Assembly (NCBI GenBank): GCA_903895055.1 | Contig: CAITSL010000041.1 | Span: forward strand, 1-37,721 | Source: an uncultured bacterium | GTDB taxonomy: Bacteria; Patescibacteriota; Minisyncoccia; Phycocordibacterales; UBA9973 | DNA: 37,721 nt | Reading direction: 5' to 3' | In this document: piece by piece, positions 1 through 37,721 of the stretch | Layout of the letters: every line of letters begins with the position of its first letter | Position numbering within the stretch: position 1 is the stretch's first letter | The notes under the pieces: generated by a model | What the model saw: the letters and a program-made list of their open reading frames with translations, nothing else | Told to the model about the DNA's origin: nothing | The model's database searches: none | Position numbers and translations under genes: made by a program

Positions 1-850
1 AAATATTTGTTTTATTTAATTCTTTTATTTGAGACTCAACTGCCGTTTTTGTTTCAGTACTATTGGCACACTCATTTACTTTTTTCACATCAAAACTAAA
101 TTTTATAAGCATAATATCAAGATTGGCTGGATCTAAAATATAATTCTTGTCGGTTGCAAAAAGATAACTATTCCAATCCCAAAACTTGTCTCCATAATCT
201 TTGTAAATACAATATCCGGTATAAGCGAGATTGTCCGTGATGTTCCCTTTGGCCGGATAATGGGCAAAAATATAATTGGCATTTTTTTTCGCAACTAATT
301 TTTGAATATCCGGATAGGCTTTGCGGGAATAATCACAATCGTAACAGCCAACAAAAACGACAGTATTTTGGGAGCCAACATTTCTAGTTGGAAAGGTAGA
401 CAGATCAACATTTTTTAAAGTTACATTTTTCTCTGATTTTTCTGTGATGCCACAGGTACTGTCATCACCTGCGTTTACTGGACTTACTTTGTTATTACTG
501 CCACTTGGGTCAAAAGCGCAGAAACCACTTGAGTTTAGGCCGTTGCAGGATCCATAGACATAAAAGTTATATCCACCTCGCAAAACCCAAAATGTACTGC
601 CTACCATTAAAATAAAAAATATCCAAGAAAGGATTTCATAGTGTTTGTTGACCATGCGAGTGAGAAAGAGAGAGCGATTAATTAATTTCGATAAAATTTT
701 GCCTTTGATTTTCTCTTGAAAACCGGTATTACAAGGTCTGAAAGTGACCCGGCGGAAAATGCAATCAAAGGCCTCGCGAGCCAGCGCTCGGTGCGAAGCG
801 GAAAAAATCCCCATGATCCCAAATACAATTAAAGCGATAAGACAAGGCAT
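1..850 (-). CDS. DsbA/thioredoxin-fold thiol:disulfide oxidoreductase-like protein, membrane anchored; partial (3' end runs off the window)
   Basis: Not in the ORF track because there is no stop in the window. Hand translation from ATG at complement(848..850) stays open to position 2: MPCLIALIVFGIMGIFSAS...SWIFFILMVGSTFWVL...NTVVFVGCYDCDYSRKAYPDIQKL. It has hydrophobic N-terminal segments and a CxxC (CYDC) motif in a DsbA-like context. Confidence 0.55.
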   Translation of the reverse strand, partial: MPCLIALIVFGIMGIFSASHRALAREAFDCIFRRVTFRPCNTGFQEKIKGKILSKLINRSLFLTRMVNKHYEILSWIFFILMVGSTFWVLRGGYNFYVYGSCNGLNSSGFCAFDPSGSNNKVSPVNAGDDSTCGITEKSEKNVTLKNVDLSTFPTRNVGSQNTVVFVGCYDCDYSRKAYPDIQKLVAKKNANYIFAHYPAKGNITDNLAYTGYCIYKDYGDKFWDWNSYLFATDKNYILDPANLDIMLIKFSFDVKKVNECANSTETKTAVESQIKELNKTNI

Positions 851-854
851 AAAT

Positions 855-2057
855 TTAAATTATTTTTAAAATTTTAGTTAAACTTTTAATAAAGACTTCC
901 GCTTCATCCATCGTATTGTAAACATAAAGTGAAATTCGGAGAGAGTTATAAATCTTTTTGGCATGGAACCAAGAATGCACGCAATGCTGTCCTGAACGAA
1001 CCGCAATATTTCCCATCTCATCTAGCATAATTGCAAACTTATGCATATCGGTATTGGAAATGTAGAAGTCAATGATACCAGATCGTAACTTGGGGTCAAG
1101 TGGACCGATGATTTTTATCTGCGGAAATTTCTCAAGTTCTCGGGTTAGATACGAATTCAATTCTAGCTCGTGTTTGGCGATATCCCCAAAATCCAGTTTA
1201 TCTAAATATTTTATCGCCTCGCCCAGCCCGATAATTCCGGCATAATCTTGGAGCCCAGCTTCAAATTTTTCCGGCACGGGTAACATTTTATAATCTTCGT
1301 AAGTAGTATATTCAACTGTATCTCCTCCTACTATAAACGGAGAAAGATCTTCCAATAACTTCTGTTTCCCATAAAATACTCCTGTCCCAGTCGGTCCGAG
1401 CATTTTATGGCCCGAAAATACTAAAAAATCTACATCTAATTTTCTAACATCAATTTTTCGATGCGCGATGCTTTGCGCGACGTCCAACATAACCAAAGCG
1501 CCTGCTTGATGCGCAATTTTGATTATTTCTTCAGCTGGGTTAGTGACTCCGTCCAGATTGGAAGTGTGCACGATTGAGACAAATTTCGTGCCTTTGACTA
1601 ATTCAGCAAATTTATTTAAATTAAAAGTATTGTCGTCATTCGATGGAATTATTTTCAAAACTATGCCAATTTTTTCTTTGAGGCGTAGCCAAGGCACCAG
1701 ATTAGAATTGTGTTCTTTGTCGGTAATAAGCACGATATCGCCTTTTTCAAATGGAAAACTATTCGCCAATAAATTTATCCCTTCAGTGGTATTGCGGGTA
1801 AAAATTATTTCTTTTTCGGAATTTGCGTTGATAAATTTTGCTACATTTTTTCTCGCTTCCTCAACTTTTTTGGTAGCTTTTTGTCCGAGTTTATGAGGAC
1901 TCCTATTGGCGCAAGCCGGAAATTCATAATAATATTGATTCATCGCTTCCACCACAGAGTTTGGTTTTAAACTCATGCAAGCCGAATCAAAATAGATTGG
2001 CACTTTTTCGCTGTCGAGTATTTTAAAATCTTTTCTAATTTTTTTTGGATCAATCAT
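855..2057 (-). CDS. sufS: Cysteine desulfurase, SufS/CsdA-type (class V aminotransferase fold)
   Basis: 400 aa. PLP-lysine motif SGHKMLGPTGTGVFYG and C-terminal catalytic Cys motif RSGQHCVHSW are typical of group II cysteine desulfurases. Confidence 0.85.
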   Translation of the reverse strand: MIDPKKIRKDFKILDSEKVPIYFDSACMSLKPNSVVEAMNQYYYEFPACANRSPHKLGQKATKKVEEARKNVAKFINANSEKEIIFTRNTTEGINLLANSFPFEKGDIVLITDKEHNSNLVPWLRLKEKIGIVLKIIPSNDDNTFNLNKFAELVKGTKFVSIVHTSNLDGVTNPAEEIIKIAHQAGALVMLDVAQSIAHRKIDVRKLDVDFLVFSGHKMLGPTGTGVFYGKQKLLEDLSPFIVGGDTVEYTTYEDYKMLPVPEKFEAGLQDYAGIIGLGEAIKYLDKLDFGDIAKHELELNSYLTRELEKFPQIKIIGPLDPKLRSGIIDFYISNTDMHKFAIMLDEMGNIAVRSGQHCVHSWFHAKKIYNSLRISLYVYNTMDEAEVFIKSLTKILKII

Positions 2058-2062
2058 AAATA

Positions 2063-2509
2063 TTAATTTTTTTTATGAACTTCCTTTTCCAATTGTTCCA
2101 CTTTTTCTGTCATAGTTTCTAATTCTCCTTTAATGTCCGAAATAAATTCTTCTTCTCCTTTAATTTCTGTTTCCGTCTTTTGGCTCAATCGTTTTTCGCC
2201 GCGCAATCCGGAAAGAATCAATTCATTCCCGATGAAACTGGAAGTGAACGCTCCTGAAATAAATAAGATTACAATTCCGACAATAAAGGACAGTGGACCA
2301 TCCCACCAAGTACCCGAAAGAGAGTCCGTTGTAATATTTCCTTGAAAATAAAAAATAAGATTGTGAATAAAATCAGTCGTATGCCACACTCCCCGCCAAA
2401 AAATTACTATCCCGATACCAACAATCAAAGCATATAATTTTGGTCGGTGACTCAAATAAATTCTTATTTTTTCTTCAATTTTCTCAGAAAAATCTCTGAT
2501 CTTTTTCAT
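2063..2509 (-). CDS. Small membrane protein with charged coiled C-terminus, unknown function
   Basis: 148 aa. Hydrophobic helices (LYALIVGIGIVIFW, LSFIVGIVILFISGAF) and a K/E-rich tail. Lies 5 nt upstream of the sufS-like gene and is preceded by a leaderless-type promoter. Confidence 0.6.
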   Translation of the reverse strand: MKKIRDFSEKIEEKIRIYLSHRPKLYALIVGIGIVIFWRGVWHTTDFIHNLIFYFQGNITTDSLSGTWWDGPLSFIVGIVILFISGAFTSSFIGNELILSGLRGEKRLSQKTETEIKGEEEFISDIKGELETMTEKVEQLEKEVHKKN

Positions 2510-2515
2510 TGAATC

Positions 2516-2524
2516 ATTTTAGCA
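2516..2524 (-). promoter_or_regulatory. Extended -10 promoter (TGcTAAAAT), 6 nt before ATG 2509
   Basis: Minus strand reads TGC TAAAAT GATTCA ATG. No Shine-Dalgarno sequence fits in the 6-nt gap. Confidence 0.55.
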
Positions 2525-2569
2525 CATTTCTCTTTTAAAATTGTTTGACATACATGAAATACTGTGTTG

Positions 2570-2656
2570 CGGAGAGAGAGGGATTCGAACCCTCGGTGCC
2601 ATTGCTGACACACAGACTTTCCAGGTCTGCCGATTAAACCGCTCTCGCATCTCTCC
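2570..2656 (-). tRNA. tRNA-Ser (anticodon GGA), class II
   Basis: Hand-folded 87 nt. Acceptor GGAGAGA/TCTCTCC, discriminator G, anticodon stem CAGAC/GTCTG with loop CTGGAAA. Long variable arm GTGTC-AGCAAT-GGCAC, T arm GAGGG-TTCGAAT-CCCTC. CCA is not encoded. Confidence 0.9.
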
Positions 2657-3311
2657 ATTCTTTATAAACAGAACTAATTCTATTATTTGAAGTACCAAAA
2701 ACTTTCAAATATTTTTCTACTAAATCTGCCTGATATAAATAAATATCTTTCCCCCGCTTAGTAATATGAGGCATAATTCCAAATTCCGCAAGGGTGTCAG
2801 CCACTTGAAAAATTAATTTCGGGGAATAGCTTGTAAAAGTAAGATATATATTCTTGTACATCCTACCATTAATTCTATGAATATGTACACCGATACAACC
2901 ATCAGTATCAATCAGCCCCCGAACGCAATTTTTTCGATATTCCGGTTTGTTTAAAATCCATTTTGGAATACTTAGCCCATTTTTTAATTTATTCCCCCGT
3001 GGTAAACCATTTACCACAAGAAAATCAACGACAGAAGTACTAGCCAGTGAAACTACCAGAGTATTTTTTTCTTTTCGTTTTCTGATAACTGGCTCTATCC
3101 CAAAAAGTTCTTTGCATAATGAATTTATATATTTTGAATAGTCAGCATCCTTAATAGAATTTAGAGTTATATTTGCTTGCCAGGGATTATTGATTCCCCC
3201 ATCACCCATCATAATTCCAAAAAATTCTGCCAGATCTTCGGAGTATTTAGGTAAAATTATTTTTTTACGATGACTATTTTCGGGGTGTTTAAGGGTTTTG
3301 ATATCAGCCAT
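2634..3311 (-). CDS. LAGLIDADG homing endonuclease-like protein (double-motif, free-standing)
   Basis: 225 aa with two LAGLIDADG motifs: LAEFFGIMMGDGGI and VRGLIDTDGCIG. The last 8 codons and the stop overlap tRNA-Ser(GGA) by 23 nt. Confidence 0.85.
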   Translation of the reverse strand: MADIKTLKHPENSHRKKIILPKYSEDLAEFFGIMMGDGGINNPWQANITLNSIKDADYSKYINSLCKELFGIEPVIRKRKEKNTLVVSLASTSVVDFLVVNGLPRGNKLKNGLSIPKWILNKPEYRKNCVRGLIDTDGCIGVHIHRINGRMYKNIYLTFTSYSPKLIFQVADTLAEFGIMPHITKRGKDIYLYQADLVEKYLKVFGTSNNRISSVYKEWRDARAV

Positions 3312-3317
3312 AGTTTA

Positions 3318-3326
3318 ATTATACCA
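3318..3326 (-). promoter_or_regulatory. Extended -10 promoter (TGgTATAAT), 6 nt before ATG 3311
   Basis: Minus strand reads TGG TATAAT TAAACT ATG. Confidence 0.55.
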
Positions 3327-3402
3327 CCGTTCTAGTACAAAACAAATTTTTTTACTAGACCACGATGCGACGTCTCCATCTCTTCAATCTACCTTATTTT
3401 GG

Positions 3403-3447
3403 GAAAAAAGAAAGCAAAATAAAAGGCGTACTCTTAAGGTACACCTT
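3403..3447 (-). terminator. Rho-independent terminator after the zinc-ribbon ORF
   Basis: Minus strand AAGGTGTAC-CTTAAGA-GTACGCCTT (9-bp stem with one G-U pair) followed by TTATTTTGCTTTCTTTTTT. Confidence 0.5.
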
Positions 3448-3474
3448 CGAGGGATTTAGTCCTCGTTAATTTGT

Positions 3475-3648
3475 TTATTCTTCTTTTACAACTTCCGGTG
3501 TTAAAGAATTTGAATCCTTTTTTTGAACCGGTTCAATTGGTTCGAAGGTTTCCTTCGGATTGCCGGTCCCGCATTCTGAACAAATTCCAAACCAGTTTGG
3601 GGCATACCAAGAATGACCACACTTATAGCATTTAAGAAATTGTCCCAT
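3475..3648 (-). CDS. Small zinc-ribbon protein (57 aa), below the ORF-track length cutoff
   Basis: Hand translation: MGQFLKCYKCGHSWYAPNWFGICSECGTGNPKETFEPIEPVQKKDSNSLTPEVVKEE. Contains CxxC...CxxC. A strong SD (AAGGAAAGGAGA) lies 6 nt upstream of the ATG and a terminator follows. Confidence 0.6.
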   Translation of the reverse strand: MGQFLKCYKCGHSWYAPNWFGICSECGTGNPKETFEPIEPVQKKDSNSLTPEVVKEE

Positions 3649-3725
3649 GATAGTCTCCTTTCCTTTTTAAAAAGTGAAAAAACAACATTTTTCTACATAA
3701 TAACAAACTTCTTGAAAAAGTAAAG

Positions 3726-4253
3726 TTATTTCGCAAGAACAGTTCTTGCGAGTTTTTTGGGAACAAAAACCTTTTCGGTGGCAAGCCATTTATTCAAAAT
3801 TGGACTCAGGGTTACAGCAAAACCGATATTGCCCGCTAGATGTAACGCAGTGAAAGGAATCTGCAAGGCAAATGCAGTAGACATTGTTTCTCCAAACATG
3901 GGAGCAAATAAAACTCCGGTAATTAAGTCATAAAAAATAGTTGCGCAGACAGCGAATACTACAAAATTTAAAACCTTTGATTTATATTTTAAAAAATACA
4001 AAGCTGAAACTGCTCCGATAAGCCCATAGGTAATACCAGCAATCCAAGTCCAAGAGCCAAAATGAGTTATAGTGTCAAAAAGGAAAATACTAAGGAAACC
4101 AAATAAAAAGCCTGCCATGGCGCCATATTTGCGTCCTAGGGGCATAATAGAGGCCATGATAGGTTCAACATTTGGCGCCCGAAGCGGAATGAGCCGAAAC
4201 AAAAGACAACCAACAAAAACAATTAAAATTTTGAAATTGAATCTAGCTTTCAT
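3726..4253 (-). CDS. Polytopic membrane protein, ECF-transporter S-component-like (DUF6580-like)
   Basis: 175 aa with about 5 TM helices. The N-terminal FRLIPLRAPNVEPIMASIMPLG resembles, from memory, the RLIP..PNFxP signature of folate-family ECF S-component-like proteins. Confidence 0.45.
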   Translation of the reverse strand: MKARFNFKILIVFVGCLLFRLIPLRAPNVEPIMASIMPLGRKYGAMAGFLFGFLSIFLFDTITHFGSWTWIAGITYGLIGAVSALYFLKYKSKVLNFVVFAVCATIFYDLITGVLFAPMFGETMSTAFALQIPFTALHLAGNIGFAVTLSPILNKWLATEKVFVPKKLARTVLAK

Positions 4254-4264
4254 TTGAGTTTCAA

Positions 4265-8042
<3,778 letters not shown>

Positions 8043-8055
<13 letters not shown>

Positions 8056-8612
8056 TTATATAAATCTTCCGAAAAAGAAGCACTGTGATTTGTCCCATTC
8101 GACACCCAATAGACAGTCGAAAGAACTTTCGCATCGTTCGCATTCGTGCCACGTTCTACTTTAATTATTCTGACAAAACCAGAGTCAGTGCCATTCGAAT
8201 CGTAATTATAACTTCCGGTACTTGAAGTGTACTTCAAATGCGCGCATCCCATTCCTCCTGCTTGGCAAACAGAAACCGAAGAATTAGGCGGAGCGAGAAA
8301 ACAACCATTTGCATTTGCATTTGCATTGCACCCAGAAAATTCAGCTAGAAAATGTCCCCAGCCGGTTTGTGGAGTTGACGGATCATCAAAAAATACATGC
8401 GTGTCGCGAATATTTCTGACATATTCGATCCCTTCTTGGGCTAAATATTGCGCGGTTGTTTTCTTTTTTGAAAAATTCAAATCTGAAATTCCACTGGCTA
8501 AAACAGCAAACATAACAGTCAGGGAAATGGAAAAAATAAAAACAGCCACCAATGTTTCAACTAAAGTGAACCCCGACTTGTTTTTTTTGTTTTGTTTTAA
8601 AAATTTAATCAT
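8043..8612 (-). CDS. Minor pilin with prepilin-type N-terminal cleavage/methylation motif
   Basis: 189 aa. N-terminus KSGFTLVETLVAVFIFSISL (G|FTLxE). Confidence 0.8.
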
Positions 8613-8621
8613 TTATATTAT

Positions 8622-9179
8622 TTAATTTAAAATATCTCTCTGGGATACCGAGGTTTGAATCGAAAAAGGAGTAGACTTGCCCTGATAAGTAATCTTACCA
8701 TTCAACCTGATGGTTACGAGAGGTTGTTGATTATCGTCTGCTTCAGCTCCAATAACTGAAAATCCAGAGTTGGCAACATCAATATCCACTTCATCGCCGG
8801 AAGTTAGTTGCACGGTATTTGATCCTGTTTGTTTCAAAATTTTTCCATTACTGTCGATGTGATAAATCCATTGGTCACCCTGAGATGACTTAAAAGCAAT
8901 TCCCCATCCATAGGCACAATTTTTATGAGTGTTAGGATCTAAATTATCACTACCGCTGGCACAGGTATACTGATATCCCGTTCTGATATTCCTGGACATA
9001 TCTTCCATCGTAAAATTCAAATTATCCATAATGGAGCGCATATTTTGCGTTTCTCGGTGCACTAAATTGGCATTTAGGAGGGCGCCCACTCCCATCGTAA
9101 TCACAATCAAAAAAATGGCAATAGCGATCAACATTTCGATAATTGTGAAGCCAGTATTTTTTTTATTATTTTTTTTCAT
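8622..9179 (-). CDS. Minor pilin with prepilin-type N-terminal cleavage/methylation motif
   Basis: 185 aa. N-terminus KNTGFTIIEMLIAIAIFLIV. Confidence 0.8.
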   Translation of the reverse strand: MKKNNKKNTGFTIIEMLIAIAIFLIVITMGVGALLNANLVHRETQNMRSIMDNLNFTMEDMSRNIRTGYQYTCASGSDNLDPNTHKNCAYGWGIAFKSSQGDQWIYHIDSNGKILKQTGSNTVQLTSGDEVDIDVANSGFSVIGAEADDNQQPLVTIRLNGKITYQGKSTPFSIQTSVSQRDILN

Positions 9180-9255
9180 AATTTATCCGCCTAAATTTTT
9201 TTATATTATATCTTTTTATTATTATACTCTTAATTGTGTGAAAAATTTTGGTGGA

Positions 9256-9915
9256 TTAATGTATTTGAATTCTGCCTGATGAATAAACCTTGATTTCCGA
9301 GGTGCTTCCGGATGGAGAAGAAAGAGTGATTACAACATAATCAACACCGGAAAGAGCACTCCCAATGTAGCTTGGGTTATATGTCCCAAAAATTACTCCC
9401 GGACTCGATCTGGTAAAAACAAGAGATAGGGGTCCTGCAAAATCTACCGAACTTCCAATTTGATAAAAAACTTCTAAGTTTGATACCGTATTACCACCTG
9501 TAATATTAATCCTATCCAAATAATCAATTCCACTACTACTATTGGTAGCGTTTTTGCAAGAGGTATCGCAATATCCATTGCCACTTAAATCGGTAAAATA
9601 TACAAAATTTGTATTGTTATTATTATTATTTAGATCATTATTCAGGTCAAAAAGAACTCCATAAGCTGGTTTCCAGCTCACTGAAGGAGCTTTTGATGGA
9701 GGCAAAGCACCGCTGGATGCGTCTTTTTGAGCTCCTACAATTTTTAATCCAATATCATTGGCTAAATTTATAATATTGACTCTATCTTCAAAAGTTCGGT
9801 AATTGGAAAGTACAACGCCAGACATAATAAAGAAAATAGCGATCGCTACCATCAACTCCACGTAGGTCATCCCGGCACTTAATTTTATCCGCCAAAATTT
9901 TTTAAGATAAGACAT
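9256..9915 (-). CDS. Minor pilin with prepilin-type N-terminal motif (GspH/FimT-like position)
   Basis: 219 aa. KLSAGMTYVELMVAIAIFFIM (G|MTYVE). Contains an Asn run encoded by (AAT)n. Confidence 0.75.
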   Translation of the reverse strand: MSYLKKFWRIKLSAGMTYVELMVAIAIFFIMSGVVLSNYRTFEDRVNIINLANDIGLKIVGAQKDASSGALPPSKAPSVSWKPAYGVLFDLNNDLNNNNNNTNFVYFTDLSGNGYCDTSCKNATNSSSGIDYLDRINITGGNTVSNLEVFYQIGSSVDFAGPLSLVFTRSSPGVIFGTYNPSYIGSALSGVDYVVITLSSPSGSTSEIKVYSSGRIQIH

Positions 9916-9992
9916 ATTGTTAATTAATTTATTTTTTTATCATAATTATATACATTATAAAAGAATTGAATTTTGTGTAAAATTTAGGCGGA

Positions 9993-10784
9993 CTAAAAAA
10001 TCAATGGGAAAAATTGCCAGCCAAAAAGGAAGGTTAAGATGACTCCTAAAACCAAAAAGGGAGCAAAGGGAATCTCGCTTTTCATTCCATGATTCCTTGA
10101 GAAAGCCATCAACAAAAGCCCTACGATCGCTCCCGACCAAAAAGCGAGCACTAGCCCTGAGAGCGCAGAAGAGAGGCCTAATAACCAGCCGAAACTTATC
10201 GCTAATTTCGCGTCTCCGAGGCCCATCCAACGCCCTTTGGAGAAAAACCACATGAGAGCAAAAGGAAGAGCAATCAAAAGCCCAGAGGAAAATTCTAAAA
10301 GAGATGGAAAATGGGGGTAAAAATTAAAATTAACAAAGAAAAATAAACCCAAGAATGACAAAATGCCAATGACAAGTGCTAGAGTATCCGGAATTATTTT
10401 ATGCTTCAAATCATATACTGCTATCACCAAGAGGAGAGAGAAAATAAGGGCATAATAGGCATATGTGATTGTGAACCCAAAGGTGTCCAGGAAGAAAATA
10501 TTTTGGAATTTCAAAAAAAGCAACATAAAAACAACGCCCGTGATAAATTCAACGATCGGATATTGGATTGAAATGCGAGTCTGACAACCTTTGCATCTTC
10601 CTTTCAAAAAAAGAAAACTAAACACCGGCACCAATTCATACCAAGAAAGTTTTTTCTGGCAAGTCAGACATCCGCTTCTGCCTCCGAAAGAGCGGTGCGT
10701 ATTGTATCGGAAAATCACCACATTCAAAAAACTGCCAATGATAAGCCCAAAAATAAAAAAGATAATCGATAAAATCGTAAGCAT
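9993..10784 (-). CDS. pilD: Prepilin peptidase/N-methyltransferase (A24 family)
   Basis: Polytopic protein with cytoplasmic Cys pairs CLTCQKKL...CKGCQ and the GLGDAKL aspartyl-protease motif. Start set at ATG 10784 (Met18 of the track ORF) because TGgTATAAT sits 6 nt upstream in the 19-nt gap after the preceding gene. Confidence 0.9.
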   Translation of the reverse strand: MLTILSIIFFIFGLIIGSFLNVVIFRYNTHRSFGGRSGCLTCQKKLSWYELVPVFSFLFLKGRCKGCQTRISIQYPIVEFITGVVFMLLFLKFQNIFFLDTFGFTITYAYYALIFSLLLVIAVYDLKHKIIPDTLALVIGILSFLGLFFFVNFNFYPHFPSLLEFSSGLLIALPFALMWFFSKGRWMGLGDAKLAISFGWLLGLSSALSGLVLAFWSGAIVGLLLMAFSRNHGMKSEIPFAPFLVLGVILTFLFGWQFFPLIF

Positions 10785-10790
10785 GTTTTT

Positions 10791-10799
10791 ATTATACCA
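10791..10799 (-). promoter_or_regulatory. Extended -10 promoter (TGgTATAAT), 6 nt before pilD ATG 10784
   Basis: Minus strand reads TGG TATAAT AAAAAC ATG. Confidence 0.5.
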
Positions 10800-10803
10800 C
10801 AAT

Positions 10804-11190
10804 TTAACAACCGGTATAAACAACCCCAGATTCACTCACCACAGCTGTGCAACCACTTTTAAGATTGGTTGCTTTAATTGAAAAAGTACCATCACCATTA
10901 GCGCAGTCATCAATAAAAGAACCCCAGGACGTAATTGCGGTATCCGCAGGAGCAGTTAAGGCGGAAGTCGCTCCAACACAATCCGCGCCCCCTTTAGTTA
11001 TATAACTGCCCGTCTCACTCTTAAACGCAGCAATATTAGCTTTTCTTCGGGGCAAATCCAAAGACACCAAAATTACTGCTGTTAAAACACAAATAATAGC
11101 AACAACTACTAAAAGTTCGATTGATGTAAACCCACCGGAAATTTTCTTTAAAAAACTTTGGTGAGTAAAACCCTTTTTAAAATTTTTCAT
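10804..11190 (-). CDS. Type IV pilin-like protein with unusually long (20-aa) leader
   Basis: 128 aa. MKNFKKGFTHQSFLKKISGG|FTSIELLVVVAIICVL, with four Cys in the C-terminal half. Confidence 0.8.
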   Translation of the reverse strand: MKNFKKGFTHQSFLKKISGGFTSIELLVVVAIICVLTAVILVSLDLPRRKANIAAFKSETGSYITKGGADCVGATSALTAPADTAITSWGSFIDDCANGDGTFSIKATNLKSGCTAVVSESGVVYTGC

Positions 11191-11196
11191 AGAAAC

Positions 11197-11205
11197 ATTA
11201 TAGCA
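11197..11205 (-). promoter_or_regulatory. Extended -10 promoter (TGcTATAAT), 6 nt before ATG 11190
   Basis: Minus strand reads TGC TATAAT GTTTCT ATG, immediately downstream of the pilA terminator. Confidence 0.55.
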
Positions 11206-11210
11206 TATTT

Positions 11211-11246
11211 AAAAAAAACAAAAACCACTTGAGAGAGTGGTTTTTG
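11211..11246 (-). terminator. Rho-independent terminator after the major pilin gene
   Basis: Minus strand AAAACCACT-CTCTCA-AGTGGTTTT followed by TGTTTTTTTT. Symmetric A/T tracts mean it could act on both strands. Confidence 0.7.
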
Positions 11247-11286
11247 TACAAATTTATTTTAAGAAAGATGGTTTTTATTCAACTCC

Positions 11287-11706
11287 TTAAATACATTTAG
11301 CATCAACTACAGTGCATGTGATAGTTACAGAGCTAGGTCCTGAAAGAGTATATTGATATGTAATTGGTGACGCTGTCAAAGACCCTGTGGGAGCAACCCA
11401 AGAAAAACCAGTAGGAAGTGCTGGCCATGTTATGGTGTGACCAGCAAAAGCAGTTGCATCGGAACTACTCTTCTGGCACACAATAGTAGTACCAGCAGTA
11501 GGAGCTGTGAGTGCTCCATATCCTCCATCGTCAGCACAAACAGTAAATTCAGGCATAAGACTCGCAGCAGTAGAAAGAGCAGAGGCTTTTAGAGCTTTAG
11601 TTCTTGCACTACTTAAGCTGGCCAAAACGACTGACGCCAAAATGCCGATGATGGCGATAACGACCAAAAGTTCAATTAACGTAAAACCTTTTTTAAAATT
11701 CTTCAT
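11287..11706 (-). CDS. pilA: Major type IV pilin
   Basis: 139 aa. MKNFKKG|FTLIELLVVIAIIGILASVVLASL, four Cys in the C-terminal region. It has its own promoter and a strong terminator, as expected for the abundant subunit. Confidence 0.85.
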   Translation of the reverse strand: MKNFKKGFTLIELLVVIAIIGILASVVLASLSSARTKALKASALSTAASLMPEFTVCADDGGYGALTAPTAGTTIVCQKSSSDATAFAGHTITWPALPTGFSWVAPTGSLTASPITYQYTLSGPSSVTITCTVVDAKCI

Positions 11707-11764
11707 AATTAATTTTATAATTTGCTAATAATTTTCGACTTATTTATAAATTTCTAATATTTTA

Positions 11765-11773
11765 ATTATATCA
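11765..11773 (-). promoter_or_regulatory. Extended -10 promoter (TGaTATAAT) for pilA, roughly 58-nt leader
   Basis: Minus strand reads TTTTGTGATATAATTAAAA. Unlike the other promoters, this one is not adjacent to the ATG. Confidence 0.45.
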
Positions 11774-11821
11774 CAAAACAACCAAATAAAAGCAAATAGA
11801 GTTATCCACAACCCCATTTTT

Positions 11822-13030
11822 CTAACTAATACCTCCCACCATGCTGTAAATCGGCATCAAAATAGAAACAAGCAAGATTCCCACTCCCAGCCCCAAGAAC
11901 ACAATCATAACCGGTTCAATCATCCCGACTAAGGTATCAATAGCATTGTCCACTTCCCGTTTATAAAAATCTCCCAGAGTTTTCAATATTTGGCCCAAGG
12001 AACCCGTTTCCTCGCCCACTTTCACCATTTGCACCAAAATCCCAGGCATTTGTTCCGGATATTTTCCAAGCGCCCCCGAGAGAGAACTGCCGGCTTTTAC
12101 ATCATCAGCCACTTTTTTGATAATATTTTTATAGCTCAGACTGCCCACCACCTCAGCCGTAATGTCCAAAGAGCGGATGATGGGAATACCGGAAGTAAGC
12201 ATGGTATCCAAATTGTCCGCTATCCGAGAAAGGTATAATTTCTTAAAAAGATCCCCGACTGCAGGGATGGAAAAACGTAATTTATCGAGATAAATCTTGC
12301 CTTTTTCGGTCGCAGACAATCTCCATGCCCAAATTCCTAACAAGATCAAGAAAATGATAACCAAAAATCCATAGTGAATAGAGAAATCGGAAATAGCGAT
12401 CACGATCTTCGTATAGACAGGTACTTCTTGCCCGGTTTGAAGAATGATACCGGAAATCTTCGGAATCACGATCACGAACATGAGGGCCATGACCACAAAA
12501 AAGGTGACAATAATGAAGATCGGATAAATAAGCGCATTTCTCGTTTTGGAAGTTAGAGAATATTGACGGTCCAGATAATCGGCCAAGTAAGCAAAGGTTT
12601 GGGTGAGTTTGCCCGTCTCTTCTCCTGACTTGACCATATTGATATAAAAATTGGAAAAAACATCGGGGTGCTTGGCCAAGGCGCCGGAAATGGAAAGCCC
12701 TGCTTCCAGATCATCACTGATTTGATTTAACTTCTTGCCTAAAAGTTTATTATCGACATTGGAGGAAAGCATGGTAAATATTTTGAGAGCCGGCACTTGC
12801 GCCTCGAATAAGGTCGATAACTGACGAGAAAGAATCACCACGTCTTTCATTTTTACTTTTTCAAAAAAAGAAATTTGCAAGAAAGATTTTTTCTCTTCCG
12901 CGTCTATGATAGAGATAATAATCAATCCTCGATGTTGCAATCCACTGATCGCCATATCACGGCTGGCCGCGTCGATTTCTCCTTCTTTCCCTATTCCTTT
13001 TTCATCTACCGCTTTGTATTTAAATAACAT
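11822..13030 (-). CDS. pilC: Type IV pilus platform protein (GspF/PilC family)
   Basis: 402 aa with duplicated GspF-type domains and three TM segments, sitting between pilT and pilA. Confidence 0.9.
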   Translation of the reverse strand: MLFKYKAVDEKGIGKEGEIDAASRDMAISGLQHRGLIIISIIDAEEKKSFLQISFFEKVKMKDVVILSRQLSTLFEAQVPALKIFTMLSSNVDNKLLGKKLNQISDDLEAGLSISGALAKHPDVFSNFYINMVKSGEETGKLTQTFAYLADYLDRQYSLTSKTRNALIYPIFIIVTFFVVMALMFVIVIPKISGIILQTGQEVPVYTKIVIAISDFSIHYGFLVIIFLILLGIWAWRLSATEKGKIYLDKLRFSIPAVGDLFKKLYLSRIADNLDTMLTSGIPIIRSLDITAEVVGSLSYKNIIKKVADDVKAGSSLSGALGKYPEQMPGILVQMVKVGEETGSLGQILKTLGDFYKREVDNAIDTLVGMIEPVMIVFLGLGVGILLVSILMPIYSMVGGIS

Positions 13031-13106
13031 CCCGATACTAAAATTTTAATTAATAATCTTTATCTTTATGCCCCGTAATCAAAAATTTAGTACGGGACAA
13101 GTAAAA

Positions 13107-14168
13107 TTAAATCATTCTTTCCAGTCCTTTCGGATTGAGTGAATATTGATAAGCGGACTCGATTGAAATTTCCCCCGCCCGCACGAGCTCAAGTAGAGAG
13201 TGATTCAAGTCAATCATGCCCAATTCCATGCCTGTTTCTATCACTACATCTATCTCCTGAGTGCGTTTATCACGGATTAAATTTGAAACTGCGTTATTAT
13301 TTATCAGAAGTTCATAAGCCGGGATAAGTCCGCCGGTTATCCTAGGAATAAGTCTTTGGGAAAAGATGCCCAATAGACTGGCTGCGAGTTGAATGCGGAT
13401 TTGATCTTGCTGGTCTCCGGGGAAAGAATCGATAATCCTGTCTATGGTTTGAGCAGCATTGTTGGTATGCAGAGTTGAAAGCACCAGGTGTCCGGTCTCG
13501 GCCGCGGAAACAGCCGTGGAAATCGTTTCCGGATTGCGCATTTCGCCAATCAAGATAACATTCGCATCTTCGCGGAATGAGGATTTAAGAGCAACGTGAA
13601 AATCTTTCGTATCAATGCCAACTTCTCGTTGATTGATGATTGATTTGTTGGGCGTATAAATATGTTCAATCGGGTCTTCAATGGTGATGATATGGCGAGC
13701 TTGTTCGTTGTTAATTAAGTTGACCATCGCGGACAAGGTCGAGGATTTGCCCTGTCCTACCGGACCCACTACCAAGAAAAAACCCTGTTTCTTTCTGGAA
13801 AAATCCGCCAATATTTTCGGTAAATGCAACTCTTCCAAAGTTTTAACTTTTGGGATTAATCTAAAAGCAACGTTTATAAAACCTTTCTGAAAAAAGGCAT
13901 TGCCCCGCAGGCGCGCTTCCCCACGAAAATCATAAGAAAAATCTATTTCTTCTGTTTCCATAAATTCATCAAAACGTTTCTTACCTAAGATTTCCATTAA
14001 GATGGCAATCATATCCTCTTTGGATAAAATATTGTGTTTGGAGAGAAATATTAACTCGCCGGAAACCCGAATAGCCGGGACTCTGCCTCCACCCAAATGC
14101 AAATCCGATCCGCCTTCACGGATCACAGTTAAGATAAGCTCTTCAATTTCTTTTTTAGAATCAATCAT
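13107..14168 (-). CDS. pilT: Type IV pilus retraction ATPase PilT
   Basis: 353 aa. Walker A GPVGQGKSST, Asp/His boxes (ITIEDPIE, GHLVLSTLHTNNA) and a PilT-type AVSNLIRDKRTQ motif (AIRNLIRE-like). Confidence 0.9.
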   Translation of the reverse strand: MIDSKKEIEELILTVIREGGSDLHLGGGRVPAIRVSGELIFLSKHNILSKEDMIAILMEILGKKRFDEFMETEEIDFSYDFRGEARLRGNAFFQKGFINVAFRLIPKVKTLEELHLPKILADFSRKKQGFFLVVGPVGQGKSSTLSAMVNLINNEQARHIITIEDPIEHIYTPNKSIINQREVGIDTKDFHVALKSSFREDANVILIGEMRNPETISTAVSAAETGHLVLSTLHTNNAAQTIDRIIDSFPGDQQDQIRIQLAASLLGIFSQRLIPRITGGLIPAYELLINNNAVSNLIRDKRTQEIDVVIETGMELGMIDLNHSLLELVRAGEISIESAYQYSLNPKGLERMI

Positions 14169-14570
14169 TTAATTATTTTTAATTGAAATTTTGTCCGATA
14201 ATATTTTCAATACCTTCTCAATCACTTCCACCGGAGTGGAATTTACTTTAATGATATAGCCTGAAGCTCCAAGCTCTGTCCCTCGATCGATGTCTTCTTG
14301 TTGGCCTTTATTGGAAAGAATTATTTTAGCGGAATCAGGAGACAACTTTTCGGTATTGATTCTTTCGAACATCTCGAAACCATCCATGCCCGGCATAATG
14401 ATATCCATCAAAATAATGCTGGGATTCAATCCTTCTTTTAACTTTTTGATGGCCTCTGCCCCGCCGAGCGCAGTGTACACTTCAAAATTATTTTGGCTAA
14501 ACTTAAAAGCATACATATCCAAAAGAAAACCATCGTCGTCCACTATTAAAATTTTCTTTTTTTCTGCCAT
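14169..14570 (-). CDS. Single-domain response regulator (CheY-like receiver)
   Basis: 133 aa. Acidic pocket VDDD, phospho-acceptor LMDIIMPGMDG, conserved S (ILSN) and K (IIKV). Its stop codon directly abuts the pilT ATG. Confidence 0.85.
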   Translation of the reverse strand: MAEKKKILIVDDDGFLLDMYAFKFSQNNFEVYTALGGAEAIKKLKEGLNPSIILMDIIMPGMDGFEMFERINTEKLSPDSAKIILSNKGQQEDIDRGTELGASGYIIKVNSTPVEVIEKVLKILSDKISIKNN

Positions 14571-14585
14571 AAAATGATTATACCA

Positions 14586-16322
14586 CTAATCCGCTTCGGT
14601 TGTAAAATTATATACTTCTCGGTAAGGGATAACGCCATTGATCGCTTTCAACATGGCATCTTCTTCCATCGTAAGCATACCATTTTTCCGAGCTTCTGTG
14701 AAAAGCGCAGACCGAGTAGGATTTTTCAGAATTATCTCTTGCATTTTTTTATCTATTTTAAACATTTCAAAGATAGCAATACGCCCACGAGTACCGGTCG
14801 GACATTCCGACACCGGAACAGTGTCATACATTTCCGGTTTTATTTCAATTTCTTTTTTATATTCTTCCGGTAAATCTTTTAATTCATTTTCGATTTGCAA
14901 TTTGATACTCGGGTCCATTGGCACCAGTTTTCTGGAAGCTGGCCAAGTAAGCTTGGCTAATCGTTGCGCCACCGAAAGAATCAAGGTCGGGGAAATCAAG
15001 TACGGGTCGACGCCCATATCGATCAGTCTTGGAATAGCGCCGATCGCATCGTTGGTATGCAGAGTTGAAAGAACCAAATGCCCAGTCAGAGCGGCTTGAA
15101 TTGCCAATTGGGCAGTCTCTTTATCCCGAATTTCTCCAACCATGATGATATCCGGGTCCTGACGCAGAATGGAACGCAACCCCGAAGCAAAGGTGTATCC
15201 TATTTCCGGTTTCATTTGAGATTGGTTAATGTCCGGCATATGGTATTCTACCGGATCCTCCAGGGAAACAATATTACTTTTTTCTTTATCCAGTTCATTC
15301 ATAATTGAATACAAACTAGTGGATTTTCCGGAGCCGGTCGGACCGGTGATTAAAATAAGCCCATATGGTTTTTTAATTGCTTCTCTGACTAATTCCAGAT
15401 TTCTTTTAGAAAGCCCCAACTCTTCAAGCGGTTTAACGCCTTTCTCCGAATCAAGCACTCGCATTACAACTTTTTCCCCATAGTAGGCCGGCATAGTGGA
15501 TACTCGAAAATCTATTTTTCTTCCGTCAATGGTTGCGCTAAAAGATCCGTCTTGCGGTTTACGTTTTTCATCCAAACGTAATTTAGCCAGAATCTTGATG
15601 CGAGCCACCACTCCATTGTAAACATTTAACGGCAAAACAATGGTGGTATAAAGAGATCCATCCACCCGATAGCGGACTTTTATTTTTTCTCCGGTATGTT
15701 CGATATGAATATCCGAAGCATTCCCTTCAATCGCATTCCGGAGAATCACGGCGACAATTTTTATGACCGGAGCTTCTTCCACAATTTTTTCTTCTTCTCC
15801 CTTTTTTACATTTTTATTTACGGCATCCAACACCTCTTTTGATTCTATCTCTTCATCATTATTAAAATCATCCAGTGCTTCCTCCACTTGAATTCCTAGC
15901 CCTTTATATCCTTCAAGCACATTTTCATAATCTTTTTTGGAAATAAGGAAAATTTTAAAAGGAATGCCTAATTTCACAGAAATAAACTGGAGCGCATCCA
16001 TCGCCTTGATATTCTCGGGGTCGATTACTCCTACTTCGAGTACTCCCTCGCTTAAATTGAAAGGGACAAATTTATAATGCCTGGCGGAATCTTCCGGAAT
16101 ATATCGGAGGACATCAAAAGATATCCCTTTGGCGTCAACTTTTTTAGTGGGCATATTAAAATACTCTCCTTTGGCATCAAGAATTTCTTCTTCGGTTATC
16201 CCCATATCAAAAAGAGCCCCGTCGACGTCGTCTTCGTGACGTTCTTTGGCACGATTTTTGATATCCCCTATTTGACTTTCGTTAATCGTTCCTCTTTTTA
16301 CTAATTCTTCTAAAAAACTCAT
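14586..16322 (-). CDS. pilB: Type IV pilus assembly ATPase (GspE/PilB family)
   Basis: 578 aa. N-terminal GSPII_E_N-like domain, Walker A GPTGSGKSTS, GHLVLSTLHTNDA. Confidence 0.9.
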   Translation of the reverse strand: MSFLEELVKRGTINESQIGDIKNRAKERHEDDVDGALFDMGITEEEILDAKGEYFNMPTKKVDAKGISFDVLRYIPEDSARHYKFVPFNLSEGVLEVGVIDPENIKAMDALQFISVKLGIPFKIFLISKKDYENVLEGYKGLGIQVEEALDDFNNDEEIESKEVLDAVNKNVKKGEEEKIVEEAPVIKIVAVILRNAIEGNASDIHIEHTGEKIKVRYRVDGSLYTTIVLPLNVYNGVVARIKILAKLRLDEKRKPQDGSFSATIDGRKIDFRVSTMPAYYGEKVVMRVLDSEKGVKPLEELGLSKRNLELVREAIKKPYGLILITGPTGSGKSTSLYSIMNELDKEKSNIVSLEDPVEYHMPDINQSQMKPEIGYTFASGLRSILRQDPDIIMVGEIRDKETAQLAIQAALTGHLVLSTLHTNDAIGAIPRLIDMGVDPYLISPTLILSVAQRLAKLTWPASRKLVPMDPSIKLQIENELKDLPEEYKKEIEIKPEMYDTVPVSECPTGTRGRIAIFEMFKIDKKMQEIILKNPTRSALFTEARKNGMLTMEEDAMLKAINGVIPYREVYNFTTEAD

Positions 16323-16329
16323 AATTAAT

Positions 16330-16746
16330 TTAATGTGTTACGGGTGGAATTGTGGGTGGAATTGTGGGTGGAGTTGTGGGTGGAGTTGTGGGTGGAATTG
16401 TAATAGATGGCGTAATTTCAGTTCCAATCGGAGCAAAAGGATTGGGTCTGCCTTCAGTGCCATCTTGAATAAGAGTGATACTTGAATCTTGCAAAGAAAG
16501 AAAGGCCGGATCTTTAAAAATAGAGTCATCCAATTTAAGATTTTTGACACTCAAAAGGATTGAGACAAATTCATCGTTGGTATTTGGTGTTCCGTTTCCG
16601 GAAGTAGCATCTGGGGTAAGAGATGCTCCAGTTGAAGAAGTGAGTGACGCCGCTACCGGACCTTTTTTAATGAAAAAAATATAAATTAAGATCAAAACTA
16701 TCGCTACCACAACCAAGATTATTATGTTTTTTATTTTTGAATTCAT
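16330..16746 (-). CDS. Membrane-anchored protein with C-terminal Pro-Thr repeat (occupies the PilP position)
   Basis: 138 aa. N-terminal TM IIILVVVAIVLILIYIFFI and C-terminus TTPPTTPPTIPPTIPP. Sits between the pilO-like gene and pilB. Confidence 0.6.
   Translation of the reverse strand: MNSKIKNIIILVVVAIVLILIYIFFIKKGPVAASLTSSTGASLTPDATSGNGTPNTNDEFVSILLSVKNLKLDDSIFKDPAFLSLQDSSITLIQDGTEGRPNPFAPIGTEITPSITIPPTTPPTTPPTIPPTIPPVTH
16342..16401. repeat. Five tandem 12-bp units (GGGTGGAATTGT / GGGTGGAGTTGT)
   Basis: Direct reading gives units at 16342, 16354, 16366, 16378 and 16390. They encode the (T/I)PPT repeat on the minus strand. Confidence 0.9.
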
Positions 16747-16747
16747 A

Positions 16748-17359
16748 TTAATTTTTCAGCCAATAGGTTTTAATTTTAAAATCATATTTATACGAATCGG
16801 ATGGTTTGGATTTTCCAAGGACTACTGTTGTAACATCGGATGAAAAATTAACCGAAGAGATGTCTACTAATCGGAGGTTACTTTCTAGGTCTTTTACCAA
16901 AGAAATAAAATTGGAATAAGTTCCTTCGGTCGAAAATTCAAGATTCCAGGTTCCATATTCTTGATTGTTTAGAGCCGTCTTTTGATTTGTTGCCCCAGGG
17001 CTAGCTACTGTCCCGGCACCAACAGCGGCTTCTGTATCGGAAGAATCGTATTTGACATTTTCCAACACCATTCCGTAAGGTGAAGCTAATTTTTCAATTT
17101 CTAAAATGAGACGGATATTGTTCACACTGCCCGGCAAAAGTGTTTGTAATTTAGTTAAATTATTCGGATCAATGGCATTATATTTTTGCGTTAGTTTGTC
17201 GCGCTCCGCTTGAAGAGTATTGGCATTTCCCAATGCTTGATTATAGGAAGCGATTTGATTTTTGATATTCGAAATATCCCCCAAGATCGGATTGGTAAAC
17301 ATCATAAATAAAGTAACTCCGACTCCTATTAAAATTATGGGTGTAATATATCTAAACAT
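16748..17359 (-). CDS. PilO-like pilus alignment protein
   Basis: 203 aa with a single N-terminal TM followed by a coiled segment. Assigned from its position after the pilM and pilN-like genes; topology only. Confidence 0.5.
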   Translation of the reverse strand: MFRYITPIILIGVGVTLFMMFTNPILGDISNIKNQIASYNQALGNANTLQAERDKLTQKYNAIDPNNLTKLQTLLPGSVNNIRLILEIEKLASPYGMVLENVKYDSSDTEAAVGAGTVASPGATNQKTALNNQEYGTWNLEFSTEGTYSNFISLVKDLESNLRLVDISSVNFSSDVTTVVLGKSKPSDSYKYDFKIKTYWLKN

Positions 17360-17364
17360 AATAA

Positions 17365-17964
17365 TTAAGAAGCATTATCGCTTCTGGTTTTTAACGCCTC
17401 TTTGTAATTTACAAAATTTTTATCAACCGAAAACTCCAAATCAAAAAGTACATTCCCTTGATTATCTAGGGTAAGATTGGAAAAATTTGGGTCAATTAAA
17501 TTTTTATTCTTAGAGAATAAATCAGCCTGAAGCGCGATAGAGCGATATCCCACTGCCTGCCCGCTCATTTTTACCAATATGCCATTGTCCGATAAATCAT
17601 AGCTAAATTTGGTATAACGAATGGTTTTCAAGGTAAGAGCCTCTAGCGCTTCAAAAATCGGCGAAATGGCAATATGACTCGACAAAATTTCATTTGAGGA
17701 GTTTAGTCTTTTATCTAAAATTTGTAGTTTGCTGATCTCCGTAGGTTCAAAGCTATTCTTCGCTAAATTGAGATCCTTTTCCATTTTAGTCACATTCCCT
17801 GTCAAAACTCCTTTATAAAAATAGGCTCCCGCCGCACCTAAAACCATTGAGAAAAATACAATAATAGCAATAATCAAAAACAGACCAACCGAGCGTTTGC
17901 CCGGGGTTGTTTGTTCAACCATCGGCTTTTTGGGTATAAATGATGTTTGAAAATTTTGTTCCAT
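17365..17964 (-). CDS. PilN-like pilus alignment protein
   Basis: 199 aa. Short cytoplasmic N-terminus, one TM (LFLIIAIIVFFSMVLGAAGAYF), immediately downstream of pilM. Confidence 0.5.
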   Translation of the reverse strand: MEQNFQTSFIPKKPMVEQTTPGKRSVGLFLIIAIIVFFSMVLGAAGAYFYKGVLTGNVTKMEKDLNLAKNSFEPTEISKLQILDKRLNSSNEILSSHIAISPIFEALEALTLKTIRYTKFSYDLSDNGILVKMSGQAVGYRSIALQADLFSKNKNLIDPNFSNLTLDNQGNVLFDLEFSVDKNFVNYKEALKTRSDNAS

Positions 17965-17982
17965 TTCCTTTATTGTATTATC

Positions 17983-19110
17983 TCATTGTAATTTTCTCAA
18001 AGCAAGCCCCAGGGCAACCGAAAACTCAGGACCAGTCGCTTCTAACACTTTATCCAAGAATGCCGGCGCCCCAACTTTCGAGAAAGGATGTCCTACTTCT
18101 ACTTCGGCTTTAAAATTGTTTTCGGCCACTTCTTTCAAACCTTTTAGAAGGCATCCGCCGCCAGTCAGGATTACTTTGCTGATAGTCCGATTATATTTCT
18201 TCTCAAACCCTAATAATACATTATTTGTTTCGGAAAAGATATAGTCCGTGTGAATTTTTATGATGTCCGCTAAACTTTTTTCATTTGGATTGCCGTATAA
18301 GCCGTATTCTTTTTTCATTTTTTCCGCATCTCCAAATGAAATACCAAATGATTTTGAAATGGAATCGGTAATATCCGCCGCCCCACGACCGACAATGTGA
18401 AAAGACTTCACAGTGCCAAATTCAACAATCGATAATTTGGTACGTGAAGCCCCAAAATCCATTAAAAGCACCAAGGATAACTCATGTTCAAAATTTGAAC
18501 GAATGGACGAAAAAATTTCAATTTCAAAAAATGGAACATCCAATTTGCATTCATCGACAATTGATCGATATTTGGAAATAGCATCATTTTGAATTGCCAC
18601 TACCAATACTTCGGTCTTTTCTGCCTCTTTAGGAGAAGTTCCTTCACTGTTTGCTTCTAAAAAAGAAGTTTCTTTCTTCGGTAACAGTGACCAATCAAGA
18701 GAAACCTCATTGATGGGCACTGGAATATATTTTCTCGCTTCAGTGGTGATGATTGAAGGCATTTCACTTTCTTTTACATTCGGTGGCAATTCGATAGTAA
18801 AAATCAAACTTGATTGGACGGGGATAGCCAACGCTCCAGCGCTAGTGGTCGCACCAGATTGTTTCAATGTTTCATTCAGAGCTTCGATGGTTTTTTCAAC
18901 CGGAAGATTGGTCACCTTGCCAATATCAAGTTCGGCATAAGGGCCGAGTCCGATCATTCCATAAGTCGAGAGCATTGCCTTGCCTTCCTTTTTTTTGATT
19001 TCAACTATTTTAATCGAAGAAGAGCCAATGTCTATACCCAAGACACCGTTGCTCGCGTGGTTATTAAAAAAGCTAATACCTGAAAAAAGATTTTTAAAAG
19101 GATTATCCAT
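17983..19110 (-). CDS. pilM: Type IV pilus assembly protein PilM (actin-like ATPase fold)
   Basis: 375 aa. LGIDIGSSSIKIVEIKK phosphate-1 motif, MDFGASRTKLSIV, TGGGCLLKGL. Confidence 0.85.
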   Translation of the reverse strand: MDNPFKNLFSGISFFNNHASNGVLGIDIGSSSIKIVEIKKKEGKAMLSTYGMIGLGPYAELDIGKVTNLPVEKTIEALNETLKQSGATTSAGALAIPVQSSLIFTIELPPNVKESEMPSIITTEARKYIPVPINEVSLDWSLLPKKETSFLEANSEGTSPKEAEKTEVLVVAIQNDAISKYRSIVDECKLDVPFFEIEIFSSIRSNFEHELSLVLLMDFGASRTKLSIVEFGTVKSFHIVGRGAADITDSISKSFGISFGDAEKMKKEYGLYGNPNEKSLADIIKIHTDYIFSETNNVLLGFEKKYNRTISKVILTGGGCLLKGLKEVAENNFKAEVEVGHPFSKVGAPAFLDKVLEATGPEFSVALGLALRKLQ

Positions 19111-19113
19111 TTG

Positions 19114-19122
19114 TGTTAATAT
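19114..19122 (+). promoter_or_regulatory. Extended -10 promoter (TGtTAATAT), 8 nt before comFC ATG 19131
   Basis: Plus strand reads TGT TAATAT TATAGCAT ATG. Confidence 0.45.
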
Positions 19123-19129
19123 TATAGCA
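19121..19129 (-). promoter_or_regulatory. Extended -10 promoter (TGcTATAAT), 10 nt before pilM ATG 19110
   Basis: Minus strand reads TGC TATAAT ATTAACACAA ATG. It overlaps the comFC -10 box on the opposite strand. Confidence 0.5.
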
Positions 19130-19130
19130 T

Positions 19131-19784
19131 ATGAAAGACTTTTTAGACACTATCTTAAACATCGTTTTCCCTGTGAATTGCATTTCCTGTAAAGAAAAGG
19201 GCTCTCTTTTGTGTATTAAGTGTCTTGCCTCCTCGCCGGAAGCAGAAAGAGAAAGCGCTCTTTGGATTTTTCCTTTATTTGATTATCGTCATCCTCCTCT
19301 CAAAAAAGCTATCTGGCTTCTAAAATATAAAGGGAAACGCAAGTTAGCGGATATTTTTGCCGAAGTAATGTACGCGAGAATCTTGGAAGAATTGGCTGAT
19401 CTATCAATGATGGAAAATTTTCGAGAACCAGTTTTGATTCCGATCCCGCTCGCGCCCAAACGTTATCGAGAAAGAGGGTTCAATCAAGCGACCCTCCTTT
19501 GCAAGGCTTTGATGGAATTAGACAAAAATGAGAATTTCAAATTGGAAAAAAATATTCTAATTAAACCCAAAGACACCGAACACCAAGCACGAATCGAAGA
19601 TCGGAGTAAAAGATTGAAAAATATTATTGGTTCTTTTCTCGTAAAAAATCCGCAAACTATCAAAGACAAAAATATAATTTTGATAGATGATGTCACCACT
19701 ACCGGCGCGACTTTGGCGGAAGCCAAAAAAACTCTTAAATCAGCCGGAGCCAGAAAAGTAATCGCTTTCACCGTGGCGCATTAA
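19131..19784 (+). CDS. comFC: ComF family protein (phosphoribosyltransferase-like, competence associated)
   Basis: 217 aa. N-terminal zinc-finger Cys pairs CISCKEKGSLLCIKC and PRTase motif IILIDDVTTTGATL. Confidence 0.85.
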   Translation: MKDFLDTILNIVFPVNCISCKEKGSLLCIKCLASSPEAERESALWIFPLFDYRHPPLKKAIWLLKYKGKRKLADIFAEVMYARILEELADLSMMENFREPVLIPIPLAPKRYRERGFNQATLLCKALMELDKNENFKLEKNILIKPKDTEHQARIEDRSKRLKNIIGSFLVKNPQTIKDKNIILIDDVTTTGATLAEAKKTLKSAGARKVIAFTVAH

Positions 19785-19802
19785 ATTAAAATTTAATTTT
19801 TC

Positions 19803-19811
19803 TGTTATAAT
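19803..19811 (+). promoter_or_regulatory. Extended -10 promoter (TGtTATAAT), 6 nt before ATG 19818
   Basis: Plus strand reads TGT TATAAT AAAACT ATG. Confidence 0.55.
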
Positions 19812-19817
19812 AAAACT

Positions 19818-21002
19818 ATGAAACATTGCAAAGATTGCGAGCCGGCGCAGGAAATACATTTTATCGCTTATCTGTCGGTTGTTTTGGAAATGGTGAGCGA
19901 TCCATTTTTCAATCTGGCTGAATTATTTTTCAAAAACACTGCCGAGGCAATTTCTAATCGGATTTCCTTTCCTTTTTATCGTTTGATGGTATTTCTACGA
20001 CTCGGACACTATACTTATAAACCTGACGAAAAAGACAGCTGGCGTTCAAAGTGTTTTTGGATTGAAGCAGAAAGGCGTGGCATTAAAATGTACGAATTTC
20101 ATCTGGGACCGATTCGAGATATCTTTATCGCCGAATACAAGGGGGAAAAAATAACTTTTGACGGCTTGCCCCGTCCAGGAAAAGAAGAAGCTGAATCTCT
20201 CGGCTGGATGGATAATAAGGGCATTATGAAAGAGAAATTTATGAAAGAAAGGATACCGGTCGCGCGCGGTGGCACTGCTTGGACTTATCGGGACGCTTTA
20301 AAAATATTTAATAAAATTGAGAAACCGGTAATCACTAAACCGAATTTGGGTTCGCGTTCGAGACACACAATGATTCATTTAAATACGCCTGAAGATTTAA
20401 AAATTGGATTTTATAAAGCGCTCAAACTTTCTCCTTTAGTGGTTATTGAAGAAGAGCTCCGTGGCTACCTCTTCCGAGGAACCTTAATCGGTGGAAAATT
20501 GGCGGGAGTAGTCAGACGCGATCAGCCAGAAATAACCGGCGATGGCACACATACTGTCCAAGAACTCCTGGATAAAGAAAATGAGCGCCCAGAACGAGGA
20601 GGCCCGATTTTTCATAAAATACCAATCGATAAAGAAGCTCTAGTAGAACTTGCTCGACAAAAAATTAAATTAGAAGATATTCCCAAAAAAGGCAGAGTTG
20701 TGACTTTTTCTCAAAAGACTTCTCGTGGTTGCGGAGGCACCACGACTGAAGTCACAGATATCACCCACCCAGACAACGTCGCCATGCTCGAACACGTCGG
20801 CGCATATTTGAAAGACCCGCTGGTGGGGGTGGATTTTATTATTGAAGATATAACAAAATCGTGGCGTGAAGAACAGCATTGTGGAGTAATCGAGTGCAAT
20901 TCCCTACCCTTTATCGACCTTCATCACTATGTCCTTTTCGGAAAGCCCAACAACGTCGCCGGCAAACTCTGGGACCTCGTAATGCCAGAAACTAAAATGT
21001 AA
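19818..21002 (+). CDS. Stand-alone ATP-grasp enzyme related to the ATP-grasp (N-terminal) half of cyanophycin synthetase
   Basis: 394 aa. ITKPNLGSRSRH..., VVIEEELRGYLFRGTLIGGKLAGVVRRDQPEITGDGTHTVQELLDKENERPERGG..., SRGCGGTTTEVTDITHPDN and VGVDFIIEDI match CphA-type ATP-grasp signatures recalled from memory. Confidence 0.7.
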   Translation: MKHCKDCEPAQEIHFIAYLSVVLEMVSDPFFNLAELFFKNTAEAISNRISFPFYRLMVFLRLGHYTYKPDEKDSWRSKCFWIEAERRGIKMYEFHLGPIRDIFIAEYKGEKITFDGLPRPGKEEAESLGWMDNKGIMKEKFMKERIPVARGGTAWTYRDALKIFNKIEKPVITKPNLGSRSRHTMIHLNTPEDLKIGFYKALKLSPLVVIEEELRGYLFRGTLIGGKLAGVVRRDQPEITGDGTHTVQELLDKENERPERGGPIFHKIPIDKEALVELARQKIKLEDIPKKGRVVTFSQKTSRGCGGTTTEVTDITHPDNVAMLEHVGAYLKDPLVGVDFIIEDITKSWREEQHCGVIECNSLPFIDLHHYVLFGKPNNVAGKLWDLVMPETKM

Positions 21003-21477
21003 TTTCCGAATCGGGGTTATAAGCATCCGGATCCATTTTTAAATGAGAAATATATTTTTCTTGCACAATAAAATCTCCCAAAAATTTTAAGAAGTCTTCT
21101 TTCTTTTCCACCTCCCCTTTTTCCGTAAAGTGATCGATCGGATGTCCTTCAGGGGTAAGTTCAAAGTGTCCGCGGATTTCTCCATCTTCAAAAACTCGTA
21201 AATGATATTGATCATTAAAATCCACCAATTTTCTCCAACTTAAAACCTGACCTTCGTCCGTCCAAGCAATAAAGTGATTGCCAAAACCCCATTTTTCGTG
21301 TAAATGTCTTTTCAAGCCTTCCAAGGTTTTTCCGGGCGCTAGCCAGCCGATATGGTATTTTTGCTTTCCGTCGGTATGCTTTATCAACCCCGAAGAAAGT
21401 AAATCTTTTTGGGCGATATGAAAAAATTTGTAAATTATTCGCCAGATACTCTGTTTAATTTTTTCTTCCGGATTCAT
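20992..21477 (-). CDS. Hypothetical cytoplasmic protein
   Basis: 161 aa from ATG 21477 (Met9 of the track ORF), chosen because TGtTATAGT lies 7 nt upstream. No family recognised. Confidence 0.55.
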   Translation of the reverse strand: MNPEEKIKQSIWRIIYKFFHIAQKDLLSSGLIKHTDGKQKYHIGWLAPGKTLEGLKRHLHEKWGFGNHFIAWTDEGQVLSWRKLVDFNDQYHLRVFEDGEIRGHFELTPEGHPIDHFTEKGEVEKKEDFLKFLGDFIVQEKYISHLKMDPDAYNPDSEITF

Positions 21478-21484
21478 GTTTAGT

Positions 21485-21493
21485 ACTATAACA
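21485..21493 (-). promoter_or_regulatory. Extended -10 promoter (TGtTATAGT), 7 nt before ATG 21477
   Basis: Minus strand reads TGT TATAGT ACTAAAC ATG. Confidence 0.45.
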
Positions 21494-21508
21494 TAAATCA
21501 AAAATTCT

Positions 21509-21537
21509 TTGAACTTTCAAAATTAAAAAGCTATAAT
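21509..21537 (+). promoter_or_regulatory. Consensus sigma70-type promoter, 8 nt before gpsA ATG
   Basis: TTGAAC (21509..21514), 17-nt spacer, TATAAT (21532..21537), then TAGTTGAT ATG. Confidence 0.7.
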
Positions 21538-21545
21538 TAGTTGAT

Positions 21546-22451
21546 ATGAAAATCACAATCATTGGAAATGGACAAATAGGAAGTGCCCTTTTATATTTAC
21601 TGAATGAGTCTTCGAAAAATCGAGCTCAGAAATGTTTAATAGAAATTTATGATAAAGATGCATCAAAAAATGCCAGCGGTAAGACATTGAAAGATTGCGT
21701 TTCGAATGCTGATTTTATATTTTTATGCGTTCCATCTTGGTGTTTAAAAGAAACTTTAATAGAAATTTCAAATAAGCTAGATCCAAAAACTATTTTGATT
21801 TCTTTATCTAAAGGGATAGATGTAGCTTCAAGAAAAAGTGTCGACAAGTTGATAGAAAAAAATGTCGGGAAAGCCAGATATGCACTACTTTCGGGACCAA
21901 TGTTTGCCAAAGAAATATTAAAAGATAAAATGAGTTTTGGGATACTCGCATCAAAAGATAAAAGTGTTTTTGAAAAAATAAAAGAACTTTTCAACGGTAC
22001 AAAATTAAAACTGGAATATTCCAAAGAAGTTCCATCTGTCGCGATGTCCGGGGTTTTGAAAAATATTTATACTCTGGCGGTAAGTATTATCGATAGCTCG
22101 CTTGAGGACAACAATACCAAAGGATATTTTTCGGCCAAAGGAATTATGGAAATGAAGGAAATTATGGAGATGCTCCATTTGGATAAAGAAATAATTCTGG
22201 GCACTGCCGGGTTAGGAGATTTTGTCGCCACCGTCTCGAGTAAACATTCCCAAAACAGAAAAGTGGGCACCGATATTTCGACCAAGGGCAGCACTTCCCA
22301 AAAAAGTGAGGGACTCGTATCGCTCTCTCCCCTCATTTCAATCATAGGTAAAAAATACAAAAAACTTCCAATGTTGTGTCTACTCGAAAGGATCGTGGTG
22401 AAAAAGAAAGACGCCAAAAACGAAATCCACGATTTTCTGAAAGAAATTTAG
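21546..22451 (+). CDS. gpsA: NAD(P)H-dependent glycerol-3-phosphate dehydrogenase
   Basis: 301 aa. N-terminal Rossmann motif ITIIGNGQIGSAL, plus SGPMFAKEI, LKNIYTLAVSI and GLGDFVATVSS..SQNRKVG, matching GpsA motifs. Confidence 0.8.
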   Translation: MKITIIGNGQIGSALLYLLNESSKNRAQKCLIEIYDKDASKNASGKTLKDCVSNADFIFLCVPSWCLKETLIEISNKLDPKTILISLSKGIDVASRKSVDKLIEKNVGKARYALLSGPMFAKEILKDKMSFGILASKDKSVFEKIKELFNGTKLKLEYSKEVPSVAMSGVLKNIYTLAVSIIDSSLEDNNTKGYFSAKGIMEMKEIMEMLHLDKEIILGTAGLGDFVATVSSKHSQNRKVGTDISTKGSTSQKSEGLVSLSPLISIIGKKYKKLPMLCLLERIVVKKKDAKNEIHDFLKEI

Positions 22452-23332
22452 AGAAATTTAAAACTCTGCGCAATGCCTTCAAGGATTGATTTTATTTTTG
22501 CTTGGTCAAATGCTTTGATTCCTTGGTCAGGCGAATAATTCCCAATATTCATAGAATGGATGGTGTATTCAACCGCATAACATTGATTGTTGTAAATAAT
22601 TCGGTAACTTGTAATATCATAAAAATTTCCAGCTCCGGCATCACTTAATGTGATTTCTGTAAATGCGATACCACCAATCATTACTTCTTTATTTTTTACT
22701 GTACTTCCATTTTCTGCAATTAAACAATTTTTCACTGCAAGAGGATCCGTGCTCGTGCCTACGGTAAACCTTGAATCACCAAAATTGGTATTGGGCAGAA
22801 ATGATTTTGGAATATTTACAAAAGCCAAAAGCATCCCAAGAGTAGTGGTATTCCCCTGCCAATCTTGCGTATAGCTCCCATCACCGCCCGAGAGATTAAA
22901 CTGGCTCGGATAAGTGAAACTGAAAAGTTTGGACGCGTCAGTGTAAGTCTGCATTCCCGCTCCCGCATCCGTAATAAAACCCGTTACGCAATTAGTGAAA
23001 GTTGTTTTATTGTTTTCAGTGACAAAAGCATTGTCCCCTTTACTCCAGAAAACAGTTGTCCCAGATTCGTAGCGTCCACCGTCAGCTGAAATACTTTGGG
23101 GTAAATTTAAAGTTTGTCCATCGGGAAAAATAACATTGGCACTTTTATCTCCAAAGACTACTTTTAAAATCCCCTCTTGGCAATAATAAGCGACCGTCTT
23201 GGAAGCTTCCGGCACTGGTGCTTTGACTACCGGGACAGGATTTACCTTTTCTACATAATAAAGAGCGATCAGAGCCAAAACAAAAAGCCCCAGAATGATT
23301 AAAATTTTATTTTTCTTGGTCATATTATTCAT
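22448..23332 (-). CDS. Membrane-anchored protein with an MliC-like (C-type lysozyme inhibitor) domain plus a C-terminal domain of unknown function
   Basis: Start set at ATG 23332 (MNNMTKKNKILIILGLFVLALIALYY) because TGcTATACT lies 6 nt upstream. YYCQEGILKVVFGDKSANVIFPDGQTLNLPQSISADGGRYESGTTVFWSKGDNAFV resembles the MliC fold signature. Confidence 0.6.
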   Translation of the reverse strand: MNNMTKKNKILIILGLFVLALIALYYVEKVNPVPVVKAPVPEASKTVAYYCQEGILKVVFGDKSANVIFPDGQTLNLPQSISADGGRYESGTTVFWSKGDNAFVTENNKTTFTNCVTGFITDAGAGMQTYTDASKLFSFTYPSQFNLSGGDGSYTQDWQGNTTTLGMLLAFVNIPKSFLPNTNFGDSRFTVGTSTDPLAVKNCLIAENGSTVKNKEVMIGGIAFTEITLSDAGAGNFYDITSYRIIYNNQCYAVEYTIHSMNIGNYSPDQGIKAFDQAKIKSILEGIAQSFKFL

Positions 23333-23338
23333 GCCGTA

Positions 23339-23347
23339 AGTATAGCA
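23339..23347 (-). promoter_or_regulatory. Extended -10 promoter (TGcTATACT), 6 nt before ATG 23332
   Basis: Minus strand reads TGC TATACT TACGGC ATG. Confidence 0.5.
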
Positions 23348-23393
23348 CCTTTCAAGGAAAGTAAGGCTGAATCTTTTTTTCTCAATCTTTCTT

Positions 23394-23402
23394 TGATATA
23401 CT
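23394..23402 (+). promoter_or_regulatory. Extended -10 promoter (TGaTATACT), 7 nt before ATG 23410
   Basis: Plus strand reads TGA TATACT TGTCTGA ATG. Confidence 0.5.
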
Positions 23403-23409
23403 TGTCTGA

Positions 23410-25842
23410 ATGAAAAAAATATCCTTAATTCCAATTTTTTTTGTTTCGGCTGTGGCGGTGGGTTTTGAAGTTGCGTTGACCCGCTATTTCAGCATTGTAA
23501 GCTGGTCAGAATACAGTTATTGGGTTATTTCAATTACGATGGTCGGCTTCGCGGTGAGCGGAATAGTCTTAAGTATCTTTAAAGATTTTTTTAAACGTCA
23601 TGCCAGACAAATCCTTTCCTTAATTCCCTTATTGTTATTAATTACAGCCACTGTCGGATATCTTTTGATAACAATCATCCCCTTCAACCCTCTCGAGTTT
23701 CAAGATCCTAATACTTGGCTTAGTCAGCTTTTCAATGTTTGGAAATATTATGCAGCATTATTTCCTTTTTTCTTTTTAGCGGGATTGTATATCGGCTTAT
23801 ATTTTTTATCGGGCTTAAAATTAATCTCTCGCGTCTATGCGGCTGATCTTATTGGAGCTGGAATAGGTACTTCCTTCATCTTGATAATGATGTTTTGGGT
23901 GCACCCATTTTTGTTACTTAACCTCTTATTGCCCTTACTTTTAATTGCCACTTGTTTCCAACCACCACCAGCGCAAATCAAGCGCGGGATATTTTTAATA
24001 GCCTTCATTTTACTAACAATCCTATGTGAAATGTCTATTTTGAAATTTAATCAAGCTGATTTCAATGAATATAAATCCATCTATCCATCAATGCACGTGG
24101 AAGGCAATAAAATAATAAAAGAGATTTTCTCTCCGCAAGGATACTTTCTAATACTAGACAATTTTACTGAACATCTGGATGTAGATTTTTCAAATAATGC
24201 TTCATTGCTTAAGGCAACCGAACTACCACTTTCCGATGGCCTGTATAAGGACGGTAATAGAATTGCCTCGATTCCCAAAAAGGAAGTTTGGGAAAGCACT
24301 TATCTCCCGGCAACTTTGGATGTCTTTCCATATTATCTGAAACCCCAGGCATCCGTGTTGTTGGTTGGCACCGAAGGTGGTTTTCGCCTGCTGGAAGCAA
24401 ACCAATTAGGAGTAAATTCTATCACTGCCCTTGAACCAGATTCAATATTGTATTCCCTAGTTCACAGCAACAATTCGACAACCAAAATCCTGGCTAATCC
24501 TACAGTAAAACTAATGGCAGAAACGCCAATGGCATTAGCAGTTAAGGGGAAAAAACAATTTGATATCATAGACATTGCTTCTAATTTTTTGGACCAGTCC
24601 GATTCCAATAAATATGCCTTTACTTCGGAAGCATTACAGAGTTATCTAGAGATGCTTAAAAGTGACGGGGTAATCTCTATCCCTGATTCAATCCGCGAAT
24701 CGACCTCCTATTCATTAAAAATATTAGAAACTATTTATCAGACATTTTTGAAGATGGGGATTAATTCTCCCCAAGATCATATCCTGGTGTATCGCTCAAG
24801 CTGGAATGATCGTATTCTTGTTTCACTCTCTCCTTTTACCGCCAAAGACATTCAAAAATTGCGTGGCTTTACGGACCAGCGTTCATTTGATATATCATAT
24901 TTTAACGGGATTAAAGGAGATAATAACGTTTGGAATGACTTGCCTGCCGTTTCATTTGAATCTAAAAAAATTATCTCCGATGGGAATGGAACATCGGATG
25001 CGTTAAGAGATGACATTTTAAAATTATTTTCCACTAACCATGACAAATTCATCCAGAATAACTTTTTCAAGATTAAATCATTAACAATTAATCAACCTGA
25101 TTTTTATTCAACTTTGCGCTTTTCTCAATTAAAAAACATCTTGAAAAGCATCGAACTGGTTCCGGAAAAAGAAATGGGATCATTGGTAAATATCGCGGTT
25201 CTTTTGCAATCAATAATTATCGCTATAATAATTTTATTGTTGCCTCTGATCCGTTGGCGTAAATATTTGCCCAAGGCTAAAGATTTAATGAAACCCATCT
25301 TGTATTTTTCTGGTTTAGGCTTGGGTTTCTTTTTCTTGGAAATTTATCTCATTGGCAAAGCTTCTTTTTTCCTGAATGACGGCATGTATGGTTTTGCTGT
25401 CGTTATTGCGAGTATGCTTATTTTTTCAGGATTAGGAAGTTTCCTCTCAGAAAAATATCTAGAGGAACCCCGCCGAGGTCTACTGATCGCTTGCGGAGTG
25501 ATATTGTTATGGGTAATAGCAATATTCTTTTTCTTGGACCCGTTATTGCTCGCGCTAATTGCGATACCACTCTTTTTGAAATATTTGGTTTTAATCCTTA
25601 TTACTGCCCCACTGTCAATTGCTCTCGGATTTCCATTTTCTTTGGGCCTTTCTATTTTCCGCGGGGAACGTGAACATCTGCTCCCGTGGGCTTGGAGCAT
25701 CAATGGATCATTTTCCGTTATTGCGACTCCGTTGGCAAATATTATAATATTATCTCTAGGATATAAAATTGTCCTTGTGCTATCGGCAATTTTCTATATA
25801 ATAGTATTTATTACTTATCCGAATTTGTCGGAAAAAAATTAG
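23410..25842 (+). CDS. Large polytopic membrane protein with a central spermidine-synthase-like (class I SAM-fold) domain
   Basis: 810 aa with about 7 N-terminal and about 6 C-terminal TM helices. The central soluble part has VLLVGTEGGFRLLEA, ALEPDS, FDIIDIASN and LKSDGVISIP, resembling SpeE-family motifs. Confidence 0.65.
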   Translation: MKKISLIPIFFVSAVAVGFEVALTRYFSIVSWSEYSYWVISITMVGFAVSGIVLSIFKDFFKRHARQILSLIPLLLLITATVGYLLITIIPFNPLEFQDPNTWLSQLFNVWKYYAALFPFFFLAGLYIGLYFLSGLKLISRVYAADLIGAGIGTSFILIMMFWVHPFLLLNLLLPLLLIATCFQPPPAQIKRGIFLIAFILLTILCEMSILKFNQADFNEYKSIYPSMHVEGNKIIKEIFSPQGYFLILDNFTEHLDVDFSNNASLLKATELPLSDGLYKDGNRIASIPKKEVWESTYLPATLDVFPYYLKPQASVLLVGTEGGFRLLEANQLGVNSITALEPDSILYSLVHSNNSTTKILANPTVKLMAETPMALAVKGKKQFDIIDIASNFLDQSDSNKYAFTSEALQSYLEMLKSDGVISIPDSIRESTSYSLKILETIYQTFLKMGINSPQDHILVYRSSWNDRILVSLSPFTAKDIQKLRGFTDQRSFDISYFNGIKGDNNVWNDLPAVSFESKKIISDGNGTSDALRDDILKLFSTNHDKFIQNNFFKIKSLTINQPDFYSTLRFSQLKNILKSIELVPEKEMGSLVNIAVLLQSIIIAIIILLLPLIRWRKYLPKAKDLMKPILYFSGLGLGFFFLEIYLIGKASFFLNDGMYGFAVVIASMLIFSGLGSFLSEKYLEEPRRGLLIACGVILLWVIAIFFFLDPLLLALIAIPLFLKYLVLILITAPLSIALGFPFSLGLSIFRGEREHLLPWAWSINGSFSVIATPLANIIILSLGYKIVLVLSAIFYIIVFITYPNLSEKN

Positions 25843-25854
25843 AAAAAATAAAAC

Positions 25855-26823
25855 ATGAAACACAAAAAATTAATCATCTTTTTAGGAATCTGTATTTTGT
25901 TAGTGGTTTTATTTTGGGTCTTTAGTAAATCAAAACCCGAAGTGACTTACCAACAACAAAATATCAATCAACCTGCGCCGACAATAATTCCAGCGAAGGA
26001 AAATCCTCAAATACCGGCCAGCGCAAACCCATCCGGTATCGATGCCTCACTCTCCAGTTGGAATTTTGAGACATATCAAACTCTAATGACTGAAAGTGGC
26101 AGAAAACCAGGCATTGACGCGAGTACCTTTCTAGAAATTCAAAAACGAAAAATAACCGCCAATCAAATTGTGGCGGATTACCTAACAGAGCAATCAGGTA
26201 GCGCTGACCCGGAAGTTTTGCGCGCATTCAATGAAGTTCCACGCGAGTATTTTCAATATCAATATCAGACCGATCATTCCTTTGCCGATGTCGCTTATGA
26301 AAACAAAGTCGAAAAAGTGAAACCTTGGGCGATCGGTTGGGGTTCGGCGCTTTCGGATTATTTAGGACAGACCTATATGACCCAACTTCTAAAACCCAAG
26401 GCGAGTGATGTGGCGCTTGAAATAGGCACTGGTAGCGGTTATCAAAGCGCGCTCCTTTCTCGGATCGTAAAAAAAATGTATTCAATTGAAATCATCAAAC
26501 CATTAGGCGAAGCAGTTAGTAAAATTTATCAGCCCCTCGGTTATGACAATATCGAAACGCGGGTCGGGGACGGTTTTTACGGTTGGCCGGAAGTAAAAGG
26601 CGGTTTTGATATTATTATCGTTACCGCTGCTGCGCGCTACGTGCCTCCAGCCTTGATCGAACAATTAAAACCGAATGGGACGATGATTATCCCGGTGGGT
26701 CAGCCCTTTAAAAGAGGACAAGTGTTGTATATCTATACTAAAGATAAAGATGGACGCGTTCATTCTAGAAAAGACGTTGGTGTATATTTTATTCCAATGG
26801 TCGGCGCAATTCAAAAGCAATAA
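25855..26823 (+). CDS. pcm: Protein-L-isoaspartate O-methyltransferase with N-terminal membrane anchor and roughly 100-aa extension
   Basis: 322 aa. TM LIIFLGICILLVVLFWVF, then VPREYF, ALEIGTGSGYQSALLSRIV, IIVTAAARYVPPALIEQLKPNGTMIIPVG. Confidence 0.8.
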   Translation: MKHKKLIIFLGICILLVVLFWVFSKSKPEVTYQQQNINQPAPTIIPAKENPQIPASANPSGIDASLSSWNFETYQTLMTESGRKPGIDASTFLEIQKRKITANQIVADYLTEQSGSADPEVLRAFNEVPREYFQYQYQTDHSFADVAYENKVEKVKPWAIGWGSALSDYLGQTYMTQLLKPKASDVALEIGTGSGYQSALLSRIVKKMYSIEIIKPLGEAVSKIYQPLGYDNIETRVGDGFYGWPEVKGGFDIIIVTAAARYVPPALIEQLKPNGTMIIPVGQPFKRGQVLYIYTKDKDGRVHSRKDVGVYFIPMVGAIQKQ

Positions 26824-26901
26824 AATATCCTTAAGGATTTTTGCGGATGGTTTGGTGCGCTGTTGAAACCTCTTTGTTGATAAATAAGGATATTTAGAAA
26901 T

Positions 26902-27594
26902 TTAACGGCTAATTATCTTTTCCACCGTCGCATCCGCGAGTATTTTCATTGTATCGAATATCTTTAAAGATGGGTGTTTAGGAATTAATAACTGCAGATC
27001 AGTACAAGCGAGTACCACGCAATCAATATTTTTATTCTCAAAATCATTAATTATGGCGATAAGTTCTTCTCTGTCTTTGTTGTTTTGTTGTCCAGTAACG
27101 AGATTAAGAATAAATTTACCCATCTTAGCTTGCTGAAAATCATTTGGAGTTTCATATCCGATACCATTTTGCTTAAAAGCATTCTCATATAATTTATTTT
27201 TAATAGTAGCTGAAGTTGAAACTATTCCAACTTTATGTAAATTATTTTTTTTAAGAAATTTTACTGTTTCCTCAACGATACTTAACACTGGAACAGAAAC
27301 TGATTTTCTTATATCTTCTATAAAAACATGCAAAGAATTACATGGCATTACAATAAATTCTGCGCCGGCTTTCTCTAATCGTTTTGCTTCTTGTGCGAGA
27401 AAAGGTAAACATCTTTCAATTCCAACATTTTTTGAAATAGCATCTTCTTCTATTTGATATGGCAATGGAACATTAGAGATAATAATTGGGGGTCTTGTTG
27501 TCTTCTCTTTTTTCTGGCACGAAAAAATAATATCTAAATAAAATTCAGAGGTTGTTTCTGGTCCAAGTCCACCAATAATTCCAACTGTTTTCAT
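26902..27594 (-). CDS. Aspartate/glutamate racemase family protein (aspartate racemase-like)
   Basis: 230 aa. GIIGGLGPETT, catalytic Cys motifs MPCNSLH and LACTDL. Confidence 0.8.
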   Translation of the reverse strand: MKTVGIIGGLGPETTSEFYLDIIFSCQKKEKTTRPPIIISNVPLPYQIEEDAISKNVGIERCLPFLAQEAKRLEKAGAEFIVMPCNSLHVFIEDIRKSVSVPVLSIVEETVKFLKKNNLHKVGIVSTSATIKNKLYENAFKQNGIGYETPNDFQQAKMGKFILNLVTGQQNNKDREELIAIINDFENKNIDCVVLACTDLQLLIPKHPSLKIFDTMKILADATVEKIISR

Positions 27595-27600
27595 GACTTT

Positions 27601-27609
27601 ATTATATCA
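27601..27609 (-). promoter_or_regulatory. Extended -10 promoter (TGaTATAAT), 6 nt before ATG 27594
   Basis: Minus strand reads TGA TATAAT AAAGTC ATG, directly downstream of the tRNA-Ser(GCU) 3' end. Confidence 0.55.
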
Positions 27610-27623
27610 CTATATTTTATTTG

Positions 27624-27712
27624 CGGAGCCGGAGGGATTCGAACCCTCGAGGGGTTTTAAAGCCCCTGCATCTTTAGCAAAGATGTTACTTCGACCGCTC
27701 ATACACGGCTCC
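27624..27712 (-). tRNA. tRNA-Ser (anticodon GCU), class II
   Basis: Hand-folded 89 nt. Acceptor GGAGCCG/CGGCTCC, discriminator G, anticodon stem CATCT/AGATG with loop TTGCTAA. Variable arm AGGGG-CTTTAAAA-CCCCT, T arm GAGGG-TTCGAAT-CCCTC. Confidence 0.9.
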
Positions 27713-27727
27713 CTTTCTTCCTTAATT

Positions 27728-27736
27728 ACTTTAACA
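27728..27736 (-). promoter_or_regulatory. Possible extended -10 (TGtTAAAGT), 15 nt upstream of tRNA-Ser(GCU)
   Basis: Minus strand reads TGT TAAAGT. Weak call. Confidence 0.3.
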
Positions 27737-27761
27737 TATTTTTTATGTTTTCCAACTTTTG

Positions 27762-27770
27762 TGCTATATT
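27762..27770 (+). promoter_or_regulatory. Possible extended -10 (TGcTATATT), 35 nt upstream of the plus-strand tRNA
   Basis: Plus strand reads TTTTGTGCTATATTG. Confidence 0.35.
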
Positions 27771-27805
27771 GATTTTGTGTTTTCTGGAGTGTGGACAAGA
27801 AGCAT

Positions 27806-27892
27806 GGAGGCGTGGATGAGTGGTTTAAATCAGCGGTTTACTAAACCGCCGTTCCTTAATCGGAACCGTGAGTCCGAATCTCACCGCCTCCG
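27806..27892 (+). tRNA. Class II Ser-type tRNA with non-canonical anticodon ACU and T-loop TCCGAAT (functional variant or pseudogene)
   Basis: Hand-folded 87 nt. Acceptor GGAGGCG/CGCCTCC, discriminator G, D stem GAT/ATC, anticodon stem GCGGT/ACCGC with loop TTACTAA. Variable arm GTTCC-TTAATC-GGAAC, T arm GTGAG-TCCGAAT-CTCAC. Confidence 0.7.
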
Positions 27893-27932
27893 CAAAAAAA
27901 CAATTCGGGCTTGCGCTCGTTTTTGGTAGTAG

Positions 27933-27938
27933 TATAAT
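27933..27938 (+). promoter_or_regulatory. -10 box TATAAT, 8 nt before ATG 27947
   Basis: TTGCGC, 16 nt, TATAAT, TGATACAT, ATG. No TG extension. Confidence 0.4.
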
Positions 27939-27946
27939 TGATACAT

Positions 27947-28318
27947 ATGAAAACAGTATTTATCATAGAGGATGATATTTTCCTTCAAGGACTCGAGGCA
28001 ACAAAACTTAAGAAAGAAGGTTTTGACATTTTGACTGCCTCAAACGGCGACGAAGCGATGAAAATAATTGGAGGTGAAAATAAAGTTGATTTGATTTTGC
28101 TGGATCTCCTACTTCCGGGAATAGACGGTTTTGAAATTTTAAATAAAATAAAACAAGGGAAAAATACTTCAAGCGTTCCCGTGATAGTTTTCTCAAATTT
28201 ATCGGAAGAAAAAGATATCGCTCGCGCAAAAAAATTAGGCATCAGCGAGTTTATGATAAAATCAAATTTCAATCTGGATGAACTCACCAGTAAAATCAGA
28301 GAACTGATCGGATCATAA
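27947..28318 (+). CDS. Single-domain response regulator (CheY-like receiver)
   Basis: 123 aa from ATG 27947; the track ORF starts at an upstream TTG (27938). IEDD, LLDLLLPGIDG, VFSN, MIKS. Its stop TAA is immediately followed by the recG ATG. Confidence 0.85.
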   Translation: MKTVFIIEDDIFLQGLEATKLKKEGFDILTASNGDEAMKIIGGENKVDLILLDLLLPGIDGFEILNKIKQGKNTSSVPVIVFSNLSEEKDIARAKKLGISEFMIKSNFNLDELTSKIRELIGS

Positions 28319-30715
28319 ATGCAATTCAGTGACAAACTTGAAGCAAAATTTCGACTAGACGAGAATCAAAGGAGAGCTTTAAGGAAACTCGGCATTTTTT
28401 CGGTGGCGGATTTGCTCTATCATTTTCCTGTCAGATATTCGGATATCAGTGAAGTAAAACAAATTGCCAATATCATCCCTGGCGAGGTTGCGACAATTTA
28501 TGGAAAAGTTTCAAAATTAAAAACCAAAAAAGGATATCGTTCCAAAATTCCGATGGGCGACCCATTCGATAAAAAACTCAGGGTCGCCCCGAGCGCTTCG
28601 TCGAGGGGCGAAGGTGAGATATCGGATCTTTCCGGAAAAATAAAAATAGTCTGGTTTAATCAAGCCTATTTGGCAAAAATGCTCCATGAGGGAGAAAATG
28701 TAAAACTCACCGGAAAAATAACTCAGGGAAAACAGGGTTTGTATTTGGCCAATCCCGAATTTGAAAAAACCCCAAATATACCGATAGATTCACATGATAC
28801 TTTGTTTTTTAGCAAAGATGGTAAACAAGAAAATGCAGGGTTTTCTTATCCTATCTATCACGAAACTCGAGGTATCACTTCCAAGTGGTTTTATCATGCG
28901 ATTGAAAAAATTTTTAGAGACAAAACTTTGGAGAAGGTGGAAGATTACATCCCAAGTGATATTTTGGAAAAATACAATTTACCGACGCTGAAAACTGCCC
29001 TCATTTGGATTCATAAACCAAAAAATTCTCGGGATGCAGAAAGCGCGCGAAAGCGATTCGCTTTTGAGGAAGTTTTTTGCATTCAACTGGAACGCCAACA
29101 CGATAAAATCGAATACCGTAAAAATAAATCTTTTCAGATACAACCTGAATTTCCTAAAATTTTGAATCCCCGAGGGTCCCACTCCGAAGGAGAAGGGCGC
29201 AGGGGTGAAAAATTAGAGGAAATTCAGGTTGGTCCTGAAGTAAAAAGTTTTCTGGATCGTTTCCCGTTCGAACCAACCAATTCTCAGAAAAAATCTATTG
29301 AAACAATCTTGTCGGATATGGCGAGAAGTTTCCCAATGTCTCGCTTGCTCGAAGGTGATGTCGGCTCCGGCAAAACGGCTGTGGCCGCCACTGCCGCTTA
29401 TATTACAGTAATCCAAGAAAAGCCCCTCGATTCCACTCGGGGCAACCTGCAAATTTCAAAAAATTTGCAGGTTGCTTATATGGCCCCAACGGAAATTTTA
29501 GCTGCTCAACATTTCGAATCTTTCATCCAATATTTCAGACATTTGCCGATCAATATAGGGCTTATCACAGGCTCTGGTTGTAGGAAATTTCCTTCCAAGG
29601 TAAATCCTCTTGGCTGGACCGATATCTCGCGAGCGCAACTTTTAAAATGGACTCTGGGCGGGGAAATTTCTATTTTGATCGGCACTCATGCCTTGATTCA
29701 GAAAACGGTTAAATTTAAAAATCTGGCTTTGGTAGTGATAGACGAACAACACAGATTCGGCACTGCCCAGCGAAGAAAATTGGTCAGGAAAGACGGCATT
29801 GCTCCACATTTGCTTTCCATGACCGCCACTCCGATCCCCCGCACTTTGGCTCTCACTATTTATGGCGACTTGGATTTATCACTTCTCGATGAAATGCCCG
29901 CCGGGCGAAAACAAATCATCACCGAAATAATTACTCCGAACAAAAGGGATGAAACCTATGAAAAAGTCCGCGAAGAATTAAAAAAGGGCAGACAGCTTTA
30001 TGTCATCTGTCCGAGAATAGATGAACCAGATCCGGAAAAGCACCCCTACCCAACCTCCCCCTTAGCTAAGGGGGAGGAGCAAGGAGGGGGTGGATGGAAC
30101 GAGGTTAAAGCAGCAACTGCCGAAGCGAAGCGTTTGAAAAAAGAAATTTTCCGAGAATACGAAATCGGCGTGCTTCATTCAAAGATGTCTAAACAGAAAA
30201 AAGAAGAAGTAATGAAAAATTTTACCGAAGGGAAAATAAATATTTTGTGCGCGACATCTGTCGTAGAAGTTGGGGTCAATGTGCCAAATGCCACGGTGAT
30301 TATTATCGAAGGCGCAGAAAGGTTCGGCCTGGCGCAACTGCACCAACTTCGCGGACGGGTAATTCGAAGCAATGATCAAGCCTATTGCTATGTTTTTGCC
30401 TCCGACTCCGCCAAGGCTTCGCCGGACAAGGATGCTAAAAATAAAACTGTTCAACGACTTAAGGCTCTAATTACAGCCAAAAATGGTTTTGAATTGGCAG
30501 AACTGGACCTGACATTGCGTGGCGCCGGAGAACTTGGTGGTACGAAACAATGGGGCATCACCGACCTTGGGATGGAAGCAATCAAAAATCTGAAAATGGT
30601 CGAAGCTGCCCGGACCGAAGCGGTGCGCCTGATTTCCAAAGACCCCGAACTTTCCAAATATCCCCTTTTGAAACAAAAAGTTCACGAAAAAGCGGGAGAA
30701 TTTCATTTTGAGTAA
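28319..30715 (+). CDS. recG: ATP-dependent DNA helicase RecG, with four short GC-rich insertions
   Basis: 798 aa. Wedge-domain WFNQAYL, helicase motif I GDVGSGKT, MAPTEILAAQH, DEQHRFG, SMTATPIPRT, QLHQLRGRVIR. Confidence 0.92.
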   Translation: MQFSDKLEAKFRLDENQRRALRKLGIFSVADLLYHFPVRYSDISEVKQIANIIPGEVATIYGKVSKLKTKKGYRSKIPMGDPFDKKLRVAPSASSRGEGEISDLSGKIKIVWFNQAYLAKMLHEGENVKLTGKITQGKQGLYLANPEFEKTPNIPIDSHDTLFFSKDGKQENAGFSYPIYHETRGITSKWFYHAIEKIFRDKTLEKVEDYIPSDILEKYNLPTLKTALIWIHKPKNSRDAESARKRFAFEEVFCIQLERQHDKIEYRKNKSFQIQPEFPKILNPRGSHSEGEGRRGEKLEEIQVGPEVKSFLDRFPFEPTNSQKKSIETILSDMARSFPMSRLLEGDVGSGKTAVAATAAYITVIQEKPLDSTRGNLQISKNLQVAYMAPTEILAAQHFESFIQYFRHLPINIGLITGSGCRKFPSKVNPLGWTDISRAQLLKWTLGGEISILIGTHALIQKTVKFKNLALVVIDEQHRFGTAQRRKLVRKDGIAPHLLSMTATPIPRTLALTIYGDLDLSLLDEMPAGRKQIITEIITPNKRDETYEKVREELKKGRQLYVICPRIDEPDPEKHPYPTSPLAKGEEQGGGGWNEVKAATAEAKRLKKEIFREYEIGVLHSKMSKQKKEEVMKNFTEGKINILCATSVVEVGVNVPNATVIIIEGAERFGLAQLHQLRGRVIRSNDQAYCYVFASDSAKASPDKDAKNKTVQRLKALITAKNGFELAELDLTLRGAGELGGTKQWGITDLGMEAIKNLKMVEAARTEAVRLISKDPELSKYPLLKQKVHEKAGEFHFE
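28552..28616. repeat. GC-rich hairpin-forming island inside recG (insert 1)
   Basis: GGCGACCC (28556..28563) pairs with GGGTCGCC (28581..28588), and CGCCCC (28585..28590) with GGGGCG (28605..28610). Encodes DPFDKKLRVAPSASSRGEGE. Confidence 0.6.
29167..29206. repeat. GC-rich hairpin-forming island inside recG (insert 2)
   Basis: CCCCGAGGGTCCCACTCCGAAGGAGAAGGGCGCAGGGG, with an inner CTCC-GAA-GGAG hairpin and outer CCCC/GGGG. Encodes NPRGSHSEGEGRRGE. Confidence 0.55.
29422..29475. repeat. GC hairpin plus perfect 15-bp inverted repeat inside recG (insert 3)
   Basis: GCCCC...GGGGC (29422..29443), then GCAACCTGCAAATTT (29442..29456), loop CAAA, AAATTTGCAGGTTGC (29461..29475). Confidence 0.85.
30040..30097. 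repeat. GC-rich island with a perfect 24-nt palindrome inside recG (insert 4)
   Basis: CCTCCCCCTTAG|CTAAGGGGGAGG at 30054..30077, flanked by CACCCC / GGGGGTG. Encodes HPYPTSPLAKGEEQGGGGW. Confidence 0.85.
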
Positions 30716-30729
30716 AATTTCAGTTTAAT

Positions 30730-31980
30730 TTATTCATACCGCAAGGCGTCAATCGGATTCTTGCGGGCGGCTTGGCGGGCCGGATAGATGCCGAAAGCAA
30801 TACCGGTAATGCCCGAGACCGCGAGCCCCAGAATCACCGCCGAAATAGGAAAAGCAAAAACCCAACCTAGGGTAGTAAAGAAGGTAGAAAGCACCAAATA
30901 TACCAGACCGACAATGCCCGCGCCAATGGTGATGCCAATCACGCCCCCGGCAAAAGTCAGCAAAATTGATTCAATCAGAAATTGTTCCAAGATATCGTTA
31001 TTGGTTGCGCCCACCGCTTTGCGCAATCCGATTTCGCGCGTTCGTTCGGTCACTGCTACCAGCATAATGTTCATAATCCCGATTCCCCCGACAACCAGTG
31101 AGATAGAAGCAATGGCGGCTAAAAAGAGCGTCAAAACAGAAGTAACGGTACCAAGAACAGCCAAGATGTCGGCTTGCGTCAAAATATTAAAATCATCTTT
31201 ATTTGGATCTGTTATTCCATGATTTTGGCGCAAAGTAAATCTTATGCGCGATTCCACAAAACTTATATCATATTTTGGATTCCCTTCTACAAGAACAGTG
31301 CTAAAATAAGAAATTCCAAGCAATTGTTTTTGGGCAACTGAAATTGGTAAAACAATCACATTCCCCTGGTCAACGCCAAAGGCGCCAGTTCCGCCCTTGC
31401 TTAATACCCCCACCACTCGAAAAGAAATATTTTTTAATCGGATTATTTTATCAATAGGATCAAGCGCTGGTCCAAAAAGAGTTTTTGCCAAGTCGGGTCC
31501 AATAACCACTACATGATTAATGGAATCAACATCTTGTTTTGTAAAAGTCGCTCCTTTCCCGACCGTTAAGTTACGGATCGGAAACATATTGGCAGTTACT
31601 CCCTGATAACTAACTATTTTATTATTATTTCCATAGACAACTTCTGCTTGACCGCTAACCAAGGGCGCTGCCGCATCGACAGATGGTTCTCGTTCTAGAG
31701 CATCAATATCTCTTTGTCGTAAACTGGTAATAACTATTCCCTGCTCAGCAGCCGAAGGAGAAAACTTTCCGTTTGAGGGCGTGCCTGGAATAACAATAAT
31801 CAGATTGGAGCCTACACTTTGCACTTGACCCAAAATTAAATCCTGAGCCGATTGCCCGATGGACATAAGAATAATCACCGAAGCAATACCGATCACAATC
31901 CCAAGCATCGTTAAAATAGAACGCATTTTGCTGTGGTTGATACTATGAGTCGCTGTTTTGAAGGCATCTTTAAAAGTCAT
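30730..31980 (-). CDS. ABC transporter permease, MacB/FtsX family
   Basis: 416 aa. N-terminal TM, large extracytoplasmic (MacB_PCD-like) domain and a C-terminal FtsX-type 3-TM bundle. Confidence 0.85.
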   Translation of the reverse strand: MTFKDAFKTATHSINHSKMRSILTMLGIVIGIASVIILMSIGQSAQDLILGQVQSVGSNLIIVIPGTPSNGKFSPSAAEQGIVITSLRQRDIDALEREPSVDAAAPLVSGQAEVVYGNNNKIVSYQGVTANMFPIRNLTVGKGATFTKQDVDSINHVVVIGPDLAKTLFGPALDPIDKIIRLKNISFRVVGVLSKGGTGAFGVDQGNVIVLPISVAQKQLLGISYFSTVLVEGNPKYDISFVESRIRFTLRQNHGITDPNKDDFNILTQADILAVLGTVTSVLTLFLAAIASISLVVGGIGIMNIMLVAVTERTREIGLRKAVGATNNDILEQFLIESILLTFAGGVIGITIGAGIVGLVYLVLSTFFTTLGWVFAFPISAVILGLAVSGITGIAFGIYPARQAARKNPIDALRYE

Positions 31981-31982
31981 AA

Positions 31983-32690
31983 TTATTTCAAATTTCCTTC
32001 CATAAGATGGATCGGAGTAATGGACTGATCGCTTTCCACCCTGCCATCTTTTATTTTAATAATGCGATTGGCAAATTCGGCCGTTTGGGTTTCGTGAGTT
32101 ACTAAGATCACTGTGCGACCTTTCTGGTGTAATGATTCAAGTATTTTCATAACTTGCAAACCGGACTGTGAATCAAGATTGCCCGTCGGTTCATCGGCAA
32201 AAATAACATTCGGGCCGGTGACCAAAGCCCGAGCGATAGCCACTCGTTGTTTTTGGCCACCGGAAAGTCGGGCCGCTTCAGTATGGATTTTCTCTTCGAG
32301 ACCGACTGATTTCACCGCTTCTTCAACCAGACTTTTCCTTTTCGCTGAAGGAATATCGGAATACAAAAGCGGGATTTCCACGTTATCATAAACGGTCAGC
32401 TTAGAAAGTAAATTGAAAGATTGAAAGACAAAGCCCATATCTTTATTCCGAATCCGAGCCAATTCTTGATCAGTCAGATCATCGATACTTTTGTCATAAA
32501 ATTTATAGGATCCACCGGTGGGACGATCCAAAAAACTCAAGATATGGAGCAGGGTTGATTTACCGGAACCGGACGGTCCCATAATGGAAACAAATTCCCC
32601 TTCCTTAATCGAAAAAGTTATGCCCCGCAAGGCTTCGGTTGAAACGTCTTCTTCAAAATATTCTTTTTTTAGATCCTGTAATTCGATCAT
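31983..32690 (-). CDS. ABC transporter ATP-binding protein (MacB/LolD-type)
   Basis: 235 aa. Walker [10 protein letters not shown], signature LSGGQKQR, Walker [13 protein letters not shown]. Confidence 0.9.
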
Positions 32691-34123
32691 TGCGTTTTGA
32701 GTCCGATATTGAGAACCTGCTCCCCTTCGGTAACGCCAGAGACAACTTCTACATTCCCTTTTTGATCTGTGATGCCAAGAGTTACCGAATTTTGTTTGAC
32801 CTTATTATTTTCGAGCGTCTCCACAAAGGTGCCTTGATCATTTTGCAAGATAGCATACTGCGGAAGAATCAACACCCCGTCTTTATGTTTTGTCTCGATA
32901 GCAACATTGGCGGTAAGTCCACTTTTTAATCGCGCATCGATTTTATCAAATGAAATTTTGACCAAATAGGTTATCACCCCTTCCCTATTTGTTTCTGCCG
33001 GAGCAACATAAAATACCACTCCAGCGAATGTTTCGTTCGGAAAAGCATCCAGAGTCATCGTGGCCGTATCTCCGAGAACTATTTTCCCGATATCCGTTTC
33101 CGCCACTCCTGCGTCCACTTCATAGCCATCCTTCGACATAATAGAAACAAGAGACATATTTGGAGAGGCCAGCTGTCCCACTTTTGCGTCAAATTGAGTA
33201 ACCGTACCGCTGATTGGGGCAATAATTTGAGCATCTTTTATTTTAGCTGTTACACTATCAACACTTGCTTGCGCTTGCGCAATTTTAGCATCAGCGAGCA
33301 ATGAAGAATCCGCGGTCCCAGCATTTGCTTCTGCGTCGGCAATAGCTTTATCTTGAGTTTTAAGTGCCAGTTGGTAATTATTATTATTTAAGTTATAATT
33401 TATGGCATTTTTATTTGGGATCGTTATATTGAATTCTGCCCCGGCCTGAAGGGTTTTTGTTTTATCGAAAGACAAATAAATTCCACATTTACCGAGAGGT
33501 CTTGGAATATCCGTTAATAAAAAAGCTCCTCCTTCCAGCCCTGAATAAGATAATGAAATTCCACCGGTTGAATTATAAGTTTTTAAATTATAAGAACCTT
33601 CTTGGCTGCAAGTGTATGTTCCGGAAACTGTCGGAGCGTCATAGCCACTATTGTCGCCAACTGCTTCCGCGGAGAGAGAAGAATTTAAGAGAGTATTGTA
33701 AGCATTGGCTACCAGAGTGTTTTGTTCAGCAGTTACGTTTGCAAGATTATTTTTTGAAGTGGATGTATTTTGTTCAGCAATCGTGAGCCCTGCCTGCGCA
33801 TTGTGCAATTGCGCCACCAGATCGCTCATATTCTGTTCTGCTAATACTTGTCCCGCATGCACTTGTTTTCCAAGGCTCGAATAGGTATGGGAAACAATCC
33901 CGCTACTACCAAACGCCAGAGAAACACTTTGCTCGGGCGTGGTATTGCCGGTAACTGAAACCGTTTCAACAATCGAGCCTCGGGTAACTCCTATAAATTG
34001 ATAAGCAGTACCACTATGACGAATAAAAAGAAAATAGACCGCGCCCAAGACAAGCACTACAATAACCCCAATTACAATTTTTGATCGAATTAAATTTCGC
34101 AAAGTAAAAAAAATTGGACGCAT
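32687..34123 (-). CDS. HlyD/MacA-family membrane-fusion (periplasmic adaptor) protein
   Basis: 478 aa. N-terminal TM, lipoyl/beta-barrel-type segments and a long coiled-coil region. Overlaps the ABC ATPase start by 4 nt. Confidence 0.75.
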   Translation of the reverse strand: MRPIFFTLRNLIRSKIVIGVIVVLVLGAVYFLFIRHSGTAYQFIGVTRGSIVETVSVTGNTTPEQSVSLAFGSSGIVSHTYSSLGKQVHAGQVLAEQNMSDLVAQLHNAQAGLTIAEQNTSTSKNNLANVTAEQNTLVANAYNTLLNSSLSAEAVGDNSGYDAPTVSGTYTCSQEGSYNLKTYNSTGGISLSYSGLEGGAFLLTDIPRPLGKCGIYLSFDKTKTLQAGAEFNITIPNKNAINYNLNNNNYQLALKTQDKAIADAEANAGTADSSLLADAKIAQAQASVDSVTAKIKDAQIIAPISGTVTQFDAKVGQLASPNMSLVSIMSKDGYEVDAGVAETDIGKIVLGDTATMTLDAFPNETFAGVVFYVAPAETNREGVITYLVKISFDKIDARLKSGLTANVAIETKHKDGVLILPQYAILQNDQGTFVETLENNKVKQNSVTLGITDQKGNVEVVSGVTEGEQVLNIGLKTQ

Positions 34124-34128
34124 GCCCC

Positions 34129-34137
34129 ATTATCTCA
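34129..34137 (-). promoter_or_regulatory. Extended -10 promoter (TGaGATAAT), 5 nt before ATG 34123
   Basis: Minus strand reads TGA GATAAT GGGGC ATG. Confidence 0.45.
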
Positions 34138-34149
34138 CAAAAAAGACCA

Positions 34150-34194
34150 AAATCAAAGGTTTATGGAAAAGCCGGGGAATTTCATTTTGAATAA
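34150..34194 (+). pseudogene. Displaced relic of the last 14 codons plus stop of recG
   Basis: AAA TCA AAG GTT TAT GGA AAA GCC GGG GAA TTT CAT TTT GAA TAA (KSKVYGKAGEFHFE*). recG 30671..30715 reads AAA CAA AAA GTT CAC GAA AAA GCG GGA GAA TTT CAT TTT GAG TAA (KQKVHEKAGEFHFE*). Identity is 36/45 nt, and the last 27 nt differ only at three synonymous positions. Confidence 0.7.
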
Positions 34195-34195
34195 A

Positions 34196-34732
34196 TTATT
34201 TAATTAATTCCTCAAAAATTTGATTTGTAGTTTCTTCAAGCGTTTGATTACTTGAATCTATTATTTGCCAGTTTAATTCATCTTTTCGTAGCATATACTT
34301 CTCGTGTAACTCTTGAGTTCTTTTGCGAAGCTCTTCATTTATTCCTCTTTTATCAAAACGTTTAAATAAAGCTTCAAGTGTAGGTAAAAGTAAAAATACT
34401 TTTATTTTTCTATCGTGAAAGAAATCCTGAAATTGTTTTAATTGTGTTCTTCCGACAATACAATCAATAATCACATTATAGCCCGATTCAAGAAAATTAT
34501 TTGCCAAGGTACAGGCATTTTGTGCCCTAAGAAATAATTGCTTTTTAACTTCTTCATTCCATGGATATGGTTTGACACGACCCCCAATTATCATTTTGTG
34601 AAGATCATCGGCATTAATCACTGCACTCTTTTCGAATTTTAGAGCCAATGCTTTTGCAACAGAAGACTTGCCAGCTCCCGATGGACCTGTGATTAAACAA
34701 ACTACAAGATTTTTATTATTAATTTTACTCAT
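34196..34732 (-). CDS. P-loop NTPase/kinase-like protein
   Basis: 178 aa. Walker A ITGPSGAGKSSVAKAL. Small nucleotide/antibiotic-kinase-like size; specific family not recognised. Confidence 0.6.
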   Translation of the reverse strand: MSKINNKNLVVCLITGPSGAGKSSVAKALALKFEKSAVINADDLHKMIIGGRVKPYPWNEEVKKQLFLRAQNACTLANNFLESGYNVIIDCIVGRTQLKQFQDFFHDRKIKVFLLLPTLEALFKRFDKRGINEELRKRTQELHEKYMLRKDELNWQIIDSSNQTLEETTNQIFEELIK

Positions 34733-34746
34733 TAAATATTAAAGTG

Positions 34747-34820
34747 TCCGCCCTCTACGATTCGAACGTAGGACCCTCGAGGTATAAGCTCGATGCTCTA
34801 ACCAACTGAGCTAAGGGCGG
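34747..34820 (-). tRNA. tRNA-Ile with anticodon UAU
   Basis: Hand-folded 74 nt. Acceptor CCGCCCT/AGGGCGG, discriminator A, D arm GCTC-AGTTGGTTA-GAGC, anticodon stem TCGAG/CTCGA with loop CTTATAC, T arm CTACG-TTCGAAT-CGTAG. Confidence 0.8.
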
Positions 34821-34849
34821 ATATTTTTATCCTACAAAATTTTACTCTT

Positions 34850-36763
34850 TTAAACAACTTTCTCGATTTCAAGCTTTTTCGGCACTATCCCATGTGCAAT
34901 GATTATTTTCTCATATTCTTCTTGTTCCAGCGTTTCAACTTCTATCAGCTTCTGCGCGATCGCATCCAAGGCTTTTTTGTGTTCCGTCAAAACTTTTTCG
35001 GCTGATTTGATGCCATCATTCATAATTCTGGAAACTTCGGCATCTACTTTAGTCGAAACAGTTTCTGAATATTCTTTTTCAATTTCAGCAAAACCAGGAT
35101 GTCCTCCATTGTCTACCAAAGCTACCGGCCCGATTAAATCGGACATCCCCCACCTGGTTACCATCGCGCGTGCTAAATTGGTGGCAACTTGCAAATCACT
35201 CGACGGTCCGGTAGTAATATCACCGAAAATCATTTTTTCCGCCACGTATCCGCCAAGCGACATAGCAATATCGTCGATAAATTCTTTTTTCGACTGCAAA
35301 CGTCTTTCCTCCAACGGCAATTTCAAAGTATATCCACCAGCATTGCCTCGGGCAATAATAGAAACTTTGTGCACCGGATCGGCATTCGGCAAAACAGAAG
35401 CCACCAACGCATGCCCGGCTTCATGGTAAGCGGTGATCTCTTTTTCTTTTTTGGAAAGCAAATGGCTTTTGCGTTCCGGTCCAAGCATCACTTTTTCAAT
35501 CGCGCGAATCAAGTCGAACTGAAAAACTTTTTTGCGGTTCTCTCGGGCCGCCAAGATCGCACCTTCGTTCATCAGAGAATACAAGTCCGCGCCGGAAAAT
35601 CCAGGAGTGCGTTCCGCAACCAGTTTCAGATTGATATCTTCCGCCAATGGTTTTTTCAAAGCATGAATTTTCAAAATCTCTTCTCGGTCGGCTCGATCCG
35701 GTAAATCCAGAATTACTTTTCGATCAAAACGTCCCGGGCGAATCAGAGCCGGGTCAAGCACGTCAGGTCTATTGGTCGCTGCCATTACGATCACTTTGTC
35801 ATTCGGTTCAAAACCATCCATTTCAACCAGAATCTGATTTAAGGTTTGTTCACGTTCATCGTTACCTCCCCCAAAACCTCCTCCGCGGGTCCGGCCGATC
35901 GCGTCTATCTCATCAATAAAAATAATAGCTGGAGCGGATTTTTTGGCCATTTTAAATAAATCTCGCACGCGTGAGGCTCCAACCCCGACAAACATTTCCA
36001 CAAACTCAGACCCCGAAAGATGAAAAAAAGGCACGCCGGCTTCCCCGGCCACCGCTCTTGCGAGCAAAGTTTTGCCTGTCCCCGGCGCACCGGTTAAAAT
36101 CACCCCTTTCGGAATGCGAGCACCAATATCCAAAAACTTTTTGGGACTTTTCAGAAAATCCACAATTTCTTTTAATTCTTCTTTCGCCTCGCGACATCCA
36201 GCCACATCTTTGAAAGTCACTTTATTATTTTTGTCATTCGGGTCGGTAATCCTGGCTTTCGATTGTCCAAAAGTAAACGCTTGCATCCCAGCGCCTTTCA
36301 CTTGCCGAGACAAATACCAAAAGAAAATTATGATGAACAAAATCGGCAGAGCGAAAGGCAAAATATTTGCCATCCAATAACCAAAACTATTAGGATCTTT
36401 GATAGTGATCACCGTCTTCCCTAAGGCATCGGGCTTTACTCCATAATTGAATAAGGTTTGAGAAAGAGAAGATTCTGTTTCTTTTTTAGAACTTTTAATA
36501 TCGCCGTTAGTGTAAGAGATGGTAAGATCCTCTCCTTCCACCATAATATTTTTCACCGTTCCGTCCGAGACATTTTGGGCCAAATCGGAAATTGAAATTT
36601 GAGGGACAGTTTTTTGATTGGTTCCAGAAACTGCCAAATAGACAGCCGTAATCAACATAAAAATCAAAAGAGCGCCCAGAATACTGCCGGAAAATTTACT
36701 TTCCTTTTTGCCCTTTTTGCCTTTGTTTTGCGGATCTTTTTTGTTTAAAAAGTTGAAATCCAT
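34850..36763 (-). CDS. ftsH: ATP-dependent zinc metalloprotease FtsH
   Basis: Two N-terminal TM helices, AAA+ Walker [15 protein letters not shown] region, HEAGHA zinc motif. Start set at ATG 36763 (MDFNFLNKK) because TGcTATATT lies 6 nt upstream; the track ORF extends to 36808. Confidence 0.93.
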
Positions 36764-36769
36764 TTTGTA

Positions 36770-36778
36770 AATATAGCA
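36770..36778 (-). promoter_or_regulatory. Extended -10 promoter (TGcTATATT), 6 nt before ftsH ATG 36763
   Basis: Minus strand reads TGC TATATT TACAAA ATG. Confidence 0.55.
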
Positions 36779-36822
36779 TAAAAAAGATGAAAGGTTAATG
36801 ACTAACATGGTATACTTAATTT

Positions 36823-36999
36823 ATGAAAAAAATATGGAAAATCCTTTTGGGATTTTTAATTCTTTTAGTTGTTGTAACTTTTGTCTTTATATATCATTTA
36901 GCAAATACTGGCTGTTGGGGTTTTAGGGATTGTTGGGCAATAAATCCCAACGCGTCCAGCGGTCCATGTGTTCCATCACCAGAAACCCCTAATTGCTAA
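36823..36999 (+). CDS. Possible small membrane-anchored Cys-rich peptide (58 aa)
   Basis: Hand translation: MKKIWKILLGFLILLVVVTFVFIYHLANTGCWGFRDCWAINPNASSGPCVPSPETPNC. Signal-anchor-like N-terminus and 4 Cys. No clear SD or -10 box, and below the ORF-track cutoff. Confidence 0.3.
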   Translation: MKKIWKILLGFLILLVVVTFVFIYHLANTGCWGFRDCWAINPNASSGPCVPSPETPNC

Positions 37000-37262
37000 A
37001 CTTTTGTTGAAATACTTTTATTATATAAATCTATCAATTTTTCTTTTTTCTCCCTTCGCCATTTTTTGATTTGAATTTCTCTTTTTCTGGCTTCGACCAA
37101 ACTATCCTGTTCTTCTAGAAACACAATTTCAAACTTGTCTCGAATTTTAGTAAAATCAGAACCTCTTTTGGAATTATGTTCAGAAAGGCGACGTTCTGGA
37201 TTGTCTGTAACCCCTATATATAAATTATCATATGAATTTTTAATCATATACACAAAATACAT
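36996..37262 (-). CDS. GIY-YIG nuclease superfamily protein (short UPF0213/YhbQ-like type)
   Basis: 88 aa. YFVYMIKNSYDNLYIGVTDNPERRLSEHN matches the GIY-(x10)-YIG motif followed by R..H/N. Confidence 0.8.
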   Translation of the reverse strand: MYFVYMIKNSYDNLYIGVTDNPERRLSEHNSKRGSDFTKIRDKFEIVFLEEQDSLVEARKREIQIKKWRREKKEKLIDLYNKSISTKV

Positions 37263-37268
37263 AAATAT

Positions 37269-37277
37269 ATTTTAACA
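37269..37277 (-). promoter_or_regulatory. Extended -10 promoter (TGtTAAAAT), 6 nt before ATG 37262
   Basis: Minus strand reads TGT TAAAAT ATATTT ATG. Confidence 0.5.
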
Positions 37278-37289
37278 TTGTTCGACTTC

Positions 37290-37721
37290 CTTCGACAAAG
37301 CTCAGGATAAATTGCTCACCATAAATGCCCATTCGAGTCCTCCCCCTCAGGTCGTCCCTCAGGGCACTCGACTACGTGTATTATTACGTTTGTATAAATT
37401 AAATTATTTTATCTTTATGTGTTGGGTGGCTTGCCACGAGCGAAAAAATAAAAAGCATTTTTTAAATGCTTTTTATTTTGTAGTCGAGTGGAGTATTACT
37501 ATCCTTTGCACGAACTTATTTTGAAAACAAAGAAAACTAAGTAATACGCTCCACGCCTCTCATTTTTCAAAACTTTTTACCACGCTCCGACAATGTGGTA
37601 ACTCAATGAACTCCGCCACGACGAGCTAAAGCTCGTCGTCTGCCCTCATCCCATCGCAAACTCCATGCATATTTAATTTCGCGCGGATTTTCTTTTTTCG
37701 GAATGGGCGATGGGATTGAGG
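37290..37721. other. Non-coding, GC-enriched, hairpin-dense region (unassigned structured RNA or cluster of palindromic elements); continues past the window edge
   Basis: No credible ORF. Four perfect or near-perfect stems: 37365..37375/37480..37490, 37488..37500/37540..37554, 37618..37626/37631..37639 and 37644..37657/37707..37721. Confidence 0.5.
37445..37479. terminator. Perfect 16-bp AT-rich hairpin, bidirectional terminator-like
   Basis: AAAATAAAAAGCATTT (37445..37460), loop TTT, AAATGCTTTTTATTTT (37464..37479). A/T runs on both sides. Confidence 0.55.

Follow-up and report, generated by a model that had tools for sequence, protein, structure and literature searches.

Covarying hairpins in an expanded recG loop of an uncultivated, Nomurabacteria-like bacterium

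The recG locus and its two hairpins

The window, by which we mean the whole 37,721-nucleotide stretch of DNA that was analysed, belongs to an uncultivated, Nomurabacteria-like bacterium. It has a GC content of about 0.39 and carries a recG gene whose product matched the Pfam families RecG_wedge, DEAD, Helicase_C and RecG_dom3_C, as well as the T. maritima RecG structure 1GM5 (E = 2.6e-107). The gene contains short, GC-rich stem-loops between helicase motifs I and Ia. The features of this region, all on the forward strand, are as follows.

28319 to 30715, forward: recG coding sequence, from the open reading frame list; 798 aa, where relatives mostly have about 720 aa
29363 to 29377, forward: Walker A codons GSGKT, residues 349-353, located by regular expression on the translation
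29417 to 29464, forward: loop expansion E367-N382, EKPLDSTRGNLQISKN, between the post-Walker A helix and the motif Ia strand, from alignments
29422 to 29443, forward: hairpin 1, a GCCCC/GGGGC stem with a 12-nt loop (arms GCCCC at 29422-29426 and GGGGC at 29439-29443), from the sequence, folding and relatives' alleles
29442 to 29456, forward: hairpin 2 left arm, GCAACCTGCAAATTT, codons from G375 through the first base of S380, from the sequence, repeat finder and stem scan
29457 to 29460, forward: hairpin 2 loop, CAAA, from the repeat finder and stem scan
29461 to 29475, forward: hairpin 2 right arm, AAATTTGCAGGTTGC, from the sequence, repeat finder and stem scan
29480 to 29494, forward: MAPTE codons of helicase motif Ia, from alignment and regular expression

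The GSGKT motif was invariant in 119 homologs. Of 96 diverse RecG representatives, 78 had a GSGKT-to-MxPT spacing of 19 aa, as did 1GM5, compared with 34 aa from GSGKT to MAPTE in the window, as the initial annotation had reported. Its estimate of an insert of about 15 residues held only relative to canonical RecG, in which the insertion site is empty; the excess was seven residues over the 27 aa usual for the clade, and a single residue over the common 33-aa allele. In the RecG of the Nomurabacteria/Paceibacteria lineage the loop has lengthened from 19 residues to 24-39 and varies greatly, and the reading frame is preserved in the window recG. An AlphaFold2 model contained a helix at residues 350-365, coil at 366-383 and a strand at 384-389, with pLDDT falling under 50 at 369-379. 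The segment between motifs I and Ia is a tolerant surface loop that is probably disordered.

Positions 29442-29456 and 29461-29475 are reverse complements at 15 of 15 pairs, and the sequence itself, the repeat finder and a stem scan all bore out the earlier description of a GCCCC...GGGGC hairpin followed by an exact 15-bp inverted copy of the flank encoding LQVA. The right arm encodes the third base of K381, then N, L, Q and V and the first two bases of A386; it is the conserved NLQVA strand running into MAPTE, in which L383 and Q384 were invariant in the 119 homologs. Two bases, G29442 and C29443, are common to both stems. Hairpin 1 has an alternative register (CTCGA/TCGGG) and is homologous to a hairpin of relatives in the codons CCC TTC GAC TAC GCT CAG GGC (PFDYAQG).

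The pairing exceeded chance by several measures. Perfect stems of at least 12 bp with short loops occurred at six distinct sites in the window and at none in 20 shuffles. For the peptide GNLQISKNLQVA, encoded with the codon frequencies of the window, 15/15 pairing had a probability of 2.2e-4, and the arms use codons that are rare in the window, namely AAC (0.18), CTG (0.11) and CAG (0.25). Folding of the 76-nt region gave z-scores of -5.1 (RNA) and -5.2 (DNA).

The module measures about 54 nt, and one of its arms is native coding sequence. A search of the window allowing up to three mismatches returned only chance-level matches to the 15-nt arm and the 22-nt hairpin, which have no further copies there. 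Likewise, 13-mers of several loop inserts formed no families elsewhere in 1.18 Mb of related loci, and the repeat finder detected neither flanking direct repeats nor terminal inverted repeats. Only tRNAs passed the Rfam gathering score in the window, and a local Rfam E-value scan at the hairpins returned generic, sub-threshold miRNA-like hairpin matches. An intrinsic terminator was considered and rejected: the site is absent from the terminator-scan list, and the stem is followed by TTATATGGCC, with no terminator-like tail. A promoter scan showed no excess at the hairpin site.

Alleles, covariation and recombination among related loci

A set of 160 related recG loci was compared, from which 127 unique alleles were scored for hairpin 2 pairing. 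Most of these formed 3-9 of the 15 pairs at the hairpin 2 codons, intermediates with 10-13 pairs were present, and two allele groups with different stem sequences formed 12-15 pairs. Group A consisted of the window, L037, L121, L001 and L088, and group B of L078, L125, L071, L117 and L158. The hairpin 2 loop bases were TTGG in most alleles and CA[AC]A or CACG in group A. Stems in group B were graded in length, from 10 bp (L158) through 13 bp (L117) to 16 bp (L125), which is expected if a quasipalindrome extends outward.

The double-hairpin architecture is neither private to this genome nor recent: it recurred, with compensatory differences, in L001/L082, L037/L128, L088, L121 and L161/L162, and in decayed form in L084. 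Six or more other independent assemblies, whose protein identity was 73-78%, carried it with arms that had diverged yet remained complementary. In L084 the loop length was kept while both hairpins had decayed, indicating that the hairpins are not essential. The two hairpins had also been described as one structure, but they are separable and occur independently: about 20 alleles carry the GC hairpin but lack a good repeat, and L158, which has no GC hairpin, carries a perfect 10-bp repeat at the hairpin 2 codons. A repeat lacking the GC hairpin is the observation that the initial annotation had itself named as counting against a single structure.

The left-arm codons N-L-Q-I-S aligned one to one with the K-P-Q-N-F(-G) codons of the 33-aa RPFDYAQGKPQNFGNLQVAY alleles, and the sole length difference between the window allele and these alleles was one upstream codon. 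The change from K-P-Q-N-F to N-L-Q-I-S is thus length-neutral, and every difference in the arm raises complementarity. Because the left arm aligns with existing loop codons, it arose by conversion and added no DNA, contrary to the earlier reading in which inserted DNA carried an inverted duplication of its target flank.

Substitutions within the stems were frequently paired. Group A contained the series AAC/GTT (window), AAC/GTC with one mismatch (L088), GAC/GTC (L161) and GAT/ATC (L121), together with a swap of CTG/CAG for TTG/CAA, and group B contained the swaps CGT/ACG for CAT/ATG and CAA/TTG for CAG/CTG. These paired changes were partly synonymous and partly amino-acid changing, reaching even the conserved Val of LQVAY. 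Both sides had changed at 8 of the 15 pairs of hairpin 2, and the observed covariation was reached by 0 of 500 shuffles, a control that ignores relatedness. For P0104, Asp=GAC and Val=GTC were forecast from the protein sequence alone, and the DNA agreed. Mismatches in the near-perfect stems, compared as G-T versus A-C to distinguish RNA-level from DNA-level pairing, were few and lay mostly at the terminal pair. Across 29 alleles, 88% of the hairpin 1 cells paired and both sides had changed at 5 of 5 pairs, including the synonymous change CCC/CAG to CCT/CAA. The retention of pairing in relatives despite amino-acid changes indicates that the hairpins are long-lived and are not a fresh insertion scar.

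A neighbor-joining tree of RecG (703 columns) was star-like and affected by recombination, with loop states scattered across it, and the group A loop was not monophyletic on the RecG backbone. L081, the closest backbone relative of the window (distance 0.13), has an unrelated short loop. Backbone distances of the related loci were 0.16-0.24, which indicates that they represent neither the same strain nor cross-assembly artefacts. The backbone of L037 is distant (rank above 115 of 160), but in a stretch of about 180 nt that includes the loop, identity drops to 0.57 against L036, the backbone neighbour of L037, and climbs to 0.86-0.96 against the group A alleles and L002. The transferred patch extends downstream into about 90 nt of ordinary coding sequence, 96% identical to L002, which argues for homologous recombination and not for transposition.

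Origin and maintenance of the hairpins

On balance we favor, with modest confidence, the interpretation that hairpin 2 is a quasipalindrome which intramolecular template switching has made perfect and preserved in that state within a tolerant loop, and that the allele spread by short recombination patches. Template switching or snap-back copying, as the initial annotation had also proposed, best explains the perfect complementarity with the native NLQVA codons. The Leu-Gln dipeptide can be its own reverse complement (CTG CAA versus TTG CAG), and the ancestral ...Q.FG-NLQVA... sequence would therefore already have been partly self-complementary, at the 3-9 of 15 pairs seen in most alleles. During DNA synthesis the nascent strand would fold back and copy the other arm, replacing the loop codons by a reverse-complemented copy of the conserved NLQVA codons and so converting K-P-Q-N-F to N-L-Q-I-S. 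Once near-perfect, the palindrome would maintain itself, as each new mismatch would be either reverted or copied into the other arm. Such copying would produce instant compensatory changes, some of which would alter amino acids, even the conserved Val. The allele would then move across lineages in short homologous-recombination patches, and the encoded peptide, modelled as coil, would be a passenger. Perfect stems with multi-base compensatory changes are created and maintained by template switching (PMC8794818), and E. coli has known quasipalindrome template-switch hotspots (PMC7202029). We infer both that template switching was the molecular process and that the hairpin has no function. A single template switch does not account for the loop bases, for the additional codon upstream or for the F-to-L and Q-to-R changes, and the retention of 13-15 of 15 pairs across lineages with heavily diverged synonymous sites requires a high switching rate. 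In hairpin 1, the covariation lies on a stem of only 5 bp, short for template switching, and may reflect selection on structure.

It is rather unlikely, in our estimate, that the double hairpin is a functional nucleic-acid structure in recG mRNA or DNA, selected and kept paired by ordinary compensatory evolution. Such a hairpin might, for example, pause translation while a domain folds, mark a site for an RNase or for processing, serve as a palindrome bound by a protein, or act as a signal in replication or repair. Covariation in both stems, synonymous sites included, would fit such a role, as would the surrender of amino acids for pairing, the folding z-scores of about -5, and the other in-frame recG palindromes (e.g. 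insert 2) that stay paired as their sequence changes. Moreover, no multi-base change could be assigned to a single branch, so that stepwise compensatory evolution under selection would fit these data too. Against a selected structure, hairpin 2 is missing from most alleles and hairpin 1 from many, L084 retains the loop with neither hairpin, and L081 has an unrelated short loop. The Rfam, terminator and promoter scans pointed to no such role, and the different stem sequences of groups A and B leave no shared sequence-specific ligand apparent. Protein-level selection, in which NLQIS-x-NLQVA would be maintained as a peptide repeat or beta-hairpin and the DNA repeat would be a by-product of self-complementary Leu-Gln codons, appears very unlikely. 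The N-L-Q-I codons, reverse-complemented, do read N-L-Q-V, the residue positions brought together in a beta-hairpin would be those paired in the DNA stem, and all alleles share the baseline of 3-9 of 15 pairs. Synonymous covariation (CTG/CAG versus TTG/CAA and CCC/CAG versus CCT/CAA) led us to reject this reading. In addition, a synonymous GTT-to-GTC change precedes the change from N to D, 15/15 pairing is improbable given the peptide, and the segment is modelled as low-confidence coil.

The two remaining explanations involve the gain of DNA. We think it unlikely that the module is a site-specific mobile mini-element, RPE-, MITE- or GC-cluster-like, that is, a selfish palindrome of about 54 nt inserted in frame and guided by its inverted target copy AAATTTGCAGGTTGC. 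Such an element would account for the non-monophyly of the group A loop, although the L037 patch, with its ordinary downstream coding sequence, points to transfer of another kind. GC-rich palindromic cores are indeed found again at other recG sites in other lineages, the core PRGSHSEGEGRRGEKF being present at both the insert-2 and insert-4 sites, and the motif YTCGAY-N(2-9)-CTCRGG was enriched (33 matches versus 4.8 expected), occurring also in recG insert 1 (both strands), in L040 and L137 and in an intergenic cluster at window position 37291. However, 24 of the 33 matches sit at this one recG loop. The lack of further copies in the window or in the 1.18 Mb of related loci, the lack of flanking direct or terminal inverted repeats, the substitution of existing codons by the left arm and the independent occurrence of the two hairpins all weigh against a mobile module. 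A single, private snap-back insertion of about 45 nt, comprising the GC hairpin and the inverted downstream flank, is scarcely credible. It would yield perfect 15-bp complementarity to the native flank and the 15 aa gained over canonical RecG, but the architecture is shared by the other independent assemblies, the excess over homologous 33-aa alleles is one codon, and the GC hairpin occurs without the repeat in about 20 alleles.

Significance and relation to known systems

The codons of a helicase loop, and a conserved Val next to motif Ia, covary with hairpin pairing, so that protein conservation at this site yields to a process at the DNA level or to a nucleic-acid structure. If template switching is the cause, protein-coding genes too are shaped by a mechanism that has been put forward to explain how RNA stems originate, and reduced CPR genomes may be a setting in which it is unusually active. 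The case also cautions that covariation need not be evidence of a functional RNA, and that hairpin inserts of this type are not always mobile elements. A broader and more tentative possibility is that Nomurabacteria-type CPR genomes carry in-frame palindromes (recG loops 1-4 and two ligA sites) that are conserved by pairing and not by peptide. These would persist as self-propagating template-switch 'replicators' or as selected RNA/DNA structural signals. In both cases they would impose amino-acid replacements on conserved enzymes, the motif Ia strand of RecG among the affected parts, and would spread horizontally in short recombination patches.

AT-rich organelle genomes carry GC-rich palindromic clusters and double-hairpin elements, in a different biological context. 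Like these, and like REP/BIME sequences, the recG module consists of short GC-rich stem-loops, with two adjacent hairpins, in an AT-rich genome; REPs, however, are extragenic, high-copy and RAYT-linked (PMC3733652), whereas the recG hairpins are intragenic and single-copy in the window. Rickettsia palindromic elements (PMC10969869) resemble it in being in-frame hairpin DNA at a tolerant surface site of a housekeeping protein, encoding a passenger peptide. They differ in their size of about 100-150 bp, their multi-copy families and their conserved peptides, whereas the recG module spans about 54 nt, occurs once in the window and draws one of its arms from native codons. The template-switch RNA hairpins of Monttinen and Loytynoja (2022; PMC8794818) share one-step perfect stems and multi-base compensatory upkeep, but form functional stems in rRNA and non-coding RNA genes, while the recG stem lies in a protein-coding loop and carries an amino-acid cost.

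A close relative is quasipalindrome template-switch mutagenesis, described by the Ripley model and studied with thyA and lacZ reporters in E. coli by the Lovett laboratory (PMC7202029) and in yeast (PMC3820800). Unlike the reporter events, the recG case is a fixed evolutionary change in an essential-type helicase gene, known from sequence alone, that is repeated in several lineages and alters amino acids. In both, an imperfect repeat is perfected by clustered, templated changes, with one arm serving as template; the change is length-neutral, and identity extends outward.

Arrangement and reality of the recG loop hairpins

The database proteins closest to the RecG encoded in the window come under the names Nomurabacteria, Paceibacterota or Patescibacteria, with a length of about 720 aa in most cases. 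The loop between Walker A (motif I) and motif Ia carries two hairpins, arranged as follows.

28319-30715, + strand: recG coding sequence, an ORF encoding a 798-aa RecG
29363-29377: GSGKT codons, followed by AVAATAAYITVIQ
29417-29464: loop segment EKPLDSTRGNLQISKN, followed by LQVAY
29422-29426 and 29439-29443: hairpin 1 stem, GCCCC and GGGGC, able to pair across a 12-nt loop
29442-29456 and 29461-29475: hairpin 2, left arm GCAACCTGCAAATTT and right arm AAATTTGCAGGTTGC, exact reverse complements around the loop CAAA
29480-29494: MAPTE codons, after LQVAY

Six distinct perfect stems of at least 12 bp were found in the window, versus none in 20 shuffles, and the 76-nt region folded far better than shuffled sequence as either RNA or DNA (z ~-5). 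Given the peptide and the codon usage of the window, the probability of perfect hairpin 2 pairing was 2.2e-4, and such pairing needs the rare codons AAC, CTG and CAG. The hairpins are real and chance is ruled out.

Of 96 diverse RecG representatives, 78 had a spacing of 19 aa between motifs I and Ia, as did Thermotoga maritima RecG (1GM5); the window has 34 aa, as the initial annotation had claimed. Within the window's clade the loop is generally expanded and highly variable, from 19 to 39 aa.

Loop forms in the clade
19 aa: locus L035; also protein P0174 of the broader RecG clade
24-25 aa: a form within the clade
27 aa: RPNGQNFGNLQVAY, the most frequent form
31-32 aa: a form within the clade
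33 aa: RPFDYAQGKPQNFGNLQVAY
34 aa: the window's type
up to 39 aa: the longest loop

In an AlphaFold2 model of the window RecG (mean pLDDT 61.7, helicase core in the 80s), residues 366-383 formed a coil that joins helix 350-365 to strand 384-389, with pLDDT <50 at residues 369-379. The remaining three recG inserts were low-confidence segments too. On this model, the loop peptide would most simply be a passenger.

Pairing and covariation across alleles

Among 127 unique alleles, most could form 3-9 of the 15 hairpin 2 pairs, a baseline that exists because Leu-Gln codons are self-complementary. Two groups of related recG loci reached 12-15 pairs.

Group A, NLQIS.NLQ[VI]A: the window, L037/L128, L001/L082, L088, L121 and L161/L162, with L084 as a decayed member
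Group B, [RHK]LQTFGSLQ[TM]A: L078, L125, L071, L117/L119 and L158

The outer codon pair of group A was AAC/GTT in the window, AAC/GTC in L088 (one mismatch), GAC/GTC in L161 and GAT/ATC in L121, the last a change of Asn to Asp together with Val to Ile. Its Leu/Gln pair was CTG/CAG or TTG/CAA, never the mixed form. In group B, CGT/ACG (Arg with Thr) alternated with CAT/ATG (His with Met), CAA/TTG alternated with CAG/CTG, and Asn to Ser (AAT to AGT) was paired with Thr ACT. Hairpin 1 covaried too, between TTC/CAG and CTC/CGG (Phe/Gln to Leu/Arg), between CCC/GGN and TCC/GAC (Pro/Gly to Ser/Asp), and synonymously between CCC/CAG and CCT/CAA.

In a gap-free alignment of 29 sequences, two-sided changes were present in 8 of 15 hairpin 2 pairs and in 5 of 5 hairpin 1 pairs, and the hairpin structure was clearly better than slid registers. 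This covariation was reached by none of 500 shuffles, a control that ignores relatedness; a prospective test was therefore added. From the related RecG protein P0104 (DDLQISKNLQVA), Asp=GAC and Val=GTC were predicted beforehand, and the DNA (L161/L162) reads GAC GAC TTG CAA ATT TCA AAA AAT TTG CAA GTC GCA, as predicted. These sequence comparisons indicated that base pairing in the loop is kept at the peptide's expense, which rules out a purely protein-level cause.

Further palindromes in recG and ligA

Further in-frame palindromes were found in recG and ligA, some with GC-rich cores that turn up again at other sites in other lineages. Loop 3, the loop described here, exemplifies a broader tendency of these genomes.

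5361-7490, minus strand: LigA ORF (NAD-dependent DNA ligase)
6106-6216: ~110-nt GC-rich near-perfect in-frame hairpin (RNAfold -74.8 kcal/mol) splitting the LigA C4 zinc finger, with ~37 aa between the flanks
6761-6796: LigA adenylation domain, 17-bp perfect in-frame inverted repeat AAGAGGCTAAACCTCTT TC AAGAGGTTTAGCCTCTT with a 2-nt loop, encoding 13 residues
27623-27712: tRNA-Ser(GCT), by ARAGORN
27806-27893, + strand: tRNA-Ser with the unusual anticodon ACT, by ARAGORN; like the preceding one, below the Rfam tRNA gathering score
28565-28608: recG insert 1, two YTCGAY..CTCRGG copies in opposite orientation
29141-29231: recG insert 2, ~90-nt palindromic element with a GC-rich core encoding PRGSHSEGEGRRG
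30054-30077: recG insert 4, perfect 24-bp palindrome CCTCCCCCTTAG/CTAAGGGGGAGG
37280-37380: intergenic cluster of TTCGAC...CTCAGG-type motifs including TCGACTACG, similar to the PFDYAQG hairpin seen in the recG loop; a member of that motif family outside coding sequence

The outer stem of insert 2 differs in sequence among seven carriers with complementarity kept (25 bp, perfect, in L020), and the copy in L087 is half deleted. L076, L040, L026, L021 and L014 have related core peptides (PRGSHSKGEGRRGQKF, PRGSRFEP...EGRRGEK) at the insert-4 site, so the core is mobile. The recG loop itself holds unrelated long hairpins, with stems of up to 17-21 bp, in L050, L059/L153, L080, L020/L102/L130/L155/L069, L026 and L049. 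Those of L050 (GGGGAAGGGCCGGCCTTCTCC AAAATCC GGAGAAAGTCGGCCCTTCCCC) and L059 differ by many compensatory changes and look homologous. L001 carries one more GC hairpin, CCCCGCCAAGGCGGGG, inserted at the YF.HLPINIG site of recG some 75 nt downstream of the loop; the window lacks it.

Origin of hairpin 2

The initial annotation had read the loop as extra inserted DNA that included an inverted copy of its own target. The window was compared codon by codon with the 33-aa alleles.

Window: AAG CCC CTC GAT TCC ACT CGG GGC AAC CTG CAA ATT TCA AAA AAT TTG CAG GTT GCT
33-aa alleles: AGA CCC TTC GAC TAC GCT CAG GGC AAG CCC CAA AAT TTT GGA AAT TTG CAA GTT GCN

The left arm, N-L-Q-I-S, sits on the K-P-Q-N-F codons of the 33-aa alleles, and the sole extra window codon lies upstream (QEKP versus Q-RP). 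This match makes the window's GC hairpin a local form of a hairpin common to ~20 alleles, and it indicates that the left arm is converted rather than added sequence. Nor do the GC hairpin and the repeat behave as a single composite insertion. In many alleles hairpin 1 is present and a good hairpin 2 is not, and L158 and L160 (RPQDKNGKLQ.FG..) carry 9-10-bp perfect repeats at the hairpin 2 codons where AT-rich sequence replaces hairpin 1. A finding of this sort had been named in the initial annotation itself as one that would refute a single composite structure. The hairpins and the 34-aa spacing were confirmed, and the interpretation in the initial annotation has partial support. A recent private snap-back insertion, the least credible of the explanations considered, is essentially contradicted.

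Quasipalindrome template switching is probably the cause, judging from the alleles. The pattern comprises an imperfect repeat that was there beforehand, clustered length-neutral changes that all raise complementarity, stepwise outward growth of the stem (10, 13 and 16 bp in group B), changes matched in the two arms, and an occasional one-mismatch intermediate. These five elements together are the signature of such switching, which is experimentally known in E. coli and yeast (PMC7202029, PMC3820800) and has been proposed as maker and keeper of perfect stems in RNA genes (PMC8794818).

A functional hairpin kept paired by selection, through ordinary compensatory evolution, is an unlikely alternative that fits the same alleles. 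The short hairpin 1 stem covaries as well, as such selection would have it; an essential function is argued against by the separability of the hairpins and by L084, in which both are lost and loop length is kept. A mobile mini-element that inserts site-specifically is somewhat more doubtful still. The loose motif YTCGAY-N(2-9)-CTCRGG was enriched (33 hits, 4.8 expected), with 24 of the 33 at loop 3 itself and the rest at recG insert 1 (both orientations), L040, L050, L137 and the intergenic cluster near 37291. No further copies of the hairpin 2 arm or the GC hairpin were found in the window, and related loci totalling 1.18 Mb gave no match elsewhere to 13-mers of loop 3 and of other loop inserts. 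Group A carriers do not form a single clade on the RecG backbone. In L037, sliding-window identity to the backbone neighbour L036 fell to 0.57 over a ~180-nt patch around the loop, where identity to group A alleles and L002 rose to 0.86-0.96, and ~90 nt of the patch are ordinary coding sequence downstream of the loop; this pattern indicates homologous recombination, not transposition. A protein-level repeat is essentially contradicted as well, and very improbable given the pairing kept at the peptide's expense.

The notable point is that hairpin maintenance drives amino-acid covariation beside a conserved helicase motif. Loop 3 can be likened to a template-switch or quasipalindrome footprint, a known kind of which it would be a variant, and it resembles in-frame palindromic elements such as RPEs.

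What the first reader, a model, noticed from the sequence alone, without database searches (positions are those of the whole stretch)
30671..34194. MacAB-like efflux cassette bracketed by the recG 3' end and a displaced copy of the same 15 codons: insertion scar
recG ends ...KQKVHEKAGEFHFE* at 30671..30715. A second copy, KSKVYGKAGEFHFE*, lies 3.4 kb downstream on the same strand at 34150..34194. The copies share 36/45 nt, and the final 27 nt differ only by three synonymous changes. Copy 2 ends 1 nt before the convergent stop of the P-loop kinase gene. Between the copies sit exactly three minus-strand genes (permease, ATPase, adaptor) with their own promoter, and parts of them are visibly more GC-rich than the surroundings. 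The simplest reading is that recG was originally convergent with the kinase gene. A 3.43-kb cassette then entered at the recG 3' end, bringing or regenerating a replacement terminus. Integrative islands behave this way at tRNA or gene 3' ends, yet no integrase is present here.
Basis: seen in the sequence. Interest (0 to 1): 0.7.

Follow-up and report, generated by a model that had tools for sequence, protein, structure and literature searches.

The report
Orphan recG tail marks operon insertion
A 45-base leftover copy of the end of the DNA-repair gene recG shows that a three-gene exporter operon was spliced in at the end of that gene in an uncultivated (CPR) bacterium; similar scars recur at this spot in related genomes, which points to imprecise homologous recombination rather than a dedicated mobile element.

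Summary
recG ends at 30671-30715, and a second copy of the same 15 codons plus stop lies at 34150-34194 (36/45 nt; unique in the window; 0 of 100 shuffles). All 120 RecG homologues end in HFE (119 in FHFE), so copy 2 is a genuine recG fragment. It carries two residues never seen in functional tails, so it is decaying. Relative L082 has recG, 1 nt, then the kinase stop, which is exactly the copy-2/kinase junction. No relative has the exporter operon there. The insertion-scar reading is therefore supported.

Three secondary claims are not supported: distinctive composition, an own promoter, and island-like behaviour. The conserved backbone is recG facing tRNA-Ile(UAU), then ftsH, with a hypervariable gap of 25 nt to 7.9 kb. 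Orphan recG tails recur in at least 13 distinct loci, with different cargo or none. Where inspected (nine loci), every duplication ends at the recG stop, and the 5' edges range from -23 to -235. About 50 cargo families and the whole window contain no integrase or transposase.

The best explanation is recombination anchored in recG with an illegitimate distal joint (HFIR, "terminal displacement"). This part is inferred, not shown. It is a clear scar of a known kind, in a newly described CPR hotspot.

The parts
28319..30715 (+). recG (798 aa), intact; wedge, DEAD/Helicase_C and RecG_dom3_C domains
   Evidence: Pfam; 120 homologues at 71-81% identity
30671..30715 (+). Functional recG terminus (copy 1), KQKVHEKAGEFHFE*. 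Inferred to have arrived with the cassette, or to have been recombined in.
   Evidence: The tail motif is conserved in all 120 homologues.
30730..31980 (-). MacB/YknZ-type ABC permease (MacB_PCD + FtsX); its stop lies 14 nt from the recG stop
   Evidence: Pfam; 85-86% identical homologues in Paceibacteria
31983..32690 (-). ABC transporter ATPase (235 aa)
   Evidence: Pfam ABC_tran, 4.4e-34
32687..34123 (-). HlyD/YknX-type periplasmic adaptor (478 aa), first gene of the operon
   Evidence: Pfam HlyD_D23 and HlyD_3; precomputed YknX barrel families on identical or related proteins
34124..34149 (-). 26-nt spacer between the adaptor ATG and the orphan tail. It contains an extended -10-like box, TGTGAGATAAT. 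This is the distal edge of the inserted block.
   Evidence: Homology to operon copies in L164 and L166 does not extend beyond the ORFs.
34150..34194 (+). Orphan recG terminus (copy 2), KSKVYGKAGEFHFE*. This is the displaced ancestral 3' end, still in its original position against the kinase stop. It is non-coding and decaying.
   Evidence: (nhmmer E = 2e-7 against the recG-tail profile). The junction is the same as in L082.
34196..34732 (-). P-loop kinase-like gene (AAA_33 / Zeta_toxin-like), GC3 0.21. It is an older cargo gene, wedged between the tRNA-Ile 3' end (13 nt away) and the orphan tail (1 nt away).
   Evidence: Pfam; the only orthologue found among the fetched loci is in L082; composition
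34746..34820 (-). tRNA-Ile(UAU), a conserved backbone partner of recG and ftsH. In minimal loci its 3' end lies 3-15 nt from the recG stop.
   Evidence: Rfam; ARAGORN; present in the interval in 98 of 105 loci
34850..36808 (-). ftsH, the conserved far border of the variable interval
   Evidence: Pfam; tblastn in 105 loci at 76-92% identity

Best explanation
The 45 nt at 34150-34194 are the original end of recG. They were left where they always were, 1 nt from the stop codon of the convergent kinase gene, when a compact three-gene MacAB/YknXYZ-type exporter operon (3.43 kb) was inserted. The incoming DNA carried a recG 3' end of its own, joined to the operon.

Most likely, the left side recombined homologously inside recG, whose last ~240 nt are well conserved right up to the stop codon. 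The right, non-homologous side was joined illegitimately 45 nt upstream of the resident recG stop. This is homology-facilitated illegitimate recombination (HFIR), the process proposed for 'C-terminal displacement' in rhs and T6SS loci. recG stayed intact, the kinase gene kept its 3' end, and the old recG tail became a non-coding relic that now accumulates substitutions.

The site is a hotspot. The gap between recG and tRNA-Ile/ftsH turns over in this whole clade, and the same scar has formed repeatedly.

Shown: the duplication, its recG origin, the ancestral cassette-free layout, recurrence in other lineages, and the absence of recombinase genes. Inferred: the recombination mechanism, a donor in which the operon already lay next to recG, and uptake of the DNA (the window encodes a type IV pilus cluster).
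For: 1. Copy 2 is a recG tail. A profile of recG tails hits it at E = 2e-7, and the C-terminal motif is conserved in all 120 homologues.
2. The ancestral state exists: L082 has recG-TAA, one A, then the kinase stop, with the same flanking bases. Close relatives P0009/L162, P0002 and P0006 lack the cassette.
3. The backbone recG>, <tRNA-Ile, <ftsH has a gap of 25-7872 nt, 189 cargo clusters, and 85% of cargo on the minus strand.
4. Orphan recG tails occur downstream of an intact recG, on the same strand, at the far edge of unrelated cargo: L023 (PanA-type HTH antitoxin and partner, 235 nt), L090 (123 nt), L123 (54 nt), L131 (RelE/RHH-like pair, 23 nt), L050 and L076. In L084, L150, L149, L123, L021 and L009 an orphan directly follows the functional tail with no cargo. 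These loci are not a clade.
5. In all nine loci inspected at nucleotide level, the duplication ends at the recG stop, which is the end of homology, while the 5' edges range from -23 to -235. This is what a homologous anchor plus a random illegitimate joint predicts.
6. In L023 and L090 the two copies are identical except in the last 16-24 nt next to the cargo. This suggests that the terminus adjoining the cargo has a different origin.
7. A mirror-image scar exists on the ftsH side: a complete but different tRNA-Ile plus a 41-49-nt fragment of the canonical one, in L036 and L027, with different breakpoints.
8. No integrase or transposase was found in the window or in about 50 cargo-cluster representatives.
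9. Tail duplication is recG-specific: 4 of the 8 hits among 1133 ORF tails are recG, at least one of the other four is the palindromic repeat, and there are no orphan ftsH tails.
10. The recG 3' end is conserved right to the stop (0.87 mean pairwise identity in the last 15 nt), whereas the ftsH end is not (0.47).
11. recG shows mosaic ancestry among lineages.
12. The orphan has residues never seen in functional tails.
13. Precedent for the mechanism: PMC5361080 and PMC2935791.
Against: - No donor with the exporter operon adjacent to recG was found among about 135 lineages. In relatives the operon lies in other contexts.
- The illegitimate joint cannot be examined for microhomology without a donor sequence.
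- No breakpoint in the window's recG can be tied to the event, because relatives share at most 85% nt identity.
- HFIR as studied experimentally usually deletes recipient DNA rather than duplicating it (my own knowledge). Here duplication has to be explained by selection for keeping the abutting neighbour gene intact.
- The last 18 nt of the two copies are nearly identical (17/18) while the upstream 27 nt differ at 8 positions. This would also fit a short conserved recombination core (p about 0.07 for clustering by chance; my calculation).
- The PanAT module has the same edge in two contexts, L123 and L041. That hints at discrete cassettes rather than random breakpoints.
Confidence: 0.55

Rival explanations
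1. RecA-mediated Campbell-type integration of a circular cassette. A circle carrying a recG 3' fragment plus cargo arises by recombination between the two tails in a previous host. It integrates by a single homologous crossover in the resident recG tail and recreates tail-cargo-tail. This is the two-stage model proposed for rhs tips.
For: It gives the same architecture: a fixed 3' edge at the recG stop and an element-specific 5' edge. It needs no recombinase gene. The PanAT module has the same edge in two contexts. Precedent: PMC2935791.
Against: - A first illegitimate event is still needed to create the repeat.
- With a foreign recG fragment, differences are expected on both sides of the crossover. 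L023 and L090 differ only at the cargo-proximal 16-24 nt.
- Tandem orphan tails without any cargo are hard to obtain from a cargo circle.
- With only 45 nt of homology, this route would be inefficient for the window's cassette.
Confidence: 0.15
2. Site-specific integration at an att site that overlaps the recG terminus and the abutting tRNA-Ile 3' end, by an integrase acting in trans or since lost. This would resemble tRNA- or gene-3'-end-targeting genomic islands, tycheposon-like elements or integron cassettes.
For: The scars are recG-specific and all contain the last 15-18 nt. The site abuts a tRNA 3' end in the minimal state. Cargo is compact, co-oriented and nearly promoter-less, as in integron cassettes. 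The last 18 nt of the window's two copies match 17/18.
Against: - No integrase, transposase or resolvase was found in the 37.7-kb window or in about 50 cargo families.
- Repeat length varies from 23 to 235 nt.
- Most cargo-bearing loci have no repeat at all.
- No tRNA-3' remnants accompany the recG-side scars.
- Terminus displacement also occurs without cargo.
- The tRNA-side scars have different breakpoints and involve a whole foreign tRNA gene.
Confidence: 0.12
3. In-situ target duplication. The operon was captured at a staggered break or replication-template switch inside the recG tail, producing a 45-nt target-site duplication that has since diverged.
For: Direct repeats flank the insert. 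No donor with recG-operon linkage is known.
Against: - In the nine loci inspected, the duplications end exactly at the recG stop rather than at arbitrary positions.
- In L023 and L090 the copies are identical except for clustered differences at the terminus (L023: 3 differences, all in the last 24 of 234 nt; L090: 6 differences, all in the last 17 of 123 nt). Drift after a duplication does not produce this.
- The tandem orphans in L084, L150, L021 and L009 encode a different tail variant from the functional copy.
- 20% divergence within 45 nt would imply great age, yet the junction is otherwise sharp.
Confidence: 0.05
4. Chance similarity or chimeric assembly.
For: None beyond the short length of the repeat.
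Against: 0 of 100 shuffles give a second match. The copy is in frame with a stop and matches a clade-wide motif. Both junctions were re-assembled in independent samples. The junction is orthologous to the one in L082.
Confidence: 0.01

Closest known systems
C-terminal (3'-terminal) displacement in rhs, CDI and T6SS effector loci, proposed to occur through HFIR or a circular intermediate (Jackson et al. 2009, PMC2935791; Kirchberger et al. 2017, PMC5361080)
   Same: Incoming DNA carries the end of a conserved gene plus new downstream genes. It recombines through the conserved part and pushes the old 3' end downstream, where it remains as an orphan fragment that retains a piece of the conserved sequence. 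The process is recurrent, produces arrays, and involves no integrase.
   Different: In those loci the displaced tip is the variable toxin domain and is itself the point of the exchange. Here the gene is a housekeeping helicase, the regenerated tip encodes the same conserved peptide, the cargo is unrelated (an exporter, toxin-antitoxin-like pairs, or nothing), and the orphan is a 23-235-nt non-coding relic.
Homology-facilitated illegitimate recombination during natural transformation (de Vries & Wackernagel 2002; Prudhomme et al. 2002; Meier & Wackernagel 2003; cited in PMC5361080)
   Same: One-sided homologous anchor (recG), an illegitimate distal joint at variable positions, no element-encoded enzyme, and rare events.
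   Different: It has not been observed experimentally in these organisms. The joint lies upstream of the end of the anchor, which gives a duplication instead of the more usual deletion. The donor and any microhomology are unknown.
Genomic islands integrated by tyrosine integrases at tRNA, tmRNA or protein-gene 3' ends (attL/attR direct repeats that regenerate the gene end)
   Same: The gene end is regenerated next to the insert, the displaced copy lies at the far border, and the location abuts a tRNA 3' end.
   Different: No integrase is present, the repeat length is variable, the composition is not anomalous, no tRNA-derived att repeat is found, the inserts are tiny (0-3.4 kb), and scars also occur without cargo.
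Integration hotspots between conserved core genes (chromosomal hotspots of gene flux; named from my own knowledge, because the literature search timed out)
   Same: A single interval between core genes (recG and tRNA-Ile/ftsH) concentrates gene gain and loss across a clade, mostly without recognisable mobile-element genes.
   Different: Here the hotspot is resolved to the nucleotide at the recG stop, and it preserves physical scars of individual events.
MacAB / YknXYZ-type tripartite ABC exporters (the cargo)
   Same: A permease with a MacB periplasmic core domain plus FtsX, a separate ABC ATPase, and a HlyD/YknX-type adaptor, in one overlapping operon.
   Different: The ATPase is not fused to the permease as it is in E. 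coli MacB. No outer-membrane partner is expected in this type of bacterium. The substrate is unknown.

Membership tests
Integrase-driven island at a gene or tRNA 3' end | Integrase or recombinase gene inside or adjacent to the insert | tested here: not met
   Pfam on all window genes and about 50 cargo-cluster representatives found none.
Integrase-driven island at a gene or tRNA 3' end | Direct repeats (attL/attR) flanking the insert, with one of them regenerating the target gene end | tested here: met
   30671-30715 versus 34150-34194, 36/45 nt.
Integrase-driven island at a gene or tRNA 3' end | A fixed att core or crossover position shared by independent insertions | tested here: not met
   The 5' edges of the orphans range from -23 to -235. 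Only the end of the gene is shared.
Integrase-driven island at a gene or tRNA 3' end | tRNA-3' remnant at the island border when the tRNA is the target | tested here: not met
   A tRNA-Ile profile finds fragments only in L036 and L027, next to the tRNA itself and not at the recG-side scars.
Integrase-driven island at a gene or tRNA 3' end | Atypical composition of the insert | tested here: not met
   GC and GC3 match recG and ftsH. Tetranucleotide distance z is about 2.3; 6 of 138 windows are as deviant.
Terminal displacement / HFIR-type insertion | A regenerated gene end adjoining the new DNA, with the original end displaced downstream in its old context | tested here: met
   The copy-2/kinase junction is identical in layout to the recG/kinase junction of L082.
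Terminal displacement / HFIR-type insertion | The duplication is bounded on one side by the end of homology and on the other by a variable illegitimate joint | tested here: met
   In nine loci inspected at nucleotide level, the 3' edge lies at the recG stop and the 5' edges vary. Mirror-image tRNA scars show different breakpoints.
Terminal displacement / HFIR-type insertion | A donor in which the anchor gene and the cargo are contiguous | tested here: not met
   No locus other than the same strain has the operon next to recG. The operon is found in three other contexts. Sampling is limited, so this is absence of evidence.
Terminal displacement / HFIR-type insertion | Microhomology at the illegitimate joint | not testable with these tools
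   This needs the donor sequence. The comparison of L123 with L041 shows at most 1 nt.
Terminal displacement / HFIR-type insertion | Capacity for DNA uptake and homologous recombination | tested here: inconclusive
   The window encodes a type IV pilus cluster (PilM, two T2SSE, T2SSF, prepilin peptidase, pilins) and LigA. A relative's contig carries recA. ComEC was not examined. recG is mosaic among lineages.
Transposon / IS insertion | Transposase, terminal inverted repeats and a short fixed-length target duplication | tested here: not met
   There is no transposase, no inverted repeats at the cassette ends, and the repeat is 45 nt and diverged.
MacB-type (MacAB/YknXYZ) ABC exporter | A permease with the MacB periplasmic core domain plus an FtsX C-terminal domain | tested here: met
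   PF12704 at 1.5e-42 and PF02687 at 4e-19.
MacB-type (MacAB/YknXYZ) ABC exporter | A cognate ABC ATPase and a HlyD-family adaptor in the same operon | tested here: met
   PF00005 at 4.4e-34 and PF16576/PF13437. Gene order and sizes are conserved in L164 and L166.
MacB-type (MacAB/YknXYZ) ABC exporter | Export activity and substrate | not testable with these tools
   No experimental data are available.

The most novel reading that the evidence does not exclude
The recG terminus of this CPR clade may be a dedicated landing pad: an attI-like site formed by the last ~18 nt of recG, abutting the tRNA-Ile 3' end. Compact, co-oriented, promoter-poor gene cassettes would be inserted there one after another by a trans-acting recombination system that has not been identified. 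That system might be connected with the dispersed 41-nt palindromic elements or with the small GIY-YIG or LAGLIDADG nucleases nearby. Each insertion would push older cassettes and their recG-tail 'att' remnants towards ftsH. This would amount to an integron-like gene-capture system without an integron integrase.
Probability: 0.1. Interest if true: 0.8.

Novelty: new member of a known kind. Interest (0 to 1): 0.45.

Why it matters
For this window, the result settles what the 45-nt repeat is and dates the gene order. First, recG abutted tRNA-Ile. Then a kinase-like gene was wedged in. Then the exporter operon was added.

More broadly, CPR/Patescibacteria are uncultivated, and how their small genomes acquire genes is known almost only from inference. 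Here a single interval (recG / tRNA-Ile / ftsH) preserves nucleotide-level scars of many independent gain events. Those scars look like the footprint of imprecise recombination anchored on flanking genes, not of integrases or transposons.

If confirmed, this would be direct genomic evidence that uptake plus RecA-type recombination, including its sloppy one-sided form, drives gene flux in these organisms. It would also extend 'terminal displacement', so far described for polymorphic-toxin loci, to an ordinary housekeeping gene. The scars provide a practical marker for ordering insertion events in metagenome-assembled genomes.

Tried and rejected
- Composition as evidence of foreign origin: GC, GC3 and tetranucleotide tests show that the cassette resembles the neighbouring core genes. 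Rejected as support.
- Mosaic analysis of the window's recG, by sliding nearest neighbour and three-sequence maximum chi-square. Recombination among lineages is detectable, but no breakpoint can be linked to the cassette, because the closest DNA available is at most 85% identical.
- 'Hitch-hiking terminus' test, asking whether the last 18 nt of recG co-vary with the adjacent cargo cluster. Synonymous sites are saturated, so the test is uninformative.
- Search for orphan ftsH tails and for tail duplications of any other long ORF. None was found apart from other repeated sequence.
- Search for an empty-site sibling strain through exact-protein look-ups of the kinase and the adaptor. Only the filled arrangement is on record.
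- Contexts of the closest MacB homologues. Three different neighbourhoods were found, none next to recG, and nucleotide homology ends at the ORF limits, so the block edges could not be refined or a donor identified.
- Microhomology at the left and right junctions. Nothing informative.
- tRNA-att hypothesis. The tRNA-Ile is part of the backbone, but no tRNA remnants flank the recG-side scars.
- Relation between the window's LAGLIDADG gene and the HTH protein (cluster 6) common beside ftsH. None.
- Plasmid and phage similarity for the cassette. Only generic ABC-transporter motifs.
- An approximate-regex scan for the palindromic element timed out and was replaced by nhmmer.
- One literature search was rejected for a malformed term and three timed out. 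The statement about hotspots between core genes therefore rests on my own knowledge.
- My first reading of the hairpin loci, as 15-18-nt 'mini-tails' created by the element, was wrong. They are ~24-33-nt orphan tails split by the element.

Full report
OBSERVATION

The window's recG (28319-30715, + strand, 798 aa) ends with AAACAAAAAGTTCACGAAAAAGCGGGAGAATTTCATTTTGAGTAA (30671-30715, KQKVHEKAGEFHFE*). A second copy, AAATCAAAGGTTTATGGAAAAGCCGGGGAATTTCATTTTGAATAA (KSKVYGKAGEFHFE*), lies at 34150-34194 on the same strand. The copies share 36/45 nt, and the last 27 nt differ by three synonymous changes. No other 45-mer in the window reaches 30/45 on either strand. The 27-mer with up to 3 mismatches occurs only at these two places, and 100 dinucleotide shuffles gave no match. 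Similarity stops abruptly upstream of 34150.

Between the copies are three overlapping minus-strand genes:
- a MacB_PCD+FtsX permease (30730-31980);
- an ABC ATPase (31983-32690);
- a HlyD/YknX-type adaptor (32687-34123).

Copy 2 ends 1 nt before the stop codon of a P-loop kinase-like gene (34196-34732). Contigs from other samples reproduce both junctions exactly: the left one, and the right one in L168 and L169 (100% and 99.9% identity). The structure is therefore real.

COPY 2 IS A RELIC OF recG

The organism is a CPR bacterium of the Paceibacteria/Nomurabacteria type, judging by the names attached to homologues. All 120 closest RecG proteins end in HFE, 119 of them in FHFE, and 63 in KAGEFHFE. 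A nucleotide profile of recG tails from 160 related loci finds copy 2 at E = 2e-7. Two of the orphan's three amino-acid differences, Y at -10 and G at -9, occur in none of the 120 homologues or the 78 distinct tails in the loci. This is expected for a fragment released from selection.

ANCESTRAL STATE

I fetched 160 loci encoding RecG relatives and mapped the window's proteins onto them.
- The exporter operon is next to recG only in the window and in L001, which is the same strain.
- L082 (RecG 79% identical) has recG ...TTTCATTTTGAGTAA, then A, then the stop of a kinase gene that is 64% identical to the window's (TTATTTA...). The copy-2/kinase junction has exactly this layout.
- In both genomes the kinase start lies 4-13 nt from the 3' end of a tRNA-Ile(UAU) gene.
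- Contigs with even closer RecGs also lack the operon. P0009/L162 has 156 nt between recG and ftsH. P0002 and P0006 have other genes there.

- Composition. The cassette genes have GC 0.418-0.436 and GC3 0.34-0.40, like recG (0.431 and 0.411) and ftsH (0.430 and 0.421). The tetranucleotide distance is only mildly high (z about 2.3; 6 of 138 windows of the same size are as deviant). The real low-GC outliers are the kinase (GC3 0.21) and a small GIY-YIG gene.
- Origin. The window's MacB has many homologues at 76-86% identity in the same phylum, which is closer than RecG's best at 81%. The same operon, with adaptor of 473-480 aa, ATPase of 234-235 aa and permease of 416 aa, occurs in three other neighbourhoods in relatives. 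Nucleotide homology (about 75%) stops at the ORF limits. There is no relation to known plasmids or phages.
- Promoter. The only promoter-like site upstream of the adaptor gene is a 9/12 match. Its -35 (TTGATT) lies inside the orphan tail, and its extended -10 (TGTGAGATAAT) ends 5 nt before the ATG. It would be a junction hybrid at best. Read-through from ftsH, tRNA-Ile and the kinase is equally plausible.

THE WIDER PICTURE: A HOTSPOT WITH RECURRENT SCARS

Across the clade the backbone is recG(+), then tRNA-Ile(-), then ftsH(-). The tRNA lies in the interval in 98 of 105 loci. In the minimal state the interval is 108-147 nt, and the tRNA's 3' end is only 3-15 nt from the recG stop. Otherwise the gap reaches 7.9 kb and holds 189 different ORF clusters, 85% of them on the minus strand.

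Annotated cargo includes:
- Panacea-domain (PanA-type) HTH antitoxins with an unannotated partner gene;
- weak, sub-threshold YafQ/RelE-like and RHH matches;
- a PIF1-like helicase;
- class II and class III ribonucleotide reductases;
- a DNA methylase and an AbiEii-like ATPase;
- transporters, SAM synthetase and others.

Orphan recG tails occur downstream of an intact recG, on the same strand, at the far edge of the recG-proximal cargo:

| Locus | Orphan length | nhmmer E | Cargo |
|---|---|---|---|
| L023 | 235 nt | 5e-67 | PanA-type HTH antitoxin + partner |
| L090 | 123 nt | 9e-29 | one 280-aa gene |
| L123/L124 | 54 nt | 2.5e-5 | PIF1 + PanA-type pair |
| L131 | 23 nt | 5e-4 | RelE/RHH-like pair |
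| L050 | not measured | 0.01 | MazG-like |
| L076 | not measured | 0.02 | three unannotated genes |
| L160, L008 | not measured | above 0.5 | weaker candidates |

L023 and L050 carry different cargo. In both, the orphan is followed by the same polysaccharide-lyase gene, so these are independent hits at one junction.

In L084, L150, L149, L123, L021 and L009 an orphan tail of roughly 24-33 nt follows the functional stop directly, with no cargo between (43 nt intervene in L021). In four of these (L084, L150, L021, L009) the orphan encodes a different tail variant from the functional copy: KAG against KVS, KTK or KVA. All are interrupted by small palindromic elements. These loci are no more related to each other than random pairs are. 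Counting duplicates once, at least 13 of about 134 distinct loci carry such scars.

Two controls show the effect is specific to recG:
- No orphan ftsH tails exist in 105 loci.
- Among 1133 distinct long-ORF tails, four of the eight with a downstream near-copy (at least 25/30) are recG. At least one of the other four is the palindromic element. The remaining three were not examined further.

MECHANISM

Three features discriminate between models.

1. In all nine loci inspected at nucleotide level, the duplication ends at the recG stop codon. That is where homology between any two genomes ends, because the neighbours differ. The 5' edge varies from -23 to -235. A homologous anchor plus a random illegitimate joint predicts exactly this. 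A fixed att core or a staggered-cut target duplication does not.
2. In the two long, recent duplications the copies are identical except next to the cargo. L023 has 3 differences, all in the last 24 of 234 nt. L090 has 6 differences in the last 17 of 123 nt: the third base of each of the five last sense codons and of the stop codon. The terminus adjoining the cargo therefore has a different origin from the rest. In L090 the orphan resembles the nearest relatives more than the functional tail does (0.87 against 0.84).
3. No integrase, transposase or resolvase was found in the window or in about 50 cargo-cluster representatives. No tRNA-3' remnant accompanies the recG-side scars.

A mirror-image scar exists on the ftsH side. 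In L036 and L027 a complete but different tRNA-Ile(UAU) gene sits next to ftsH. About 44 nt beyond it lies a 49-nt or 41-nt 3' fragment of the canonical tRNA-Ile, with the breakpoint at a different position in each locus.

Two further observations fit the anchor model. The recG 3' end is conserved up to its last base (mean pairwise identity 0.87 in the last 15 nt, 0.83-0.87 at -106 to -165), unlike the ftsH end (0.47 and 0.35). recG also shows mosaic ancestry among lineages.

The model that fits best is homology-facilitated illegitimate recombination. Donor DNA of the form 'recG 3' part + cargo' recombines homologously within recG, and its other end is joined illegitimately. When that joint falls inside the resident recG tail, the tail is duplicated. 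Such products are the ones that keep the tightly abutting convergent neighbour intact. The same process has been proposed for orphan 3' regions in rhs loci and for T6SS effector-immunity arrays (PMC5361080). Jackson et al. proposed a related version that acts through circular intermediates (PMC2935791).

The window encodes a type IV pilus cluster and LigA. This is compatible with DNA uptake but does not prove it.

WHAT REMAINS OPEN

- No donor with the exporter operon next to recG was found.
- The illegitimate joint cannot be inspected without a donor sequence.
- The near-identity of the last 18 nt of the window's copies (17/18, against 19/27 upstream) and the identical edge of the PanAT module in two contexts leave some room for a short recombination core, or for discrete cassettes handled by an unknown trans-acting system.

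I rate the insertion-scar reading at about 0.9. For the mechanisms, I rate HFIR at about 0.55, the circular RecA-only variant at 0.15, site-specific integration at 0.12 and in-situ target duplication at 0.05.

VERDICT

The finding is real and correctly interpreted in its essentials. In kind it is ordinary: a displaced gene end marks an insertion. It adds a well-resolved example in a CPR genome. With the comparative data it also reveals a recG / tRNA-Ile / ftsH hotspot with recurrent terminus-displacement scars, which is of moderate interest for how these reduced genomes acquire genes.

Noticed in passing
Relatives: L084 2380-2444, L150 4517-4581, L123 12213-12275 and 15191-15254, L021 8156-8219, L149 5011-5075 (inverted). 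Inside recG: L028 10364-10408, L044 1349-1389, L052 5821-5882. At or inside the ftsH 3' end: L015, L029, L138, L140.: A dispersed GC-rich palindromic repeat of about 41 nt (ACCTGCCCGCAATGCTTTCAGCATAGCTGATGCAGGCGGGG). As DNA it folds at -12.4 kcal/mol (z = -3.4). It occurs in both orientations, in intergenic regions at gene ends, and apparently in frame inside coding genes (recG, and the ftsH C-terminus). This recalls the Rickettsia palindromic elements. nhmmer did not detect it in the window. A second hairpin (ACCCCGTAGTAAGC...GCTTTACTACTGGGG) splits the orphan tails in L009 and L021.
   Followed up: partly
L036 12526-12574 and L027 3382-3422: A complete tRNA-Ile(UAU) with a different acceptor stem (GGGCG...) sits next to ftsH. 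About 44 nt downstream lies the 3' 41-49 nt of the canonical tRNA-Ile. A whole tRNA gene has been replaced and a fragment of the old one left behind.
   Followed up: partly
window 34196-34732 and 34746-34820: The kinase-like gene (AAA_33 / Zeta_toxin-like; GC 0.315, GC3 0.21) fits almost exactly between the tRNA-Ile 3' end (13 nt away) and the old recG stop (1 nt away). This leaves no room for a promoter or terminator. Among the fetched loci it is shared only with L082, so it is probably an earlier insertion at the same spot.
   Followed up: partly
window 36996-37262; also L022, L035, L045, L063, L084, L110, L130, L144 and the contigs of P0002 and P0006: A small stand-alone GIY-YIG gene (88 aa, GC 0.285) occupies different positions around ftsH in different genomes. 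In P0002 and P0006 it lies between recG and ftsH; in the window and others it lies beyond ftsH. It looks mobile. I did not test whether it plays any role in creating breaks at the hotspot.
   Followed up: no
window 28319-30715, especially 29133-29239: The window's RecG is the longest of the 120 homologues (798 aa against 718-790), owing to several lineage-specific inserts. One insert region contains a 38-nt inverted repeat (arms 29133-29170 and 29202-29239, 79% complementary) inside the coding sequence. This may be another in-frame palindromic insertion.
   Followed up: no
window 2569-2656 and 2634-3311: A free-standing low-GC (GC3 0.24) LAGLIDADG-like gene (225 aa) whose 3' end overlaps the predicted tRNA-Ser(GGA) gene. 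It is unrelated to the HTH_23 protein (cluster 6) that often lies beside ftsH in relatives.
   Followed up: partly
window 27623-27712 (-) and 27806-27893 (+); also L082 9312-9562: A divergent pair of tRNA-Ser genes lies just upstream of the response-regulator and recG pair. ARAGORN gives one of them the unusual anticodon ACU. The pair is also present in L082.
   Followed up: no
L123 13967-15136 versus L041 19464-20635: A PanA-type (HTH + Panacea) antitoxin module with its partner gene ends at the same nucleotide (...TTGACATyTTAATT|) in two contexts. In L123 it abuts an orphan recG tail. In L041 it lies 8 kb from recG with no tail. This suggests that modules are moved as compact, discrete blocks.
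   Followed up: partly
window 8043-19110: A large type IV pilus cluster: PilM, two T2SSE ATPases, a T2SSF platform protein, a prepilin peptidase and several pilins, with an embedded response regulator. It is syntenic in relatives (L162) and is potentially the DNA-uptake machinery.
   Followed up: no
window 16337-16401: A 12-nt tandem repeat (GGTGGAATTGTG-like, 4-5 copies) near the end of the 16330-16746 ORF.
   Followed up: no
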